Assembly (NCBI GenBank): GCA_963805065.1
Contig: CAWDSS010000010.1
Coordinates: 600,359-664,358, forward strand
Source: Candidatus Omnitrophota bacterium
GTDB lineage: Bacteria; Omnitrophota; Gorgyraeia; Gygaellales; Profunditerraquicolaceae
Direction of reading: 5' to 3'
DNA length: 64,000 nucleotides
Shown here: in pieces, positions 1 through 64,000 of the stretch
Numbering within the stretch: the first letter of the stretch is position 1
Layout of the letters: every line of letters begins with the position of its first letter
The notes under the pieces: generated by a model
Databases searched by the model: none
The model's input: only the letters and a program-made list of their open reading frames with translations
What the model was told of the DNA's origin: nothing
Made by a program: the position numbers and the translations under genes

Positions 1-23
1 TCGACATTAGAAAGTAAATAGAC

Positions 24-1208
24 ATGCCGATAAAAGTAGGCGTAGGCCTAAGCACGCAAAGAGACCCGGTCCTGGCAGCCAGGGAAGCCTTAAAAAGCGC
101 GCACTTTAATCTTCATACCGAGAAGATAGACCTGGCTATTCTGTTTAGTTCTGACGACCTCTCTTCCCAAAGCCTCATAAGGACAATCAGCATCCCTCTT
201 GGCGCACAAATTCCCATAATAGGCTGCAGCGGCGCTGCAATAATCTGTAATCAGAATATATTGAAACACGGGGTTGTGATAATGCTTTTATCATTGCCTG
301 CGGGGGTTTATTTTAATACAGCCGTCACCAATGAACTCCTTGCCAAGGGTTCAATTAATGCCGGCCAAGAATTAGGGCAAAAATTAATTTATGGCTTCGG
401 GAATGTCCGCAGGGGCCTTAGCATTATATTCTCCGACGGGTTAAGCCGGCAGGGCTCGAAACTTATCTTCGGGCTTCAGGAAAGATTGGGCAAAAGTTTT
501 CCTCTGGTGGGAGCGTCGGCTTCTGATAACCTTAAATTTCAAAAAACCTATGTGTACTTCAACCAAGAGATATTAAACGATGCGGCCTGCGGAATTCTTT
601 TGGGAGGAAAATTAAATTTTGGCGTGGGAGTAAAACACGGCTGGAAGCCACTGGGAAAACCCCGCTATATAACCAAATGCGAGGATAATGTCGTCTATGA
701 AATAGACGGAAACACTGCGGCAAAGGTATACGAAGAATATTTTGCCTGCGGCCTGGAGGAGCTTAGGAAAAAATTAAGATACATCTCCATACTCTATCCA
801 ATAGGGATTTACCTGCCCGGAGAAAAAGAGTATCTTTTGCGAAACTTAACCTCTATAGGTAACGACGGCTGTTTAACTTTTCAAGGCAATATTCCTCAAA
901 ATAGCATTGTGAGGTTGATGATCGGGACAAAAGAATCCTGCCTTGCTGCCGCAAAGCAGGCAGCTGATGAGGCCAAAAGATCGTGCCCGGGTAATTTTGT
1001 GCTTGTATTTGACTCGATTTCAAGATATATTTTGTTAAGGCGCGATGCTAAAAAAGAATTGAAGATAATTAACGAGAGCATCGGCAAAGATATCCCGGTA
1101 ATCGGAGTTTATACCTACGGAGAGCAAGCGCCCTTGGAAGCAATGGGCTACCACGGCCAGACATATTTTCATAATCAAACTGTGGTTGTGCTTAGCGTAG
1201 GAGCTTAA
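24..1208 (+). CDS. FIST-domain sensory protein
   Basis: 394-aa ORF starting at ATG 24. Motif pattern typical of FIST_N/FIST_C proteins (VGVGLS..., IFSDGLS, VGASASD, GWKPLG, YPIG, C-terminal GVYTYGEQAP). Its stop lies 1 nt before the kinase start, suggesting an operon. Confidence 0.7.
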   Translation: MPIKVGVGLSTQRDPVLAAREALKSAHFNLHTEKIDLAILFSSDDLSSQSLIRTISIPLGAQIPIIGCSGAAIICNQNILKHGVVIMLLSLPAGVYFNTAVTNELLAKGSINAGQELGQKLIYGFGNVRRGLSIIFSDGLSRQGSKLIFGLQERLGKSFPLVGASASDNLKFQKTYVYFNQEILNDAACGILLGGKLNFGVGVKHGWKPLGKPRYITKCEDNVVYEIDGNTAAKVYEEYFACGLEELRKKLRYISILYPIGIYLPGEKEYLLRNLTSIGNDGCLTFQGNIPQNSIVRLMIGTKESCLAAAKQAADEAKRSCPGNFVLVFDSISRYILLRRDAKKELKIINESIGKDIPVIGVYTYGEQAPLEAMGYHGQTYFHNQTVVVLSVGA

Positions 1209-1211
1209 TTA

Positions 1212-2741
1212 ATGCAAAACCTCGTCTATAATATTGGCGCTTTGTTAGCACTGCTGGCTATTGCATACCTGGCGCTCACCCTTCTATTCAAGATAGACAA
1301 AATAAAAGAGCTGCAAACAACCACGGATAAATTGAAGCAGTCGCTGGAAGAAATGGATGAACAGGCAAAACTCATCGTGCGCACAGACATCGAATTAAAC
1401 AAAACCCAGGAGGAACTGGATAAAAGGATGTCCGGGCTTTATGCCCTGCAAAGATTATCGCGTGCTATAACCACTACGCTAGAAGAAAATCAGGTATTTA
1501 AAATGATCGGCGCCAGCCACTTGGAAGACTTGGGGTTTGAAAAAGCCTGCAGTTTCCTCTGGGATGAGCCACAAAAGCGTTTCTTGCCTACCCTAAGCGT
1601 GGGTTACTCTGCCCAGGAATCAGAAACCATAATCTCTTCGGTTAATCAGAATAAAGATCTCTATCTTAATCTAATACAAGACCAGAAGTCTTTATCATCC
1701 ATATCGGTACACCCGGATGTTAGTTCGTCCGAAAAAATAAACAAGGTTTTTAAAGCCTCTTTTTTCGTAATCTCTCCGATATTGCCCAAAGAAGGCGATA
1801 AAGGGATTTTGTTTGTAGGCACGCAAAACACAGAGGCAGCTTTAACTGAGGGGGATGAAGAATTAATCACAATCCTTAGCAATGAAATCGGACAAGCCCT
1901 GGAAAATGCGCGCCTGTTCGAAAAAACCTGGCGCGCGCAGCAGGAATTAGAAATTAAGGTGGAGGAGCGCACGCATGAATTAACCCTCGCTCTTGAAGAA
2001 GTAAAGAAAATAAGCAAGCGCAAAACCGATTTTATATCCAGCGTTTCCCATGAATTAAGGACTCCCCTTACTTCGGTTAAGGGCTATGCGGCGATACTCA
2101 TGGAGGAAAAACTGGGGGCAGTGCCTGCGGCAGTAAAAGAACGCCTGCAAAAAATCAACAGCCACAGCAATGAACTTGTAAACATGGTAAATGACCTTCT
2201 GGATATAGCGCGTATTGAATCCGGTAAAGCAACCATGACTTTGTCTGAACTAGATTTAAACAGCATCATTGCAACGGTTGTGGATTTGATTATGATACAA
2301 TGTAAAACCAAAAATATTGATTTGGTGGTAGATGTCCCAAAAGATATCCCCCAAATTATAGCTGACCGCGTCCAGATAGAACGGGTATTTATTAATCTTT
2401 TGGGTAATGCCGTAAAATTTACGCCACAAAACGGCAAAATCACTATCAGGGCAGAAAAACGCGCCAATGCCATACAAGTAGATATCTTGGATACCGGTAT
2501 CGGCATCCCCGCGGAAGCATTGAATTTGATATTTGACGAATTTTATCGCGTTGACAATTCTATCAACCAACAGGTAAAAGGTACGGGCCTTGGGCTTTCT
2601 TTGGTAAAATATATTATTGAGGCGCACAAGGGAAAAATTTGGGTAGAAAGCAGGGTCGGGGAAGGCAGCACTTTTAGTTTTACTCTGCAAATAAAAGGGG
2701 ACGTTTCTATTTTTAACGCCTCCGGTTTAGCAGAAAAATAG
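1212..2741 (+). CDS. Sensor histidine kinase (TM, coiled coil, GAF-like, HisKA, HATPase_c)
   Basis: N-terminal hydrophobic helix; H-box SHELRTPLTSVKGY; N/G boxes NLLGNAVKFT, DTGIGIP, GTGLGLS. The last ~16 codons (IKGDVSIFNASGLAEK) are encoded by REP doublet 2693-2755. Confidence 0.85.
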   Translation: MQNLVYNIGALLALLAIAYLALTLLFKIDKIKELQTTTDKLKQSLEEMDEQAKLIVRTDIELNKTQEELDKRMSGLYALQRLSRAITTTLEENQVFKMIGASHLEDLGFEKACSFLWDEPQKRFLPTLSVGYSAQESETIISSVNQNKDLYLNLIQDQKSLSSISVHPDVSSSEKINKVFKASFFVISPILPKEGDKGILFVGTQNTEAALTEGDEELITILSNEIGQALENARLFEKTWRAQQELEIKVEERTHELTLALEEVKKISKRKTDFISSVSHELRTPLTSVKGYAAILMEEKLGAVPAAVKERLQKINSHSNELVNMVNDLLDIARIESGKATMTLSELDLNSIIATVVDLIMIQCKTKNIDLVVDVPKDIPQIIADRVQIERVFINLLGNAVKFTPQNGKITIRAEKRANAIQVDILDTGIGIPAEALNLIFDEFYRVDNSINQQVKGTGLGLSLVKYIIEAHKGKIWVESRVGEGSTFSFTLQIKGDVSIFNASGLAEK

Positions 2742-2755
2742 AAACGTCCCCTTTT
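2693..2755. repeat. REP doublet (inverted pair of GGGGACGTTTCTATTTTT arms)
   Basis: AAAAGGGGACGTTTCTATTTTT-19 nt-AAAAATAGAAACGTCCCCTTTT. The spacer aacgcctccggtttagcag is shared with the copy at 19322. Confidence 0.9.
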
Positions 2756-2778
2756 TCTTTTTACAAGGAGAATCTTCT

Positions 2779-3714
2779 ATGGTTAGGCCAAGAATTTTGC
2801 TTGTGGATGATGACCCGGACATTCTGGATGTTTTGGAGATTACCCTTTCTGAAGAAAACTACGAGCTCCTGAAAGTCAGGGATGGAGAAGAAGCGTTGAA
2901 GATTATTAAATCCAAGCCCCTGGATTTGGTATTGTTAGATTACGCCATGCCCAAGATGAATGGCCGCCAGGTATGCATGGAAGTAAAAAAAGACATACTG
3001 TTAAGGCACCTGCCGATAATCATGGTAACGGGAAAAGGCGAAGTAAAAGACAAAGTCGGTGGGATTGACGCAGGAGCAGATGATTATATTGTAAAGCCCT
3101 TTGAACCCAAAGAATTGCTCGCGCGCATACGTATGATTATCAGGCGCACGCAAAGAGACCTTGAGGCAAACCCGCTATCTCGCTTACCGGGGAATGTCTC
3201 AATTCTTAATGAATTATCGCGCAGGATTGAAATGAAATCTTTATTTTCCGTCTGCTACCTAGATTTGGACAAATTCAAGACCTATAACGATAAGTATGGT
3301 TTTGAGCACGGGGATGAGGTAATCCGGGAAACCGCGCGCATATTAATACAAGTCGTGCAGCAGGTAGGTAACCCAGACGATTTTATCGGCCATATTGGCG
3401 GGGATGACTTTGTGATTGTAACTGCGCCAAAAACAGTAGATAAAATATGCCAGAAGATTATTGAGGATTTTGAAAAAATATCGCCTTCCTTTTATAATGA
3501 TTCGGACAGGAAAAACGGTTTTATCCTGGCGTTTGACCGCCAGGGCAAAGAGCAGAAAATTCCGCTTTTGTCTATTTCTATCGGTGTGGTTTCAAATGAA
3601 TTCAGGAAGATTGAACACGTGGCACAAATAGGCGAGATCGGAGCAGAAGTAAAATCCCTTGCCAAACGCCTGGAAAGAAGCAACTACATCAAAGACCAGC
3701 GTAAGTCCGAGTAA
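2779..3714 (+). CDS. Response regulator, REC domain plus GGDEF-family domain with variant GGDDF signature
   Basis: REC motifs (LLVDDDPD, LVLLDYAMPKMNG, KPF). C-terminal domain has DLDKFKTYNDKYGFEHGDEV...HIGGDDFVIV, which is GGDEF-like but non-canonical. SD-like aaggag lies upstream. Confidence 0.8.
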   Translation: MVRPRILLVDDDPDILDVLEITLSEENYELLKVRDGEEALKIIKSKPLDLVLLDYAMPKMNGRQVCMEVKKDILLRHLPIIMVTGKGEVKDKVGGIDAGADDYIVKPFEPKELLARIRMIIRRTQRDLEANPLSRLPGNVSILNELSRRIEMKSLFSVCYLDLDKFKTYNDKYGFEHGDEVIRETARILIQVVQQVGNPDDFIGHIGGDDFVIVTAPKTVDKICQKIIEDFEKISPSFYNDSDRKNGFILAFDRQGKEQKIPLLSISIGVVSNEFRKIEHVAQIGEIGAEVKSLAKRLERSNYIKDQRKSE

Positions 3715-3717
3715 AAT

Positions 3718-4453
3718 AAAAGGGGACGTTTCTATTTTTGTTAGATTTAACCCTCTTCCACGTCTATTAATAGTGGAAGGGGGTGTTTTTATGCCAAGGT
3801 CAAAAAGATTAATTCCTATAAATGCAGCTATGCATATTGTGTGTAGAGGCAATAACAAACAAGATATATTTAAAGGGGAAGGCGACAAATTGCGTTATTA
3901 TTCTTTACTTAAAGAGTTCGAGGAGGAAAACAGAGTAACTATTTTTCATTATTGCCTTATGAATAATCATGTACACCTACTTGTTTGGCTTGATGAAAAA
4001 AGTAAGGTATCAAGATTTATGAAACAGGTTAATTTGACTTATTTTAATTATTTCAACAAAATTTATAGTTATGTCGGACATTTATGGCAAGGCAGGTTTA
4101 AAAGCAACATAATAGACACTGATTCATATCTTCTGCAATGCGGTAAATATATTGAACTCAACCCCCTAAGAGCCGGCTTGGTTTATCAGGCGCAAGATTA
4201 TGCCTTTAGCAGCTATAATCATTATGCAAACGGAAAACCCGATTCGTTACTTAGTAATAATCCGATGTATATTGGCTTGGCAAATTCTGAAGAACAGCGG
4301 AGAAACCTGTATATTAATTTTGTGGTAGATACTCAGTTGGTAAATAAAGATATTCTAATCAAAAGATTTAAAAGAGGTAAGCCTAAAAATATATAATGGG
4401 GACGTTTCTATTTTCCGCTAAGCTGCAGAGATGAAAAATAGAAACGTCCCCAT
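3718..4453 (+). mobile_element. RAYT unit: REP-associated tyrosine transposase gene with flanking REP arms
   Basis: Single REP arm at 3718-3739, RAYT CDS at 3791-4396, REP doublet at 4395-4453. The outermost arms are in inverted orientation. Confidence 0.7.
3791..4396 (+). CDS. REP-associated tyrosine transposase (RAYT; IS200/IS605 TnpA-like Y1 HUH enzyme)
   Basis: HUH motif in LMNNHVHLLVW and catalytic-Tyr motif GKYIELNPLRAGLV. Start chosen at ATG 3791, preceded by ggaaggggg. The longer tracked ORF from 3659 merely reads through the upstream gene end and a REP arm. Confidence 0.8.
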   Translation: MPRSKRLIPINAAMHIVCRGNNKQDIFKGEGDKLRYYSLLKEFEEENRVTIFHYCLMNNHVHLLVWLDEKSKVSRFMKQVNLTYFNYFNKIYSYVGHLWQGRFKSNIIDTDSYLLQCGKYIELNPLRAGLVYQAQDYAFSSYNHYANGKPDSLLSNNPMYIGLANSEEQRRNLYINFVVDTQLVNKDILIKRFKRGKPKNI

Positions 4454-4489
4454 TTATTTTCAGGGTTTAGGCATTGTGGTTCATTTTAG

Positions 4490-4573
4490 TGCGAGGAGAG
4501 GGACTTGAACCCTCACAGGCTCATCGCCCAACAGCCCCTCAAACTGTCGCGTCTGCCATTCCGCCATCCTCGC
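4490..4573 (-). tRNA. tRNA-Leu (anticodon GAG)
   Basis: Reverse complement GCGAGGATGGCGGAATGGCAGACGCGACAGTTTGAGGGGCTGTTGGGCGATGAGCCTGTGAGGGTTCAAGTCCCTCTCCTCGCA folds as a cloverleaf: 7-bp acceptor stem, anticodon stem ACAGT/GCTGT with loop TTGAGGG, long variable arm, GGTTCAAGTCC T-loop. CCA is not encoded. Confidence 0.9.
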
Positions 4574-4584
4574 ATATGTCAAAT

Positions 4585-5472
4585 TTACTGCTCAGACCAG
4601 GAAAGAATTTTATTTTCTTTCGGGCTTATCACTACTTGATAACGAACGCCGTCTTTGCCCTTAACCTGAGGGATAATATTAAGCCTTAAGTAGTCTGATT
4701 TTACGCTTAAAACACTCATCGCCGATAACAAATCCTGCTCCTGCCTTAAGCTTACGTCGGAGAAGTTCTTTAAATCCGCTAATATTGTTGCCTGGCTGGT
4801 AAATGCGCCGTCTTCTTTCCCCTGCTCAGCTTTATATTCCCGGCGAAAGCGCATAATTATATCTATAAGCTCATCATCCAGGCCCAACGCAGATAACACT
4901 TCGCTTGAGGCAGTATTAATATTTATTTTTCCCAGTCCATAGACGGTAATTGAATCTTTGATTTGATTGTATATGTCTTTGGTCATCCCCTCTACAAGCA
5001 AGAGCTCTTCTTTGCGTTTAAATGGCCGGCGAGTTGATTCTGTAATATTTTTTGCCAGGTCCTCATTTATACCTACCAGCCTTTTTAATACTTCACTAGA
5101 AACCAGGTTAATATTTATCAGCGCCCCTTCATCGACAAATTTCTCTTTTTCCCCGGCTGTTTTTCTTTCGCTAAGGTAATACTTGTAGCCTGGCTTATCA
5201 CAGAGCATTACTATATTTGCCTGCGTAAGCTCGTTATAAGAATCGTAATCCGGGGTAGCATCTTTAATTCTATCTTCAAATACGCGTAACATTGCTGCCT
5301 TTGCCATGGGTAGCGACATGGACTGGCGGATAAAAAAACTTGAGAATTTTATTTCCTGAAACACAAACCCTGCCAGAGCCAGACTTAAAATAGACAAAAT
5401 CGCAAGCGCCCAAAGGCTAACAATAAGAATGCTTCCCTGTTTATGCTGTGGGAATTGTAATAACCGTAACAT
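4585..5472 (-). CDS. gspK: GspK-like minor pseudopilin
   Basis: N-terminal QGSILIVSLWALAILSILSLA hydrophobic segment and the NINTASSEVLSALGL helix-hairpin-helix-like motif, both typical of T2SS protein K. It is the last gene of the pseudopilin run. Confidence 0.65.
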   Translation of the reverse strand: MLRLLQFPQHKQGSILIVSLWALAILSILSLALAGFVFQEIKFSSFFIRQSMSLPMAKAAMLRVFEDRIKDATPDYDSYNELTQANIVMLCDKPGYKYYLSERKTAGEKEKFVDEGALININLVSSEVLKRLVGINEDLAKNITESTRRPFKRKEELLLVEGMTKDIYNQIKDSITVYGLGKININTASSEVLSALGLDDELIDIIMRFRREYKAEQGKEDGAFTSQATILADLKNFSDVSLRQEQDLLSAMSVLSVKSDYLRLNIIPQVKGKDGVRYQVVISPKENKILSWSEQ

Positions 5473-6067
5473 AAGACTTTTCTTTTTGGGTTACATTAAC
5501 CTTGACTGCCAAGGGTAAAGTTGGTTGCTGTTGCCAATCTTTTTTCCAAACATATGCTTTTTGCTGAAGGTCATAAATTAGATATGCAAAACTAAAGTTA
5601 TCTAATCCTTCGGCAAAGGAAGAAAATTGCGGCTCTAATTGCAATTTACCCTTAGCTAAAATATCCGCCAATTTATCCTGGCTTCGATAAAGAGCCTTTT
5701 TATCAGCATCATACGAATAAATGACCCGGTAGATTTCAGAGTCAATTACCGAAGCAAGCTGCAGCTTAATGCCCGTGCCGCTAAAGGCAACATCATTAAA
5801 AAGAAATGCCTGCCTTAATTCCCGGTTTAGTTTTTCCATTTTTAATATAAACGCGCGCTGTTGTGCCTCGGAGTCTTTGGCGCGCCGCCATACGGTCATG
5901 CCGGAATTGAAAGTCGCATAAATAGCCACAGTTACGACAGCGAATATCGTAACTGTGATAAGCAGTTCGAGAAGCGTAAATGACCTCTGGGTTCTGGGTT
6001 CTGGGTTCTCGGTTCTCGGCAAGAACCTAGAACCTAAAACCCAAAACCTAGTTCTATTTTTGTTCAT
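5441..6067 (-). CDS. Minor pseudopilin (GspJ-like) with prepilin-type N-terminal motif
   Basis: FTLLELLITVTIFAVV class III signal motif. Start set at ATG 6067 (MNKNRTRF...). The leader is encoded by heptamer palindrome 5986-6051; an alternative TTG start sits in the palindrome loop. Confidence 0.55.
   Translation of the reverse strand: MNKNRTRFWVLGSRFLPRTENPEPRTQRSFTLLELLITVTIFAVVTVAIYATFNSGMTVWRRAKDSEAQQRAFILKMEKLNRELRQAFLFNDVAFSGTGIKLQLASVIDSEIYRVIYSYDADKKALYRSQDKLADILAKGKLQLEPQFSSFAEGLDNFSFAYLIYDLQQKAYVWKKDWQQQPTLPLAVKVNVTQKEKSYVTVITIPTA
5986..6051. repeat. Heptamer palindrome (GGGTTCT)n-loop-(AGAACCT)n
   Basis: tctgggttctgggttctgggttctcggttctcgg-caa-gaacctagaacctaaaacccaaaacctag; lies within the 5' coding end of pseudopilin 5441-6067. 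Confidence 0.9.
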
Positions 6068-6554
6068 TTTGTTTTTCTTCCTGTTTCCTTGGCAAATACG
6101 TCGAAACCCAAGCATCTTTAGTTCGTCCTGCCTCCGTCCAATCTACCCTAATACAAACTTCCACTAATTTTTCAGTTAAATAATCCGGGCTGGATACTTC
6201 TTTTACTTCGCTTAGCCAGTTAAAATTTCTTGGGCCAATTTTGCGGGTTCCCGAATCAGATTCTAACCCGGGAGTTAAACCTTTTCTTTCGTATGAAACC
6301 AACTCCAGCTCAGCCAGTTTGTCTCTAGCAAGCTGTGTCGCGCTAATATAATTTTGGCTTGCGTTTAGAGCGCCTGCAGAAATTATGTAAGACTGGCTGA
6401 CTATAACCAGCCCAAAGCCCAGTATGGCTACGCTTATCATTAGTTCAATAAGCGTAAATGACCTCTGGGTTTTGGGTTCTAGGTTTTGGGTTCTGGGCAA
6501 GAACCTAGAACCTAAAACCCAGAACCTAATATTATTCCCAGTTCGTAATATCAT
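6054..6554 (-). CDS. Minor pseudopilin (GspI/H-like) with prepilin-type N-terminal motif
   Basis: FTLIELMISVAILGFGLV motif. The leader MILRTGNNIRFWVLGSRFLPRTQNLEPKTQRS is encoded by heptamer palindrome 6464-6528. Confidence 0.55.
   Translation of the reverse strand: MILRTGNNIRFWVLGSRFLPRTQNLEPKTQRSFTLIELMISVAILGFGLVIVSQSYIISAGALNASQNYISATQLARDKLAELELVSYERKGLTPGLESDSGTRKIGPRNFNWLSEVKEVSSPDYLTEKLVEVCIRVDWTEAGRTKDAWVSTYLPRKQEEKQNEQK
6464..6528. repeat. Heptamer palindrome
   Basis: tctgggttttgggttctaggttttgggttctggg-caa-gaacctagaacctaaaacccagaaccta; lies within the 5' coding end of pseudopilin 6054-6554. Confidence 0.9.
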
Positions 6555-6930
6555 CAGCGGTGCCTGGCTGGCCGTCTTTTCCTACGCTGGAAAGATCGTA
6601 TCCATTTTGATTGTGCTCTCCGGGGAATTTATACAGATAGGCCTTGCCCCAAGGATCAAGCGGTTTTTTCTTTAGATATGGCCCCCGCCAGTTGTCTGCT
6701 GCAGCAGGCTTTGTAGTCAAATAGTCCAGGCTATCGGGAAAAGTCCCCATATCCATTTCATAAAGATCCAAAGCCAGTGCAATGCTTGAGCTGATGTCCG
6801 ACTTTGCAGCCTGAATCCTGGCTTGCTCGGAACGGCCGGCTAGCCTCGGCATAACCATAGCTGACAAAATACCGATAATGATTACTACTAACATCAGTTC
6901 GATTAATGTAAAGCCTCTTTTTGTTTTCAT
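6532..6930 (-). CDS. gspG: Major pseudopilin GspG-like
   Basis: MKTKRGFTLIELMLVVIIIGILSAMVMP plus C-terminal WRGPYL...DPWGKAYLY...GKDGQPGTADDI, a classic GspG pattern. Start trimmed to ATG 6930, preceded by ggagg. Confidence 0.85.
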   Translation of the reverse strand: MKTKRGFTLIELMLVVIIIGILSAMVMPRLAGRSEQARIQAAKSDISSSIALALDLYEMDMGTFPDSLDYLTTKPAAADNWRGPYLKKKPLDPWGKAYLYKFPGEHNQNGYDLSSVGKDGQPGTADDITNWE

Positions 6931-7003
6931 GGAATCCTCCCTGTTAATGTCAAATACCAAAGCACAAAATCCAAAATAAATTAAAATTTCAAAATCTAAA
7001 AAT

Positions 7004-7074
7004 AAAAGGGGACGTTTCTATTTTTCTTCTAATTTTAGTTTTAGGGAACGTTAAAAATAGAAACGTCCCCTTTT
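7004..7074. repeat. REP doublet
   Basis: Same arms; the spacer contains gggaacgtt. Confidence 0.9.
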
Positions 7075-7090
7075 ATTCAGAATGAACCTT

Positions 7091-7122
7091 AGTTTTGACT
7101 TTTACGTTTTGCGTTTTACGAC
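7091..7122. repeat. Second heptamer family (GTTTTRC/CTTTTAC)
   Basis: gttttga cttttac gttttgc gttttac; overlaps the pilO-like stop codon. Confidence 0.8.
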
Positions 7123-7655
7123 AGCGACACTGCCAGAATATTAACTTCTATTTTTAGCACTCCGGAAGTCTCATCTTTGCTGGATAAATTAAGCTTGTCA
7201 ATTTTAAAAAGTATATCGGAATTCTCTAAATTATAAATAAAATCAAAAAACTTCTTTACATCCGCTTCAGCGCGAAGTTGCACGTGAAAAGTCTTAGGCA
7301 TAGCCTGGGGATTAACAGAGGCTTGCGGATTCAGGTCCAAGATGGATAAACCCGACTGCCTAGCCAAGGCTTCGATTTTACTTAAGATTACGCCCATCTT
7401 TGCCTCGTCAGTTCCTTTGAGGCTTAAATAACGCTCTATCTGTTTTTGTGCTTTCAAAATATCTTCTTTTTGCTGCACGAGTTCCAGGTATTTACGGATG
7501 CCCAACTGCTGGCGCTCTATGTCAAGCTTAACAGAACTCATTTTTTCAAGCAGCGGATTAAAAATAATCAGTTTGAACATAAACGCCAGCGCCAAAGCTC
7601 CGACGGCAATGGCCAATATTTTTTCACGCTTTCCTAATTTTTTAATATTTAGCAT
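7116..7655 (-). CDS. PilO/GspM-like bitopic assembly protein
   Basis: 179 aa with an N-terminal TM helix (ILAIAVGALALAFMFKLIIF), a coiled coil and a small C-terminal domain. It sits between the PilM/N-like gene and gspG. Assignment rests on architecture and context only. Confidence 0.4.
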   Translation of the reverse strand: MLNIKKLGKREKILAIAVGALALAFMFKLIIFNPLLEKMSSVKLDIERQQLGIRKYLELVQQKEDILKAQKQIERYLSLKGTDEAKMGVILSKIEALARQSGLSILDLNPQASVNPQAMPKTFHVQLRAEADVKKFFDFIYNLENSDILFKIDKLNLSSKDETSGVLKIEVNILAVSLS

Positions 7656-7695
7656 AAAGGTCGACTATTTTACTTTTGGCTTTTAACTTTTTACT

Positions 7696-9096
7696 TTATT
7701 TTATGCCTATCTCAAAATCCACTATTTCTTTTTCTTTTACTTTGCGCCGGCGCATGTACTTGGCCTGGGAGTCCTTAAAAATGCTGGAATTATTCAGCGC
7801 ATTTACAAAGCTGGAGATATCGGGCATCTGTTGTGCATAACCGCGGATACTGAAGTTTTTCTGCCATTCCCAGGTAAAATTTGTCAGTGTAATATTATCG
7901 GGGCAAAGCCGCGTTAATTCATAAATGTAGGTAGCTACCGAATCCTTTGCTCCGTAATACTGTTTCACGATTGTTATCTTTTGCGCAACGTCATATAAGG
8001 CGCCTGTGTCTTTCTTTAATTGGGTGATCCTCTTTTCCAGCCCCTCTCGGTATGACTGCAGTTGATTTATCCTCACCAAAGCAAGCAGGCCTAATATAAT
8101 AAAAACATAAGTTATGCACGCTCCCATTGTAAGTATTTGCTGCATTTTGAGTTTTATCTCTTTCTTAATCTGCGCCTCCGGCAGCGTAAAATTAATATCC
8201 TCTTTTCTCCTCTGGTAACTAAACCCTAATACGGAGGCAAAGGACACGCCTTCTGCGTTCCTGACGGGGAATTTATCCAGTTCGCTGCATCTTGTAAACT
8301 CAAACTTCAGATTAAAATCTTTTTTCAGCCAATTTTCTATCGTAGATTCTAATTCCCGGGGGGCTCCGGTTATAAAAAGGCGGCTAGGCTTTGTATTGGG
8401 GATTTCGTTATTCAACACTACCAACGCCTGTTTTAATTCGGCACAGCATTTCTCTCTTTCTGTCTCCATTCTGAGCTGCTCGCAGCCTTGCGATATTATA
8501 ACAGTGGATCTGATATTATGATTATTCACCAATACGAGATCGCTAAAATTATAATCGATGTCAAACACAAGGAACGCCCCGTGCAAAAGCGATTTATCTT
8601 TTATGGCCTCATTAATATAATGGACTGTGCCTTGCGAACTCATCAGCATTGATTCAGGTAATATGTTTAGGGGGGTGAATGCGTTAAAAATGTGCCGCAG
8701 CATTTCGCGGTGTGCCACTGCCAAAAGAATATGGCTGTTACTTAAACCGTCAAACCCCAGGTTCTGGTGGCTCCAGATAATTTCCTCTTTTGGATAGGGG
8801 ACTTGCCTTATGACATGTAACCCCAGCATTGATTCGATTTCCGCAGGATCCCTCGACGGCAAATCCAGCTCTCTAACGGTGATTTTATTGCGGCTGACCA
8901 CAACCAAAACCTCTAAGCCCTTTTTTTGCCCTATCTGCTCAAAAATGTTCTTTAGGGAATTGGCAAGGTTATAATTATCTAACCCCGCGGGCTCAAGAAT
9001 TATCTTATCTACTGCGTTATGCGCAATGCCTACAGACGAAGAACATACGGCCTTAAGCCAACGCTCGGAAAACTCTATTACTACTTTTTTCTTCAT
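7696..9096 (-). CDS. PilM-PilN fusion / GspL-like assembly protein
   Basis: 466 aa: an N-terminal ~320-aa cytoplasmic actin-like region (PilM-like start MKKKVVIEFSERWLKAV), one TM helix (ILTMGACITYVFIILGLLALV) and a ~120-aa periplasmic tail. Located directly downstream of gspF. Confidence 0.5.
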   Translation of the reverse strand: MKKKVVIEFSERWLKAVCSSSVGIAHNAVDKIILEPAGLDNYNLANSLKNIFEQIGQKKGLEVLVVVSRNKITVRELDLPSRDPAEIESMLGLHVIRQVPYPKEEIIWSHQNLGFDGLSNSHILLAVAHREMLRHIFNAFTPLNILPESMLMSSQGTVHYINEAIKDKSLLHGAFLVFDIDYNFSDLVLVNNHNIRSTVIISQGCEQLRMETEREKCCAELKQALVVLNNEIPNTKPSRLFITGAPRELESTIENWLKKDFNLKFEFTRCSELDKFPVRNAEGVSFASVLGFSYQRRKEDINFTLPEAQIKKEIKLKMQQILTMGACITYVFIILGLLALVRINQLQSYREGLEKRITQLKKDTGALYDVAQKITIVKQYYGAKDSVATYIYELTRLCPDNITLTNFTWEWQKNFSIRGYAQQMPDISSFVNALNNSSIFKDSQAKYMRRRKVKEKEIVDFEIGIK

Positions 9097-9099
9097 TAT

Positions 9100-10314
9100 T
9101 TAACCGCCGACTAAAGTATCTATGGTGAAGATTGGCAGGAGCACAGCCATCACAATTCCACCGATAACTAACCCTAAGATAAGGATAATCGCCGGCTCAA
9201 GAAGGGAGCTGATAACCTTTAAATCGCCCTCGATTTCCTGTTCATAAGAATTTGCAATATCCTCCATAACGCTATCAAGCCTGCCGCCCTCTTCCCCCAC
9301 CCGGATCATCTGGACAACAAAATCCGGAAAAATTTTGAATTTGGAAAGAGCCTGAGAAAAAGAACTGCCTTCTTTGATGTCGCTGGAAACTTTGCCTAAT
9401 TGTTTTATCTGCTGCGGGTTTTCTATAATGGGCGCTGTAATTGATAGCGCGGATAATAGCGTCACTCCACTTTTTAATAAAAGCGCTGTACTCGTCGAGA
9501 AATTAGCTATTGCCTGTTTATACACAAGCGACTTTACCATGGGCAGGCGGTATTTTAACCACGAAAGAACGCTGCTGCCGTCTTTGCCTTTCTTTTGCAG
9601 TAAACCCAATATAAGCATGAAGGCTACGACTACCAATAACCAGTATTTTTTAAGGAATCCGGCGATAGCCAAAAGAATAACCGTGGGTAGCGGGAGTGCT
9701 GCCTGGAAATCTTCAAACATTCCGGCTAAGCGCGGCAAAACAAACGTAAGCATAACAAAAATTGTCCCAATGCCTACCACGATCATGAATATAGGATACG
9801 CCAATGCCTGACGCACTTTCGTACGCAACTCTTCAGTATGTTGTAGGCGCGTTAAAATCTGCTCCAGCGCATCTTTCAGCTGGCCCGAACCCTCTCCTGT
9901 GCGGATGATATTTATATAGAGAAGAGAAAAATATTGCGGGTATCGGGAGAGGCATTGTGAAAAAGTCATCCCCTCTTTAATGTTTTTGATTATGTCTTCT
10001 AATAGCAATTTTTCCGTATGGTCACTGCCGGACTGCTCAAGCAGCCTCAATGCAGAAAGCAATTCCACGCGGGATTTACTCAGGTTATACAATTTCTGGG
10101 TAAACAAAACTAATTTTTTATGCCCCCACTTACCCAGCTTTATGTTGGATGGCTTAATTTTTGTATCGGCCCTTGCTGCCCCTTCTTCCTCCACCGATAT
10201 AGCAATCATACCCTGATGCTCGAGATTTTCTATTACATGCTCGACAGTATCAGCCTCAAGCTTACCTTCTACTATCTCGTTTAAGCTTTTTTTTGCCTTG
10301 TATCTAAATAACAT
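9100..10314 (-). CDS. gspF: Type II secretion / type IV pilus platform protein (GspF/PilC family)
   Basis: 404 aa with two repeats of the T2SSF cytoplasmic domain plus three TM segments; motifs LSRYPQYFSLLYINIIRTGEGSGQL and FPDFVVQMIRVGEEGGRL. Confidence 0.9.
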   Translation of the reverse strand: MLFRYKAKKSLNEIVEGKLEADTVEHVIENLEHQGMIAISVEEEGAARADTKIKPSNIKLGKWGHKKLVLFTQKLYNLSKSRVELLSALRLLEQSGSDHTEKLLLEDIIKNIKEGMTFSQCLSRYPQYFSLLYINIIRTGEGSGQLKDALEQILTRLQHTEELRTKVRQALAYPIFMIVVGIGTIFVMLTFVLPRLAGMFEDFQAALPLPTVILLAIAGFLKKYWLLVVVAFMLILGLLQKKGKDGSSVLSWLKYRLPMVKSLVYKQAIANFSTSTALLLKSGVTLLSALSITAPIIENPQQIKQLGKVSSDIKEGSSFSQALSKFKIFPDFVVQMIRVGEEGGRLDSVMEDIANSYEQEIEGDLKVISSLLEPAIILILGLVIGGIVMAVLLPIFTIDTLVGG

Positions 10315-10321
10315 TGTTATC

Positions 10322-11935
10322 CTATATTTCTACTACGCGCATAATTTCTTCTTGGGTAGTAAGGCCTTCCTGCACTAACTGCATGCCTGCGTCTTTTAAG
10401 GAACGCATGCCCAATTGTTGCGCTTTTGTCCTAAGTTCCGATGCGGTCTTACGGGCAACAATCATCTGCCGGATCTCATCGTCAATTGCCAGTATTTCAA
10501 AGATTGCCCTTCTGCCTTTGTAACCCGTATCGCTGCAATTGTCGCAACCCTTGCCTTTGCATATGGGGCATAGGAGCCGTATCAGCCTTTGTGCGATTAA
10601 TATTTCCAGGGAAGACGCCAGCAAGAATGGCTCAATGCCCATATCCAATAGCCTGGCAATTCCCGCCGGAGCGTCATTGGTATGCAAGGTAGAAAATACC
10701 AAATGCCCGGTAAGGGCAGAGCGTATTGCCAGGTCTGCGGTTTCAGAATCGCGGATTTCTCCAATCATCATAATATCCGGGTCATGGCGTAGGACGCTGC
10801 GCAGGGTATTGGCAAATGTCAAGCCCACTTTGGGATTTACCTGAATCTGAGTTATTCCTTCTAAGGCATACTCCACAGGGTCCTCTATGCTGATAATCTT
10901 TACTTCCGGCTTATTCAGCCTGCTCAAAGAGGCATACAGGGTTGTGGTCTTTCCGCTTCCTGTTGGCCCTGTGAGCAGGATGATTCCATGGGGCTTTTGC
11001 AGAGCCTTTTTTATTTTTTGCAGGTCATTAGGGTCGAAACCTATGGCGTCCAAATCCAACAGAATCTGGGTAGGCAATATTCTAATCACCACATTTTCCC
11101 CGAAATATCCGGGGATTATAGAAATCCTTAAATCAACTTCCTGGCCGTCCTGAAGGCGTACTTTAGTCCGGCCGTCCTGGGGTATACGGTGCTCTACCAC
11201 ATCAAGGATGGACATAATTTTTATACGCGAGACAATTGCCGGCTCTATATAATATATATCCTCCGGCACCCTGAATTCGCGCAATATTCCGTCGATGCGG
11301 TAACGTAAATGCACCTTGTTCAGGTAGGGCTCGATATGGATATCGGTTGCGCGCAGGCGTATTGCCTCGGATAGAATCTGATTTACCAAATTTATAACTG
11401 ATGCCTCCTCCGCGCTTTTTTCAATATCTTCTACTTTTTCTTTGGCAATCAGGGTTTCTTTGTCATCTTTCTTGCCGGTGATAATTCTATCTACTGTCCC
11501 TGCCACCATGCCGTAGTGTTTATGTATTGCCTCCTCGATTTCAGCGCGCGTGCTTAAAACCCTTTGCACATTAAACCCTAAATCCAGCTTGATATTTTCC
11601 GCCAGCCACACATCCATGGGATTACTGACGGCAATGGTCAGCGTCTTATCTTTTAGCTCAAGGGGCATAAACCCGTAATGCTGCACGAATTTTACCGGCA
11701 CAGCCTTCACTGCTTCTTGAGAAATGGGCCTTTCTTTAAGGCGCGGGAAAAATGGCATGCGGAACTGCTCTGCCAAAACCTCCAGCAACTGCCCTTCCTT
11801 CAGGTGCCCTGCTTTTATGAGGGCCTTGCCTAAAATCTCTTCATTCTCCGGAGATTTCTTCAATGCCTCGCTTAACTGCTCTTTGGTAATAAATCCCTTG
11901 TTTATTAATATTTCTCCCAATAATTTTACAGCCAT
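10322..11935 (-). CDS. gspE: Type II secretion / type IV pilus assembly ATPase (GspE/PilB family)
   Basis: Walker A GPTGSGKTTTLYA, Asp and His boxes (IMMIGEIRD, TGHLVFSTLHTN), tetracysteine motif CPICKGKGCDNC, and an N-terminal GspE_N-like domain. Confidence 0.92.
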   Translation of the reverse strand: MAVKLLGEILINKGFITKEQLSEALKKSPENEEILGKALIKAGHLKEGQLLEVLAEQFRMPFFPRLKERPISQEAVKAVPVKFVQHYGFMPLELKDKTLTIAVSNPMDVWLAENIKLDLGFNVQRVLSTRAEIEEAIHKHYGMVAGTVDRIITGKKDDKETLIAKEKVEDIEKSAEEASVINLVNQILSEAIRLRATDIHIEPYLNKVHLRYRIDGILREFRVPEDIYYIEPAIVSRIKIMSILDVVEHRIPQDGRTKVRLQDGQEVDLRISIIPGYFGENVVIRILPTQILLDLDAIGFDPNDLQKIKKALQKPHGIILLTGPTGSGKTTTLYASLSRLNKPEVKIISIEDPVEYALEGITQIQVNPKVGLTFANTLRSVLRHDPDIMMIGEIRDSETADLAIRSALTGHLVFSTLHTNDAPAGIARLLDMGIEPFLLASSLEILIAQRLIRLLCPICKGKGCDNCSDTGYKGRRAIFEILAIDDEIRQMIVARKTASELRTKAQQLGMRSLKDAGMQLVQEGLTTQEEIMRVVEI

Positions 11936-11980
11936 TGTATTCGCCCTCCGTCTTGATTATTTCTGTAATGTTTAAAAAAT

Positions 11981-12042
11981 AAAAGGGGACGTTTCTATTT
12001 TCCTTCTGCTTAAGAAACGTTAAAAATAGAAACGTCCCCTTT
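11981..12042. repeat. REP doublet
   Basis: Same arms; lies between the atpD stop and the gspE start. Confidence 0.9.
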
Positions 12043-12062
12043 ATTTTGCAGAATGAACCTTA

Positions 12063-12095
12063 GTTTTGCCTTTTTACTTTTGCGTTTTGAGTTTT
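12063..12095. repeat. Second heptamer family
   Basis: gttttgcctttttacttttgcgttttgag. Together with the preceding cagaatgaaccttag it duplicates the 7075-7122 segment. Confidence 0.8.
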
Positions 12096-12101
12096 TCAAG
12101 T

Positions 12102-13493
<1,392 letters not shown>

Positions 13494-14336
13494 TTAGTGT
13501 CTACCTAATAGCCTTGACGCAGAAATCTCGCGAATCGTCTTATCAGAAAGGCCATGCAGGTACTTAAAATATTCCAGCTCCAAATGCTGGTTAATGCGTT
13601 TTAATTCCTGGAGGCTTGCCTCCAAATGCATGATGCGCGCGGCGAACTCCGCTAATTTACTGGACCAGAAAATCTGATAAAGCCTAAACCCCAACCACAG
13701 CTTGGCCCAGCCTTCAATGACCAGGCTTCGGCTTGGCTCAATAATAATATCTTCCTTTTTAACATCTGGATTTAGCGACGGGGGCGGCAAAGGCAACAGG
13801 GTTTCCGATTCAATCTGCTGAAGGGCAATATTCACGAACCTGGGATAAATTATCTGGATTTTACCGATTTCGCCTTTCCTGTAACGCTTAAAGCAATAGT
13901 CTCTTAACGGCTCCACGTGTTTGAATTCTAATTTTTCACTCGGCGAGGAAAAGGGAGTAAAATCCATCCCTACTTCTTCCAGGTACTCTGCTCCCTGGCG
14001 GCCTAAAACAATTATTTCATTTTCCCCCGATCTTATTTCCGAGAGCCTGTTAACTAATAGCACGTTTAACTCTCCTAAGAAGCCTTCATCGGAACTTACC
14101 AGGATAATAGCGGACGACGACGATTCAGGGCGCGGGCTGAAAAAGATACTGTTTGTAGCCAGCCCGGAAATCAAATTAATCCCTTCTTCCAGGGAGGGCA
14201 AAAAATCCCTTCTGGGCTCCTGGCGGGTGCGGAACTGGTTAAACTGCAAAGTTGCCGCCATCTTCATTACTTCTATGAGTTCATCCAGGTTTTTATTGAA
14301 TTTGAGATTCTCTTTTAATTTCGCAGCCGGTATCAT
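13494..14336 (-). CDS. atpG: F1 ATP synthase gamma subunit
   Basis: 280 aa between alpha and beta. N-terminal helix LIEVMKMAATLQFNQ and C-terminal helix ...TIREISASRL match the gamma pattern. Confidence 0.75.
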   Translation of the reverse strand: MIPAAKLKENLKFNKNLDELIEVMKMAATLQFNQFRTRQEPRRDFLPSLEEGINLISGLATNSIFFSPRPESSSSAIILVSSDEGFLGELNVLLVNRLSEIRSGENEIIVLGRQGAEYLEEVGMDFTPFSSPSEKLEFKHVEPLRDYCFKRYRKGEIGKIQIIYPRFVNIALQQIESETLLPLPPPSLNPDVKKEDIIIEPSRSLVIEGWAKLWLGFRLYQIFWSSKLAEFAARIMHLEASLQELKRINQHLELEYFKYLHGLSDKTIREISASRLLGRH

Positions 14337-14338
14337 TC

Positions 14339-15811
14339 CTACCCTACTTCAATTGTCCTAAAGAACTCCTGGATCGACTTATCCAGCCTTTCCTTTATCT
14401 GTTCGGTTAAATCGCCGTATTTGTCCAATTCATCGACGATACTGGCATTGTGTTTTAACAAGAATGTGAAAAACTCCTGCTTGAATTTCTTCACCTGCTC
14501 AATACTTATTGCCTCTAAGATCTTTTTATCAAAGGTATAGAACAGGACTATTTCTTCTGCCAGAGAAAGCGGGGCATTGTTTTCCTGCGTAAGAAGCTCA
14601 TACAGCGCCCTTCCTCGCTGCAATTGCGCTGTTGCCTCGGCAGATAACTTTGTACGCAGGCGTGTCAATCTCTGCAAAGACCGGTAATGCACGTATTCAT
14701 AACGTAAGCCCCTGCTTAAACTACGCATTGCAGGAGACTGCACCTTGCTTCCAATACGGGAAACTGAAAGCTCAAGGTCTATTGCCGGCTTAAACCCTTC
14801 CTGGAATAAACTCGTATTAAGATAAATCTGGCCGTCTGTCATGGAAACAAGATTAGACGGGATGTATCCGGTGATGTCACCTTGCAAGGTTTCGCACATC
14901 GGCAAAAATGTCATTGTCCCGCCGCCAAATTCCTGCCTTAAGAATCCGGCGCGCTCCATAAGCTGTGAATGCAGGAAAAATATATCTCCGGGGTATGCCT
15001 CTCTTCCCGGAGCCCGCTCCAGGAGTAAAGACATTTGGCGGTAAATCCAGGCGTGCTTGGTAAGGTCGTCAAATATTACTAATACGTCTTTGCCCTTATG
15101 CATAAAATATTCGCCCAGCGTAGCAGCAGTATAAGGACAGACGTACTGCTCGGCCGTAGATGAGCCTGCCGGAGCACATATTCCTATTGTATATTCCATG
15201 GCCTGCTTCTGGGCAACGGTCTGCATAATTTTTTTAAACGCAGCGTAATTGCCGCCAATCCAGCAGTAAATACAAATTACGCCTTTGCCTTTCTGATTAA
15301 TAATCGTATCTAAGGCTATTGAGGTCTTACCTATCTGGCGGTCTCCCACAATTAACTCGCGTTGGCCCTTACCGATAGGAATAAGCAGGTCAATAATTTT
15401 AATTCCCGTCATCAGCGCCTTATTTATAGGCTCGCGTTCCATGACACCTGCTGCCTCGCGAAAAACCGGGTTAAAATCCGAAGAGGTTATTTCTCCCTTG
15501 TCATCAAAAGGCCTGGCTAAACTATCGACAATCCTTCCGATAAAGTTTTCTCCAACAGGAATATATAATGGCCTGCCTTGGCTAGAAACAGTATCACCGA
15601 CTTTTACGCTGTACTCATCGCCAAAAACAATCCCGTAGACGCAGGAAGGATTAAACTCAATAACCATGCCTTTAATACGGCTGCCAGAAGCATTTTCGAA
15701 TTCTATAACCTGCCCGTAGATACAGTTAGGCAAGCCGCTTATCTTAATGATGCCCTGCCTGACTTCTTCTACTTTGCCTATTTCTTTTATTTCTATGGTA
15801 GGAATATGCAT
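14339..15811 (-). CDS. atpA: F1 ATP synthase alpha subunit
   Basis: P-loop GDRQIGKTSIALDTIINQ, DDLTKHA, REAYPGDIFFLHSQLMERA, SITDGQI-like SMTDGQIYL. Confidence 0.92.
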   Translation of the reverse strand: MHIPTIEIKEIGKVEEVRQGIIKISGLPNCIYGQVIEFENASGSRIKGMVIEFNPSCVYGIVFGDEYSVKVGDTVSSQGRPLYIPVGENFIGRIVDSLARPFDDKGEITSSDFNPVFREAAGVMEREPINKALMTGIKIIDLLIPIGKGQRELIVGDRQIGKTSIALDTIINQKGKGVICIYCWIGGNYAAFKKIMQTVAQKQAMEYTIGICAPAGSSTAEQYVCPYTAATLGEYFMHKGKDVLVIFDDLTKHAWIYRQMSLLLERAPGREAYPGDIFFLHSQLMERAGFLRQEFGGGTMTFLPMCETLQGDITGYIPSNLVSMTDGQIYLNTSLFQEGFKPAIDLELSVSRIGSKVQSPAMRSLSRGLRYEYVHYRSLQRLTRLRTKLSAEATAQLQRGRALYELLTQENNAPLSLAEEIVLFYTFDKKILEAISIEQVKKFKQEFFTFLLKHNASIVDELDKYGDLTEQIKERLDKSIQEFFRTIEVG

Positions 15812-15835
15812 TGTTTAGCTGTCAGTCGTCAGAAG

Positions 15836-15898
15836 AAAAGGGGACGTTTCTATTTTTAACGTTTCCCAACTAGAAGAAAAATAGAAACGTCCCCTTTT
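15836..15898. repeat. REP doublet
   Basis: Same arms. The spacer aacgtttcccaactagaag is the reverse complement of the spacer at 16826, so the element is in the opposite orientation. It lies between the atpF(b) and atpA genes. Confidence 0.9.
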
Positions 15899-15950
15899 CT
15901 TTGGGTCCCCTTTTCTTTGGGTTTTGTCATTTGCCATTACACTTTACACA

Positions 15951-16673
15951 TTACACGGATTTACTGAGTTCGGGTATGACTCTGGATAATTTATTCCTGA
16001 GGGTTCCGTCGATAACCAACCCTCCTATTTCAACGGTCAGGCCGCTGATTAAATCTTTATCAACGGATTCTTCCAAGGCAATATTCCTCTCTAGTTTCTC
16101 AGCCAAAACTTTTTTCAAGGTTTCCCGTTGTTTATCTTGCAGGGCGTAGCTGGCAATAACCTTTACTTTATCGGAGGTGACTGTAAACTTTTCTTTGGGC
16201 AGTTTGCCGATTTCCTGGATAATCTCGGTAATAAATTGGTGCTGTAGTTCCTCTTTGTCTGTTTCGTTAAATGTCTCCTCGATCATCCTGATTGCCAGGT
16301 CCAGGCTTTGCTTTTGCATTTCCCGGTTGAGTTTTTCTTTCAGCTCCTTTACCTCTTCTTTTGCCTGGGCAATGATTTTCTCTGATTGCTGCCTAGCCTC
16401 CTCTTCCATAATCAGGCGGGTCTTAATTGCCTCCTGTTTTGCTTCCTCTATCAAAGCATCGGCTGCTTCTTTACCCTTGGCAATCTCTGCTTCTCTTTCT
16501 TCCTGAGCGCGCTTCAGCTCTTCGGTAAGCTGCGCTTCCTTGACTAAATTCTCCTCGTGGAGTGAGTTTAATCTGGTTAAGGCAACATTGAGGTTACGCG
16601 AAAAAATATAGCGTAAGACAAACAGAAGCACTATAAATGTGATTCCCTGAATTATGAGGAGTTGGATTAGCAT
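15951..16673 (-). CDS. atpF: ATP synthase b subunit fused to a delta(OSCP)-like C-terminal domain
   Basis: N-terminal TM helix plus a long charged helix (b-like). The C-terminal ~90 aa end in VDKDLISGLTVEIGGLVIDGTLRNKLSRV, which resembles the conserved C-terminus of delta/OSCP. No separate delta gene is present in the cluster. Confidence 0.7.
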   Translation of the reverse strand: MLIQLLIIQGITFIVLLFVLRYIFSRNLNVALTRLNSLHEENLVKEAQLTEELKRAQEEREAEIAKGKEAADALIEEAKQEAIKTRLIMEEEARQQSEKIIAQAKEEVKELKEKLNREMQKQSLDLAIRMIEETFNETDKEELQHQFITEIIQEIGKLPKEKFTVTSDKVKVIASYALQDKQRETLKKVLAEKLERNIALEESVDKDLISGLTVEIGGLVIDGTLRNKLSRVIPELSKSV

Positions 16674-16675
16674 TG

Positions 16676-16794
16676 TCTAGGTTCTAAGCTATGGCTTAGC
16701 CTTCTAAGGTTCTAGGCTATGGAATAGACTTCTGGGTTCTAGGTTATGGGTTCTGGGCTATGGGCAAAAACCTAGAACCTAAAACCTAGAACCT
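16676..16794. repeat. Heptamer/27-mer structured array abutting the atpF(b) start codon
   Basis: Contains the ~80-nt unit shared with 17144-17228 and 17472-17556, plus one extra ggttctaagctatggcttagccttct module. Confidence 0.9.
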
Positions 16795-16825
16795 ACTTCG
16801 TAAACAAATTGTATACTATCAGTAG

Positions 16826-16888
16826 AAAAGGGGACGTTTCTATTTTTCTTCTGGTTGGGAAACGTTAAAAATAGAAACGTCCCCTTTT
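16826..16888. repeat. REP doublet
   Basis: Same arms; spacer cttctggttgggaaacgtt; lies between the atpE(c) and atpF(b) genes. Confidence 0.9.
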
Positions 16889-16928
16889 CTTTGGGTGTTG
16901 TCATTTGTCATTACACTTTACACAATTA

Positions 16929-17141
16929 CTATTTCGTAAATAGATTGTACACAATTAACAACGCTAATACTGCGATTGCCTCGGCGAAAATAAAAGCCAA
17001 AATCATGGCTATGAATATCTTGGCAGATGCCGAAGGGTTGCGTGCCACGGACTTGACCGCCGAGAAACCGACCAAGGCAATTACAGCTGCCGGTCCTGCG
17101 GTGCTTAGGAACATGGTTATGATTAGAATTAAGTTCTGCAT
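16929..17141 (-). CDS. atpE: ATP synthase c subunit (proteolipid)
   Basis: 70-aa two-helix hairpin with loop ARNPSA (cf. ARQPE) and a carboxylate in FIFAEAIAVLALL. Confidence 0.8.
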   Translation of the reverse strand: MQNLILIITMFLSTAGPAAVIALVGFSAVKSVARNPSASAKIFIAMILAFIFAEAIAVLALLIVYNLFTK

Positions 17142-17143
17142 TG

Positions 17144-17228
17144 TCTAGGTTCTAGGCTATGGAATAGACTTCTGGGTTCTAGGTTATGGGTTCTGGGCTA
17201 TGTGCAAAAACCTAGAACCTAGAACCTA
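17144..17228. repeat. ~85-nt heptamer-based structured element filling the atpC-atpE spacer
   Basis: gtctaggttctaggctatggaatagacttctgggttctaggttatgggttctgggctatgtgcaaaaacctagaacctagaaccta. Confidence 0.9.
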
Positions 17229-17229
17229 A

Positions 17230-17469
17230 TTATGTTTCCACAAATATCTTTAATGCATTGCTCTTCATAAACGCAATGCCGTCTTTAATTAAAACCTGGT
17301 TCTGGGTTCTGGGTTCTGAGGAACACCTAATATTACCTTTTTTTAGCCTCATCAGGAATGGCTGATGAAAATCCAATACGCAAACTTCTCCGTCTTCAGT
17401 GGGTAAAGTCACCTGCCTTGCATTTCCTTCCCAGAGTACGCCTTTGGGTTCGAGTATACTTACCTGCAT
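17230..17469 (-). CDS. atpC: ATP synthase epsilon subunit, N-terminal beta-sandwich domain only
   Basis: 79 aa. LEPKGVLWEGNARQVTLPTEDGEVCVLDFHQPFLMRLKKGNIR aligns with the epsilon N-domain pattern (GE.g.L..H.P.l..L..G). It lacks the C-terminal helical hairpin. A heptamer repeat encodes SSEPRTQNQ. Confidence 0.65.
   Translation of the reverse strand: MQVSILEPKGVLWEGNARQVTLPTEDGEVCVLDFHQPFLMRLKKGNIRCSSEPRTQNQVLIKDGIAFMKSNALKIFVET
17296..17320. repeat. Direct heptamer run inside atpC
   Basis: ctggttctgggttctgggttctgag, read in-frame as SEPRTQNQ. Confidence 0.8.
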
Positions 17470-17471
17470 CG

Positions 17472-17556
17472 TCTAGGTTCTAGGCTATGGAATAGACTTC
17501 TGGGTTCTAGGTTATGGGTTCTGGGTTATGTGCAAGAACCTAAAACCTAGAACCTA
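17472..17556. repeat. ~85-nt heptamer-based structured element abutting the atpC start codon
   Basis: Near-identical to 17144-17228, with a few substitutions. Confidence 0.9.
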
Positions 17557-17571
17557 ATTCACTATAATTAT

Positions 17572-18453
17572 CTATTTTCTAGCTACACAATACTTATTCT
17601 TGCCTGTCCTCTTTGCCTCGTAAAGCGCTACGTCTGCCTTTTCAATAAGAGTAGTTATTTCCTGCGCATCTTCCGGGAATGTTGAGATGCCTATGCTTAA
17701 TGTCGCGGGTAGATACAGGGTTGCCTGCACGCGCAGCCTCTCGGCAACTATCTGAGCGCCCTTTTTATCCGTCTGGGGCAATATAACCACAAATTCCTCT
17801 CCTCCGTAACGGCAGACCATGTCCACTTCACGCATAGAAGCCTTCAAGAGCTTGGAGAGCTTACGTAATAATTCGTCTCCCGCGGGGTGCCCATTTGTAT
17901 CATTATAATTTTTAAAATTATCGATGTCAATCATTAACAAAGACAGGTTTGAGGCAAAGCGTTTTAACCTGGCAAATTCCATCAGCATTACCTCATTGAA
18001 ATACCTGCGGTTATAAAGCCCGGTGAGCCCGTCGATAACAGCAAGCTGCGCATAATAATCTTTTTCTTTGCCCGCTGACAACAGATAGAACCTTTCTACG
18101 GCATGCCCGACCTTAATCCTTATTTCAGAGGTATTAAAGGGCTTGGTAATATAAGCGTAGGCGCCTGCCTCCATCGCCTCTATCGCGGAATTGATGAATG
18201 AATACAGGGTTATGACTATTACATTTGTTGCCGGTGAAATTTTATGCGCCTGCCGGGTTAATTCCACACCGTTCATTTTTGCGGAGCGTACTTCCGTAAT
18301 GATTACCGCGAATTGGTTTTGCCGAAGCAACCCCAGGCCCTCTGCAGGATTGCCGGCTATCCAAACCTTGTAACCCACATCTTTAAGGGTCTTTTCCAAA
18401 ATCATGGCTGATTCCGGATTATCCGTAATCACTAATATATTTATCTCTGCCAT
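17572..18453 (-). CDS. Response regulator - diguanylate cyclase (REC + GGDEF)
   Basis: REC domain followed by LTGLYNRRYF, IDIDNFKNYNDTNGHPAGD and the canonical RYGGEEFVVIL signature. Confidence 0.88.
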   Translation of the reverse strand: MAEINILVITDNPESAMILEKTLKDVGYKVWIAGNPAEGLGLLRQNQFAVIITEVRSAKMNGVELTRQAHKISPATNVIVITLYSFINSAIEAMEAGAYAYITKPFNTSEIRIKVGHAVERFYLLSAGKEKDYYAQLAVIDGLTGLYNRRYFNEVMLMEFARLKRFASNLSLLMIDIDNFKNYNDTNGHPAGDELLRKLSKLLKASMREVDMVCRYGGEEFVVILPQTDKKGAQIVAERLRVQATLYLPATLSIGISTFPEDAQEITTLIEKADVALYEAKRTGKNKYCVARK

Positions 18454-18461
18454 TTATCTCC

Positions 18462-19244
18462 TTAATGCGCTAATATGAATTCCTTCCATTTACTTTCCAT
18501 ATCATTTAAATCCTTAAAGCCGTAGGTGTTCTGTAATGTCTCCTGCCAATCTCCGCCGTCGCGAAGCCCGCGGCTGAAGTCCAGGAATTTATCCCTGCCG
18601 TAATCCTCGAGCAGAAAAATAATCAAGGAGGCGGACTCTGCATAAAAAACATTGGGGACAACCAATGTAGCACCCTGAATCGCATTGAGCTTGCTTAAAG
18701 AAATGTATACGCCCTCGGTAACCAAATTTTTTGCAAATTTTAACCGTTCTTTTAAATTGCTTTTTTCCTGCGAACAGGCAACGCCCTCATCAATCCAGAG
18801 AGGCAAATTTATTTTATCTCCTACGAACTCCCTGAATATAATATGGGTTAACTCATGAGGCAACACTGAATCAAAAAATCCCTGCTGGCCGACAAAGGTT
18901 ATTATGGTACGCTTTTTTATGTTAACCATTGCCCCTGACCATTCTGCAGCCAGCCCGGTAGAGTGGTACCCTGTGTTATCCTTATATAAATATATTTTAG
19001 CACGGTTATCCCAGCTCCAGAAGTCAAATCTTCGGTACCCCAAATCATCGACAATGCCGTTGTAATAGTTTTCTGCGTTGTTTATAAGTTCGTCGACATA
19101 GCCGTAAGGCGCCTCCTGGGAATAGGCGATAAAATGCTCGGATTTGGTTGTTTGCCAGAGTTGTGTTTCAACCTCGGCGAGACACCGGCTGAAAAATGCC
19201 GTAGATAAAAAAAAGAAAAATATCAATATTTTGGTATTTTTCAT
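18462..19244 (-). CDS. Secreted zinc metallopeptidase-like protein (HEXXH)
   Basis: Signal peptide MKNTKILIFFFFLSTAFFSRCLA; HELTH motif in VLPHELTHIIFREF with downstream DEG. Family assignment is uncertain. Confidence 0.5.
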   Translation of the reverse strand: MKNTKILIFFFFLSTAFFSRCLAEVETQLWQTTKSEHFIAYSQEAPYGYVDELINNAENYYNGIVDDLGYRRFDFWSWDNRAKIYLYKDNTGYHSTGLAAEWSGAMVNIKKRTIITFVGQQGFFDSVLPHELTHIIFREFVGDKINLPLWIDEGVACSQEKSNLKERLKFAKNLVTEGVYISLSKLNAIQGATLVVPNVFYAESASLIIFLLEDYGRDKFLDFSRGLRDGGDWQETLQNTYGFKDLNDMESKWKEFILAH

Positions 19245-19272
19245 ATTTTTTGTAAGTTGTTTGATCTATCTG

Positions 19273-19409
19273 TTAATGTCAAATGACAAAGCACAAATGA
19301 AGAAAAGGGGACGTTTCGAAGAAAAGGGGACGTTTCTATTTTTAACACCTCCGGTTTAGCAGAAAAATAGAAACGTCCCCTTTTCTTTGGATGTTGTCAT
19401 TTGTCATTA
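19273..19409. mobile_element. Short composite MITE-like element
   Basis: ttaatgtcaaatgacaaagcacaaa - REP doublet - ctttggatgttgtcatttgtcatta. The ends are inverted repeats of each other. Confidence 0.65.
19303..19384. repeat. REP doublet preceded by a partial duplicated half-arm
   Basis: gaagaaaaggggacgtttc is duplicated, followed by a full doublet at 19322-19384. Confidence 0.9.
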
Positions 19410-20111
19410 CTCCTTGTTTTCTTCCGAAAGCTTTCTCTCCTGCTCCGACTTCGCCTGCTGCTGCCAGATAATATAAAAGGTAAGTCCCAATATTCCTAAG
19501 AAAACGATGATAAAAATAATTATTTTCCAGGTAAGCTTGGCTAACCCCCGAGGCTGGACTTCTGCAAGCAAAGTCTTGGCTGAAAGCAAATCGTTCTTTG
19601 CTGATTCCAGCTGGCTTACGCAATAACGGTAATCCGATATATGCTGCGAAGGGTTATTCGCCGATGCCTTCTGCTTTTCTTCCACTTCATTAAGTTTCTT
19701 TTCTACGTCGCCGTAAAGAACATTGGCTTTATCGGCATAGCCTGTTTTGGCAAATCCGCTAAAGACATCTTTGGCTTCTTTACGAAGCGCCAAAATCTGT
19801 GCCTCATCAACGACCCAGACATCTTTAATCTCAATTTCCTTTTCCAGCACCTCTTTAGGCTTAAGCTCATACTCACCGGAGACATAATAAGTGCCCAGTT
19901 GCGCATCATAAGCAACCTCTAAATCTTCCTTATAAATAATGTCCTCGGGCTTTACTTCCAGGGGTAGATATACTTTTATCGGCACGGTTTGCGTCGATTC
20001 TTCAGAAGGATTTACCGCTACTACTCGAAGAGTAATGCTGGCTTGTGCAAGGCTTGCAAAAAATAACAGGCAAAAAAAAGTGATTAAGGAAAAGAAAATC
20101 GCTTTTTTCAA
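19407..20111 (-). CDS. Hypothetical bitopic membrane protein (signal peptide plus C-terminal TM)
   Basis: 234 aa with N-terminal signal sequence FFSLITFFCLLFFASLAQA and C-terminal TM WKIIIFIIVFLGILGLTFYIIW. It lies 64 nt downstream of the giant gene. No family recognised. Confidence 0.5.
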   Translation of the reverse strand: MKKAIFFSLITFFCLLFFASLAQASITLRVVAVNPSEESTQTVPIKVYLPLEVKPEDIIYKEDLEVAYDAQLGTYYVSGEYELKPKEVLEKEIEIKDVWVVDEAQILALRKEAKDVFSGFAKTGYADKANVLYGDVEKKLNEVEEKQKASANNPSQHISDYRYCVSQLESAKNDLLSAKTLLAEVQPRGLAKLTWKIIIFIIVFLGILGLTFYIIWQQQAKSEQERKLSEENKE

Positions 20112-20175
20112 GGGTCCCTCCGGGCTTTTCTTTTCTATATATTATATACTTATTTTATTATAATTTACACACAAA

Positions 20176-23100
20176 TTATTTGAACTCAAACCAAGTCTGC
20201 ACAACGGGTTTCTTGGCAACGTTCTCAACCATCTTGCTGTTTAAGTCCATTGCCGCCTTTAATTCCTCGGTCTTGTTCTTTAAGTAAACCATATCGTCTT
20301 TCTTTTCTTTGGCAACTTCATATAATTTCTTTAAATTGATGCCTCCCGCTCCGCTCATCTTATCTATCTGGGCGCTGATATCGTCCAATTGTTTGTACAC
20401 TGTCTCAACCTGAGTCAACACTCCCTGCGCCTGCTCCGCCTTCCCCGTAAGGCCCTGGCTAAGCTTTGTCAATGCATCGTCAACGAGGTTGAATTGCGAA
20501 TTGAGCGTATCGGCAACTGACTTCAATCCTGTGATGCCTGTGGTTGAGCCTAAAACCGCGGAAACCTGCCCAGCTACATCTGCAATATCAGTGTTGTAAA
20601 CAGTGATCACCTGAGCATCTACGGTGCCCTTAGTAGTCTCAGAACACACTACCGTAAAATCACCCGTGCCCCAACCCGCAAGGAATGTAACAGTGTAATC
20701 GTAAACTCCGCTTGTTCCGTTTTCTATCATACGCCCCTTGGAAATTTTTAACATGTTCTTGGGGTCATAAACATCGATAGTGGGGGAAAGGCCCGTGGTT
20801 GTGCGATAGGAAATTATAACTGCCTGGCCTGACTTTACCGCGGTATCGCGGTTAAGAATGCCCGACTGCACCTGCGGTTTAATCTCGGTGTTTAGTGTCC
20901 CGGTTATATTATTTTGCGCCGCAGTTATAGCGTTAGGAATAGCAGTATTTGTGGCAGTTAAAATCTGGGAAGTCTGTTGCGTTATGGCTGAAACCTGCGG
21001 CTGTATAGCGTTTACAACTGAATCCTGTATTGTTTTCTGAATGCTCTGAGTCTGGTTAGCTATGGCTGCAGTGGTAGTATTTATGGCATCGGTAGCTGTC
21101 TGTATCATCTGCGTCATTTGTTTTAATTGCTCGGATATGCTGATGTCGAATGTTGCGCCTGAGGTATAAGTGCTTCTAGTGCCGCTTGTGCCGCCGTAGC
21201 TAATGCTACAGTTTGCAAAATACGTTTTACCGGACTCAAGCCCGCCGGTAGTAGTGGCATTGGGCACCTGTATAAAATAACTGCCTGTCGTTGGATCTGC
21301 TGATGCAGCTGTTGCTGTCCATAACGTCGATGAGCCGTAAGACACCGCAACAGTAGCTGAGCCCAGCGCATTGATAGAGTCACTAACCACTAAATAGCCT
21401 TGTTTCTCAAGCCACAACCTTATCATCAACGTATTCGTGTCTTCATTGTAAGAAAAGCTGCTCTGGACCCTGTATTCCTTAGGGGTTGTTGACTCCATAA
21501 GCACATCTACCAACGCATCCTGACTTACTATCCTGTCGACATCGCTAGTATCATAGTATCCTGATTTCGACCAGATAGTTGTGTATGTGCCTTGAGGGTA
21601 ACGCCAGGTAAATGTAGTTGAGCCGGTCGCCACATCCAGCGCTCCCACTATAACATTCCAGTATGTTGAACCTCCTCCCGAAGAATCTACGCCTAATCCG
21701 GTGGTTAATAACGTCATGGTCTCATCATCCCTGATTCTCCAGGTGAGGGTGTAATAAGAAATCGTAAATGCAGGAGATACGGCAAATATTGTCGCATCTG
21801 ACGTTGAACTGACTCTTAGTTGGACATAATAATCTGCTGGCGGTTCAGCCGGCAGATTGGCGAAATTAGGATCGGGCACTGTCCAGGCATAGCCTGAGAT
21901 ATTGTTTGCATTAGGAACGTTAGTAAAGGAGTTAATAGTAGTCCAGCTAGCAAGAGGTAATGTCGACTGATCAGTGGCTGTCCTATACTCTAATTTCAGC
22001 GACGGAAATGCCCCTTTGTTATACCAAGTTATGGAATGAAGTGTATTTGCCTTCCAGTCTGTGGAATTTAAAAATTCCTCGCTGTTAACAGTTTCATCCC
22101 TGAAATCAAAACCACCGGTGATCCTAAACCATCCCGGACTCACCGCAGTAGCAAGTAAGTTACCATTGGAATCATATCCTCTTACCCGCATTTTCAAAGT
22201 AGATGTGGCAGTTGCATTGTCCGGCACTGTCCAGGTATAACTACCTGTATAGCTACCGCTATATGCATCAGCAGTATCGGATGTACCCTTAGGAATGTTG
22301 ACCGCAATAACTGTGGCGGTTTCAGTACCGTCTAAAGAGCCGTCTTGATCGGCATCATTCCAGTAATCAATTGCTACATGATCAATAGCCAAGCCGCGTA
22401 TTGTCCAGTTAATCGTCATGGGATCCTCAACCACGTAGGCAACGCCATTTGGCGGAGGGGTGAGGAACGTAGCTATCGTAGGAGCGGCAATGACTGTAAA
22501 GTTAGCAACTGATGCGCCGCTGGAATTAGGCCTTGAGCCATCCATGACTCTTAGGCGCTCATTAATTCCCTGAACAATAGCCGGGACAGTCCAAGTGTAG
22601 GTCCCGCTATTAGCCAGAGAGTTGGCAAAAGGAGCAGCATAGTTTTGGCCGCTGTTGGTAGAATATGCTATTTGTAGGGCATTGGCAGTTATGGAACCCT
22701 GGGTTGTCCAGGCAATAGGCGCTAAATCGCCCACAGCCCAAACTTCGCCGCCATTAGGACGAATCATGCTAACCGTGGGTATCTTGACAGTCCATTGCGC
22801 TGATACCTCTACCGGCGTTGCGCTATTTCCTGAGTCGGTAATCCTGACTCTGGCCGGCGAATCGCTGGTTATTGCAAAGGAGTTTGGTATTGCCCAGTTG
22901 TAGGAAGTTGCACCATGCATGGCTCCTGAGTAAATTTGCGAATAAGTTACGCCGTTGTCGTATGAATATTCCAAAAGAAGGTTATCGCTTACCAGGCCTT
23001 GCTTTGTCCAGCTAATAGTCTGGGTAGTTCCCATTATCCAGGCATCAGTTGTAGTCGGATGGTTTATGCTGGTAATCATGGGCGGAGGCAATACTGAGAA

Positions 23101-26100
23101 ATTAGCGTTGGAAACAGCCACTACGCTGGGATTCGCAGCATCGCTTATCCTTATCCTGGCAGTTGCGGTAACTGTTGCCGGAGAAAAGTTATAATACGCG
23201 CCGTTATTTGGCCAGTTGGACTCTATGGTTGCCCAGGTCTGATTAGTTGTATAATCCGGGCACCATTCAATCTTCACGTTACCCACTGTTCCTGTGTTTG
23301 TCCATTTAATCCCGCCTGTAGGATTTACCTGGTCGCTATATCCTAGATTATAAGTCTGGTATTGGGTGAGCTCTTCCCCGCCATTTGGCTGCAGTATCCC
23401 TATTGCAGGCAAGGCAATGATAAACGCCGACGGAGAAACCGAAACATTAGACAGGCCGTTTGGCTGGGAAACCCGCACCAGGCAAACCTGTTGATTGCCG
23501 ATAGAATAATCTGCCGGGATAGTCCAGCTGAAGCTTCCGGTATTTCCGACAATGCCGTCATTAAGCGTGTCATATGATTCAACTACGGTTGTCCAGGAAG
23601 TGCCGTAGTCAGTAGAATATTCCAATTTCACAGTAGCCATGGAAGCCGAGCCGGCTGTGGTTGTCCAGGTAATATTATGAGTAGTCCCGATAGTCCAGTT
23701 TTCACCTCCCACAGGAGAAATTAAGTTTAAGTTACCTTTGATATTAAATGTCCCGGAGGTTGCAGAAACAGTGAGATCATTAGCATCCTCTACTTGTATC
23801 TTGCAGTCGCTGGATATATTATCAGGCACTGTCCAGGTATAATTAGTTGCTGCATTGGCATTAGGAGTAACGCTCCAGTTCGCAGAAGCATTCAATACTG
23901 TCCAGGTGGGAGTGCCTGCGCTGGCATTGGTGGTATACAAAAGTTTTACACGCGTAATATTTCCCGTGGTTGTCCAGGTGATTACATTGCCTGTGCCTAC
24001 TGTCCAGCTTGCACCTAGAGCAGGCGGGTTAGGGGCGCTCACTGAGCCGTTTATCTGGAAGGTAGTAGTCGTGTCTTTATAAGAAGTGGAGTCTGTAGGA
24101 ACGCGCGTATCTATTATTCTTATCCTTAATGCAGTATTAATGTAGCTGGCATCAACAGTTGTAGGCACAGTCCAGACGCACGAACCTGAACTGTTACCAA
24201 TATTCCAGCTGCTTAAGTCAGCGGAGGAAATTGTTTGGGCGCTAGTAAGATTAACATCACCATCTCTATAATAAATCAGCTCCACATTAGCCTGGTCAAT
24301 TCTACCGGTAGTTGTCCAGTTAATTGTCAGGGCACTTCCTGCTGTTACTGCTGAGCCTGATAAATTCACGTTGTTAAACATGCCACAAATGGTAAAGGAA
24401 TTAGAAGTAGCAGCTGTTGTACTCTGCCTGTATGAATCAAACACCTTTATCTGGGATGCTCCCACATCATTGGGAACTGTCCAGGTAAAGGTGGATGTGC
24501 CATTGGAATTACTGGTTACTGAAGCACCGCCGGAAACATTTGTAAAACTACCGCCGCCTGACGTAGAATTATATTGTATGGTTGCCGCATAAGTAGCGCT
24601 GCCTTCGCCACCAGCTGTGCTCCAGGTAATTGCCGGGGTTTCAGTTACCACCTGATAGCCGGATAAATTACCCACAGTAATTGCCGGCTGTGTAATTGTC
24701 ACCTGGGGTAGCAATGTGTTTGTCATCTGGGTTTGCGTCCTAGTCATATCCCTGATTCTTAGTTGCGCGCTGGCATTAGTAGCTGCTGCGCCTAAGGCTG
24801 CTTGCGGCACTGTCCAGGAGAAACTTGCCGCACTAGGATACCCCCTTGGCTGGCCTGTGGCAATGGCTGTCCAGTTTGTGCCTGAGTTTGTAGAGTATTC
24901 AACATTAATATTGTCATTGGCATTGGCAGAGCCTGTCCAGGTAATGGTATTTCCCGCCGAACCTACCCGCCAGGATGGATTTGTCAAAGGAGAAGTAATG
25001 GTTAGGGTGGGCTGTGTGCCAATGTTAAAAGGATTTGAAGTAGACACTGCCACTGAAGGATAATTGGGATCATATATTCTCACTTGGGCAGTTGAGGTTA
25101 TTGCATTGGGTATAGTCCAGCTAAAGCTTCCGCTGCTTCCACTATTAGGCACCTGGGTGAAACTGTTTTGCGCGGTATGATTCATATCATACCAGTTGCT
25201 GCCGTCAGTGGATAATTGCAGATTTACTGGCGTAAATGTCCCGGCAGATGTCCAGGTAATATTCACTGAATCATTCACCACAACATTAGGTGGCTGAGCC
25301 AAAGTTATGCTACCGACTAAATTAAACTCACCTGAAGTCTTGGTAACAACAGTGGATCTAGAGGCATCTACAATCTTAACGGAAGTAGCGCCGATATCGT
25401 CGGGAATTGTCCAGGTCCAGCTTGTAGAACCGTTAGATGTATTAGCCAGATTAGTAGCAATTGTTGACCAGCTTGTGCCTGCCCCATAGCTAAGGTCGTA
25501 AGAGATATTTACTTGAGAAACCGCTCCGCTTGTCGACCAGGAAATTAGGTTAGCTGTAGCTACTGCCCAATTGTTGCTTGAGCTGGGGCTGTTAATTGTA
25601 ATCTGCGGGGCAATTGCCGTCCATGCGGCATCAGGGCTGACAACAGCCCCTAAAACTGCTGAGCCAGCACGCGAGGCATCGCTAACCTCGATTAGTCCTG
25701 CGCTAGTAGAATTTGTCCATAACAATGCTGCTTGGGGCACTGTCCAGAAATAAGTGCCGTTTTGTGCTGCGGTTGTAGTCAAAACTGTCCAGCCCATATC
25801 GCTAGTATTAGCCCTTAACTGTACATGGCCATCGTTTACACCTGCAGAGGCTGTCCAAGTAATGGAATAGCCTTTGCCCACCTGCCACTGCGGAGTTCCC
25901 GTCGGAGAAGTAATGGTAATGGAAGGCTGGGCTTTTACAGTATAAGCAGTAGAGGATTGGCCTAGGCTGGCCGAGCGGGATGAATCTGTATCTTCCACCT
26001 TAATTTGCGTCTGATTTATGCTCACGGCATCAGAAGGTATGGTCCAGTTAAAGGACGCAGTAGTATTTGCCAAAGCACCCGCTCCGCTACAGGCTGTCCA

Positions 26101-29100
26101 GGTTGTGCCATTATTATTTGTGTAAGAAACCTTAACGCTATTGCCGCTGCTTAAATTACCTACCCAGGTCCAGGAAATAGTTGCCGTGTCGCCAACATAC
26201 AGCGCATCTGCGCCTAAAGGCTGAGTTAGAGTAACATTGCTAATTTTGGGAACTGCTATGGTTATAGGTAATGTAACAGAAATATTCGTGGGGTCTGAGC
26301 CGTTAATTGCCGGGGCGCGCGTTCCGGTAATCCTTATTTGGCTTGCGCCAGATGAGATATACGCATCGTTGTTAGGAACAGTCCAGTAATAAGACTTGGT
26401 GAAGTTATTATCGTATGTGCCTGTGGTAAGAAGAGTAATATTGCTATCATTGGGATCAGTGTTATCAACAGTCCAGTTAGTATAACTTGCATTCGGCACT
26501 GTCCAGGTTGAGCCGTCAGGAGAATATTCTACTTTTACCTGCGTAATCTTACCCACGGTTGACCAGCTGATTTGATTATTGCTGGTGCCTAATGTCCAGG
26601 TAGTTCCGCTGGCTGGCAAAACAGTAGTAATATTCGCTGCTACGGTAAATGCAGATGATGTACCTGTAATAGTATTATCCGCATTGGAGATAATCTCTAT
26701 TTGGGCATTGGTTGAAGGAGCTAACCAGACGTTCCAGTTATAGGTCCCGCTATTGACACTTGAGTTTGCTAAATTGGGGGTTTGCGCTACGCCATTCTCA
26801 ACATACTTAATAGTTACAGCAGGGCTATTAGTTGGATTAGCCTTGTCTCCGATATTTGTCCAGGTAACGCTGGAATAGGTTTTGCCTCCGATTATCCTCA
26901 CGCCTGCAGCAGGCGTATCAACCCTAAACTTGGCATTGTTCAAAACCTTGAACACGTAAGATAAGGCTTGTATGCCTTGGGTCCTGGCAGGGGTAGAACC
27001 ATCCTCAATCCTTATCTGTCGGTTAGTGCCTACTGCCGCTGCAGGGATAGTCCAAACATAAGAGCCGTTGTCTGTTAGCCCTGCAACACTCCAAAGCACA
27101 GTTGCTCCGCTAATACAGTCAATTTCAATATTATTTCCTAAATTGCGTTCAGTCGTCCAGGTAATGCTACGCGCATCATTCTGCACTAAAGTGATTGCAC
27201 CATCACTATCTTCGGGCTCTGTTGACAGCGGGAATGGATTTAAGGTAATGGTCGGGTAGCGCACAGTAAAGGCATTCTTAGTATAATCATACACGGTGCT
27301 GGGGTTGTTAGAATCCTCGATCTTCAGGCCATAGCTAGTGGAAGAATATGCAGTAGGAATTACCCACGCATAGCTTCCGTTATTTGTCTCTTGTCCAATC
27401 AATGTCCAGGTAGCGCTAGTAGGAGTAGTTGGGTTAAAATCAGTAGCATAATATAGGTTTGCTGTGGCTGCCTTTGTTCCTACAGTAGTCCAGGTAATTG
27501 TCCAGGTATCTCCGGCAATCTGAGGAGAAGTTACTGCATTTAAGCTAATAGTGCTGGAGGGAATAGCGAAGGTATTTGAGACAGCTGTCCAATTAGTAGT
27601 AGGCGATATTTCTGAGCGGGAGGCGTAAGTGATTTTTATCTGGGCGTTGCTTGTGGCTGCGCTCAACTCCGGAATAGTCCAGGAGGTAGAATTTGCCTGT
27701 GTATCGCTAACTCCTGTTGGCTGAGGATTGGCTACTGTTCCTGTTCCAATGTTCGTCCAGGTTATTCCATCTGACGTATACCAGATAGTTATTTGATTGG
27801 CTGCTGCATAATCAGTAGTCCAGGCAATAGTCTGGTTGGTTCCCATTCTCCAGGAAGAACCGCTATTAGGCGATTGAATAGTAATTGAGGGGGGCGATAC
27901 AATCTTAAACGCGCTATTTGAGGTATCTGAAACTGTTGCGCCGTGCATACTTACCATTACCAAACAATTATTTGAAACGTCATTTGGTATAGAATACCAA
28001 TTGTAGGTCCCCAAATTAGCTTGTTGTGTATCAATGGTTGTCCAATCTGTGCCGCCATCACTAGAATAATACAAATCTATGGGTGTACTAGGAATTAAAC
28101 CTGTGGATGTCCAAGTGATATTTCTATTAGTATCTCCCACCACCCACATCTCTGAGCCGGTGTTAGGCGCAGTAACTCTAACTCCCTTAACTGTAAACCC
28201 TGCAGAGGTTGTCCAGGCTACATTATTAAGCGCGGTTATGCTTGTAGGCTGAAGTTTTATCTGGGCGCTATTAGTAGCTGTGGCAATCTGGTCTCCGGTA
28301 ATTGTCCAGGTATAACTTGTGCCGCTTTGGTTAGTGGCAATTGTCCAGCAAGTAGAATTATCTACAGTCCAGTTTGTGCCATTGGAAGAATACAAAATAT
28401 CTAACGGCTCATTAAAGCCGGCTGTTGACCAGGTAATATTTGAGTTTGTATTTGCCGTCCAGGATGTCCCTGCCGCAGGCGCAGTAATGCCTAAATTAGT
28501 GATTTTTATGGTCCATGTCTGCGTAGATGCCTGGCTATTATTTACATTATCCACAGCTGCCACTGACCAGGTATATATTCCCGGGTTTATGGTATTGGCA
28601 GTAATGGTAGAGCCTGTAGTCCAAGTAGCAGAGATATTGTCTTTATTAACACTCCCGTTTACATATAGTTGGTATTTACCTAAACCTGAGCCGGCATCTG
28701 AACTAGCAGACCAGCTAAAAGCAGGCGTGGTAGACGTAGTCCAGATAGAAGAAGTTGGGCTGGTTAAGCTAAAGCTGGCTGGCGCAGTAAGATCTTGAAT
28801 CACTGAAAAATTATTAGAGACTGTGGTTAAGCCTGCGTTATTGGTTACTGTAAAGCTAACCGAACCATTCTGAGTAGAATTTGCCGTCCAGGTATAGTTA
28901 GCAGTCCAGGTAGTGCCGCTACTCGTAACATCAAATGCAGTGTTTCCTGTACTGAACCCGGCCAAACCCGGAAAAGTAATCTTTTGAATTCCCGAGACTG
29001 GATCTTGTGCTGTAGCAATAATCCTGAATGAACCGGAAGTTCCGCCCGTATTATAATAAATCGGGCCGCTAGCACTCGATACGTATTGATAAATAGAGCT

Positions 29101-32100
29101 CGGATTCCCGGCAATGGTAAAGGAAATTGAGCCGGCAGGAGGAGCAGTAGAATCCACCACAAATGTCCAGCTGGTAGCTTGTTCAGTCCAGTTCATTGCT
29201 GCGTCTGTAGCCTTGATTTTTACCTTGCAGTTAGCAGAGCTAATGCCAGGAGCTGGTGTCCAGGTATAGCTGCCACTATTAGTAATGCTCCAGTTTGTAG
29301 CTGTATTTATAATTGACCAGGTAGGAGAGCCGAGGTTTCCATCGGAGGCATAGTAAATTTGTATAGGAGTAGTATTTAAGCCGCTGGTAGCATCTGTAAT
29401 TGCAGTTGTTGACCAGGTAATGGCATTGGTCCCTACGGTGCCATTCCAATATGTTCCTCCTGAGGCTGGGGCAATAATAACATTGCCGTTAAATATCGGA
29501 GATGCAGTGTCCAGGGTGATGGAGCCATAGAGTGGAGAAACTATGCTAATAGTAACATTAGTTAAGCTAGGTGTATAAAGTGTATTTGCAGTTGCAAAAT
29601 AGACTTTATAGCGCAGGTATTGCTTGCCTGTAAGTACAGGGTTAATTGTAGTACCGCTTACAGTATAATAATCAGTTGTGCTCGTGGGGCCGTAGTATAT
29701 CCAGGGGCCAGTAGCACTATTGGAAGTTGCTAATTGGAATTTTAAGGCAGTTGCTTGTGATACTGTCCAGCATTGGCTGGGTATAGTTGCAGTCCAGCTT
29801 ATGGTCCACAGCTGGGCTTCGCCGCCTAAATTTACAGTTGCTGACTCAAAGGTACCGGAGGAATTATAATTAAAAGGAGTAATGGTTAAAGATCCGTTGC
29901 TTCCAGCTGCCGCACCAGCTCCAGCAATTGTAGTCCAGTTCGTGAGCGAAGTTGAACTCCAAACATACCCTGAACCTCCGCCGCCAGCTCCACCACCAGT
30001 AGCGCTGCCTGCACCACTACCGCCACCATAATATCCACCTCCACCGCCACCCGCATTATTGCCAGTACCGCCAGGTGCTGTTCCGCCAATACCAGCTGAG
30101 CCATGACTGCCAGTAACAGTACCGGTACCACCAGCGCCGCCACCAGTAGAGGTTCCACCGCTACCGCCGCCGCCAGATCCGCAGCTGCCCCCATTGGCGC
30201 CACTGGCACCACCACCAGTTCCTCCTTGAGATTGGGTTGCCCCACCTCCTCCTCCACCTCCAGCAACTATGATCGCTGTCGATGTTGAAAATGTTGAGGC
30301 TATTCCAAGCCATGTCATTCCACCACCACCACTACCAGAATAGATACCATTACTAGTTCCACCACCGCCACCACCATATCCACCAGTTGTACCAGTAGCG
30401 GGACCAGCACCTCCAACTAAAATATAATAAGTTTGTCCCGCAGTAACAGCTAGAGCTCCCGTGCTTGAGCCTCCCGCAGCACCGTAACCATAAGTACCGC
30501 CCACACCACCACCTCCGGCACCATTTGCAGTAATTTGTATGCTCCCCACCCCGCTGCTAGGCACAGTCCAGGTATAGGTGCTGGGAATAGTCCAAGTAGT
30601 AGGAGAACCACTACTCCTCAATAATAACCCCACGCTGGCACCTGCCCCTGTTCCTGTGATGGCAACATTGCTTGTCCCGGTGTTACTTAACCCTGGAGTA
30701 AACCCGTCCCAACTTGCAGGGGTATCAGCTGTGCCATCACTAGAGGCTTGTACTATCTGTGTATAGGTAACAGTCTTGGAAGTGCGTGATGATATGTTCC
30801 CTGCTCCATCCATGACCCTGACATACACAGTCTTTGTCCCGTCGGTATTGGAGAGCTTCCAGGCGCTGTTAATTGTCCAGTTAGAAGAAGAGGCAGTAAC
30901 TGCAGTCCAGGTGCCTGCTGCCCAGGTAGAGCCGCCTGTAGTAGAGTTAGTTGAGCCGTTATATACGCCCCAGGTAGAGCTGTCTTCTGAGAATTGCACT
31001 TCTAAGGTGGTAGGTACAAATGTCCAGGAGGTCCTGCTATTGTCATCAAATACACCAGCTACCTTAATTATCTGGTTATCGCCAGGTGAGGCCATGCCAT
31101 TGACATAGGTGGCTGAGCCGCCAGTAGGAGCAGTGCCATTGCCATAGATGGTAAAGCCGGTGATTGTAGGGGAAGCTGTATCGCAGGCAATGGGAGAAGA
31201 GTTACCGGAATAAGCTCCTACTATAAGGGCATTGTTCCTTGCCTTTACTTTAGCATAGTAGGTGTTATTGTTAGAAGCGCCTGTCCAGGTGTAGCTGGTA
31301 ACATTACCTACGTTTAAGTCGCTGACTTGATCTGTTCCTCCGGCAGTTGTACCTATGCAGAAGAAGTAATCCTTTATGCCGGCAACGCTATCTACAGCAG
31401 CTGTCCAGGTCCAGGTGATCGAGTTAGAGCCTGTGACCACTCCTGAAGCAACAGGAGTGCCAGGAGGAGAACTAGGCGCTGTTGAATCAATGACAAATGT
31501 CCCGCTAGTAGGCACTGTCCAGTCGCTGTAGTTCATGGCTGCATCAGTTGCTCTTAGTTTAATTTGAACGGTAGAACTGGATATGCCGGGAGCTGGACTC
31601 CAGGTATATGAGCCAGTAGTATTAGGTAAGGCTGAGGCAGTATTAATTGTCCACCAGTTTGAACCGTCAGTAGAATAATACAGGTTGATAGGCAGAGTCC
31701 AGTTAGTGCCAGTAAGGTTAGTGTCTGTAACTAAGCTAGTTGACCAGGTAATGGCATTGGTGTTTAGGGTGCCATTCCAGTAAGTGCCAGATGTAGGCGT
31801 AAGCACTGAGTTGGTTACGCTGGGTGGAGTAGTGTCCAGGGTGATGGTTTTACTTCCTATTGCTGTTGCTTCGCTTCCTAGGGAGCCTACAACAGGCGGA
31901 GAAGACAAATATTGACGGCCTAAATAATGCGCAGTAATGTCAGTTTGTGTCAGGGCGCGGCTGTATATTCTGACTTCGTCGAGAATGCCATTCCAATAGT
32001 AACCCGCAAAAGCACCGAGTGTTAAGGGTGCGGATCCATTTGTACAGCCACCACCGTAGTCGGCCACGAGAATATTGCTTTTTACTCCATTAAGATAAAT

Positions 32101-35100
32101 TTGTGTTTCGGAGTCGCAACCCGTAAATACTACTGCGACATGATACCAGGTATTTGTTGCAACAGGACTGGCGTATTCGTGTTTAAACCAAGTTCCGTTG
32201 AACAGATATGTATAAACGTCTAAATATCCATTCAGTATGTAGATGCCCCATTCATAATTACTGGTTGAGCCTTTCCCCATAACTGAGTAGATATTAGTCA
32301 CGTCACTACCAGTTTTTACCCAAAACTCTGTAGAAAGAACTCCCGTAGTATTAATGGAAAAGGCATCTTGGTCAGAAATGGTTACATAATTACTGCTGCC
32401 ATTACCTTGGAATGCGCTGCCAAATTTTCCGGCTGTTGTCCAATAACTAGAGCCCTGCATTGTTCCAGTATAGCTTTTTCCGCTTGTATCAGCAGTACTT
32501 GCACCACTCCCCTCATTCAACAGCCATTCTCCTTTTAATCCAGTATCTCCATTATACGAATAGCTTGTGCTGGAATTAGCAGTATTAGCATAACTACTGG
32601 AGCTTGTGGCGCTGGGGTTTCCGTAATACATATAAATTGTAGCACCGCTGGTAGGTATTGAATCTACTTTAACCCAGAAACTAGATGTACCAGTACTACT
32701 CCAGGATTCAATCCAGTAAGGTAATTCCTGCATGGTTGAAGGATTGTAGAATCTAATATCTGATCCGTTACTATTTACATTAGTATAAGGGGACCCCATT
32801 GTAGCAGTGGTAAGGCTTACATTAACCTGATAACTAGTTTGGGTTGCTCCCGATGAGTTAGTGATCGGAATAGCTCTATTGTATTTCCAGGTGCCGCCAC
32901 CGGCATTAGATAAGCTGCTAGATACGGGGCTATATAAACCAACATTCTCCGCTGCATCACGTGCTCTGACATAAATGCTCTTTGCAGCGTCGCTACCTTC
33001 CAAATACCAGGCGCTACTAATTGTCCAGGTGGTAGGCGAGGTACTAGTATTAACTGTGGTCCAATTAGTCCAGTCAGCAGCTTTATTATTTGTCGTGCCT
33101 GAGCCGGAATAAACGCCCCAGTTAGTGCCGTCTTGAGAGAATTGCACTTGCAGGCTCGTGCTTGTATTATCAGAAGACACGCCTACCGCCTTAATTAGCT
33201 GTGCATCGCCGGGTGAAGCCATGCCATTGACATAGGTAGGTGAGCCGCCATTCGGAGCAGCGCCGTTGCCATAGATAGTGAAGTTGGTAAGTGTGGGTGC
33301 GACCAAACCAATTTGGAATGGGCCAAGGTCAGCTGTCCCTACGGCGGGAACACCTTCGCCATTATAACCTTGAAGGTGCAGATAATACTGGCCTGAGGCG
33401 CTGGCGATTCGAGTTAAGGTTGAGCTTGACCAGACATTTCCGTCTCCAGCCCAAGTATGAGTGTTATTTGTATCCCAAACATATTTATAATAAGCAACTC
33501 CACCTGAACCAAACGGTAGGTTATTGGTAAAAACCCAGGTGGCGGTATTAGTCCAGGTGCTGCTTGTAGGGGTTACGTTCCAGCTTGCAGAGGGAATTGC
33601 ATAGGTGTATTTTGCGGTGGTTGAGGTAGCATTAGTCGAAACACCATTGCCGTTTTGTGCAGCCACAGACCAAATATACTGTTGGTTACTGTTAAGCCCA
33701 CTTACTACTTTACCAGAAGCTCCACCCCAGCCAGCTGAAACAGTTGTCCACACTGCCGAGGCACCTAAGGTGCCATTACCTTGGACATAATATCCGGCTC
33801 CTGTTCCGCCCCCCATATTCTCTATGGCATAATTAGTATTAGCGGGGTTCGCAGGAGTCTCGGCTACATAAGTTATAGTCATGCCTGTAGTAGAAATATT
33901 GGATACTGCCCACGCCGACGGAGTATTGGCAAGAGAATATAGAGGTTCAATGGAAGCTGTCTGTGCAGTGTTGCTTGTCCAATTTGCACTTGAGCCTGTA
34001 TCATATAAATAAGACCAAACACGGTAACAATAAGGAGTGTTATAGCTGACGGAGGCGTCATCAGAGGTGACTGTGCCTGAGCCTGGGCTGGGATAAGTCC
34101 AGGAATAATCAGTCCAGCTATTTGTGCAACTTAACCCATCACTAGAACCGCAACGCTCTACCCTGTAACCGGTTGCGGTTGATACAGCAGACCAGTTAAC
34201 AGTAAGCTTGTTGGGCTGGGGCAGAGTTGACGGAACACTGATAGAGCAAGCAGATGGCGCGCTGGGAGGAATTACCGTATAAGTTATCGTCCAGTCCGTA
34301 ATATCGCGCTCATTGGCAGAATCTGGGTTAATAGCCATAGTATTGCTATCATCCAAAGTCAACCTTGTCCATAATGCCCGGCCATTTTGGTTTATGGTAT
34401 AGGCAGTGCCACGCGTAATAGGATTAACCGTGGTAACCGCGCCAAATGCTGCGGTAGTTGCATCTGCCACAGCATATTGCAACCCCACTGCGCCTGTATT
34501 GGCAGTAGTCCAGTTTATGGCAATAGAACTCCAGGTTGTATTTAGGCCACGGTCATATAATTTAGAATAATAACCTTTGGAAACTGGTAGAGCGTTGATA
34601 GAGGCGTAGAGCACGTCGGTGGCGTAAATGCCCATACCCCAAACCCCTCCCATGATATACACATAGCCATTGTAGGCTACTGAGCTGTGGCGCGCCCTTG
34701 ATGATCCGATTGCTACCTTGCCAAAATAGCTGGTGGTAGCCCAGGGACCCAAGGTGCCGTTTGAGTTAATAGGGGCGTAGAGCACGTCGGAGAAGGTAAT
34801 GTATGAAGACAGTAAACCTCCTCCTATGATATACAGATAGCCATTGTAGGCTACTGTGCTTTGGTCCGCCCTTTGTCCAGATCCTACGTTGGCAAAAGAG
34901 CTAGTGGTAGACCAGGTGCCTAAGGTGCCGTCGGCGTTAATAGAGGCGTAGCCTACTTTAGAGCTGTAGCCAGTTGAAACTCCTACGATATATATATATC
35001 CATTGTAGGCAGCTGAGCTGAGGTATTCGCTTCCTATCGCGCTAAAATTGCTGGTGGTAGACCAAATGCCTAAGGTGCCGTCGGCGTTCATAGAGGCGTA

Positions 35101-38100
35101 GAGCACGTCGGAATAGTTTGAGCTACCGACACCTCCCATGATATACAAATAGCCATTGTAGACTACTGAGCTGTGGTTATGTCTTGCCCCGCTTCCCACG
35201 CCGCTAAAAGAGCTGGTGGTAGACCAAATGCCTAAGGTGCCGTCGGCGTTCATAGAGGCGTAGAGCACGTCGGAATAGTTTGAGCTACCCCTACCTCCCA
35301 TAATATACAGATAACCATTGTAGGCTGCTGAGGTGTGGCCATACCTTGCGACTCCTGCCCCGCTAAAAGAGTTGGTGGTAGACCAGGTACTTATGGTGCC
35401 GACGGCGTTCATAGAGGCGTAGAGCACGTCGGAATAGTAGTTGCTGGCGCCGTTATACCCTCCCATGATATACAGATAACCATTGTAGGCTGCTGAGGAC
35501 GGGTACTCCCTTGTACTTACACCGTCTAAACCGCTATAATTACTGGTGGTAGACCAGGTGGTGAGGTTTCCTCCCGGCCCCAGCGGGGCGTAGAGCACGT
35601 CGGATAAATAGGCGGTGTTAATACCTCCCATGATATACATATAGCCATTGTAGACTGCTGAGCTGTGGTACGATCTTGCTCCGCCTCCTACGCCAGTAAA
35701 AGAGCTGGTGGTAGTCCAGTTAGCCAGGGTGCCGTCGGAGTTGATAGAGGCGTAGAGTGTGTCGGCGAGGAAGGTGCTGCTATAGCCTCCCATGATATAC
35801 ATATAGCCATTGTAAGCTGCTGAACTGTGGACATACCTTGCTCCGCCTCCTATGCCGGTAAAAGAACTGGTGGTAGTCCAGTTGTCGAGAGCGCCAGTGC
35901 CGTCGGATTTTATGTGTGCGTAGAGTGTGTCGGCGAGGGCGACGCCGCAATTACCTCCCATGATATACAGATAGCCATTGTAGGCTGCTGAGCTGTGCAT
36001 AGATCTTGCTCCGCCTCCTCCTGCTGCACTGTTAAAAGAGATGGTGGTAGTCCAAGTGCCAAGGGTACCAGTGGAGTTTATGGAGGCGTAGAGGACATCG
36101 GAGAGGGAGTTGCCGCTTTGATTGCTCCCTCCCATAATATACAGATAGCCATTGTAGGCTGCTGAGCTGTGGTACGATCTTGCTCCGCCTCCTCCTGCTG
36201 CACTGTTAAAAGAGATGGTGGTAGTCCAGTTAGCCAGGGTGCCGTCGGAGTTGATAAAGGCGTAGAGGACATCGGAGAAGCGGTTGGCGCTTTGATCCAT
36301 CCCTCCCATGATATACATATAGCCATTGTAGGCTGCTGAGCTGTGGTGCGATCTTGCTCCGCCTCCTCCTGCTGCACTGTTAAAAGAGATGGTGGTAGTC
36401 CAAGTGCCAAGGGTACCAGTGGAGTTTATGGAGGCGTAGAGCACGTCGGAGATGTAGTTGCCATTACAACCTCCCATAATATACATGTAGCCATTGTAGG
36501 CAACTGAGGCATGTCGTCCCCTTGCTCCGCCTCCTCCTGCTGCACTGCCAAAATAGCTGGTGGTAGTCCAGTTCCCCGTGCCGCCGGGAGTAAATGGGAC
36601 GTAGAGAGTGTCGGATAAGCTAGAGCCATTCCAACCTCCCATGATATACATATAGCCATTGTAGGCTGCTGAACAATGCATATTCCTTCCTCCGCTACCT
36701 GCATTGCCAAAATAGCTGGTAGCAGCCCAAGTACCCAGGGTGCCATTAGAATTGATAGGGGCATAGAGGACATCGGAGAAGTAAGCAGCGTCGAATGAAG
36801 CATTATTCCCCCCTACGATATACATATAGCCATTATAGGCTATTGAACAATGTATATTCCTTCCTCCGCTACCTGCATTGCCAAAATAGCTGGTGGTGGT
36901 CCAGGTAGCCAGGGTGCCGTCGGAGTTGATAGAGGCGTAGAGGACATCGGAGAAGCCAATACCGTTCCAAGTGTCAGTAGTACCTCCCATAATATACATA
37001 TAGCCATTGTAGGCAACTGAAGTATGGGCATCCCTTGCTCCGTTGCCTTTGCCAGTAAAAGAGCTGGTGGTGGTCCAGTTAGCCAGGGTGCCGTCGGAGT
37101 TGATAGAGGCGTAGAGTGTGTCGGAAAGATAGGTACCGTTAGTACCTCCCATAATATACATATAGCCATTATAGGCTGCTGAGGTATGTATGCCCCTTGC
37201 TCCGCTTCCTCCACTTACGCTGCCAAAAGAGCTGGTGGTAGTCCAGTTGTCGAGAGCGCCAGTGCCGTCGGATTTTATGTGTGCGTAGAGTGTGTCGGAG
37301 AGATAGGTACCGTTAACACCTCCCATGATATACAGATAACCATTGTAGGCTGCTGAGGTGTGGCCATACCTTCCTCCGCTTCCTCCTGCTGCACTGTTAA
37401 AAGAGATGGTGGTGGTCCAGTTAGCCAGGGAGCCGTCGGAGTTGATAGAGGCGTAGAGGACATCGGAGAAGTAGTTAGACCAGTTGCTAGTTCCTCCCAT
37501 AATATACAGATAGCCATTATAGGCTGCTGAGCTGTGGTAATACCTTACTCCGCTTCCGCCGCTTACACTACCAAAATTGCTTGTGATAGCCCAAGTGCCA
37601 AGAGCCCCTGTTGCCGGAGTTTTGCTTCTGATAATTGGTGCACCGGAGGTATTATAGGAAATCATTCCCTCATTATTCCCGCCTCCTCCAGTGGACTTAA
37701 AGTCTGCTACAGTGACGATGTGCACAGAGGGATCAATGCTTATAGGATAATTCAAGTTCCTATAATTCTTAACTTCCAAAATCAGGGACACCCTCGATTC
37801 CAAAGCAGGGACACCCTGCTTTCCAATCGGAAGGCTGTCCCCTTTGGGATTGGTAATCTTGTAGCTGGCTAAATCTTTTCTTTCTTTGCCGTTTGCCTCC
37901 CTTATTATAGGTAAGGGAATTGTATAGAGAAGCTCTGTTTTGGGAGCGTTCTTTCGCGCCAGCTCAATTAATTTGGCGCTTTTTTCATCACCTATCTGAA
38001 TATCACCCCAGAGATATTGGCTGGGCCCGTAAATTCCAATTGAGCCGTCCTGTTCCTGTTTTGCCACTAAATTATTATCCAGTTCCAATTGCCAGCTTAA

Positions 38101-38664
38101 ATTAACTTTTTTGTAATCGCGGCTGCTGGCAACCACAATATCTTCTCTTACGCCGTTATCCAGTGGAGTATAAATAATTGCCTGCCCCTGTCCGAAATTA
38201 TACACTACTCTTCCATTACGCAACTGGGAGCTGAATTTACAATTTTTGTATAAAGCCTTCATAACAAAACCAAACGCAGAATCATCGCGCTTAACCCAAA
38301 CCCTTCCTGCGTACTGAGCAAATGTGGCCTGGAATTTTACTTTAGCCAGCTCGTTGACGGACACAGATGCGCCTTGTTTTTGCGCAGGCGCGGTTTGCAA
38401 ATCGGCATTTTTGAAAACGTAGCTGTCTTTTTCTTTGGCCAGCGTGCCTTTAGTAGGCATGGGCAGGAAGCCTTCGGCAAAGCTTATCAGCTTTTCTCCC
38501 CGCACTTCTTTGGCTGTGGTTTTTAGTTCATTAAAGGTAGCATAGAATCCCAGCGCCAGGCCTGCTCCTAAAAATAAGATCGTCGCCAAACCCACTGTTA
38601 CAGTTTTTGCCAAATGCATTTTTCCTTGTTTGTCTTTTAGCATTTCTTTAATAGTGGTTTGCAT
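20176..38664 (-). CDS. Giant (6162-aa) membrane-anchored multi-repeat surface protein
   Basis: Uninterrupted 18,489-nt ORF with GAGGAG 7 nt upstream of the ATG. Contains an N-terminal signal-anchor helix (VTVGLATILFLGAGLALGFYA), 18 Kelch-like repeats, FN3-like units, DUF2341+LamG, a glycine-rich domain, dozens of ~85-90-aa Ser/Thr/Trp-rich Ig-like repeats and a coiled-coil C-terminus. Confidence 0.85.
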   Translation of the reverse strand: MQTTIKEMLKDKQGKMHLAKTVTVGLATILFLGAGLALGFYATFNELKTTAKEVRGEKLISFAEGFLPMPTKGTLAKEKDSYVFKNADLQTAPAQKQGASVSVNELAKVKFQATFAQYAGRVWVKRDDSAFGFVMKALYKNCKFSSQLRNGRVVYNFGQGQAIIYTPLDNGVREDIVVASSRDYKKVNLSWQLELDNNLVAKQEQDGSIGIYGPSQYLWGDIQIGDEKSAKLIELARKNAPKTELLYTIPLPIIREANGKERKDLASYKITNPKGDSLPIGKQGVPALESRVSLILEVKNYRNLNYPISIDPSVHIVTVADFKSTGGGGNNEGMISYNTSGAPIIRSKTPATGALGTWAITSNFGSVSGGSGVRYYHSSAAYNGYLYIMGGTSNWSNYFSDVLYASINSDGSLANWTTTISFNSAAGGSGGRYGHTSAAYNGYLYIMGGVNGTYLSDTLYAHIKSDGTGALDNWTTTSSFGSVSGGSGARGIHTSAAYNGYMYIMGGTNGTYLSDTLYASINSDGTLANWTTTSSFTGKGNGARDAHTSVAYNGYMYIMGGTTDTWNGIGFSDVLYASINSDGTLATWTTTSYFGNAGSGGRNIHCSIAYNGYMYIVGGNNASFDAAYFSDVLYAPINSNGTLGTWAATSYFGNAGSGGRNMHCSAAYNGYMYIMGGWNGSSLSDTLYVPFTPGGTGNWTTTSYFGSAAGGGGARGRHASVAYNGYMYIMGGCNGNYISDVLYASINSTGTLGTWTTTISFNSAAGGGGARSHHSSAAYNGYMYIMGGMDQSANRFSDVLYAFINSDGTLANWTTTISFNSAAGGGGARSYHSSAAYNGYLYIMGGSNQSGNSLSDVLYASINSTGTLGTWTTTISFNSAAGGGGARSMHSSAAYNGYLYIMGGNCGVALADTLYAHIKSDGTGALDNWTTTSSFTGIGGGARYVHSSAAYNGYMYIMGGYSSTFLADTLYASINSDGTLANWTTTSSFTGVGGGARSYHSSAVYNGYMYIMGGINTAYLSDVLYAPLGPGGNLTTWSTTSNYSGLDGVSTREYPSSAAYNGYLYIMGGYNGASNYYSDVLYASMNAVGTISTWSTTNSFSGAGVARYGHTSAAYNGYLYIMGGRGSSNYSDVLYASMNADGTLGIWSTTSSFSGVGSGARHNHSSVVYNGYLYIMGGVGSSNYSDVLYASMNADGTLGIWSTTSNFSAIGSEYLSSAAYNGYIYIVGVSTGYSSKVGYASINADGTLGTWSTTSSFANVGSGQRADQSTVAYNGYLYIIGGGLLSSYITFSDVLYAPINSNGTLGPWATTSYFGKVAIGSSRARHSSVAYNGYVYIMGGVWGMGIYATDVLYASINALPVSKGYYSKLYDRGLNTTWSSIAINWTTANTGAVGLQYAVADATTAAFGAVTTVNPITRGTAYTINQNGRALWTRLTLDDSNTMAINPDSANERDITDWTITYTVIPPSAPSACSISVPSTLPQPNKLTVNWSAVSTATGYRVERCGSSDGLSCTNSWTDYSWTYPSPGSGTVTSDDASVSYNTPYCYRVWSYLYDTGSSANWTSNTAQTASIEPLYSLANTPSAWAVSNISTTGMTITYVAETPANPANTNYAIENMGGGTGAGYYVQGNGTLGASAVWTTVSAGWGGASGKVVSGLNSNQQYIWSVAAQNGNGVSTNATSTTAKYTYAIPSASWNVTPTSSTWTNTATWVFTNNLPFGSGGVAYYKYVWDTNNTHTWAGDGNVWSSSTLTRIASASGQYYLHLQGYNGEGVPAVGTADLGPFQIGLVAPTLTNFTIYGNGAAPNGGSPTYVNGMASPGDAQLIKAVGVSSDNTSTSLQVQFSQDGTNWGVYSGSGTTNNKAADWTNWTTVNTSTSPTTWTISSAWYLEGSDAAKSIYVRARDAAENVGLYSPVSSSLSNAGGGTWKYNRAIPITNSSGATQTSYQVNVSLTTATMGSPYTNVNSNGSDIRFYNPSTMQELPYWIESWSSTGTSSFWVKVDSIPTSGATIYMYYGNPSATSSSSYANTANSSTSYSYNGDTGLKGEWLLNEGSGASTADTSGKSYTGTMQGSSYWTTAGKFGSAFQGNGSSNYVTISDQDAFSINTTGVLSTEFWVKTGSDVTNIYSVMGKGSTSNYEWGIYILNGYLDVYTYLFNGTWFKHEYASPVATNTWYHVAVVFTGCDSETQIYLNGVKSNILVADYGGGCTNGSAPLTLGAFAGYYWNGILDEVRIYSRALTQTDITAHYLGRQYLSSPPVVGSLGSEATAIGSKTITLDTTPPSVTNSVLTPTSGTYWNGTLNTNAITWSTSLVTDTNLTGTNWTLPINLYYSTDGSNWWTINTASALPNTTGSYTWSPAPGISSSTVQIKLRATDAAMNYSDWTVPTSGTFVIDSTAPSSPPGTPVASGVVTGSNSITWTWTAAVDSVAGIKDYFFCIGTTAGGTDQVSDLNVGNVTSYTWTGASNNNTYYAKVKARNNALIVGAYSGNSSPIACDTASPTITGFTIYGNGTAPTGGSATYVNGMASPGDNQIIKVAGVFDDNSRTSWTFVPTTLEVQFSEDSSTWGVYNGSTNSTTGGSTWAAGTWTAVTASSSNWTINSAWKLSNTDGTKTVYVRVMDGAGNISSRTSKTVTYTQIVQASSDGTADTPASWDGFTPGLSNTGTSNVAITGTGAGASVGLLLRSSGSPTTWTIPSTYTWTVPSSGVGSIQITANGAGGGGVGGTYGYGAAGGSSTGALAVTAGQTYYILVGGAGPATGTTGGYGGGGGGTSNGIYSGSGGGGMTWLGIASTFSTSTAIIVAGGGGGGGATQSQGGTGGGASGANGGSCGSGGGGSGGTSTGGGAGGTGTVTGSHGSAGIGGTAPGGTGNNAGGGGGGYYGGGSGAGSATGGGAGGGGSGYVWSSTSLTNWTTIAGAGAAAGSNGSLTITPFNYNSSGTFESATVNLGGEAQLWTISWTATIPSQCWTVSQATALKFQLATSNSATGPWIYYGPTSTTDYYTVSGTTINPVLTGKQYLRYKVYFATANTLYTPSLTNVTISIVSPLYGSITLDTASPIFNGNVIIAPASGGTYWNGTVGTNAITWSTTAITDATSGLNTTPIQIYYASDGNLGSPTWSIINTATNWSITNSGSYTWTPAPGISSANCKVKIKATDAAMNWTEQATSWTFVVDSTAPPAGSISFTIAGNPSSIYQYVSSASGPIYYNTGGTSGSFRIIATAQDPVSGIQKITFPGLAGFSTGNTAFDVTSSGTTWTANYTWTANSTQNGSVSFTVTNNAGLTTVSNNFSVIQDLTAPASFSLTSPTSSIWTTSTTPAFSWSASSDAGSGLGKYQLYVNGSVNKDNISATWTTGSTITANTINPGIYTWSVAAVDNVNNSQASTQTWTIKITNLGITAPAAGTSWTANTNSNITWSTAGFNEPLDILYSSNGTNWTVDNSTCWTIATNQSGTSYTWTITGDQIATATNSAQIKLQPTSITALNNVAWTTSAGFTVKGVRVTAPNTGSEMWVVGDTNRNITWTSTGLIPSTPIDLYYSSDGGTDWTTIDTQQANLGTYNWYSIPNDVSNNCLVMVSMHGATVSDTSNSAFKIVSPPSITIQSPNSGSSWRMGTNQTIAWTTDYAAANQITIWYTSDGITWTNIGTGTVANPQPTGVSDTQANSTSWTIPELSAATSNAQIKITYASRSEISPTTNWTAVSNTFAIPSSTISLNAVTSPQIAGDTWTITWTTVGTKAATANLYYATDFNPTTPTSATWTLIGQETNNGSYAWVIPTAYSSTSYGLKIEDSNNPSTVYDYTKNAFTVRYPTITLNPFPLSTEPEDSDGAITLVQNDARSITWTTERNLGNNIEIDCISGATVLWSVAGLTDNGSYVWTIPAAAVGTNRQIRIEDGSTPARTQGIQALSYVFKVLNNAKFRVDTPAAGVRIIGGKTYSSVTWTNIGDKANPTNSPAVTIKYVENGVAQTPNLANSSVNSGTYNWNVWLAPSTNAQIEIISNADNTITGTSSAFTVAANITTVLPASGTTWTLGTSNNQISWSTVGKITQVKVEYSPDGSTWTVPNASYTNWTVDNTDPNDSNITLLTTGTYDNNFTKSYYWTVPNNDAYISSGASQIRITGTRAPAINGSDPTNISVTLPITIAVPKISNVTLTQPLGADALYVGDTATISWTWVGNLSSGNSVKVSYTNNNGTTWTACSGAGALANTTASFNWTIPSDAVSINQTQIKVEDTDSSRSASLGQSSTAYTVKAQPSITITSPTGTPQWQVGKGYSITWTASAGVNDGHVQLRANTSDMGWTVLTTTAAQNGTYFWTVPQAALLWTNSTSAGLIEVSDASRAGSAVLGAVVSPDAAWTAIAPQITINSPSSSNNWAVATANLISWSTSGAVSQVNISYDLSYGAGTSWSTIATNLANTSNGSTSWTWTIPDDIGATSVKIVDASRSTVVTKTSGEFNLVGSITLAQPPNVVVNDSVNITWTSAGTFTPVNLQLSTDGSNWYDMNHTAQNSFTQVPNSGSSGSFSWTIPNAITSTAQVRIYDPNYPSVAVSTSNPFNIGTQPTLTITSPLTNPSWRVGSAGNTITWTGSANANDNINVEYSTNSGTNWTAIATGQPRGYPSAASFSWTVPQAALGAAATNASAQLRIRDMTRTQTQMTNTLLPQVTITQPAITVGNLSGYQVVTETPAITWSTAGGEGSATYAATIQYNSTSGGGSFTNVSGGASVTSNSNGTSTFTWTVPNDVGASQIKVFDSYRQSTTAATSNSFTICGMFNNVNLSGSAVTAGSALTINWTTTGRIDQANVELIYYRDGDVNLTSAQTISSADLSSWNIGNSSGSCVWTVPTTVDASYINTALRIRIIDTRVPTDSTSYKDTTTTFQINGSVSAPNPPALGASWTVGTGNVITWTTTGNITRVKLLYTTNASAGTPTWTVLNASANWSVTPNANAATNYTWTVPDNISSDCKIQVEDANDLTVSATSGTFNIKGNLNLISPVGGENWTIGTTHNITWTTTAGSASMATVKLEYSTDYGTSWTTVVESYDTLNDGIVGNTGSFSWTIPADYSIGNQQVCLVRVSQPNGLSNVSVSPSAFIIALPAIGILQPNGGEELTQYQTYNLGYSDQVNPTGGIKWTNTGTVGNVKIEWCPDYTTNQTWATIESNWPNNGAYYNFSPATVTATARIRISDAANPSVVAVSNANFSVLPPPMITSINHPTTTDAWIMGTTQTISWTKQGLVSDNLLLEYSYDNGVTYSQIYSGAMHGATSYNWAIPNSFAITSDSPARVRITDSGNSATPVEVSAQWTVKIPTVSMIRPNGGEVWAVGDLAPIAWTTQGSITANALQIAYSTNSGQNYAAPFANSLANSGTYTWTVPAIVQGINERLRVMDGSRPNSSGASVANFTVIAAPTIATFLTPPPNGVAYVVEDPMTINWTIRGLAIDHVAIDYWNDADQDGSLDGTETATVIAVNIPKGTSDTADAYSGSYTGSYTWTVPDNATATSTLKMRVRGYDSNGNLLATAVSPGWFRITGGFDFRDETVNSEEFLNSTDWKANTLHSITWYNKGAFPSLKLEYRTATDQSTLPLASWTTINSFTNVPNANNISGYAWTVPDPNFANLPAEPPADYYVQLRVSSTSDATIFAVSPAFTISYYTLTWRIRDDETMTLLTTGLGVDSSGGGSTYWNVIVGALDVATGSTTFTWRYPQGTYTTIWSKSGYYDTSDVDRIVSQDALVDVLMESTTPKEYRVQSSFSYNEDTNTLMIRLWLEKQGYLVVSDSINALGSATVAVSYGSSTLWTATAASADPTTGSYFIQVPNATTTGGLESGKTYFANCSISYGGTSGTRSTYTSGATFDISISEQLKQMTQMIQTATDAINTTTAAIANQTQSIQKTIQDSVVNAIQPQVSAITQQTSQILTATNTAIPNAITAAQNNITGTLNTEIKPQVQSGILNRDTAVKSGQAVIISYRTTTGLSPTIDVYDPKNMLKISKGRMIENGTSGVYDYTVTFLAGWGTGDFTVVCSETTKGTVDAQVITVYNTDIADVAGQVSAVLGSTTGITGLKSVADTLNSQFNLVDDALTKLSQGLTGKAEQAQGVLTQVETVYKQLDDISAQIDKMSGAGGINLKKLYEVAKEKKDDMVYLKNKTEELKAAMDLNSKMVENVAKKPVVQTWFEFK
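29880..30600 (-). other. Glycine-rich domain of the giant protein
   Basis: WTVPSSGVGSIQITANGAGGGG...GQTYYILVGGAG...AIIVAGGGGGGG...GGGSGYVWS. This resembles the bacterial/ALK-type 'glycine rich protein' domain; the DNA is runs of ccacc/gccgcc. Confidence 0.55.
31920..32900 (-). other. DUF2341-like plus LamG-like (concanavalin-A-type) module of the giant protein
   Basis: DIRFYN...LPYWIESW...FWVKVDSIP...IYMYYGN matches the DUF2341 pattern. It is followed by GEWLLNEGSG...WYHVAVVF...LDEVRIYSRALTQTDI, the Laminin_G_3 pattern. Confidence 0.65.
34590..37640 (-). other. Kelch-like repeat region of the giant protein (18 repeats)
   Basis: The motif (A/V)AYNGY(L/M)YI(M/V)GG recurs 18 times at ~47-55-aa spacing, each followed by SDVLYA.INSDGTL..W.TTS.F. 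This is consistent with three 6-bladed propellers (inference). Confidence 0.7.
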
Positions 38665-38680
38665 TGTTCGCTCCTCTTTT

Positions 38681-40099
38681 TTAGGAATTAGGTTCTGGGT
38701 TCTGGGTTTTAGGTTCTATAACTACTTTCGGTTCTACTTCCACGAACGGCCGAACCCTGACCCAGTCAAAATAAACGCTGCCTGCATTAACCAAGGCAGC
38801 ATCTGCTTTTAAACCGATATAGTCTTGCTCCAAACCGCCCACATCTAAAAATTGTATTTCTGCTTCTTTCTTGTAATTTTCACTGTATCTTTCAAATATA
38901 ATGCCGTCTTCATTTACGATTACCTTATATATATAATAAGTAAGAGGTGTTATGGGCTTACCGATATTTAGCTTGGCTACGCCATTAATGGCAATGGTAT
39001 GCTCTGCTCCGGGATAATTTGAAGAATAAACTATTACTTCGATGGGCAAAGTTTTTTGGTTTGTAACTTTTTCGCGCAGCACTGCCTGAATACTGGCATT
39101 GTCTTGCGCCTTGGCTTTAAATTCCAAAATCCCTTGTTTCATTGTAAAATCGCGCGAAAGAATCAGGCAATCCTTAAGCTGCAATTGGCCGTCTTTTAAA
39201 TTATATTCTTTTTTCAGTCCGGGCAGCACCTGCCATTTTGTCTCATCTAATTTCGCTTGGCTAAAATCATCGAAGAGCGGGAAGACTTTATTGGCATCTA
39301 AATATTCAGGGACAGTCCCCTGCGGGGGCAGCCCCTGTTTATCTCCGCAATAAAGATAAATGGTTATGCCTTCTTTGGGAATCTGGGGTATCTTGACCCA
39401 GCAATTATCATATTGGGTTCTAGGTTCTAGGTTCTTGGTGTTCGCATAATCCCCAGAACCTAGAACCGAAAACCTAGAACCTTCTTCTAAATAGTAGTAC
39501 AGAGGCGTCTGGCCATCTGCAGCAGTAAAATAAACATCCCTTCTATCCAAATTTATTTTCACGGGATAATTAAAGAGCTCCTCATTTGAACCCGCAATAA
39601 AAATCGGCTTATGATATTTAAATTTGTAGATGTCGGGGTTGCGGAAGATTTTTTTTACCCCTGATGAATCTGTAAACCCAAGGGTAATTTTTTTCAAGAT
39701 ACTGCCTTGGGGAATATTGACTTTAAAACACAAGGTATTTCCCGCAATAAATCCGTCAGTCAAAGGTTTTCCATTAATTATTTTTGTGTAAGAAGTGCCT
39801 GCGTTAGCGCTGACTTCCAGAGTAACCTCACCTTCAAAATCGTAAGAGGCAGAAATGGTTTTTATTGTGCCTGCAGTTTGAATAGGCGCAGATTCTATTG
39901 TGGTAGGGCCGGCTAAATTGTATTCAAAAACCATAGGGACAGTCCCCTTCGCTTCGCTCGGGGACAGTCCCTGAGCCTGCGCCTGAAGGGTGAGCCCCGC
40001 GCTTAACACTCCCACAATTAACCCAATAGTATATTTATTCATTTTCTCCTCTTCTTGTATGTCCATATAAAATATACTATTTATCATTGTTAATATCAA
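38681..40099 (-). CDS. Secreted DUF2341/LamG-like protein (paralogous to a module of the giant protein)
   Basis: Signal peptide (IGLIVGVLSAGLTLQAQA). DUF2341-like PLYYYLEE...CWVKIPQIPKEGITIYLYCGD, then a concanavalin-like FDDFSQAKLDETKWQVL... domain. Its stop lies 16 nt before the giant gene start. It contains in-frame heptamer palindrome 39413-39482 and has a heptamer-encoded C-terminus. Confidence 0.6.
   Translation of the reverse strand: MILTMINSIFYMDIQEEEKMNKYTIGLIVGVLSAGLTLQAQAQGLSPSEAKGTVPMVFEYNLAGPTTIESAPIQTAGTIKTISASYDFEGEVTLEVSANAGTSYTKIINGKPLTDGFIAGNTLCFKVNIPQGSILKKITLGFTDSSGVKKIFRNPDIYKFKYHKPIFIAGSNEELFNYPVKINLDRRDVYFTAADGQTPLYYYLEEGSRFSVLGSGDYANTKNLEPRTQYDNCWVKIPQIPKEGITIYLYCGDKQGLPPQGTVPEYLDANKVFPLFDDFSQAKLDETKWQVLPGLKKEYNLKDGQLQLKDCLILSRDFTMKQGILEFKAKAQDNASIQAVLREKVTNQKTLPIEVIVYSSNYPGAEHTIAINGVAKLNIGKPITPLTYYIYKVIVNEDGIIFERYSENYKKEAEIQFLDVGGLEQDYIGLKADAALVNAGSVYFDWVRVRPFVEVEPKVVIEPKTQNPEPNS
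38689..38718. repeat. Heptamer run at the 3' coding end of the DUF2341/LamG gene
   Basis: taggttctgggttctgggttttaggttcta, read as EPKTQNPEPNS-stop. Confidence 0.85.
39413..39482. repeat. Heptamer palindrome inside the DUF2341/LamG gene (in-frame)
   Basis: ttgggttctaggttctaggttcttgg-tgttcgcataatcc-ccagaacctagaaccgaaaacctagaacc, read as SRFSVLGSGDYANTKNLEPRTQ. Confidence 0.9.
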
Positions 40100-40154
40100 T
40101 TATCAACATACCTGATTTTATTGCACAATATACTCGATCTTCCAAGGCTACTCT

Positions 40155-40233
40155 TTGGGTTCTGGGTTCTGGGTTCTGGGCTGTAAATATTGACCGGGTT
40201 TTAGCTAGAACCGAAAACCTAGAACCTAGAACC
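40155..40233. repeat. Heptamer palindrome upstream of the DUF2341/giant-gene operon
   Basis: ttgggttctgggttctgggttctggg-23 nt-ctagaaccgaaaacctagaacctagaacc. Confidence 0.9.
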
Positions 40234-40311
40234 GAATTCAGTATGTACATTGTCAGTTTGGACATTTCTAATCTCCAATTTCGGCAATTTTACGCTCCAT
40301 AGCACCTTCAG

Positions 40312-40755
40312 CTATTCCAATAGAATCTCTAAATCTGCCTTATCCTGTTTACGCCCTGATACCTTTTTGGTCCTTATTAACTCGTTTTTCCCAATAAAAA
40401 ACACCTTTTCTTTCCCGTATTTAGCGACTTTTTTATTCTTCCAAATTTCCTTAAAACTGGCGCCCTCAACAGAGGTTATCAAATCAACCCTTAAGGGTTC
40501 GTAGCCAAGCTGTATAATCTTTCCTTCCAAAGCAAAATCTTCCTTTGCCAATTTGAGGTTTTTAAAGCCGAATTCGGTTAGCGACTTTATGATTTTGTGG
40601 CTATTATCTTTTTTGGCTTCTACTAAGATATCGATATCTTTTGTATACCTGGGCTTGGCGTATAGAGCCAGCGCATATGCGCCAACAATGCAATATTTAA
40701 CCTTGTTCTTATTGAATAATTTTAATAATTCTTCGTAATCCTTTTCTACTTTCAT
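40312..40755 (-). CDS. Nucleotidyltransferase-fold-like small protein
   Basis: 147 aa. YCIVGAYALALYAKPRYTKDIDILV resembles minimal nucleotidyltransferase/DUF-type proteins often paired with a small upstream partner. Family not verified. Confidence 0.4.
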   Translation of the reverse strand: MKVEKDYEELLKLFNKNKVKYCIVGAYALALYAKPRYTKDIDILVEAKKDNSHKIIKSLTEFGFKNLKLAKEDFALEGKIIQLGYEPLRVDLITSVEGASFKEIWKNKKVAKYGKEKVFFIGKNELIRTKKVSGRKQDKADLEILLE

Positions 40756-40912
40756 TTTTATGCCCGCCTTTTATTTTAAGATATATCTCCCGTAAAAACT
40801 GCATTGTTTCTAAGCGCCCCTGCCGCGACATTCCACGGTAATAAACAGTATCAAAATCTTGGGCTTCTTTAAATGATTGGAATTTTTTTATCCAGATTTT
40901 CTTCATTCTCAT
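40709..40912 (-). CDS. Small hypothetical protein, possible partner (antitoxin-like) of the downstream nucleotidyltransferase-like gene
   Basis: 67-aa ORF overlapping the next gene by 47 nt and the RR stop by 4 nt. The pattern FKEAQDFDTVYYRGMSRQGRLETMQFLRE recalls small proteins found upstream of NTase-like genes. Weak. Confidence 0.3.
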   Translation of the reverse strand: MRMKKIWIKKFQSFKEAQDFDTVYYRGMSRQGRLETMQFLREIYLKIKGGHKNESRKGLRRIIKIIQ

Positions 40913-41562
40913 TCTCCCGCGGCATCCACGATTTTGTGCTCTAAAGCATACTTTATCAGGTCGCTGGTCTTATGCAGGTTAAGCTTCTTTAGGATGCTGT
41001 TTTTATAGTTTTCCACAGTCCTGCGGCTTAAAAACAGGGTTTCTGCGATTTCCTTGGCAGTCTTTCCCTCAGCTACCAGCCGCAAAACATCCTGCTCCCG
41101 CTCATTCAAAATTTCACCCTTGGACACCTCTTTTTGCTTGGGCTCCTGCATTATTTCTGTTAAATAATTTGAGATGGAAGCTCCAAAATAAGAATTGCCG
41201 GAAATTACGCGCGACAATGCAGGAATCAACTCTTCCGCTAAATTATCCTTATTTAAATATCCGTTTACTCCGCGGCGCATTGCCTTTAAAACATAGGCTC
41301 CTAATTTATGCACTGTAATCATAATAATTTTTGTTTTATTTGAGGCCCGTTTAACCCGCTCAATAATATCCAGGCCGCTAACCTTGGGCATGGAAATGTC
41401 CAGAAGCAAAATATCCGGCTTCATTTCGCGCACCAATTCCAGCGCCTGCTCTCCGTTTGATGCCTCTGCGCAAACCTGATATTGCGCATGGGGCTTCAGT
41501 ACGCTCTTTATTCCCTCTCTTATGATATCGTGGTCGTCAGCTATTAGAATAGTTATAGGCAT
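40909..41562 (-). CDS. NarL/LuxR-family response regulator
   Basis: REC domain (LIADDHDIIREG, ILLLDISMPKVSG) plus a C-terminal LuxR HTH (LNEREQDVLRLVAEGKTAKEIAETLFLSRRTVENYKNSILKKL). Confidence 0.9.
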   Translation of the reverse strand: MPITILIADDHDIIREGIKSVLKPHAQYQVCAEASNGEQALELVREMKPDILLLDISMPKVSGLDIIERVKRASNKTKIIMITVHKLGAYVLKAMRRGVNGYLNKDNLAEELIPALSRVISGNSYFGASISNYLTEIMQEPKQKEVSKGEILNEREQDVLRLVAEGKTAKEIAETLFLSRRTVENYKNSILKKLNLHKTSDLIKYALEHKIVDAAGE

Positions 41563-41563
41563 A

Positions 41564-41617
41564 TTGGGTTCTAGGTGTTCGACTCTCTATTATTACTTCT
41601 GGGTTCTGGGTTCTTGG
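41564..41617. repeat. Heptamer units (GGTTCT orientation) between the RR start and the four-helix-bundle gene end
   Basis: ttgggttctaggtgttc ... cttctgggttctgggttcttgg. Confidence 0.85.
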
Positions 41618-41805
41618 TAATCATTTACATGTTGCCTGGTTTTTCCTTCTGCAATGTTTGAAGAAATAGAAACAGCGCATCTTCTCATTTGATTAATCAA
41701 GCCGTACATTTCCTCTTTAGGAAAATCTTTGGTAAGTATATAAACTTTTTTAACGAACTCTATGGATTTTTTCCAAACTTCCAAGTCTTTATAGCTTTTT
41801 ATCAC
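41593..41805 (-). CDS. Four-helix-bundle protein (23S rRNA intervening-sequence protein family), truncated
   Basis: SYKDLEVWKKSIEFVKKVYILTKDFPKEEMYGLINQMRRCAVSISSNIAEG matches the N-terminal half of the family. The ORF ends in heptamer-encoded YQEPRTQK, so about half the usual length is missing. GTG start. Confidence 0.55.
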   Translation of the reverse strand: MIKSYKDLEVWKKSIEFVKKVYILTKDFPKEEMYGLINQMRRCAVSISSNIAEGKTRQHVNDYQEPRTQK

Positions 41806-41817
41806 TTCTAATTATCC

Positions 41818-41849
41818 CCCAGAACCTAGAACCTAAAACCTAGAACCTA
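41818..41849. repeat. Heptamer units (AGAACC orientation) between the HK stop and the four-helix-bundle gene start
   Basis: cccagaacctagaacctaaaacctagaaccta; includes the HK stop codon (TAG). Confidence 0.85.
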
Positions 41850-43205
41850 AATAGGCAAATCAACTGTGATTCTGGTTCCTTTACCTAGGGCTGAATCAAT
41901 ATGCATTACTCCGTCCAACAACTCAATCCGCTCTTTTAAGCTCACCAACCCCAGCCTTAATTTATCTTCCTGCCGCCTGCGGGGAATTTTTTTTACCATT
42001 GCTTCATAATCAAACCCTAAGCCGTCATCCTGATAAAAAAATTCCAGCGAATTCTTTTTTTTAGTCAACCGGATTTCCACTGCTTTGGCCTGCGCGTGTT
42101 TTAGCATATTAGTCAGGAGTTCCTGCGCAATGCGGTATAAAACCAAACTATATTCAGGGGGCAGCTGCAATTCCTCTTTGGGTTTTTCATAAATAAAATT
42201 TATATTACTCAATTGCTTATATTCCATAACCAGGGCTTCCAGGCTCTCGGCTAATCCCACCTCATCCAAATCCGGGGGCCTTAAGAGAAATGCGATGTTG
42301 TGGCCTTTTTCAATTAATCCGGAAACTATTTTTTTAATCTGGACTAATTTTTCTTTTAGGTCCTGCGGCAGGTTCATAAGGCCCTGCTCTAATAATCCCA
42401 GGTAAATTTTTAAAGCGCTTAGGTCCTGGCCCATCTGGTCGTGTACCGCCGTAGAAAGGTTTTTGCGCTCTGTTTCTTCCACATTAATCATCTGGTTAAA
42501 CAGGTCTTCGCGGTTTAAACGTTCACTGCCAAGGCGCCTGTAAACCGACTGGGCAATAAGGATTCCAATGATTGTGGCACTAAGCAAAATTAAACACACA
42601 AACAAAATTGCTGCTTTCCTGTCATGGCTAGTTTTCTGCATCTGCCTTTCTACTTCAGAAATATTCGCCTTACCCATGGTGTTGTCCAGGAATTCATCTA
42701 TTTTATACAGCTTGTTTTCAAAGGCCATGAGCAGGCTGTTAATTACAGCCTCTTCCGCCGCGGGCTGCGCTGAATTTGAGAGGTCTATAATTTGTTTACC
42801 CAGGGCACTTAGCTCATTAAAAGAATTGCCTACTTCTCTAGCCCATTCTTTTTGCTGCGCAAGATACGCAAAGTCTTCGTAAACTTTTAATTGCTGACGG
42901 AAACGTTCCCCGGCATCAAGGACATCATTCAAATTAACTGCCATGGGAAGGGCGCCCAGGTATTTCGATATTTTCCAAAACACGTAATTACGTATGCCTA
43001 TGGAATAAATCGTATTGTTTATGCGCATTTCCAAAACCGCTTTTTCCAATTTTAGATTGCGCTTGCCCAGGTCTTCGATTCTATGGCTTAGGCCGCGGAT
43101 TTCCAGGATTCCCGTTATGCCTATTGCAATAATTAAAATAATTAAGACAGTAAATGCTATCTGCAGCTTCCTGTCTTTATGGTCTAACTTTCTGGAGTCA
43201 ATCAT
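41847..43205 (-). CDS. Sensor histidine kinase (HisKA_3/NarX-LiaS type)
   Basis: Two TM segments flank a periplasmic/HAMP-like region. H-box AVHDQMGQDLSALKIYL; HATPase motifs ELLTNMLKHA, DDGLGF, GLVSLKERIELLDG. Confidence 0.85.
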   Translation of the reverse strand: MIDSRKLDHKDRKLQIAFTVLIILIIAIGITGILEIRGLSHRIEDLGKRNLKLEKAVLEMRINNTIYSIGIRNYVFWKISKYLGALPMAVNLNDVLDAGERFRQQLKVYEDFAYLAQQKEWAREVGNSFNELSALGKQIIDLSNSAQPAAEEAVINSLLMAFENKLYKIDEFLDNTMGKANISEVERQMQKTSHDRKAAILFVCLILLSATIIGILIAQSVYRRLGSERLNREDLFNQMINVEETERKNLSTAVHDQMGQDLSALKIYLGLLEQGLMNLPQDLKEKLVQIKKIVSGLIEKGHNIAFLLRPPDLDEVGLAESLEALVMEYKQLSNINFIYEKPKEELQLPPEYSLVLYRIAQELLTNMLKHAQAKAVEIRLTKKKNSLEFFYQDDGLGFDYEAMVKKIPRRRQEDKLRLGLVSLKERIELLDGVMHIDSALGKGTRITVDLPI

Positions 43206-43206
43206 T

Positions 43207-43317
43207 TGGGTTCTAGGCTATGGTTTAGACTTCTGGGTTCTAGGTTCTCGGCTATGGCTTAGACTTCTGGGTTCTAGGTTCTCGTGCTAGAACCTAGAAC
43301 CTAAAACCTAGAACCTA
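43207..43317. repeat. Heptamer/27-mer structured array filling the secretin-HK spacer
   Basis: Two ggctatgg(y)ttagacttctgggttctaggttctcg modules plus a terminal palindrome arm. The array spans from the secretin stop codon to the HK start codon. Confidence 0.9.
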
Positions 43318-45867
43318 TATTTTGTTTTTATTCAGCTCCTCTATGTGCCTTAAGGCTTCCTTCGTCCAGAGGTCAGTCGGCTCGCCCAATTGCACGCGCT
43401 TCTTCCAGTATTCAATTGCCTTAGGCTTGTCGCCCTTTGCCTCATTTAACAAAGCCAGGTTAGAATAAGCTGCACGGCACTTTGGATCGAGGTCCAGGGT
43501 TTTTAAATACATCTTCTCTGCTTCATCAGCCAGGCCTGCGGTTTCCAGGATAATACCTAATTGGTTATATGCGCCGGCAAAAGTAGGGTCTGCGCCGGTA
43601 GCTTTTTGAAAATAATCTTTTGCCTCATTGAGGTTACCTGACTTTTGTAACTCCAGGCCCTTTTGATACAACTCTGCAGCTTTGAACCTGTCGGGAATTT
43701 TAACTTCTAAGGCCTTCTTTTCCTCTTTTATCTTTTTTCCGGCTTCTTCCTGTTCTTGCTTTCTCTGTTCTTCTTGTTTCCTTATCTCTTCTTGCTTCTT
43801 GGCTTCTGCTGCTTTTTTCGCCTCTTGGGCTTTTTTAATTTCTTCTTGCTGCCTGTTGGCTTCCTCGGTTTTCTTGGCTTCTTCCTGTTTTTTAAGCTCC
43901 TGGGCTTTTCTTATTTTTTCCTGCCTCTTAGCCTCTGCTTGTTTTCTTTCTTCCTCTGCCTGCTTTTTAATTCCTTCCTGCTGCGCCTTTTTTTGTGCTT
44001 CCTGCTCTTTCTTTTCTTGCTCCTTTTTGGCATTCTCGGCTTTTACGGCTGTTTCTAATTTTATGGCATCGTCTATTTTTTTAAATTCCGCGGCTTGCCT
44101 TTCTTGCTCTAATTTTTCCGATTCAGCCCGAATCAATTCTTCCTGCATTTTTCTTGCGGGAAACTCTAACGTATCGGCCATTTCCCATTCTCTGGCAATT
44201 TTTCTTTTAACGGTTTCAGGCATTATGTCTTTAGGGATTATTTTTTCCGGCTCATATCCGGGCAGCGTTGTATCGCCTTTTATTAAATGAGGCGTAACAA
44301 AAACAATCAGTTCTGTCCTTTGTTTGCTTTTGTCGCGGTTGCCGAAAAACGAACCTATTACCGGCAACCTGGATAGCCAGGGTAACCCCGTAATCGTATC
44401 CGTGTTTTGCTCCTGGATAAGGCCGGCAATCATAATCATTGTGCCGTCTTTAACCTTAACCACGGTCTCTGCCTGCGAGGTCGAGACAATGGGTATACGG
44501 CTGCCTAAAGAAGTTGTGATAGTTTCTTTTACGGAGCTCACCTCTGGTTTTATCTTCATGCTGATGTAACCATCTTTATTGATAGTGGGAATAATTTTTA
44601 ATTTCACGCCCACATCCACGAATTCAATTGACTCGGAGGTTACCGTAGTTGACTGCGCCTGGCTCAATGTCTGGGTCACATATGCCTCGCGCGTGCCCAC
44701 CATAATGCTTGCCTCTTCGTTATTAACCGCGGCAATCCTGGGCTGGGAGATAATTTTGGTGTCACCGTAGCTTTCCAAAAGCTTTATAACTACATTAAAT
44801 CTATTAGCGGGTACGCTGCCCACTGATATTTGCTGATACGTAGCCAAAGCCGTTGCCACCGGGAAATTTCCCAGGAAGTCTAATCCGGCAAGCCTGCTTT
44901 GACTAAACAGCTGTTCCCAATTAATGCCCCTGCTAAAATCATTACTCAGGGTTACTTCGGCAATTTCAGTTTCTAAAAACACTTCCCGCGTTTCTTCGTC
45001 AATCTCTTTTACCAGGCGGCTTATTTTTTCCATCTTCCTGGGCAGGTCAGATACAATGGCCTTGCCGTTACGCTCATCCACAATGACCTGGCCTGTCCCG
45101 GGAGTTATTGCCGCATTCAGTTGCGTTTTTGCATCAGCCGGCTTAATATAATTAAGATTGAAAACTGTGGTTTGTAACGGCTGGTCGAGTTCTAAAGCAG
45201 TTTTTTCCATGATCTCAATTTTTTCCGGTATGTCGATTAAAATTATTGTGCCGGATGCCTCATCAGCAATAATTTTTCCTATATCTGATTTCAGCTGGGA
45301 AAGCGCATTGAATACGTTTGCAGGCTTTGCGTAAGAAAGCTTGATAACCTTCATCCTCCTTTGTTCTATATAATCTTTGCCGTAGCGGACTTTATACTCC
45401 GCAGCGCTCATAATGTAATATATACCGCCTTGTTTCTCGATGGCGTAGCCTTGGGTGAGCACAATTATATCCAATACGTCTTTTAAGGTAACATTATTAA
45501 GGAATACGGTTATGCGGCCGGTTACATCTTTGCTGGGGACAATGGTTCTTCCTGTCTTTAAAGCAAGTATGCGCAGCAATTCTACTACTTCAATATTTTT
45601 TAAATCCAGGGAAATCTTCTCTTCTTTTTGCAGGGAAGGGGCCCCCTCTGCCAAAGCGCTAATACCAAAGCACAAATGACAAAATAAAATCAAAGCACAA
45701 ATGACAAAACTCAAAGAAAAGGGGACGTTTCTATTTTTCTGCTGATTAGGAGACGTTAAAAATAGAAACGTCCCCTTTTCTTTGGTTGTTGAATTACTTA
45801 GATTAAAGGATTTATTTAGACGTTGGGATTTTGTCATTTGGATTTTTAACTTCAATTTTTTCCTCAC
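43315..45867 (-). CDS. Secretin (GspD/PilQ/MshL family) fused to a Lys/Glu-rich coiled region and C-terminal TPR repeats
   Basis: Secretin C-domain (SQPRIAAVNNEEASIMVGT..., ITGLPWLSRLPVIGSFFG, ELIVFVTPHLI). A Lys/Glu-rich low-complexity stretch lies at roughly nt 43725-44145, followed by TPR repeats (AGAYNQLGIILE..., AAYSNLALLNE...). The start is uncertain because the N-terminal ~50 codons are repeat-derived. Confidence 0.8.
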   Translation of the reverse strand: MRKKLKLKIQMTKSQRLNKSFNLSNSTTKEKGTFLFLTSPNQQKNRNVPFSLSFVICALILFCHLCFGISALAEGAPSLQKEEKISLDLKNIEVVELLRILALKTGRTIVPSKDVTGRITVFLNNVTLKDVLDIIVLTQGYAIEKQGGIYYIMSAAEYKVRYGKDYIEQRRMKVIKLSYAKPANVFNALSQLKSDIGKIIADEASGTIILIDIPEKIEIMEKTALELDQPLQTTVFNLNYIKPADAKTQLNAAITPGTGQVIVDERNGKAIVSDLPRKMEKISRLVKEIDEETREVFLETEIAEVTLSNDFSRGINWEQLFSQSRLAGLDFLGNFPVATALATYQQISVGSVPANRFNVVIKLLESYGDTKIISQPRIAAVNNEEASIMVGTREAYVTQTLSQAQSTTVTSESIEFVDVGVKLKIIPTINKDGYISMKIKPEVSSVKETITTSLGSRIPIVSTSQAETVVKVKDGTMIMIAGLIQEQNTDTITGLPWLSRLPVIGSFFGNRDKSKQRTELIVFVTPHLIKGDTTLPGYEPEKIIPKDIMPETVKRKIAREWEMADTLEFPARKMQEELIRAESEKLEQERQAAEFKKIDDAIKLETAVKAENAKKEQEKKEQEAQKKAQQEGIKKQAEEERKQAEAKRQEKIRKAQELKKQEEAKKTEEANRQQEEIKKAQEAKKAAEAKKQEEIRKQEEQRKQEQEEAGKKIKEEKKALEVKIPDRFKAAELYQKGLELQKSGNLNEAKDYFQKATGADPTFAGAYNQLGIILETAGLADEAEKMYLKTLDLDPKCRAAYSNLALLNEAKGDKPKAIEYWKKRVQLGEPTDLWTKEALRHIEELNKNKI
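45660..45840. mobile_element. Composite MITE-like element (outer inverted repeats plus REP doublet core)
   Basis: The left end has ccaaagcacaaatgacaaa duplicated; the core is the REP doublet. The right flank ctttggttgttgaattacttagattaaaggatttatttagacgttgggattttgtcatttg is ~90% identical to 53113-53175. Confidence 0.65.
45717..45779. repeat. REP doublet
   Basis: Same arms; lies inside the tracked 5' extension of the secretin-TPR ORF. Confidence 0.9.
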
Positions 45868-47377
45868 TTTTATCAGACTCTGCTCCGCTAATTAATTGCG
45901 GGGTGAGAAAAATAACCAATTCTTTTCTGGGATTAGATTTCACCCGGCTTCCGAATAGGGCCCCTAAAATCGGAATCCTGGATAACACCGGCTCTCCGGT
46001 GATGGTATCCTGTTTTGTGTCTTGCATCAGCCCGGCAATCATAATCATTGTGCCGTCTTTGACCTTGACCACGGTTTCTGCCTGCGAGGTGTCTACAATG
46101 GGGATTTGGCTGCCGGCAGCTGTGGTGAGAACTGAAGCGACAGTACTTACCTCCGGTTTTATTTTCATGGTGATGTAACCGTCTTTACCGATGGTGGGGA
46201 CTACTTTTAATTTTACTCCCACATCAATAAATTGCACATTTTCTGAATTAACCGTGGTTGTCTGGGCCTGGCTTAAGGTTTCAGTTATATAGGCTTCTCT
46301 TGTCCCCACAAGTATTGTAGCCTCTTCTTTATTAACCGCGACTATGCGCGGAGAAGAAAGAATTTTTGTCTCACCATATTGCGCTAAAAAATTCATAACT
46401 GCAGTAAAGCTATTATGACCGACCGTCCCAATTGAAACCTGCTGATAGGAAGAAAGGGGTATCGTCCAATTTCCTACAAGGTCGAGGCCAGCCATCTTGG
46501 GATTGGTAAAAAGCTTTCCCCAGTTAATCCCACTAGACGTTGCATCAGTCAGGGTTACTTGTATAATTTCTCCGTTGATCAATACCTGGCGGCTTGCCTC
46601 ATCGAACTCTTTCATCAGCCTTGTGATTTTGGCTAATCTCTGCGGCAGGTCAGAGACAATTGCCTTACTGCTCCTATCGTCGATAATTACCTGGCCCACT
46701 CCCGGAGTAATCAATTCATTTAAATAGGATTTGATGTCGGCTGAGCGGGCGTAATTTATGTCAAACACAGCAGTCTGCAAAGGCTGGTCGAGCTCCTTTA
46801 TGGTCTGCTCAATCAGCGATAAAACAGGCGGGGAATCTGTTATGATAAGCGTCCCCGAAGGCTCATCAGAGATTATTTTTCCCGTTTGTGATTTTAGTGT
46901 CGAGATAATATTAGTTATGTTGGAGGGTTTGGCATAATTAAGCTTTATGGTTTTGGTTTCTTTTCTTTCGCCAAACTTGACGCCAAACGTTGCTTCATAC
47001 TCTTCCGGAGTCATTACCTTAATGAGATTACCTCTTTTCTCGTAGGCTAAATTCTGTTTCGTAATAATAACATCCAAGGCATCTTCAAAAGATAAATTAT
47101 TCACAAAAACACTGGCTACCCTGCCCTGGACACCGGGCGTCGTTATGATGGTCAATCCGCTTTTGGCAGAAAGCACTTTGAATAATTCGTTTATGTCTAC
47201 CCCTTGCAAATCCAGGGAAATTTTTTCTCCTTTTGCAAGTGGCACTTCTGGCGCGACAGTAGCTGGCATGGTGGCTGCCGGCTGGATTACAGTTGCAGTG
47301 GTAGAGGGAGTCTCTGCAGCATAACCAAAAACCGAAAACCAACAACCAATAACCAATAACAATATTTTTATCTTCAT
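45812..47377 (-). CDS. Secretin (GspD/PilQ/MshL family)
   Basis: Signal peptide MKIKILLLVIGCWFSVFGYA; N-domains; secretin domain SSPRIVAVNKEEATILVGT..., ITGEPVLSRIPILGALFG, ELVIFLTPQLI. Long stretches are near-identical to the downstream paralogue. Confidence 0.88.
   Translation of the reverse strand: MKIKILLLVIGCWFSVFGYAAETPSTTATVIQPAATMPATVAPEVPLAKGEKISLDLQGVDINELFKVLSAKSGLTIITTPGVQGRVASVFVNNLSFEDALDVIITKQNLAYEKRGNLIKVMTPEEYEATFGVKFGERKETKTIKLNYAKPSNITNIISTLKSQTGKIISDEPSGTLIITDSPPVLSLIEQTIKELDQPLQTAVFDINYARSADIKSYLNELITPGVGQVIIDDRSSKAIVSDLPQRLAKITRLMKEFDEASRQVLINGEIIQVTLTDATSSGINWGKLFTNPKMAGLDLVGNWTIPLSSYQQVSIGTVGHNSFTAVMNFLAQYGETKILSSPRIVAVNKEEATILVGTREAYITETLSQAQTTTVNSENVQFIDVGVKLKVVPTIGKDGYITMKIKPEVSTVASVLTTAAGSQIPIVDTSQAETVVKVKDGTMIMIAGLMQDTKQDTITGEPVLSRIPILGALFGSRVKSNPRKELVIFLTPQLISGAESDKSEEKIEVKNPNDKIPTSK
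47321..47360. repeat. AT-rich heptamer run (NNAACCN)x6 encoding a signal-peptide core
   Basis: ataacca aaaaccg aaaacca acaacca ataacca ataacaa, read on the minus strand as LLLVIGCWFSVFGY. Confidence 0.7.
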
Positions 47378-48025
47378 TTATCTTAACTCGTAATCCTTCA
47401 ATTTGCCTTCTCCCTCTATCTCTAAGATTACGGAGTTGTGTGTGACTTCTTTTACCTTAAGCTGCTGCTGGCCGAAAGTATCCCCCTTTTTTAAAAGGTA
47501 AGTCCGGTTTTCCTTGGAGTTTTCTACCATTGCCTCGGGATTCTTCGACCAGATAATTCCTACCAGTTTTACATCCTGAAATAATTGAGCGATATTAGGC
47601 GCCATTTCTGTCGGGCCGGTTGCCCTTATCTCAGGAGGCAAAAACATATTGCGCTTGCTAATTTCATTCAGGTATTCTTGTAGTCCTAAGAAGCTGTTTG
47701 CCTGCTGGATTACGCCCTTAGCAGGAGAGCCTCCTTTGCCAGAGGGGAAAATTAAATCCGCCCTGATTGCTCCTGGCCCGCTGATAAGGGCAATCAAAAA
47801 CAATAGAGTCAACAAGCCACAGACTACAAATAATCCCTTATTTATATTTTGCAGGTTCATCATGGCGCGAGGGTCAAACTTTCGGGGAAAAGAGAGGAAA
47901 CTAAAAGGCGTTCTGCCTTTTGGCTTCAAGCCTACTTTCTGAATAGGCTTAACACTAGATGTCCCTTCAATCAGTTTAAGTAATTTTTCGTCTGAGGTGC
48001 TTTTATCGGTCATTTTGTCTGTCAT
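47378..48025 (-). CDS. PilP/GspC-like secretin-associated membrane protein
   Basis: One TM helix (GLFVVCGLLTLLFLIALI) and a C-terminal beta domain VKLVGIIWSKNPEAMVENSKENRTYLLKKGDTFGQQQLKVKEVTHNSVILE, resembling the PilP/GspC HR-domain pattern. It abuts the secretin start. Confidence 0.45.
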   Translation of the reverse strand: MTDKMTDKSTSDEKLLKLIEGTSSVKPIQKVGLKPKGRTPFSFLSFPRKFDPRAMMNLQNINKGLFVVCGLLTLLFLIALISGPGAIRADLIFPSGKGGSPAKGVIQQANSFLGLQEYLNEISKRNMFLPPEIRATGPTEMAPNIAQLFQDVKLVGIIWSKNPEAMVENSKENRTYLLKKGDTFGQQQLKVKEVTHNSVILEIEGEGKLKDYELR

Positions 48026-48843
48026 ATAATACTCTTGGTTATTAATTCGCGTATTAGTGCCGCATCTACCACGGTCTTATCTTCCGCCAGAAGGGTGCGC
48101 AGCGCATTATGGCAGATTAAATTAATCCTCCTGGGGTAACCCTGGCTATAACGATAAATCTCGCTCACCGCCTCATCCGTAAATAATTTTAAGTCCGAAT
48201 TAAACCCTGCCTGCCTTAACCTAAACTCAATCATATCCCTGGTTTCCTGTTCATCAAAAGGGTTAAGCACGTATTTTAAGACTATCCGGTCGAAGAAATT
48301 TTTTATGCCTTTTATTACCGGTAATAATTCCATTTGTGACAACAAAACTAACTGTAATAATTTATATTCGTTGGTTTCATAATTTAATAAGACGCGTAAC
48401 ACCTCTAAAGACATAGGGTTAAGTTTTTGTGCCTCATCAATGACTAAAACCACGGTTTTATTTTCTTCCGCAGCTTTCTGGAATAAATATTTCTTAATTG
48501 CCTCCTTGTAATCAAGGATGTTGGCTCCCGCAGAAATTTCTTGTATATTAAAAGCTCTTACCAGCGACTCTAAAAATAGCTCTTCGCTTCCGGCAGTAGG
48601 GTCCATAATCATAAAAAAGAGGATATCCGGCCTTTCCTTTAACATCTGGAATAATTTTCTAGAAAGCGTGGTTTTTCCTGTGCCTACATCTCCTAATATA
48701 AGGCTTAAGCCCCTGCGCAGCCTAATTTCCACCAAAAGCCGCATCAGCGCTGCCCTGTGTTCATAGGAATCGTAAAAGAATTCCGGATCAGGGCTTGATG
48801 AAAAAGGTTCTTTTTTTAGTCCGAGGATCGTGTAATAGCTCAT
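48022..48843 (-). CDS. ExeA/GspA/MshM-like AAA ATPase
   Basis: N-terminal YYTILGLKKEPFSSSPDPEFFYDSYEHRAAL, Walker A GDVGTGKTTL, Walker B VVLVIDEAQ. Confidence 0.8.
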   Translation of the reverse strand: MSYYTILGLKKEPFSSSPDPEFFYDSYEHRAALMRLLVEIRLRRGLSLILGDVGTGKTTLSRKLFQMLKERPDILFFMIMDPTAGSEELFLESLVRAFNIQEISAGANILDYKEAIKKYLFQKAAEENKTVVLVIDEAQKLNPMSLEVLRVLLNYETNEYKLLQLVLLSQMELLPVIKGIKNFFDRIVLKYVLNPFDEQETRDMIEFRLRQAGFNSDLKLFTDEAVSEIYRYSQGYPRRINLICHNALRTLLAEDKTVVDAALIRELITKSII

Positions 48844-48844
48844 T

Positions 48845-49099
48845 TTATTTCTTCCTCAGCATGTCGCGGATTAATTTTAGCGAATAGCCCTGATTTTTGA
48901 ACTTCGTCACAGCGTCAAGGCAGCGCCGGACTTCGCCTGCTTTGTATAGCCGGCTGTTACCGATTTTCTTTCGTACCATCAATAGCCCAAGGTTAGTGTA
49001 ATAATTAACGGTCTGGTAGGAAAGATTATGGATCCTGGTGATGTCCTGCGTAGAAATCAAACCTTTGCTCATTGAGCCTCCTTTTTGAAATTGAAGCAA
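48845..49099 (-). CDS. Small MerR/excisionase-type HTH DNA-binding protein
   Basis: 84 aa. ISTQDITRIHNLSYQTVNYYTNLGLL is a MerR-like HTH. It is the first gene of the secretin operon. Confidence 0.55.
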   Translation of the reverse strand: MLQFQKGGSMSKGLISTQDITRIHNLSYQTVNYYTNLGLLMVRKKIGNSRLYKAGEVRRCLDAVTKFKNQGYSLKLIRDMLRKK

Positions 49100-49102
49100 A
49101 AT

Positions 49103-49165
49103 AAATGGGGACGTTTCTATTTTTAATGTTTATTAATCAGCAGAAAAATAGAAACGTCCCCATTT
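49103..49165. repeat. REP doublet (TGGGG/CCCCA variant)
   Basis: AAATGGGGACGTTTCTATTTTT...AAAAATAGAAACGTCCCCATTT. The variant is shared with the RAYT-adjacent copy at 4395-4453. Confidence 0.9.
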
Positions 49166-49225
49166 ATTTTTGGGCCTCATTTTTAGCTTAGGGTAGTTAT
49201 AGTAAGTGCTATAATATTATAGTAA

Positions 49226-49254
49226 ATCATATATAAAATTATATGTTTTGTCAA
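49226..49254 (-). promoter_or_regulatory. Candidate sigma70-type promoter (TTGACA-17 nt-TATGAT) for the MerR-like/ExeA/secretin operon
   Basis: On the minus strand, TTGACA (49254-49249), a 17-nt spacer and TATGAT (49231-49226) lie in a 235-nt non-coding AT-rich region ~130 nt upstream of the first gene. The AT-rich context makes a chance match possible. Confidence 0.35.
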
Positions 49255-49400
49255 GAACTATTTTACATTTACTGGCTTAATTTTCCGTCGGGAAATTGCT
49301 ATTTCTTAGGCTTTTTGGTAAGGTTTTTTAGGTAAGATAACGAATTATCGTAACTTCAATAAAATTAATAACTTTTGCTTCTGTTAAAATCTAAAGCGGC

Positions 49401-50888
49401 TTAGAATTTAAACTCCAGGGCTAATTCCACCTGGAAGGCGGGGTCGGCTGAACCATCCCCCCGCACAAAAGGAGTTAAGAGGCTGCCATCCGTATCGTCT
49501 CTTTCCTCTTGGTAGAACTCACCCGGCCAAAAATACCCTCCCAAGAGGCTAATCAGGATATTTTCGTTAATTTTGTAATCAATGAACAGGTCGGTTTCCC
49601 AGCCTAAATCGCGCGAAAGGTATTTTGCCTCTTCCTCATACATCCCGGCACCCCTTTCAAAGGAGCTTAAATAATATTCGTAAATACCCAAAGTCAATTT
49701 CTCGGTTGCAAGATAATCAAATCCTATGCAGGGCAGAATTATATTTTCAAAATCTCCCACTGAAAAGGTTTTTGGCCTGGGTACTCCGTAATTTAAACCG
49801 TACCCTCCTCCCATCGCCACAATGGGAAGCATGTCTGAATTATTGCTGCTGATTGAATCTCCTAAATTTTTATTCATCGGAGAATAGTAACTAAACGCCC
49901 TGTTCTTTGCGCTGGTTAAACTTGTGTCACGGCCCCTCACTGCATCCAAAGTTACTTTATTGCCGGAACAGGCTAAAACTTTCGCCGATGGAATAAACTT
50001 ACCTGTTTTATAGCTTAGCCCTGAGTATATTAAATAGCCCGTGTGAGAAATATCTTTAAATTCTGGATCGCTACTTTTAGCTCTGCCAAAATTATGCGCC
50101 GCTTCAAAATTAAAAGTCAGTTTGTTAATCGTTGTATCCCAGGCCAGCCCCACTGTGCCTAAAATATCCTGTTTTATGGGGGCGCTAAATAAGTTATCCC
50201 TTTTGTCGGGAGACGTGTAATCAACCAAAGCTCCGATATAGGGCTGTAATGAGTTTTCACCTATTTTAAATTTTGCATCCGTGGCAAAAAAATTAGCGGC
50301 GTTAGGCTCATAAACAATCCCTTGTTCTTTTTCCTGATGGATAGCCGGCCCCAGCCGGTATTTATGCTCGAGGTCAGGCCGGCAATAATAGAACCTCCAG
50401 CAAAAATCCTGCGATTCGCGCGATAAAGTAAACCCGATGTTTTCGTATCCGCCGTTTAGGCTAAAGCCGTTTCCTACTGTATAAGCATAAAGCCCTGCTT
50501 TAAATTTAAGGTAGTCAAATAACGGCGTCTCCATCCACAATTCCTCAAGCGCTGGCAAAAGTTCTTCATCGCGATACTTTTCAATAACTCCGCCTGAAGT
50601 CATGAGGGTATTATGTATAAAGAGAGGCGCGTCGTAATCATAGGGTCCGTTTCTTTCCAATTTTAAATAAAATTTGCTGGGGTTATTTTTTAAATCCAGA
50701 TTAAAACCTAAACTGTAGTCAATGCCTAGATACACCGTGGAATCGTCTTTGTTTTTATTATCCAGGCTGGTGACGTTCTTAAAAGTCATCAAATCATTCC
50801 TTAGGTAGGTGTTCATGATTAAGCTGAAATTATCTGTTTCTAACAAAGGCGCGGCATAACAGGCAGGAGCCCAAAAAAATAAGAGCAC
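49401..50888 (-). CDS. Putative outer-membrane beta-barrel protein (porin-like)
   Basis: 495 aa with a signal-like N-terminus (LLFFWAPACYA), alternating amphipathic beta-strand pattern rich in Y/G/N/D, and a C-terminal ...LALEFKF aromatic terminus typical of OMPs. Family not identified. Confidence 0.4.
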   Translation of the reverse strand: MLLFFWAPACYAAPLLETDNFSLIMNTYLRNDLMTFKNVTSLDNKNKDDSTVYLGIDYSLGFNLDLKNNPSKFYLKLERNGPYDYDAPLFIHNTLMTSGGVIEKYRDEELLPALEELWMETPLFDYLKFKAGLYAYTVGNGFSLNGGYENIGFTLSRESQDFCWRFYYCRPDLEHKYRLGPAIHQEKEQGIVYEPNAANFFATDAKFKIGENSLQPYIGALVDYTSPDKRDNLFSAPIKQDILGTVGLAWDTTINKLTFNFEAAHNFGRAKSSDPEFKDISHTGYLIYSGLSYKTGKFIPSAKVLACSGNKVTLDAVRGRDTSLTSAKNRAFSYYSPMNKNLGDSISSNNSDMLPIVAMGGGYGLNYGVPRPKTFSVGDFENIILPCIGFDYLATEKLTLGIYEYYLSSFERGAGMYEEEAKYLSRDLGWETDLFIDYKINENILISLLGGYFWPGEFYQEERDDTDGSLLTPFVRGDGSADPAFQVELALEFKF

Positions 50889-50910
50889 TCCTATAAAGAG
50901 TGCCCTTATC

Positions 50911-50989
50911 TGGCGGGGTCGACGAGATTTGAACTCGCGGTCTCCACCGTGACAGGGTGGCGTGCTAGACCAGGCTACACCACGACCCC
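50911..50989 (-). tRNA. tRNA-Asp (anticodon GTC)
   Basis: Reverse complement GGGGTCGTGGTGTAGCCTGGTCTAGCACGCCACCCTGTCACGGTGGAGACCGCGAGTTCAAATCTCGTCGACCCCGCCA. Anticodon stem CCACC/GGTGG with loop CTGTCAC; GTTCAAATC T-loop; CCA encoded. Confidence 0.9.
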
Positions 50990-51053
50990 TTAAAAATTGC
51001 GGGAGATTAATTTTAACTTAAAACCCCCTTATTAGCAATAAGTTTTTTGGCAA

Positions 51054-52871
51054 TCACTTGCCCAAAGACGCTTCTGCGCGTTCAAGATTCGAGCGCGCTT
51101 CTGGTGAATCCGGCTTAAGCTGGAGCGCTTTTTTGTAAAGCACAATGGCTTCGGGAAAACGGCCGTTTGTAGCATAGGCGTTTCCCAAATTAATATTAGC
51201 CTCAACAGAATCAGGGTTTAATTCTGCTACTTTTTTAAAGGCTGCTAATGCTTCCTCCTGCCTTCCTGTCATAGCATAAGCTATACCTGTGTCATTATAT
51301 GCAGCGAGAAGCTCCGGATTGAGCTCTAATGCTTTTTTGTCATATTCTATTGCCTCAGCGTATTTACCCTGGCGCAGATACGCATTGCCTAGATTGTAAT
51401 AAGAGCCGCTGTCTTTGGGGTCGCGCTTTATAGCATCTTGGAATAACGCAATCGCTTCTTCTATGTGGCCGGAATTTAAATAGCTCATGCCTAAATTATC
51501 CTGGGAATTAACAAACCGTTTATCCGACTCATTGGCTTTTTTAAATAATTCTGCTGCTTCGCTATTACGCCCCATATGCATATACTCCATGCCTAAACCA
51601 TTAAGTATGCGGGGACTGGTTGTATACTTAAGCGTGCGCTCGTAAAAATACAAAGGTTCGCTCCAGTAACGGTTTTGTTGTATAGTGCGCACTGCGTAAA
51701 ATAACCCTGCAACAATGGCAACAGTTAGTACTGTCCTACTTAATTGCGGCTTTCGATAAAAAACCAATCCTTCATGCGCCGCTAATAAAAAGAATCCTAT
51801 GGAAGGCAGGTATAACCAGTGCTCTGCCATATAGACCTGGACAGGATAAAGATTGGCAACAGGCAGAAGCCCGACGAAAAACCAGAGGATGGCAAACGAT
51901 ACTACTTTATTAGTCTTAAGCGACCTTATTGCCCAAATGATTGCCGCTGCTGTAATCAGAAATCCCAGGATAACCTCCGGGTGCGTATAAGGGAACCAGG
52001 AAATGCCGTATTCCATATGTAAATTAAACGGCGCTATCAGAAGTTTTAAATATTCTGCGGCTGCAAGAAATGAGCCAGGCAGGCGCTGAAGAAGCGTCGA
52101 GGAATAAACAAATTCCGGGTGAAAAGGCTTTAGAACCGTCGAGCGCAGCAAAATATATATAGTCGATATAATTACAACCGCCCAAAATCTTTTAAGCTTA
52201 ATTTTTTCTTTGAAAACGAAATGGTACAACAAAAGCAAGCAGGGAAAAATTATGCTGCCTTCGCGGGATAAAAGTGCCGCGCAGTAACATATAACCAGCG
52301 CGATAAAAGAAAACGTGTTTTTTTCTTTGCGCTTATTAAGATAGGCGATAAAGGCTAAAACAATAAATAATAGCGACAAAGGATCTGCCCTGCCGGCAAT
52401 GTAACTGACTGCCTCGGTATGAATGGGATGAATTTCAAAAAATACAGCTGTCAGGATGGCTAAAAGAAAATCGCTAAAAAGCAGATAAACCAAAGCAAAA
52501 ATACCAAGTGTTGCCCCGATATGAATTAATACATTCGTCAGATGATAACCGACTATGTTTTGCCGCCAGACAGAATAATCTAACATATAAGTCATCATTT
52601 GTAGCGGCCGATAAGAGCTGCTTTTTTGTCCGGTGCCTGCGCCGATATCTCCTGTGAAAAGTTTTCCTATATTGCTTAAGCTCTTGATGCGGGGATTGGC
52701 TTGGATTAAATATTCATCATCCCAAATGAAGCTGCCTTTAAGAGAATTCAGATAGCAAATAGCTCCCAGGATAATAATGGCTAAAACTGCCGGCCAAAGC
52801 TGTTTTCGGCTTGCCGGAATAGGTTTATGCTTTTGATTGTTCATGTAGAATGTTTTTTGTAATAGGGCCAA
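51054..52871 (-). CDS. TMTC-like membrane protein: polytopic GT-C-like N-terminal domain plus C-terminal TPR repeats
   Basis: About 10 TM segments with FIWDDEYLIQANPRI near the first loop, as in TPR-containing putative O-mannosyltransferases. The C-terminal ~200 aa contain at least 5 TPR units (YYNLGNAYLRQGKYAEAIEYDKKALELNP etc.). Confidence 0.6.
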   Translation of the reverse strand: MALLQKTFYMNNQKHKPIPASRKQLWPAVLAIIILGAICYLNSLKGSFIWDDEYLIQANPRIKSLSNIGKLFTGDIGAGTGQKSSSYRPLQMMTYMLDYSVWRQNIVGYHLTNVLIHIGATLGIFALVYLLFSDFLLAILTAVFFEIHPIHTEAVSYIAGRADPLSLLFIVLAFIAYLNKRKEKNTFSFIALVICYCAALLSREGSIIFPCLLLLYHFVFKEKIKLKRFWAVVIISTIYILLRSTVLKPFHPEFVYSSTLLQRLPGSFLAAAEYLKLLIAPFNLHMEYGISWFPYTHPEVILGFLITAAAIIWAIRSLKTNKVVSFAILWFFVGLLPVANLYPVQVYMAEHWLYLPSIGFFLLAAHEGLVFYRKPQLSRTVLTVAIVAGLFYAVRTIQQNRYWSEPLYFYERTLKYTTSPRILNGLGMEYMHMGRNSEAAELFKKANESDKRFVNSQDNLGMSYLNSGHIEEAIALFQDAIKRDPKDSGSYYNLGNAYLRQGKYAEAIEYDKKALELNPELLAAYNDTGIAYAMTGRQEEALAAFKKVAELNPDSVEANINLGNAYATNGRFPEAIVLYKKALQLKPDSPEARSNLERAEASLGK

Positions 52872-52888
52872 ACGGTGAGACTCAAAAC

Positions 52889-52966
52889 TGGTGGGCGGTA
52901 CTGGACTTGAACCAGTAAACCTCTTGAATGTAAATCAAGCGCGCTAACCAATTGCGCCAACCGCCC
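52889..52966 (-). tRNA. tRNA-Val (anticodon TAC)
   Basis: Reverse complement GGGCGGTTGGCGCAATTGGTTAGCGCGCTTGATTTACATTCAAGAGGTTTACTGGTTCAAGTCCAGTACCGCCCACCA. Anticodon stem CTTGA/TCAAG with loop TTTACAT; CCA encoded. Confidence 0.9.
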
Positions 52967-53016
52967 CCAATTATGTATTATAAATACAAAGGCTTAAGAG
53001 GTCAATCCTCTCATTC

Positions 53017-53180
53017 TTAATGTCAAATGCCAAAGTACAAAATTCAAAATAAAGGGGACGTTTCTATTTTTAACGTTTCCTAATCAGAAGAAAAATAGAA
53101 ACGTCCCCTTTTCTTTGGTTGTCGAATTACTTAGATTAAGGGATTTATTTTGACGTTGGGATTTTGTCATTTGACATTTT
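53017..53180. mobile_element. Composite MITE-like element (TIR AATGTCAAATGMCAAA ... TTTGTCATTTGACATT around a REP doublet)
   Basis: The terminal inverted repeats ttaatgtcaaatgccaaag / ttttgtcatttgacatttt are reverse complements. The internal REP doublet is at 53051-53112. Confidence 0.7.
53051..53112. repeat. REP doublet
   Basis: Same arms; core of the composite element at 53017-53180. Confidence 0.9.
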
Positions 53181-53185
53181 ATAGT

Positions 53186-53872
53186 TTATAATTCCTCTAC
53201 TGCTTTTAGCGGATCCTTTGCTTCTAATATGGGCCTGCCTACGACGAGAAAATCGCTGCCTGCTTTAATTGCCGACTTTGAGGTTGTAATTCTTTGCTGA
53301 TCATCGCTTGCGGATTTCACCGGCCTTATCCCAGGAGTTATTGCAATAAATTTTTTGCGGATGTTTCGCTTTAAGCCGGAAACTTCTTGAGCCGAACAGA
53401 CAACCCCGTCTAAACCGCAAGCCAAACCTGTTTTTGCCAATTTCAGGACCTCACCTGGCCTGGTTTCTTTGCTGGTTAATACCGTAACCCCGATTAACAG
53501 CGGCCTTCTTGCCTTAAGCCGCCTTGCTTCCTGTTTTGCTGCCCTTACTGCCTGCCTTAGCATTTCTTCTCCTCCTGAAATATGCAAGGTGAGCATCTTG
53601 ACTTTAAGGCGGGTTGCCTGACGCACGGCATTAGCAACGGTATTGGGGATATCATAAAATTTTAAATCCAAAAACACTTCTGCGTGCTTCTTATGTAAAA
53701 AATCAATTATTTTATGTCCGCAGGCGGCAAAAATCTGTGAACCCACTTTAAATATTCTTATCTTCGGGTAAAGCTTATTGATGAAATATTTTGCTTTTTT
53801 AAAATTATCCACATCTAAGGCTAGGATTATCCTGTTCTTGAGTTCTTGAGTTCTTGAGTTCTTGACTTTCAT
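53186..53872 (-). CDS. pyrF: Orotidine 5'-phosphate decarboxylase
   Basis: IILALDV, FKVG, FLDLKFYDIPNTV, GVTVLTS, VVGRPI motifs. N-terminal codons 4-13 are encoded by heptamer array 53834-53866. Confidence 0.9.
   Translation of the reverse strand: MKVKNSRTQELKNRIILALDVDNFKKAKYFINKLYPKIRIFKVGSQIFAACGHKIIDFLHKKHAEVFLDLKFYDIPNTVANAVRQATRLKVKMLTLHISGGEEMLRQAVRAAKQEARRLKARRPLLIGVTVLTSKETRPGEVLKLAKTGLACGLDGVVCSAQEVSGLKRNIRKKFIAITPGIRPVKSASDDQQRITTSKSAIKAGSDFLVVGRPILEAKDPLKAVEEL
53834..53866. repeat. Heptamer run (GAGTTCT)x4 at the 5' end of pyrF
   Basis: gttcttgagttcttgagttcttgagttcttgac, read as KNSRTQELKNR. Confidence 0.85.
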
Positions 53873-53892
53873 ATTATTATCTACTTAGTGTC

Positions 53893-53954
53893 TTTGCGAG
53901 CAAAGCGAAGCAATCTCATTTGGGATTGCTTCGGCACTTCGTGCCTCGCAATGA
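53893..53954. repeat. Imperfect 62-nt palindrome in the pyrD-pyrF spacer
   Basis: tttgcgagcaaagcgaagcaatc-tcatttgg-gattgcttcggcacttcgtgcctcgcaa. Single copy in this window and unrelated to the other families. Confidence 0.7.
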
Positions 53955-53962
53955 CGGCTGCC

Positions 53963-54877
53963 TTATATAGCAAGAGAGCCTATAGTGTCCTTAATACTAC
54001 TGATTTTATTTTGTAATAAATATTCCTTTAGCCCGTAGATTATATCGATGCTTACTTTGGGATTAATAAAATTAGCAGTGCCTATTGCTACGGCAGTTGC
54101 TCCGGCAATAAAAAATTCTAAGGCACTTGAAACATCCATGATGCCGCCCATGCCGATGATAGGGATTTTTATCTTCTGATAAACCTGCCAGACCATTCTT
54201 ACTGCCACCGGCCTGATTGCCGGGCCGCTTAACCCTGCGGTTACGCAGGCAATTCGCGGCTCTCTTTTGGTTACGTCTATGCTCATGCCTGTTAATGTAT
54301 TAATCAAAGAAACTGCGTCGCTACCGGCGGATTCCGATGCTTTGGCAATCTCGGTTATATCCGTAACATTGGGCGAAAGCTTGGTAATCAACACCTTGTG
54401 CGTAACTTTGCGTACTGCTGTTATTAAATCATGGGTTGCTTTTGCATCCTGTGATATCAATTGCGGGCTTTTTATGTTCGGGCAGGATATGTTTAATTCC
54501 ACAGCGGCAATTTCTGTTATTTTGTCTAAAATTCTAGCCAGGGTTACAAATTCTTTTGGGTCGCCTTCAGAGGCGATGCTTACGATTATCGGGCAGCCAA
54601 GCTTTACCAAATGCGGCAATTTATGTTTTAAAAATGAATCTGCTCCGGGATTTTCCAAGCCGATAGAATTAAGCATGCCTGCGGGAGTTTCGCAGGTGCG
54701 CGGCGAGGGATTACCGATTCTGGGCTTAATAGTAATGGTTTTTGTTACAATAGCCCCCAATTTCTTCACATCAAAAAAATCCTTAAATTCCTCGGCATAG
54801 CCGAATGTTCCGGAGGCAACCATTACGGGATTACTTAATTTAAGCTTACCTATATTTACTGATGTATCGATAGACAT
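53963..54877 (-). CDS. pyrD: Dihydroorotate dehydrogenase catalytic subunit (class 1B)
   Basis: NPVMVASGTFGY, NSIGLENPG, ELNISCPN, GLSGPAIRPVA, IIGMGGI motifs. Confidence 0.92.
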   Translation of the reverse strand: MSIDTSVNIGKLKLSNPVMVASGTFGYAEEFKDFFDVKKLGAIVTKTITIKPRIGNPSPRTCETPAGMLNSIGLENPGADSFLKHKLPHLVKLGCPIIVSIASEGDPKEFVTLARILDKITEIAAVELNISCPNIKSPQLISQDAKATHDLITAVRKVTHKVLITKLSPNVTDITEIAKASESAGSDAVSLINTLTGMSIDVTKREPRIACVTAGLSGPAIRPVAVRMVWQVYQKIKIPIIGMGGIMDVSSALEFFIAGATAVAIGTANFINPKVSIDIIYGLKEYLLQNKISSIKDTIGSLAI

Positions 54878-54882
54878 TTGTT

Positions 54883-56031
54883 TTAAAAGCTGGGTTCAAT
54901 ACAAAGTATTTTGTATTTTTTAAAATCCTTCAACCCCCCCTGGATAAAACTTAAATTCGTTAAATACTTCATTTTGCACCAGAACCAGAATTTATTCGTC
55001 GGCTCCATGCTGAAATTCCATTTTACATACTGGTAGGCAAAATAGAGCGTCAGCAGAAATGCTACGATAGTAAAAAGCTTTAACCCGATTCCTGATGCAA
55101 ACAAACTAAATATCAAACCAATTATGGAAACCAAGCCAAACAGATGCATGAGATGAAAATTGCCAATGTAGACAAAGCCTCGCAGGGGAAACGGCAGAAT
55201 AAATGAAGGGTTCCCTTTTAAAAATTGCAGGTTAACCTGCAGTCCCTTCTTAATTACATACTTGTCAATCAAAGGTAAATGTGCCTGGCCATAAGTCACC
55301 CAGACTTTACGCAGCGCCTTTAAATCTGCCCTGTGCATATGGTCAACTTTTGCCTTGGGAGCAAAATAAAATTTCCAGCCACGGCTGCGGTGCTGATAGC
55401 TTAAATCCATATCCTCACCAGTCGGCCTTTCCCAAAACTTGGCACCCAATGATTGCATTGCAGACCTGCGGTACGTCACATTACAAGTGCCGAAGAAATA
55501 TGCCTTGTGCCCCCCGATATCAACGGGTTTGGGGTTTTTGGGAAAATCCGGGTAATAGCCTTCTTTAATAAATCCGTAGCGGGGGCTAACCATATTAAAA
55601 CGGAAATGCTGACACCATGCCTCTACCAGATTATCGGGATCGACCTTTAAAGTATAGACCTCTCCTCCTACTGCAGCGATTAATTCATCCCGCTGAAAGT
55701 GCCGCAGCATTTCTTTTATCCAGTTTTTATCCGGAGCGCAGTCTGCGTCCGTAAAAAACAGGAACTCTCCTTTAACAACCTCGAGCGCTTTATTGCGGGC
55801 AAACCCCGGAGAAGGGCAATTCGGCACTTCTACTAATTTTATAAACGGGTATTTTACCTGCCAGCTCTTTATTATTTCAATCGTCTTATCGCTGGAGCCG
55901 CCGTCGGCAATTACCCATTCCCAAGAGTCGTGCGGGTAATCGACATTAAGCAAATAATCAAAGGTCTTCTCTATAGTGCGTTCGAAATTTTTTACCGGAA
56001 TAATTATGGAAACCAAAGGCATTGCGGGCAT
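54883..56031 (-). CDS. Family 2 glycosyltransferase with C-terminal membrane domain
   Basis: VSIIIPVKN, ADGGSSDKT, FTDADC (DXD) and GEDMDLS motifs, with C-terminal TM helices. It sits between pyrK and pyrD. Confidence 0.8.
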   Translation of the reverse strand: MPAMPLVSIIIPVKNFERTIEKTFDYLLNVDYPHDSWEWVIADGGSSDKTIEIIKSWQVKYPFIKLVEVPNCPSPGFARNKALEVVKGEFLFFTDADCAPDKNWIKEMLRHFQRDELIAAVGGEVYTLKVDPDNLVEAWCQHFRFNMVSPRYGFIKEGYYPDFPKNPKPVDIGGHKAYFFGTCNVTYRRSAMQSLGAKFWERPTGEDMDLSYQHRSRGWKFYFAPKAKVDHMHRADLKALRKVWVTYGQAHLPLIDKYVIKKGLQVNLQFLKGNPSFILPFPLRGFVYIGNFHLMHLFGLVSIIGLIFSLFASGIGLKLFTIVAFLLTLYFAYQYVKWNFSMEPTNKFWFWCKMKYLTNLSFIQGGLKDFKKYKILCIEPSF

Positions 56032-56043
56032 TTTACCCTCCTT

Positions 56044-56790
56044 CTACCAGATTATTTCATCCGCTAAAAATACAGGCCCCTCTTTACAGACCCGCTTAAA
56101 ACCATTCTTTGTATCTACGACACAGCCTAAACATGCGCCTATCCCGCAAGCCATGTGTTCTTCCAAAGAAATTTGCGCGGGGATTTTCAGGTTTTTAGAG
56201 ATTATGGCTATTTCTTTTAACATGGGTTTGGGACCGCAGGCGTAGATGGTCGATGGTCGCAAAACCTTCTTTAATAAATCCGTTACCCTGCCTTTGAAAC
56301 CCCTGGAACCGTCATCAGTAGCAATTTTGATTTCGCAGCCTAAATTTTTAAATTCCCTCTCGCATAATATTTGGTTTTTTGTTTTTGCGCCTATTAAAAC
56401 CAAGGGCTTATGTTTAGCCAGCTTTTTTGCTAAGAATACCAAGGGCGCAACGCCCATGCCTCCTGCTACGAGAACCGATAACCGAGAACCGAGAACCGAG
56501 AACCCATTGCCCAACGGCCCGATTATATCCGCATATTCTCCTTGTTTTCTTTGCGAAAATAACTCCGAGCCTTTGCCTACAACTTCATAAATAATCTCTA
56601 TGGATTTGCCTTTTGCTGCATGTATGCTAAACGGCCGCCTAAGAAGCGGGTCAAACCCTTCACCTACTTTTATATTCACAAATTGGCCAGCAGTTGCTGA
56701 CTTTGCAATATTAGCGGCTTGCAGGCAGCAATGAAAATAATTATTGCTGATTTTTGCGTTGTAAATTATTTTAGCTTTTGTTTGAAACAT
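56044..56790 (-). CDS. pyrK: Dihydroorotate dehydrogenase electron-transfer subunit
   Basis: RRPFSI (FAD binding), GPLGNGF, AGGMGVAPL, and the C-terminal 2Fe-2S motif MACGIGACLGCVV. The loop after GNGF is encoded by heptamer array 56470-56505. Confidence 0.88.
   Translation of the reverse strand: MFQTKAKIIYNAKISNNYFHCCLQAANIAKSATAGQFVNIKVGEGFDPLLRRPFSIHAAKGKSIEIIYEVVGKGSELFSQRKQGEYADIIGPLGNGFSVLGSRLSVLVAGGMGVAPLVFLAKKLAKHKPLVLIGAKTKNQILCEREFKNLGCEIKIATDDGSRGFKGRVTDLLKKVLRPSTIYACGPKPMLKEIAIISKNLKIPAQISLEEHMACGIGACLGCVVDTKNGFKRVCKEGPVFLADEIIW
56470..56505. repeat. Heptamer run (GAGAACC)x5 inside pyrK
   Basis: gagaaccgataaccgagaaccgagaaccgagaaccc, read as FSVLGSRLSVL between GPLGNG and VAGGMG. 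Confidence 0.85.
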
Positions 56791-57496
56791 CTATGCTCGA
56801 TGCAGTTGTTTTTTTGTTTAGATAAATTATAAATAGTGTAAACATCAGCAACACTATTAACATTAGCGCAAATTCCTTTAAGTATGCTGGCAACCCCTTG
56901 CTCCTAATATCCTCCCATGATTCTAATAATAGCGCAAGCAATAAAACTGTTATTATTGAGCCGATTTCTTTTTTTATCCATGATATCTTCAAGGGGAAAT
57001 ATTCTGAAAATTTCATTTTGCATAACGTGGCTAAAGACGGCAGGATACGGGGAACGCGCAGTTTATACTCCAGGTAATCTTTACCGAAAAGCGCTGTTAA
57101 TTTCCTTTCCTCTTCGTATGTAAGCAACATGTATCTTAGGAAAAAAATTGCCAGAAAAAGGAAAATCACCCACCAGCGAAATAACATCAGCACAATACCC
57201 AGGCCTATGAGCAGTATGCCTAGATACATGGGATTACGCACCAGCGAATAGGGCCCGCTTTGCAATAATACATTTCCTTGCTGTGAATGCTCTGCCTTAA
57301 AACCTCGCGCAGAAACACGCAGCAGCTGGCCGCAAATAATAAGGATAAGCCCCAGGGTTTCTATAATCATATCCGGATAACGCGCTTCATTTATTCTAAA
57401 AAATATTTTGTAAAATAAAACCAGCGCTACAACAGCCAAAAATATCAAGATCCCGTTAATCTTAAGGCGCTTCTTCATCTCTGGCACTTCGGGCAA
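56771..57496 (-). CDS. ICMT/PEMT-family membrane methyltransferase
   Basis: Polytopic membrane protein with LLQSGPYSLVRNPMYLGILLIGLGIVL, the hallmark of isoprenylcysteine carboxyl / phospholipid methyltransferase-like proteins, and the EERKL motif region. Confidence 0.7.
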   Translation of the reverse strand: MPEVPEMKKRLKINGILIFLAVVALVLFYKIFFRINEARYPDMIIETLGLILIICGQLLRVSARGFKAEHSQQGNVLLQSGPYSLVRNPMYLGILLIGLGIVLMLFRWWVIFLFLAIFFLRYMLLTYEEERKLTALFGKDYLEYKLRVPRILPSLATLCKMKFSEYFPLKISWIKKEIGSIITVLLLALLLESWEDIRSKGLPAYLKEFALMLIVLLMFTLFIIYLNKKTTASSIDVSNKS

Positions 57497-58275
57497 AAAT
57501 ACGTACCCCTTCCTCCCAAAGCAACCCGCTTGATGGGAGTTTTACAAACCAGGCAGGGTTTTCCTGCTCTGCCGTAAACCCGGTGGTATTTAACAAAGCT
57601 GCCCTGTTTACCTGAAAGCTGCACATATTGGTCTATAGATGAGCCTTTATGCTGTATTGCTTCGGTAAGCGTATCTTTTATTTCCTTAAACAGGAGCTCT
57701 TTCTCTTTATCGGATAATGCTGCAGCCGGCCTTTCAGGATGAATCCTCGCCCTAAACAACGCCTCAGCAGCATAGAGATTGCCTATCCCTGAAATAAATG
57801 TCTGGTCCATTAACAAGGGCTTGATTTTAGTTTTTTTAGCGCAAAGCTTTGCCTTAAACTGGCTGGCGGTTATATCAAAAGGCTCCGGCCCAAGCTCCCT
57901 GACAAATTTTAGATTATGCCAATTATCCACTAACCTTAATTCTCCCAGCAGCCTGCGGTCGTTAAAATCCAGGATTGAACCGCCGCAAAATCTAAAACTC
58001 ACACGGCTGGCCAAAGCATTTCCCGGATAAACAAGCTGGCCTGTCATTCTTAAGTGAATGGCCAAAGATTTTCCCGAGGACAATTCTAAAATCAAGAGCT
58101 TGCCTTTTCTTAAGATGGATTTTATAGTAACGTTCTTTAATGCCCTGACAAATTCTTCTTTCCCGGGTTCTTTTATCACCGCGGGGTTATTTATCACTAC
58201 ACCCGCGATTTTCTTGCCGCAAACTACTTTTTCTAATTCTCTTTTAATGGTCTCTACTTCCGGGAGCTCTGGCAT
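57475..58275 (-). CDS. mutM: Formamidopyrimidine-DNA glycosylase
   Basis: N-terminal MPELPEVETI, the H2TH region GIGNLYAAEALF, and the C-terminal zinc finger CLVCKTPI...GRGTYFCPKCQ. Confidence 0.92.
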   Translation of the reverse strand: MPELPEVETIKRELEKVVCGKKIAGVVINNPAVIKEPGKEEFVRALKNVTIKSILRKGKLLILELSSGKSLAIHLRMTGQLVYPGNALASRVSFRFCGGSILDFNDRRLLGELRLVDNWHNLKFVRELGPEPFDITASQFKAKLCAKKTKIKPLLMDQTFISGIGNLYAAEALFRARIHPERPAAALSDKEKELLFKEIKDTLTEAIQHKGSSIDQYVQLSGKQGSFVKYHRVYGRAGKPCLVCKTPIKRVALGGRGTYFCPKCQR

Positions 58276-58283
58276 AAAGTCTA

Positions 58284-58676
58284 TTAGCCTATTATTTTAA
58301 CCCAAACTTCTCTTGTGCGCGGGCCGTCGCCTTCGCAAAAATATATCCCCTGCCAGGTGCCTAATACTAATTCTCCTGACTCGATAAAAATATTTAAAGA
58401 AGCCCCGAATAAAGATGATTTAACGTGGCTGTCGGCATTTCCCTCTGAGTGAGCATATCCGGCATTCTCAGGCACAAGTTTATTCAGTGCATTTATAATA
58501 TCTCGCTGCACAGAAGGGTCTGCGTTTTCATTAATAGTCAAACCGGCTGTGGTATGCGGGCAAAACACAAAACATACGCCTTGCTTAATTTTGCATTTAG
58601 AAACTATTGTTTGTATATCCCGGGTAATATCTACTAAGTCTATGCGTTTAGCTGTTTTTATATTAATTTTCTCCAT
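58284..58676 (-). CDS. yjbQ: YjbQ/UPF0047 family (secondary thiamine-phosphate synthase) protein
   Basis: 130 aa; HTTAGLTINENADPSVQRD and GNADSHVKSSLFG motifs. Confidence 0.85.
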   Translation of the reverse strand: MEKINIKTAKRIDLVDITRDIQTIVSKCKIKQGVCFVFCPHTTAGLTINENADPSVQRDIINALNKLVPENAGYAHSEGNADSHVKSSLFGASLNIFIESGELVLGTWQGIYFCEGDGPRTREVWVKIIG

Positions 58677-58682
58677 ATTGAC

Positions 58683-58758
58683 GTTTTAGGTTTTGCGTTG
58701 CAGTTTTGCCTTTTTCCTTTTTACTTTTACCTTTTTGCTTTTTACTTTTTCCTTTTTA
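58683..58758. repeat. Second heptamer family, long run
   Basis: gttttaggttttgcgttgcagttttgcctttttcctttttacttttacctttttgctttttacttttt, which encodes the carB tail [23 protein letters not shown]. Confidence 0.85.
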
Positions 58759-60302
58759 TAGTAGCTTTGCAACGAATTCACTTCCAGCTTCTCTTGTATC
58801 AACGCCTCTATGCCGTTAACCGTTGCCTGTGCCCCGGAAATTGTAGTGGTGTAAGGAATGTTACAGGCGATAACCTGCGAACGAATCTTTACTTCATCTT
58901 GCCTGGGAATTCTTCCCGTGGGAGTATTGATTACCAATTGAATTTTCCCGTCTTTCATAAGATCCAGGACATTGGGTCTGCCTTCGGCGATTTTTGGCAG
59001 CACCTTTACCTCTATATTGTTTCTTTCTAATGCCGCGGCAGTGCCTGAAGAGGCATAGAGATGAAATCCCAGGTCTTTTAATTTTTTGGCAATGAACACG
59101 ACCGCCCTTTTATCTTTGTCTCTTACTGAAATAAACACATTGCCTTTTTTAGGAAGGTTTTGGCCGGCGGCAATCTGGCTTTTAATGTAAGCCTGGCCAA
59201 AATCCTTGCCAATACCCATTACCTCGCCTGTTGATTTCATCTCCGGCCCTAAAATTATATCTACTCCGGCAAAGCGGTTAAAAGGAAACACGGATTCTTT
59301 AACTGACACATGTTTTGGGATGATTTCCTGTGTAATACCCAGGTCTTTAAGCTTCTTACCCAACATGACCTTGGTTGCCAGTTTTGCCAACGGCACTCCT
59401 ATTGCCTTGGAAACAAAAGGAACTGTCCTGGATGCGCGCGGATTAACCTCTAATACATAAACTTTTTCATCTTTTACTGCATATTGGACATTCATTAGCC
59501 CTGTAACGCTCAATTCCTTTGCCATTTTATACGTAGCTTCACGGATTTTATTGAGTATTCCGGCGGACAGTGTATAAGTAGGCAACGCCATCGCTGAATC
59601 TCCCGAATGAATACCCGCCTCCTCTATATGCTCCATAATCCCGCCGATAACAAATGTGTCTCCGTCGCCGATTAAATCCACGTCTACTTCAATAGCATCC
59701 TCTAAAAATTTATCGATTAATACGGGATGTTCTCCTGAAACTTCAGCTGCTTCTTTGATAAAGCGCTCCAGGGTAGACTCTTCATAAACTATCTCCATTG
59801 CCCTGCCCCCTAAAACATAAGAAGGCCTTACTAAAACCGGGTAACCGATTTTTTGCGCTACTTCTTTTGCTTCCGGAAAAGTAAAGGCTGTGCCGTTTGC
59901 AGGCTGCAAGAGATTTAACTTTTCTAGCATCTGCTTGAAACGCTTTCTGTCTTCGGCAATATCAATGCTGTCTGCGCTTGTCCCCAAAAGGTTTACTCCC
60001 GCCTTACGCAAAGGCACTGCCAGATTAAGCGGCGTCTGACCTCCAAATTGTACAATTACTCCCACAGGCTTTTCAAGTTTAATGATACTCATAATATCTT
60101 CGAAGGTAAGCGGCTCAAAATAAAGCCTGTCTGAAGTATCATAATCAGTAGAAACTGTCTCCGGGTTACAATTAACCATAATACTGTCTATGCCTTCTTC
60201 TTTGAGGGCATATGCTGCATGGCAGCAGCAATAATCAAACTCAATACCCTGCCCGATTCTATTCGGGCCGCCACCTAAGATAATTACACATTTTTTAGCC
60301 AT
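58686..60302 (-). CDS. carB: Carbamoyl-phosphate synthase large subunit, C-terminal half (second ATP-grasp plus MGS-like domain)
   Basis: Collinear with E. coli CarB from about residue 555: [85 protein letters not shown]. It starts cleanly at MAKK, with no N-terminal half adjacent. Its Lys-rich tail is encoded by heptamer array 58683-58758. Confidence 0.9.
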
Positions 60303-60327
60303 TTTTCTTACCCATTATTTTTTTAAT

Positions 60328-60389
60328 AAAAGGGGACGTTTCTATTTTTCCATTAACTTGGAGACGTTAAAAATAGAAACGTCCCCTTT
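60328..60389. repeat. REP doublet
   Basis: Same arms; lies between the TIGR00725-like gene and carB. Confidence 0.9.
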
Positions 60390-60849
60390 ATTTTATTTTT
60401 CTCAATAGCTCCTCAATCTTACCAATTGTCTCATCAACTGTTTTTACCTTTATTACACCCGGCATATCCCAGGAATTTAAGCTGATTACCGGTATGCCAA
60501 ATTGCAGGCAATAGGCAATTTCTGAAAGCGTTCCTGCCTCTCCAGGCAAAGCAACCACCACATCTGCAGCCTTAACTACTAATACATTTCGAGCTAATCC
60601 TAAACCTGTAGGTATCACAATATCCACAAATTCATTGGCGTCATTTTTATCGTAACTTGGTATAATACCTATAGTTATGCCACCTCCAGCCTTAAATCCT
60701 TGACAAACTGCCTTCATTGTCCCACTTAAGCCACCAGATACGAGAATATCTACCACTTTTGCGAGTTTTTTGCCTAAATCTTGGGCTAATTGCTCCACTT
60801 CCTTATTGCATTTATGCCCGCCTATTACACTTATGACTCTTTTTCGCAT
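60388..60849 (-). CDS. TIGR00725/LOG-like Rossmann-fold protein
   Basis: ISVIGG...VSGGLSGTMKAVCQGFKAGGGITIGIIP...PGEAGTLSEI pattern. Confidence 0.7.
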   Translation of the reverse strand: MRKRVISVIGGHKCNKEVEQLAQDLGKKLAKVVDILVSGGLSGTMKAVCQGFKAGGGITIGIIPSYDKNDANEFVDIVIPTGLGLARNVLVVKAADVVVALPGEAGTLSEIAYCLQFGIPVISLNSWDMPGVIKVKTVDETIGKIEELLRKIK

Positions 60850-60862
60850 GCTTTGTTCTTAA

Positions 60863-60934
60863 TGCGCCTGGCGGGAATCGAACCTGCACACCCAGCTCCG
60901 GAGGCTGGTGCCCTATCCATTGGGCCACAGGCGC
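60863..60934 (-). tRNA. tRNA-Arg (anticodon CCG)
   Basis: Reverse complement GCGCCTGTGGCCCAATGGATAGGGCACCAGCCTCCGGAGCTGGGTGTGCAGGTTCGATTCCCGCCAGGCGCA. Anticodon stem CCAGC/GCTGG with loop CTCCGGA; GGTTCGATTCC T-loop; CCA not encoded. Confidence 0.9.
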
Positions 60935-61407
60935 GTAACCTCTTTTATCTTGGCTAAAACAAACTCGTTTTCCTTAACCCGAAACTGTGGGATGGAAAAT
61001 TTTTTAAACTCCTTAACCCCTTGTTTACTCAGCAACTCCTGCATGTAATTTTGGCAGCGGTTTACTCCTGTGCCACTGCCATGGGTTGTAAAGATAACCG
61101 CACTTTTTCCTGCTACGCCTGATACCTTATCTAAATAGGTATTAATTGCAGGCGTAGGGCTAAAAGCCCACACCGGAGTACCAACGCAGATTAAATCATA
61201 AGCGGATAAATCATAATTTGTTTCCTGAATGGCCGCCTTTTCATGCCTGAATGCCTTTTTGCATTGGCTAAGAAATTTTCCGTCTTCATTCAGGTCTTTT
61301 AATTCTATGGTTACTACCTCGCCTTTTTCTTTCAAGCACTCTGATAAACCTTGCGCAACTTTCTTCGTGTTACCGCTAAAAGAATAGTAAATAATTACGC
61401 TTTTCAT
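60913..61407 (-). CDS. Flavodoxin-family protein
   Basis: MKSVIIYYSFSGNTKKVAQ FMN-binding start and GTPVWAFSP. The last 7 codons overlap the 5' part of tRNA-Arg. Confidence 0.75.
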   Translation of the reverse strand: MKSVIIYYSFSGNTKKVAQGLSECLKEKGEVVTIELKDLNEDGKFLSQCKKAFRHEKAAIQETNYDLSAYDLICVGTPVWAFSPTPAINTYLDKVSGVAGKSAVIFTTHGSGTGVNRCQNYMQELLSKQGVKEFKKFSIPQFRVKENEFVLAKIKEVTRLWPNG

Positions 61408-61408
61408 T

Positions 61409-62647
61409 TTAGAATAAGCTTAACTGCTGCTCTCCTTTTTCCTCTCCCTGGTCTTTGCCAAGTATGGAAATAGTCCCATATTCTCCGTCGAAACCGGCGT
61501 TTATGTCCACCTTGCCTTCACGCACCCTTATTACGCCTTGCGCTATTTTAGGAGGCAGGCCCTTAATCAATTCCTCTTTAGAAGCCCGAAGCAGTATTTC
61601 AAACTCCGTGCCGAATTTCGCCACTACAGACATGTAATCTTTCTCCACTGCCACAGAACCCTTACCCACTCCTCTTGCCTCTGCAATAATTTCATCCAGA
61701 GGAATAAGATTTTTAAACGGCATGGCATTGGCAGGGTGAAAACCTTCCTGCCTGTCAGATAATTGCTCTACCCGGTTCATTACTCCCACTGTTACAGGCT
61801 TGCCGCATTTTGGGCAAATATTTTTATGTTGCTTTGTTTCTGTGGGCGAGAAACGCACTCCGCAAAGCCTGTGGCCGTCAAAATGATATTTACCCTCTTC
61901 GGGAAAGAATTCAATTGTGTATAAGAACCTCTTTTTGTCTTTGGTCCTTAAAACCTCCCTTATGGTTTTATAGTCCAATTCGCAATCAAACACATTTGCC
62001 TCGCGCCCAATTTTTTGCGGGCTGTGGCTGTCCGAATTGCTGATTAAGGTAAATTTGTCCAGGGCGCTTAGCCTCCAGTTCATCGCCGGATCCGACGACA
62101 AGCCTGTTTCTAATGCAAAAATCTTTGGTGTTTGTTCTTCAAAACAATCTTCTATCCTATCAAACCCGGACATCGAGCCAAATAAAGAAAACCAGGGCGT
62201 CCAGATGTGTCCGGGGACAACCATGCAATTCTCATCAATGTCAAAAACTATGCGCGCAAGCTCTGCTGCATCTAATCCCAGTATCGGCCGTCCGTCGCTG
62301 GATAGATTGCCCATGCGGCCCAAGGTTTCATTTATCTTATCCGTAGTCTTAAATGAAGGGCTGAAAACCATGTTGTGGATACGGTAGGTTTTGCCTTTTT
62401 TGGAATAAATGCTACTGATTTCTGAGGTAAGGATAAAATAAACGCCCTGGTATCTAAACAAGCCGTTGCCTAAATCTTCCAGGTTGTGCTTACATTCCTC
62501 AAGCCACAAATGATGTGTAAAGTCACCCGTGCCCATTAAAGTAATGCCCTTTAATTTGGCCCATTGCGCAAGGTGCTTGATATCCATATCCTTGCTTGTG
62601 GCGCGGGAATATTTAGAATGAATGTGAAAGTCGGCTATAAATTCCAT
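61409..62647 (-). CDS. Endonuclease Q-like PHP-domain protein (TIGR00375-type)
   Basis: ADFHIHSKYSRATSKDM, GTGDFTHHLW, NSDSHSP and the zinc-finger-like CPKCGKPVTVGVMNRV. Confidence 0.65.
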   Translation of the reverse strand: MEFIADFHIHSKYSRATSKDMDIKHLAQWAKLKGITLMGTGDFTHHLWLEECKHNLEDLGNGLFRYQGVYFILTSEISSIYSKKGKTYRIHNMVFSPSFKTTDKINETLGRMGNLSSDGRPILGLDAAELARIVFDIDENCMVVPGHIWTPWFSLFGSMSGFDRIEDCFEEQTPKIFALETGLSSDPAMNWRLSALDKFTLISNSDSHSPQKIGREANVFDCELDYKTIREVLRTKDKKRFLYTIEFFPEEGKYHFDGHRLCGVRFSPTETKQHKNICPKCGKPVTVGVMNRVEQLSDRQEGFHPANAMPFKNLIPLDEIIAEARGVGKGSVAVEKDYMSVVAKFGTEFEILLRASKEELIKGLPPKIAQGVIRVREGKVDINAGFDGEYGTISILGKDQGEEKGEQQLSLF

Positions 62648-62648
62648 A

Positions 62649-62678
62649 CTTTTACCTTTTTGCTTTTACGTTTTAACT
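62649..62678. repeat. Second heptamer family
   Basis: cttttac ctttttg cttttac gttttaa, lying between the endonuclease-Q-like and Mut7-C genes. Confidence 0.75.
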
Positions 62679-63137
62679 TGAGGCATTGATGCCTATCTCT
62701 TCTAAGCAATGCCGCACATTGCCCCAGTGCGTCCCCTGCCAGTATATGCGCTTACATTTTGGACAGGTGATAAAATCTTTTTGCGTTTGAAATACGTATT
62801 CGGGAACCTTATCTTTCACTTTATCTTTCTCAATGCCTTCTAACTTTTCGTTACAGATAATGCAGCGCGTAAACATCTCCTGGGATTTCGGTTTTATCTT
62901 TAACGCGCCTAAAATTTCCGCAAGCTGCTCTTTAATTCTTTCTTCCCCAATGACCACAATCCTGATTCCTGCGGACCTGGGTAAACGGTGGTTTCTGCTA
63001 ATAATAATGCGCTCGCTTCTTAATGCTTCAATAATCAAAGAGCTTAAGTTGCCCTGCTTAAAATATTCTGTGTCAAACCCCAGAATCCTTAGCCACTTGG
63101 CCAGCCGGCCTAATTCTTTTGTAAGCAGTAATTTCAT
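62673..63137 (-). CDS. Mut7-C RNase-domain protein
   Basis: LGRLAKWLRILGFDT near the N-terminus and the C-terminal CIICNEKL...CPKCKRIYWQGTHW zinc-ribbon pattern. Confidence 0.7.
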   Translation of the reverse strand: MKLLLTKELGRLAKWLRILGFDTEYFKQGNLSSLIIEALRSERIIISRNHRLPRSAGIRIVVIGEERIKEQLAEILGALKIKPKSQEMFTRCIICNEKLEGIEKDKVKDKVPEYVFQTQKDFITCPKCKRIYWQGTHWGNVRHCLEEIGINASS

Positions 63138-64000
63138 GCCTTATAGGCGATTTTTCCGCAGCAAATTGTATATTCGACCATTCCTTTCAAGCGCCTGCCT
63201 AAAAAGGGGCAGTTTTTAGACTTAGACAATAATCCGCTTCTTTCTACAACCCATTCTTTATCGGGGCTGACCACAACAATATCGGCACTTGCGCCTATGC
63301 TTAACGAACCTTTGGAAATCCCTAAAATTTTTGCCGGGTTAAGCGCGGTTTTACGCACTAATTCCGTCCAGGTCAAAACCTTAGAATGCACCAGTTCTGT
63401 AATCGCCACTGCCAACTCTGTCTCTAAGCCGATTACTCCGAATTCTGCACGCTCAAATTCAATTTCTTTTTCATTTTCTGTATGAGGCGCATGATCCGAA
63501 GCAATAACATCAATTATGCCCTCATGTAATCCTTGCTTTATTGCCGCGGCGTCGGTCTTGCTCCTTAAGGGGGGATTCATTTTCAGGTTAGTGTCGTAAT
63601 TTAACAATGCGTCTTCATCCAAGGCAAAATAGTGGGGCGCTGTTTCGCAGGTTACTTTTATCCCCTGCTGTTTTGCTTTGGCGATTATTTCCAGCGACTC
63701 TTTACAGCTTACATGCGCAATGTGAACAGACGCTTCTGCTTTCTTGGCTAATTCGATATCCCTTGCCACTCTTTTGTATTCTGACTCTTGGGAAATTCCC
63801 CTTAAACCCAGTCGCGTAGAAATAAACCCCAGGTTAACCACGCCGTTAGCGCTTAAAGCCTTGTCTTCGCTGTGGCAGATAACCAGAATTTTTTCCTGCT
63901 TGGCAATTTTAAAAGCCTCCAGCATTATCTTATCGGAATCTACTGATGAACCGTCGTCGGTAATCGCAACAGCTCCTGCTGCTTTTAGTTTCACGATGTC
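63134..64000 (-). CDS. pyrC: Dihydroorotase (partial; N-terminus beyond window end)
   Basis: AITDDGSSV, HIAHVS, CETAPHYFAL, MNPPLRSK, VIASDHAPH motifs. The reading frame stays open to base 64000. Confidence 0.88.
   Translation of the reverse strand, partial: DIVKLKAAGAVAITDDGSSVDSDKIMLEAFKIAKQEKILVICHSEDKALSANGVVNLGFISTRLGLRGISQESEYKRVARDIELAKKAEASVHIAHVSCKESLEIIAKAKQQGIKVTCETAPHYFALDEDALLNYDTNLKMNPPLRSKTDAAAIKQGLHEGIIDVIASDHAPHTENEKEIEFERAEFGVIGLETELAVAITELVHSKVLTWTELVRKTALNPAKILGISKGSLSIGASADIVVVSPDKEWVVERSGLLSKSKNCPFLGRRLKGMVEYTICCGKIAYKA

What the first reader, a model, noticed from the sequence alone, without database searches (positions are those of the whole stretch)
53834..56505. Heptamer runs embedded in-frame in housekeeping enzymes (pyrF N-terminus, pyrK loop; also atpC)
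Three cases are visible:
- pyrF codons 4-13 (KNSRTQELKNR) come from (GAGTTCT)x4 at 53834-53866.
- The pyrK segment FSVLGSRLSVL, between the conserved GPLGNG and VAGGMGVAPL motifs, comes from (GAGAACC)x5 at 56470-56505.
- atpC SSEPRTQNQ comes from 17296-17320.

The same peptide words (EPRTQ, VLGSR) therefore recur in unrelated proteins. Because 7 is not divisible by 3, any single-unit slippage would inactivate essential genes. The arrays must therefore be stable or under strong purifying selection for length, or population heterogeneity is tolerated. This resembles cyanobacterial STRR heptamers, but here the arrays lie inside ORFs.
Basis: partly seen in the sequence, partly recalled or inferred. 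Interest (0 to 1): 0.55.

Follow-up and report, generated by a model that had tools for sequence, protein, structure and literature searches.

The report
In-frame heptamer repeat arrays in genes
In this Omnitrophota bacterium and its relatives, short runs of a 7-base repeat sit inside essential genes without breaking them, because they occupy tolerant loops or protein ends and change length only three units at a time; the main repeat family appears to derive from a small gene cassette bracketed by inverted 7-base repeats.

Summary
pyrK carries (GGTTCTC)x5 and atpC carries (CAGAACC)x3 in frame. The pyrF array is an octamer, (TCAAGAAC)x4, not a heptamer. Perfect arrays of 3 or more units occur only at period 7 (four) and period 8 (one), against 0.01 expected.

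Most copies of the GGTTYTN family are arms of 65-90-nt hairpins at gene boundaries. Whole hairpins also lie in frame in a DUF2341 protein and in two pseudopilin leaders.

Relatives show this is lineage-wide:
- 58 of 120 PyrK orthologues contain a run that only a perfect heptamer array can encode, at three hot spots, with loop lengths stepped by 7 aa.
- 29 of 120 PyrF orthologues have array-derived N-terminal extensions.
- Two strains 95% identical differ by exactly three units (24 nt).
- AtpC orthologues carry 5-, 17- and 22-aa array or hairpin insertions in one beta-turn.

Most likely these are slippage-prone repeats, plus a miniature palindromic element, filtered by selection for reading frame, absence of stops and structural tolerance. 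They are not phase switches.

Side finding: PF05635 'S23p' four-helix-bundle genes are bracketed by inverted heptamer arrays (55 of 80 loci downstream, 36 of 80 on both sides). The window holds a partly deleted copy whose arms match the hairpins.

The parts
56471..56504 (-). pyrK in-frame heptamer array (GGTTCTC)x5, with unit 4 = GGTTATC. It encodes FSVLGSRLSVL, which is the linker between the FAD and NAD domains plus the start of the first NAD-domain strand.
   Evidence: Alignment to PyrK structure 1EP3_B. The same phase, length and variant unit 4 occur in L002 and L003.
56245..56259 (-). Short second array in pyrK, (CGACCAT)x2.1, encoding RPSTI. It lies at hot spot 3, which in other lineages holds 4-unit arrays such as (CTATCGA) = LSTIDYRLSTI.
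56044..56790 (-). pyrK, the electron-transfer subunit of dihydroorotate dehydrogenase B, 248 aa. It falls in the shortest length class at all three variable loops.
53834..53865 (-). pyrF N-terminal OCTAMER array (TCAAGAAC)x4, encoding KNSRTQELKN (codons 4-13). It adds 33 nt (11 aa) relative to the sister lineage, whose protein begins MKN-IILALDV.
53186..53872 (-). pyrF, orotidine-5'-phosphate decarboxylase, 228 aa. There is no alternative canonical start codon between the array and the conserved IILALDV.
17298..17318 (-). atpC in-frame array (CAGAACC)x3, encoding EPRTQNQ. It adds 5 aa in a beta-turn that reads LPDRRT in the 74-aa orthologues.
17230..17469 (-). atpC, ATP synthase epsilon subunit consisting of the N-terminal beta-sandwich only, 79 aa.
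39416..39482 (-). Complete two-arm hairpin element in frame inside a DUF2341-family gene, encoding GSRFSVLGSGDYANTKNLEPRTQ. It is an insertion of 13-23 aa relative to homologues, and TAG is avoided in the reading frame.
38691..38717 (-). Single-arm array that forms the C-terminal tail (EPKTQNPEPNS) of the same DUF2341-family gene (38681..40099).
5986..6051 (-). Hairpin element in frame upstream of the prepilin cleavage motif RS|FTLLEL of pseudopilin gene 5441..6115. The nearest start codon is a TTG in the hairpin loop, giving the leader MPRTENPEPRTQRS.
6464..6528 (-). Hairpin element in frame upstream of RS|FTLIEL of pseudopilin gene 6054..6554, and 4 nt downstream of the stop of the gene at 6532..6960.
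16676..16795 (.). Intergenic hairpin element within the atp gene cluster, with the left-flank motif GGCTATGGAATAGACT.
   Evidence: The closest relative, L127, has 11-35-nt spacers without hairpins.
17150..17228 (.). Intergenic hairpin element starting 2 nt after the atpC stop codon and lying upstream of atpE.
17480..17557 (.). Intergenic hairpin element between the GGDEF-domain gene and atpC.
40156..40233 (.). Intergenic hairpin element with a 27-nt loop.
43209..43317 (.). Composite element with a hairpin whose last unit overlaps the stop codon of gene 43315..45867.
41593..41849 (-). Partly deleted S23p cassette. It consists of a 5' arm (GGTTCTA GGTTTTA GGTTCTA GGTTCTG, 41821-41847), a 70-aa PF05635 remnant (41593..41805) and a 3' arm (CAGAACC)x3 (41597-41618) that supplies the ...DYQEPRTQK* C-terminus.
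47323..47360 (-). (TTGGTTN)x5 array encoding the hydrophobic core LLVIGCWFSVFGY of the predicted signal peptide of ORF 45812..47377.
58704..58757 (-). (GGAAAAA)-type array, x7.7, with a 21-nt super-period, encoding the lysine-rich C-terminal tail of the CarB-like gene 58686..60302.

Best explanation
The genome, an Omnitrophota metagenome-assembled genome, and its relatives have pervasive turnover of short tandem arrays with a 7-nt unit, occasionally 8 nt. Two sources overlap.

(i) A dispersed 65-90-nt palindromic element whose two arms are (GGTTYTN)3-5 arrays. It appears to be a miniature, ORF-less derivative of a cassette in which a PF05635 'S23p' four-helix-bundle gene is bracketed by inverted heptamer arrays. 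It occupies the spacer right after stop codons and has also landed inside genes.

(ii) In-situ arrays that multiply a heptamer already present in a coding sequence.

Inside genes, selection acts as a filter. Only alleles survive whose net length is a multiple of three, that have no in-frame stop (the unit ending in A gives TAG), and that lie in a structurally tolerant place. The observed places are an N-terminal extension (PyrF), an inter-domain linker (PyrK), a beta-turn (AtpC), cleaved leader or signal peptides, variable loops and C-terminal tails. The arrays are translated as near-neutral filler. They change length in jumps of three units (21 or 24 nt, that is 7 or 8 aa), and this repeated contraction and expansion keeps the units alike within a lineage while they diverge between lineages.

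Shown: the positions, the reading frames, insertion status against orthologues, the three-unit quantisation, recurrence at hot spots, and the link between S23p genes and flanking arrays.

Inferred: slippage as the mechanism, neutrality of the encoded peptides, and derivation of the hairpins from S23p cassettes.
For: Non-random arrays with a period-7 bias.

Hairpin family:
- The arrays occur as inverted pairs starting 2-35 nt after stop codons and fold at -21 to -43 kcal/mol.
- Copies share the same order of variant units and the same flank motifs, so they are copies of one element rather than independent slippage products.
- The closest atp locus in a relative lacks them.

In-frame whole hairpins:
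- The DUF2341 gene is a single gene (homologue P0340 spans residues 5-458), and the element is a 13-23-aa insertion.
- Two pseudopilin leaders contain a whole hairpin.
- AtpC orthologues P0127 and P0129 carry 17- and 22-aa hairpins in the turn where the window has +5 aa, while the nearest relative P0121 has neither an array nor a seed sequence.

In-situ arrays:
- 58 of 120 PyrK orthologues have a run of 8 or more residues that only a perfect heptamer array can encode (0 in shuffles). The runs fall at three hot spots and use many different units.
- Four cases were confirmed at the DNA level.
- Loop lengths are quantised by 7 aa.
- PyrF N-termini are bimodal, 3-6 aa versus 13-14 aa. Nine of 23 long forms have a heptamer-coded run of 6 or more residues, against 0 of 138 shuffles. 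Long forms are scattered across the tree next to short sister sequences.
- L130 and L131 are 95% identical over 1,455 nt and differ at the N-terminus by one 24-nt indel, which is 3 octamer units.

Stability of the window's pyrK array:
- L002 and L003 share its length, phase and variant unit 4 at 69% protein identity.
- An independent assembly, L001, is 100% identical over 3,931 nt.

S23p link:
- The window holds a remnant bracketed by family arms.
- Six of 120 loci picked only for having an array have a PF05635 gene within 180 nt of it.
- Of 80 loci picked only for having an S23p gene, 55 have a heptamer array within 300 nt downstream, 43 upstream and 36 on both sides. Twenty-two of 32 arm pairs are complementary at 6-7 of 7 positions.
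- Array density is 3.8 per kb within 150 nt of the gene, against 0.2-0.3 per kb farther away.
- The junction ...EPRT* is shared by the window, L066 and L134-137.

Literature: heptanucleotide repeats are the commonest long simple-sequence repeats in most genomes, which has been attributed to polymerase slippage (Mrazek et al. 2007, as summarised in PMC4679880 and PMC4692102).
Against: - No read-level data were available, so slippage rates and minority out-of-frame alleles are unknown.
- There is no expression or proteomic evidence that the arrays are translated. The 79-aa AtpC is not in the protein collection as an exact sequence.
- A jump from one to four units cannot come from simple slippage on a single copy. 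Stepwise growth would pass through frameshifted alleles of essential genes, so the birth of arrays is unexplained.
- About half of all PyrK orthologues have perfectly periodic arrays at roughly 65-70% protein identity. Homogenisation must therefore be fast, or the arrays are selected, which strains the 'neutral filler' reading.
- The pyrK unit (TCGGTTC, spanning the native S-V-L codons) coincides with the core of the hairpin family. This is either coincidence or gene conversion, and I could not tell which.
- The hairpins fold 5-10 kcal/mol better as the strand antisense to the genes, and they lack U-tracts. Their own function and functional strand are unknown.
- Only 7 of 120 array-selected loci have an S23p gene, so most arrays are not next to one.
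Confidence: 0.6

Rival explanations
1. Contingency loci. The arrays are programmed phase-variation switches: slippage by one or two units turns pyrF (and perhaps other genes) off and on in a host-dependent bacterium that can salvage pyrimidines. Consensus assemblies would show only the ON phase.
For: - The unit length is not a multiple of 3, and the array lies directly after the start codon of pyrF, which is the classic layout of contingency loci.
- Long and short N-termini have been gained or lost repeatedly across the PyrF tree.
- Length differs between strains that are 95% identical.
- Heptanucleotide simple-sequence repeats are known to drive phase variation at the hmw genes of Haemophilus influenzae (PMC8262952 and PMC12721329; only their titles and abstracts were seen).
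Against: - Every allele seen is in frame: 120 PyrF, 120 PyrK and 99 AtpC orthologues. The one candidate truncated protein, P0301, proved to be an in-frame 13-aa form whose start codon had been called too far downstream.
- The only strain-level indel seen is three units and preserves the frame.
- The arrays have only 3-5 units.
- The pyrK array has kept its length and phase through about 30% protein divergence.
- The genes concerned are housekeeping genes, not surface or restriction-modification genes.
- Protein databases are, however, biased against frameshifted alleles.
Confidence: 0.1
2. The arrays are cis-acting RNA or single-stranded-DNA sites, including those inside genes. They would be recognised with 7-nt periodicity by an oligomeric protein, the obvious candidate being the S23p four-helix-bundle protein, reported as a homopentamer for Xanthomonas campestris in PMC4990558. 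On this reading the arrays are retained for regulation or processing, not as filler.
For: - Heptamer arrays are concentrated 15-fold next to S23p genes, with a median of about 4.5-5 units per arm.
- Upstream units are enriched for AGG (18 of 38) and downstream units for CCT (27 of 51), where about 10% would be expected. This suggests a conserved trinucleotide plus a 4-nt spacer.
- The hairpins sit at fixed positions just after stop codons, even inside the atp gene cluster.
- Many PyrK orthologues have perfect arrays, which suggests maintenance.
- The Coxiella intervening sequence has heptamer repeats at its RNase III cleavage site (PMC4990558).
Against: - The in-gene arrays use many unrelated units, occur in both orientations, and are mostly single arms.
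- The pyrK and atpC arrays lack the AGG register on the sense strand.
- No binding data exist.
- The window's only S23p copy is a remnant.
- The hairpins fold better on the antisense strand.
Confidence: 0.13
3. Selection at the protein level. The encoded peptides (EPRTQ-type hydrophilic loops, VLGS-type hydrophobic stretches) are useful modules, for example linkers, signal-peptide cores or interaction motifs, and have been recruited repeatedly.
For: - Read on the GGTTNTN strand, the arrays encode hydrophobic peptides and are found in a signal peptide. Read on the opposite strand, they encode hydrophilic, proline-rich peptides and are found in loops and turns.
- The same sites are hit again and again.
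Against: - At a given hot spot the peptides differ completely between lineages (SILDTRY, YQLPITN, YPLSAIR and others).
- Many orthologues lack the arrays altogether.
- Some arrays lie in leader peptides that are cleaved off.
- The same DNA is abundant in non-coding spacers.
Confidence: 0.07
4. Artefact or chance: mis-assembly, or periodicity produced by base composition.
For: The contig of an independent short-read assembly ends in the repeat-rich pyrD-pyrF spacer.
Against: - An independent assembly is 100% identical across the pyrK array.
- 0.01 perfect arrays are expected by chance, against 5 seen.
- Orthologues from many samples carry arrays at the same sites.
Confidence: 0.01

Closest known systems
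Cyanobacterial STRR heptamers and the general excess of heptanucleotide long simple-sequence repeats (Mazel 1990 from my own knowledge; Mrazek et al. 2007 as summarised in PMC4679880 and PMC4692102)
   Same: Tandem 7-nt units. Strong over-representation of period 7 over other periods. Mostly intergenic. Lineage-specific unit sequences.
   Different: The unit sequences are unrelated (GGTTYTN versus CCCCAGT and others). The host phylum is different. Here the arrays are usually paired as hairpins, and many lie in frame in core genes with length changing in three-unit steps, which I did not find reported for STRR.
Xanthomonas GGGAATC and Nostoc GGGGAYT heptamer arrays (PMC4692102)
   Same: Heptamer arrays with a preference for about four units. 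Located within 50 bp of start or stop codons between genes of the same orientation. Some occur as inverted pairs.
   Different: Those arrays are G-rich and form G-quadruplexes, and they are reported as under-represented in coding regions. The present family cannot form G-quadruplexes and is found in frame in genes.
TAACTGA direct repeats of Beggiatoaceae, Cyanobacteria and Bacteroidetes (PMC4679880)
   Same: One heptamer family spread across distant phyla. Intergenic, next to start codons. Stop codons within the unit limit its overlap with genes.
   Different: Those are direct repeats with essentially no inverted pairs (1 of 170 sets). No systematic in-frame occurrence in housekeeping enzymes is described.
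Rickettsia palindromic elements (Ogata et al. 2000, as reviewed in PMC10969869)
   Same: A dispersed palindromic element inserted in frame in unrelated metabolic genes and translated as extra peptide at positions compatible with the fold. This is the best analogue for the whole hairpins in the DUF2341 gene, the pseudopilin leaders and the AtpC orthologues.
   Different: Rickettsia palindromic elements are about 150 bp, are not built of tandem heptamers, and show no length quantisation or in-situ regrowth. There is no sequence relationship.
23S rRNA intervening sequences that carry an S23p ORF, for example in Coxiella burnetii (PMC4990558)
   Same: A PF05635 ORF in the loop of a stem about 28 bp long formed by terminal inverted repeats. 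Tandem heptamers (GACAGAT x2-3, varying between strains) lie at the 5' end, where RNase III cuts.
   Different: The cassettes found here are not in rRNA (0 of 20 tested). Both arms consist wholly of heptamer arrays of about 5 units. ORF-less derivatives are dispersed between and inside protein-coding genes.
Phase-variable heptanucleotide repeats upstream of hmw1A/hmw2A in Haemophilus influenzae (PMC8262952, PMC12721329)
   Same: A 7-nt simple-sequence repeat near the 5' end of a gene whose copy number varies between strains.
   Different: There the copy number changes one unit at a time and tunes expression of an adhesin from the 5' UTR. Here the arrays are inside housekeeping genes and only frame-preserving changes are seen.
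REP and REPIN elements (PMC3116915, PMC3733652)
   Same: Short extragenic palindromes in many copies at gene boundaries, including inside operons.
   Different: REP elements are 20-40-bp palindromes with GTAG or CGTC heads, mobilised by RAYT transposases. They are not tandem-repeat arms. No RAYT transposase gene was looked for or seen here.

Membership tests
Heptanucleotide long simple-sequence repeats (STRR-like) | Head-to-tail copies of a 7-nt unit | tested here: met
   Met for pyrK and atpC. Not met for pyrF, whose period is 8.
Heptanucleotide long simple-sequence repeats (STRR-like) | Period 7 over-represented relative to other periods and to chance | tested here: met
   32 period-7 rows, and 4 perfect arrays against 0.01 expected.
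Heptanucleotide long simple-sequence repeats (STRR-like) | Unit sequence of STRR1-3 (CCCCAGT, TTGGTCA, CAACAGT; from my own knowledge) and a cyanobacterial host | tested here: not met
   The unit is GGTTYTN. The best protein hits are Candidatus Omnitrophota.
In-frame palindromic elements of the Rickettsia type | A dispersed palindromic repeat family with several near-identical copies | tested here: met
   eight hairpins that share unit order and flank motifs.
In-frame palindromic elements of the Rickettsia type | Inserted in frame in otherwise intact genes, at a position absent from orthologues | tested here: met
   DUF2341 gene. AtpC orthologues P0127 and P0129. Pseudopilin leaders.
In-frame palindromic elements of the Rickettsia type | Homology to Rickettsia palindromic element families, and a length of about 100-150 bp | not tested
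   No sequence comparison was run. The length here is 65-90 nt and the arms are tandem arrays.
Contingency (phase-variable) simple-sequence-repeat loci | A repeat whose unit is not a multiple of 3, located in the 5' coding region or promoter | tested here: met
   pyrF codons 4-13. PyrF orthologues.
Contingency (phase-variable) simple-sequence-repeat loci | Copy-number polymorphism between close strains that shifts the reading frame on and off | tested here: not met
   The only strain-level polymorphism found is 3 units (24 nt) and in frame. All orthologues are in frame. Read-level data were not available.
S23p / intervening-sequence-like cassette | A PF05635 (TIGR02436) four-helix-bundle ORF | tested here: met
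   41593..41805: PF05635 at 3.1e-23, matching profile positions 1-59 of 106, so it is truncated.
S23p / intervening-sequence-like cassette | Terminal inverted repeats that bracket the ORF and can form a stem | tested here: met
   Arrays at 41821-41849 and 41597-41618. The pattern is general: 36 of 80 loci have arrays on both sides, and 22 of 32 pairs are complementary.
S23p / intervening-sequence-like cassette | Located within helix 45 of the 23S rRNA and excised by RNase III | tested here: not met
   The window copy lies between protein-coding genes. None of 20 S23p loci has an rRNA match. RNase III cleavage cannot be tested with these tools.
REP / REPIN | A 20-40-bp palindrome with a GTAG or CGTC head, and a RAYT transposase in the genome | not tested
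   No search for a RAYT transposase was possible beyond the 64-kb window. The arms are tandem heptamers, not REP-like.

The most novel reading that the evidence does not exclude
Heptamer tandem arrays are the cis-element of a widespread, uncharacterised genetic system built around PF05635 'S23p' four-helix-bundle proteins, which are relatives of the Avd accessory protein of diversity-generating retroelements. In this reading the gene is bracketed by inverted arrays of about five (AGGNNNN)/(NNNNCCT) units that the oligomeric protein recognises or even generates. ORF-less miniature copies then spread through genomes, including into coding sequence. The long-noted but unexplained excess of heptanucleotide repeats in many bacteria (STRR, GGGAATC, TAACTGA, GGTTCTN) would be the footprint of this system. 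In Omnitrophota the system would additionally act as a fast generator of 7-aa loop, tail and leader-peptide variants in core proteins.
Probability: 0.15. Interest if true: 0.9.

Novelty: new variant of a known kind. Interest (0 to 1): 0.68.

Why it matters
Repeats whose unit is not a multiple of three are expected to be purged from essential genes. Here they are common. About half of the orthologues of a core pyrimidine-synthesis enzyme in one phylum carry perfectly periodic heptamer arrays at three loops, and the loop lengths step by 7 aa.

This provides:
- a natural system for studying how repeat slippage, selection for reading frame and protein tolerance interact;
- a fast route to new loops, tails, leader peptides and signal peptides;
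- a warning for gene callers and assemblers working on genomes of uncultivated bacteria.

The side finding is that S23p four-helix-bundle genes are bracketed by inverted heptamer arrays across phyla. It links a protein family of unknown function to the old, unexplained excess of 7-nt repeats in bacteria, and it makes that question testable by binding assays, transcript-end mapping and comparative counts.

Tried and rejected
1. I first assumed the hairpins were intrinsic terminators stabilised by G-U pairs on the gene strand. Folding showed the opposite strand is 5-10 kcal/mol more stable, and there is no U-tract. Three hairpins also lie inside the atp gene cluster. I dropped the terminator reading.

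2. I considered that pyrK had received an insertion of the hairpin family. The alignment shows no net gain in length, and the same site carries arrays with many other units in other lineages. I re-read it as an in-situ array.

3. I asked whether ORF 38681..40099 was two genes merged across an intergenic hairpin. Homologues span the junction in a single stretch, so it is one gene.

4. I looked for an out-of-frame (OFF) pyrF allele in P0301, whose annotated protein starts at ILALDV. The upstream DNA holds an in-frame (GCAAGCC)x4 array and an ATG, so the start codon had simply been called too far downstream.

5. Literature searches for Omnitrophota plus heptamer or tandem repeats, and for PF05635/S23p plus heptamers, returned nothing beyond the Coxiella intervening-sequence paper.

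6. A seven-sequence S23p alignment was too divergent for the locus search. I replaced it with three gammaproteobacterial sequences, so the 80 loci are biased towards that S23p subfamily.

7. My first S23p profile was contaminated by an antisense ORF. I rebuilt it and checked the hits against Pfam.

8. I could not judge whether GGTTCTN is unusually widespread compared with other heptamers.

Full report
1. WHAT IS AT THE COORDINATES

Almost all genes in the window (43.8% G+C) lie on the - strand. The relevant genes are pyrF (53186..53872), pyrD (53963..54877), a glycosyltransferase (54883..56031), pyrK (56044..56790) and a 79-aa atpC consisting of the epsilon N-domain only (17230..17469). All were identified by curated family models.

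Tandem Repeats Finder reports three arrays:
- 56469-56504: period 7, 5.1 copies.
- 17298-17318: period 7, 3.0 copies.
- 53834-53865: period 8, 4.0 copies, 100% matches.

The pyrK and atpC claims therefore hold as written. The pyrF array exists and is in frame at codons 4-13, but its unit is the octamer TCAAGAAC, not a heptamer.

The arrays are not chance. Perfect arrays of at least 3 units occur four times at period 7 and once at period 8, and never at any other period from 4 to 12. Third-order Markov simulations gave a mean of 0.01.

2. THE SURROUNDINGS

The window holds 19 arrays of (GGTTYTN) with 3 or more units.

Ten are arms of intergenic inverted pairs, that is hairpins of 65-90 nt folding at -21 to -43 kcal/mol. 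They begin 2-35 nt after the stop codon of a - strand gene. Three of them lie in the spacers around atpC and atpE.

The copies share the same order of variant units (GGTTCTA GGTTTTA GGTTCTA GGTTCTN) and the same flank motifs (GGCTATGGAATAGACT, GCGTAAATGACC). They are therefore copies of one element and not independent slippage products.

The nearest atp locus in a relative (L127, AtpC 84% identical) has spacers of 11-35 nt and no hairpin.

The hairpins are not canonical terminators. They have no U-tract, and they fold 5-10 kcal/mol better as the strand antisense to the genes. That asymmetry is unexplained.

About 95% of the window is coding. The roughly 3-5 kb of spacer therefore carries about 20 times the array density of the genes.

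- A complete two-arm hairpin lies inside a DUF2341-family gene at 39416-39482. Homologues span the site in one stretch, and the element is an insertion of 13-23 aa. A further arm forms the C-terminal tail of the same gene.
- Two pseudopilin genes have the whole hairpin in frame upstream of the prepilin motif RS|FTLIEL. The nearest start codon is a TTG in the hairpin loop, so at least one arm encodes the cleaved leader peptide.
- A (TTGGTTN)x5 array encodes the hydrophobic core of a signal peptide. A (GGAAAAA)-type array encodes the lysine-rich tail of a CarB-like protein.
- pyrK has a second, short (CGACCAT)x2.1 array.

In the genes the last base of the unit is C, G or T where an A would create an in-frame TAG. 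Arrays made entirely of GGTTCTA units have a stop in every frame on both strands, so they cannot be coding.

4. ORTHOLOGUES

The best protein hits are Candidatus Omnitrophota. The closest PyrK is 71% identical.

AtpC:
- Most orthologues are 74 aa, with a tight turn reading LPDRRT.
- The window has +5 aa from (CAGAACC)x3.
- P0127 has +17 aa and P0129 +22 aa. These are complete palindromic heptamer hairpins in frame in the same turn.
- The nearest relative has neither an array nor a seed sequence.
- The atpC array is therefore an insertion of the hairpin family.

PyrK:
- The window's array adds no length relative to P0002 or P0004. It spans the linker between the FAD and NAD domains and the start of the first NAD-domain strand.
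- L002 and L003 (69% protein identity) have the same length and phase and the same variant fourth unit (GTTATCG), with extra substitutions. The array is therefore ancestral to these lineages and most perfect in the window.
- An independent assembly is 100% identical over 3,931 nt, including the array.

PyrF:
- The sister lineage begins MKN-IILALDV. The window has +33 nt.
- L126 has ATG(AGACCCA)x4 at the same place.

5. A LINEAGE-WIDE PATTERN

A 7-residue peptide can be encoded by a perfect heptamer array only if it belongs to a set of 11,256 of the possible 7-mers. This allows arrays to be detected from protein sequence alone.

Runs of 8 or more residues that fit this test occur as follows:
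- PyrK: 58 of 120 orthologues (0.0 in shuffles).
- PyrF: 7 of 120.
- AtpC: 1 of 99.
- A diverse DUF2341 set: 10 of 150.

In PyrK the runs cluster at three hot spots: residues about 98-112 (the window's site), 125-143 and 176-210. They use many different units. Four cases were confirmed in DNA.

Loop lengths step by 7 aa:
- Loop 2: 15 aa (62 proteins), 22 (26) and 36 (2).
- Loop 3: 18, 25 (50 proteins), 32 and 39.
- The window's PyrK is in the shortest class at all three loops.

At hot spot 1 the unit is the heptamer that spans the native S-[I/V]-L codons. SILDTRYSIL comes from TCGATAC, and the window's SVLGSRLSVL comes from TCGGTTC. This is an in-situ array whose unit happens to share the core of the hairpin family, whether by coincidence or by gene conversion.

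PyrF N-termini are bimodal: 3-6 aa in 80 proteins and 13-14 aa in 29. Nine of 23 of the 13-aa forms still back-translate to heptamer arrays over 6-11 residues, against 0 of 138 shuffles. The window's 14-aa form back-translates to an octamer array over 10 residues, and the other four 14-aa forms fit an octamer better than a heptamer. Long forms are scattered over the tree next to short sisters, for example MNPRTK beside MNPRTQELVNSRTK and MIRNTK beside MKRNTQYSIRNTK.

L130 and L131 are 95% identical over 1,455 nt, with identical upstream DNA. At the N-terminus they differ by one 24-nt indel, which equals three octamer units.

Together these results show arrays that turn over in frame-preserving three-unit steps. 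Units stay alike within a lineage and diverge between lineages.

6. MECHANISM

Best explanation, confidence 0.6: slippage-prone arrays of 7-nt units, plus a miniature palindromic element, filtered by selection for reading frame, absence of stops and structural tolerance, and translated as near-neutral filler.

Shown: positions, reading frames, insertion status, quantisation and hot spots.

Inferred: slippage itself, neutrality, and cycles of three-unit contraction and expansion as the cause of homogenisation.

Weak points:
- The birth of an array, from one unit to four, inside an essential gene is unexplained.
- So many perfect arrays imply either fast homogenisation or selection.

The rival explanations are phase variation (0.10), cis-acting sites for a protein that reads a 7-nt period (0.13), selected peptide modules (0.07) and artefact (0.01).

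7. ORIGIN OF THE HAIRPIN FAMILY

ORF 41593..41805 is a 70-aa remnant of a PF05635/TIGR02436 'S23p' four-helix-bundle protein. It is bracketed by a 5' arm with the same unit order as arms of several ORF-less hairpins and by a 3' arm, (CAGAACC)x3, that supplies its C-terminus...DYQEPRTQK*.

Seven of these carry a PF05635 gene, six of them within 180 nt of the array, and five of those have the array downstream reading NAGAACC on the gene's strand.

The reverse test used 80 metagenome loci chosen only by S23p protein similarity:
- Period 7 dominates the tandem repeats: 165 rows, against 3 at period 6 and 40 at period 8.
- 55 of 80 loci have a heptamer array within 300 nt downstream, 43 upstream and 36 on both sides.
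- In 22 of 32 pairs the two arms are complementary at 6-7 of 7 positions.
- Upstream units are enriched in AGG (18 of 38) and downstream units in CCT (27 of 51).
- Array density is 3.8 per kb within 150 nt of the gene and 0.2-0.3 per kb farther away.
- None of 20 loci tested lies in an rRNA gene.

In L066 and L134-137 the S23p protein ends ...EPRT*, with the stop codon supplied by a (TAGAACC)n array, as in the window.

The window copy therefore looks like an internal-deletion intermediate between a full cassette and the ORF-less hairpins.

The Coxiella 23S intervening sequence is the nearest described relative. It has an S23p ORF, a 28-bp terminal stem, and two or three strain-variable GACAGAT heptamers at the RNase III site (PMC4990558). 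I found no paper that describes the general association.

8. COMPARISON WITH KNOWN SYSTEMS AND NOVELTY

- As repeats, these behave like heptanucleotide long simple-sequence repeats (STRR, GGGAATC, TAACTGA; PMC4692102, PMC4679880). They are not members of those sequence families.
- As in-frame palindromes, they behave like Rickettsia palindromic elements (PMC10969869). They are shorter, built of tandem units, and show length quantisation.
- They do not meet the defining test for contingency loci, because only frame-preserving alleles were seen.

I rate this a new variant of a known kind. The unusual features are the frequency of non-triplet arrays in core enzymes, the three-unit quantisation at conserved hot spots, and the S23p link.

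9. LIMITS

- Only 64 kb of the genome was available, and there were no reads and no expression data.
- Protein databases under-represent frameshifted alleles.
- The 80 S23p loci are biased towards one subfamily.
- No control heptamer was scanned in the genome collection.

Noticed in passing
window 41593-41849; loci L006, L064, L066, L094, L099, L101; loci L133-L212: PF05635/TIGR02436 'S23p' four-helix-bundle genes are bracketed by inverted tandem heptamer arrays of about 5 units per arm. The unit differs between elements, with AGG enriched upstream and CCT downstream. Of 80 loci chosen only by protein similarity, 55 have an array downstream and 36 have arrays on both sides. Array density is about 15-fold higher within 150 nt of the gene than farther away. 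None of the 20 loci tested lies in rRNA.
   Followed up: yes
The hosts include Verrucomicrobiota, Acidobacteriota, Chloroflexota, Bacteroidota, Planctomycetota, Gammaproteobacteria (Shewanella, Pseudoalteromonas, Vibrio, Photobacterium), candidate-phyla-radiation bacteria and others. Arrays whose unit ends in T, C or G often lie within the first 20 codons of long ORFs. No control heptamer was scanned, so it is unknown whether this unit is special.
   Followed up: partly
window 53880-53962; also L129 700-789: A different GC-rich palindromic element (GTCTTTGCGAGCAAAGCGAAGCAATC ... GATTGCTTCGGCACTTCGTGCCTCGCAATGAC) fills the pyrD-pyrF spacer. In relatives these two genes overlap. An independent assembly, L001, ends inside this element. 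A similar element follows atpC in L129.
   Followed up: no
window 5980-6534, 16725-17562, 40150-40240: The hairpins fold 5-10 kcal/mol better as + strand RNA, which is antisense to the flanking genes, because the differences between the two arms give G-U pairs on that strand and A-C mismatches on the gene strand. This is unexplained.
   Followed up: partly
window 20176-38664, with a 174-nt tandem repeat at 34646-37557: A giant ORF of 6,162 aa contains about 17 copies of a 174-nt (58-aa) tandem repeat.
   Followed up: no
window 15889-15956 and 19275-19336; also 16898-16912 and 19394-19408: A second repeat set occurs in inverted orientation about 3.4 kb apart. It consists of GTCCCCTTTTCTTTGG x2 with (CATTACA)x3 on one side and (AATGACA)x3.7 with GAAGAAAAGGGGACGTTTC x2 on the other, plus (TTGTCAT)x2 at two further sites. 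Together they flank the segment that holds the atpC/atpE, GGDEF-domain and neighbouring genes.
   Followed up: no
L003 about 8040-8070 (CarB-like tail); P0286 PyrF N-terminus: In relatives, another palindrome family (CCTGCC..GGCAGG, encoding PACRAGRQ / CPACPAGRRQAG) lies in frame in a C-terminal tail and in a PyrF N-terminal extension.
   Followed up: no
window 17230-17469: AtpC here, and in about 100 Omnitrophota orthologues, consists only of the epsilon N-terminal beta-sandwich (74-79 aa) and lacks the C-terminal helical domain. The window's exact 79-aa sequence is not in the protein collection, so it may not have been called as a gene.
   Followed up: no
window 7092-7120, 7663-7697, 12062-12095: Further heptamer arrays with other units (TTTTACG/TTTTACT, AGTTTTG) overlap or directly follow the stop codons of three more - strand genes.
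   Followed up: no
L132 230-330: The pyrD gene of this relative has an in-frame stop (…TIT*KPRLG…) and was called as two ORFs. This is either a pseudogene or a sequencing error.
   Followed up: no
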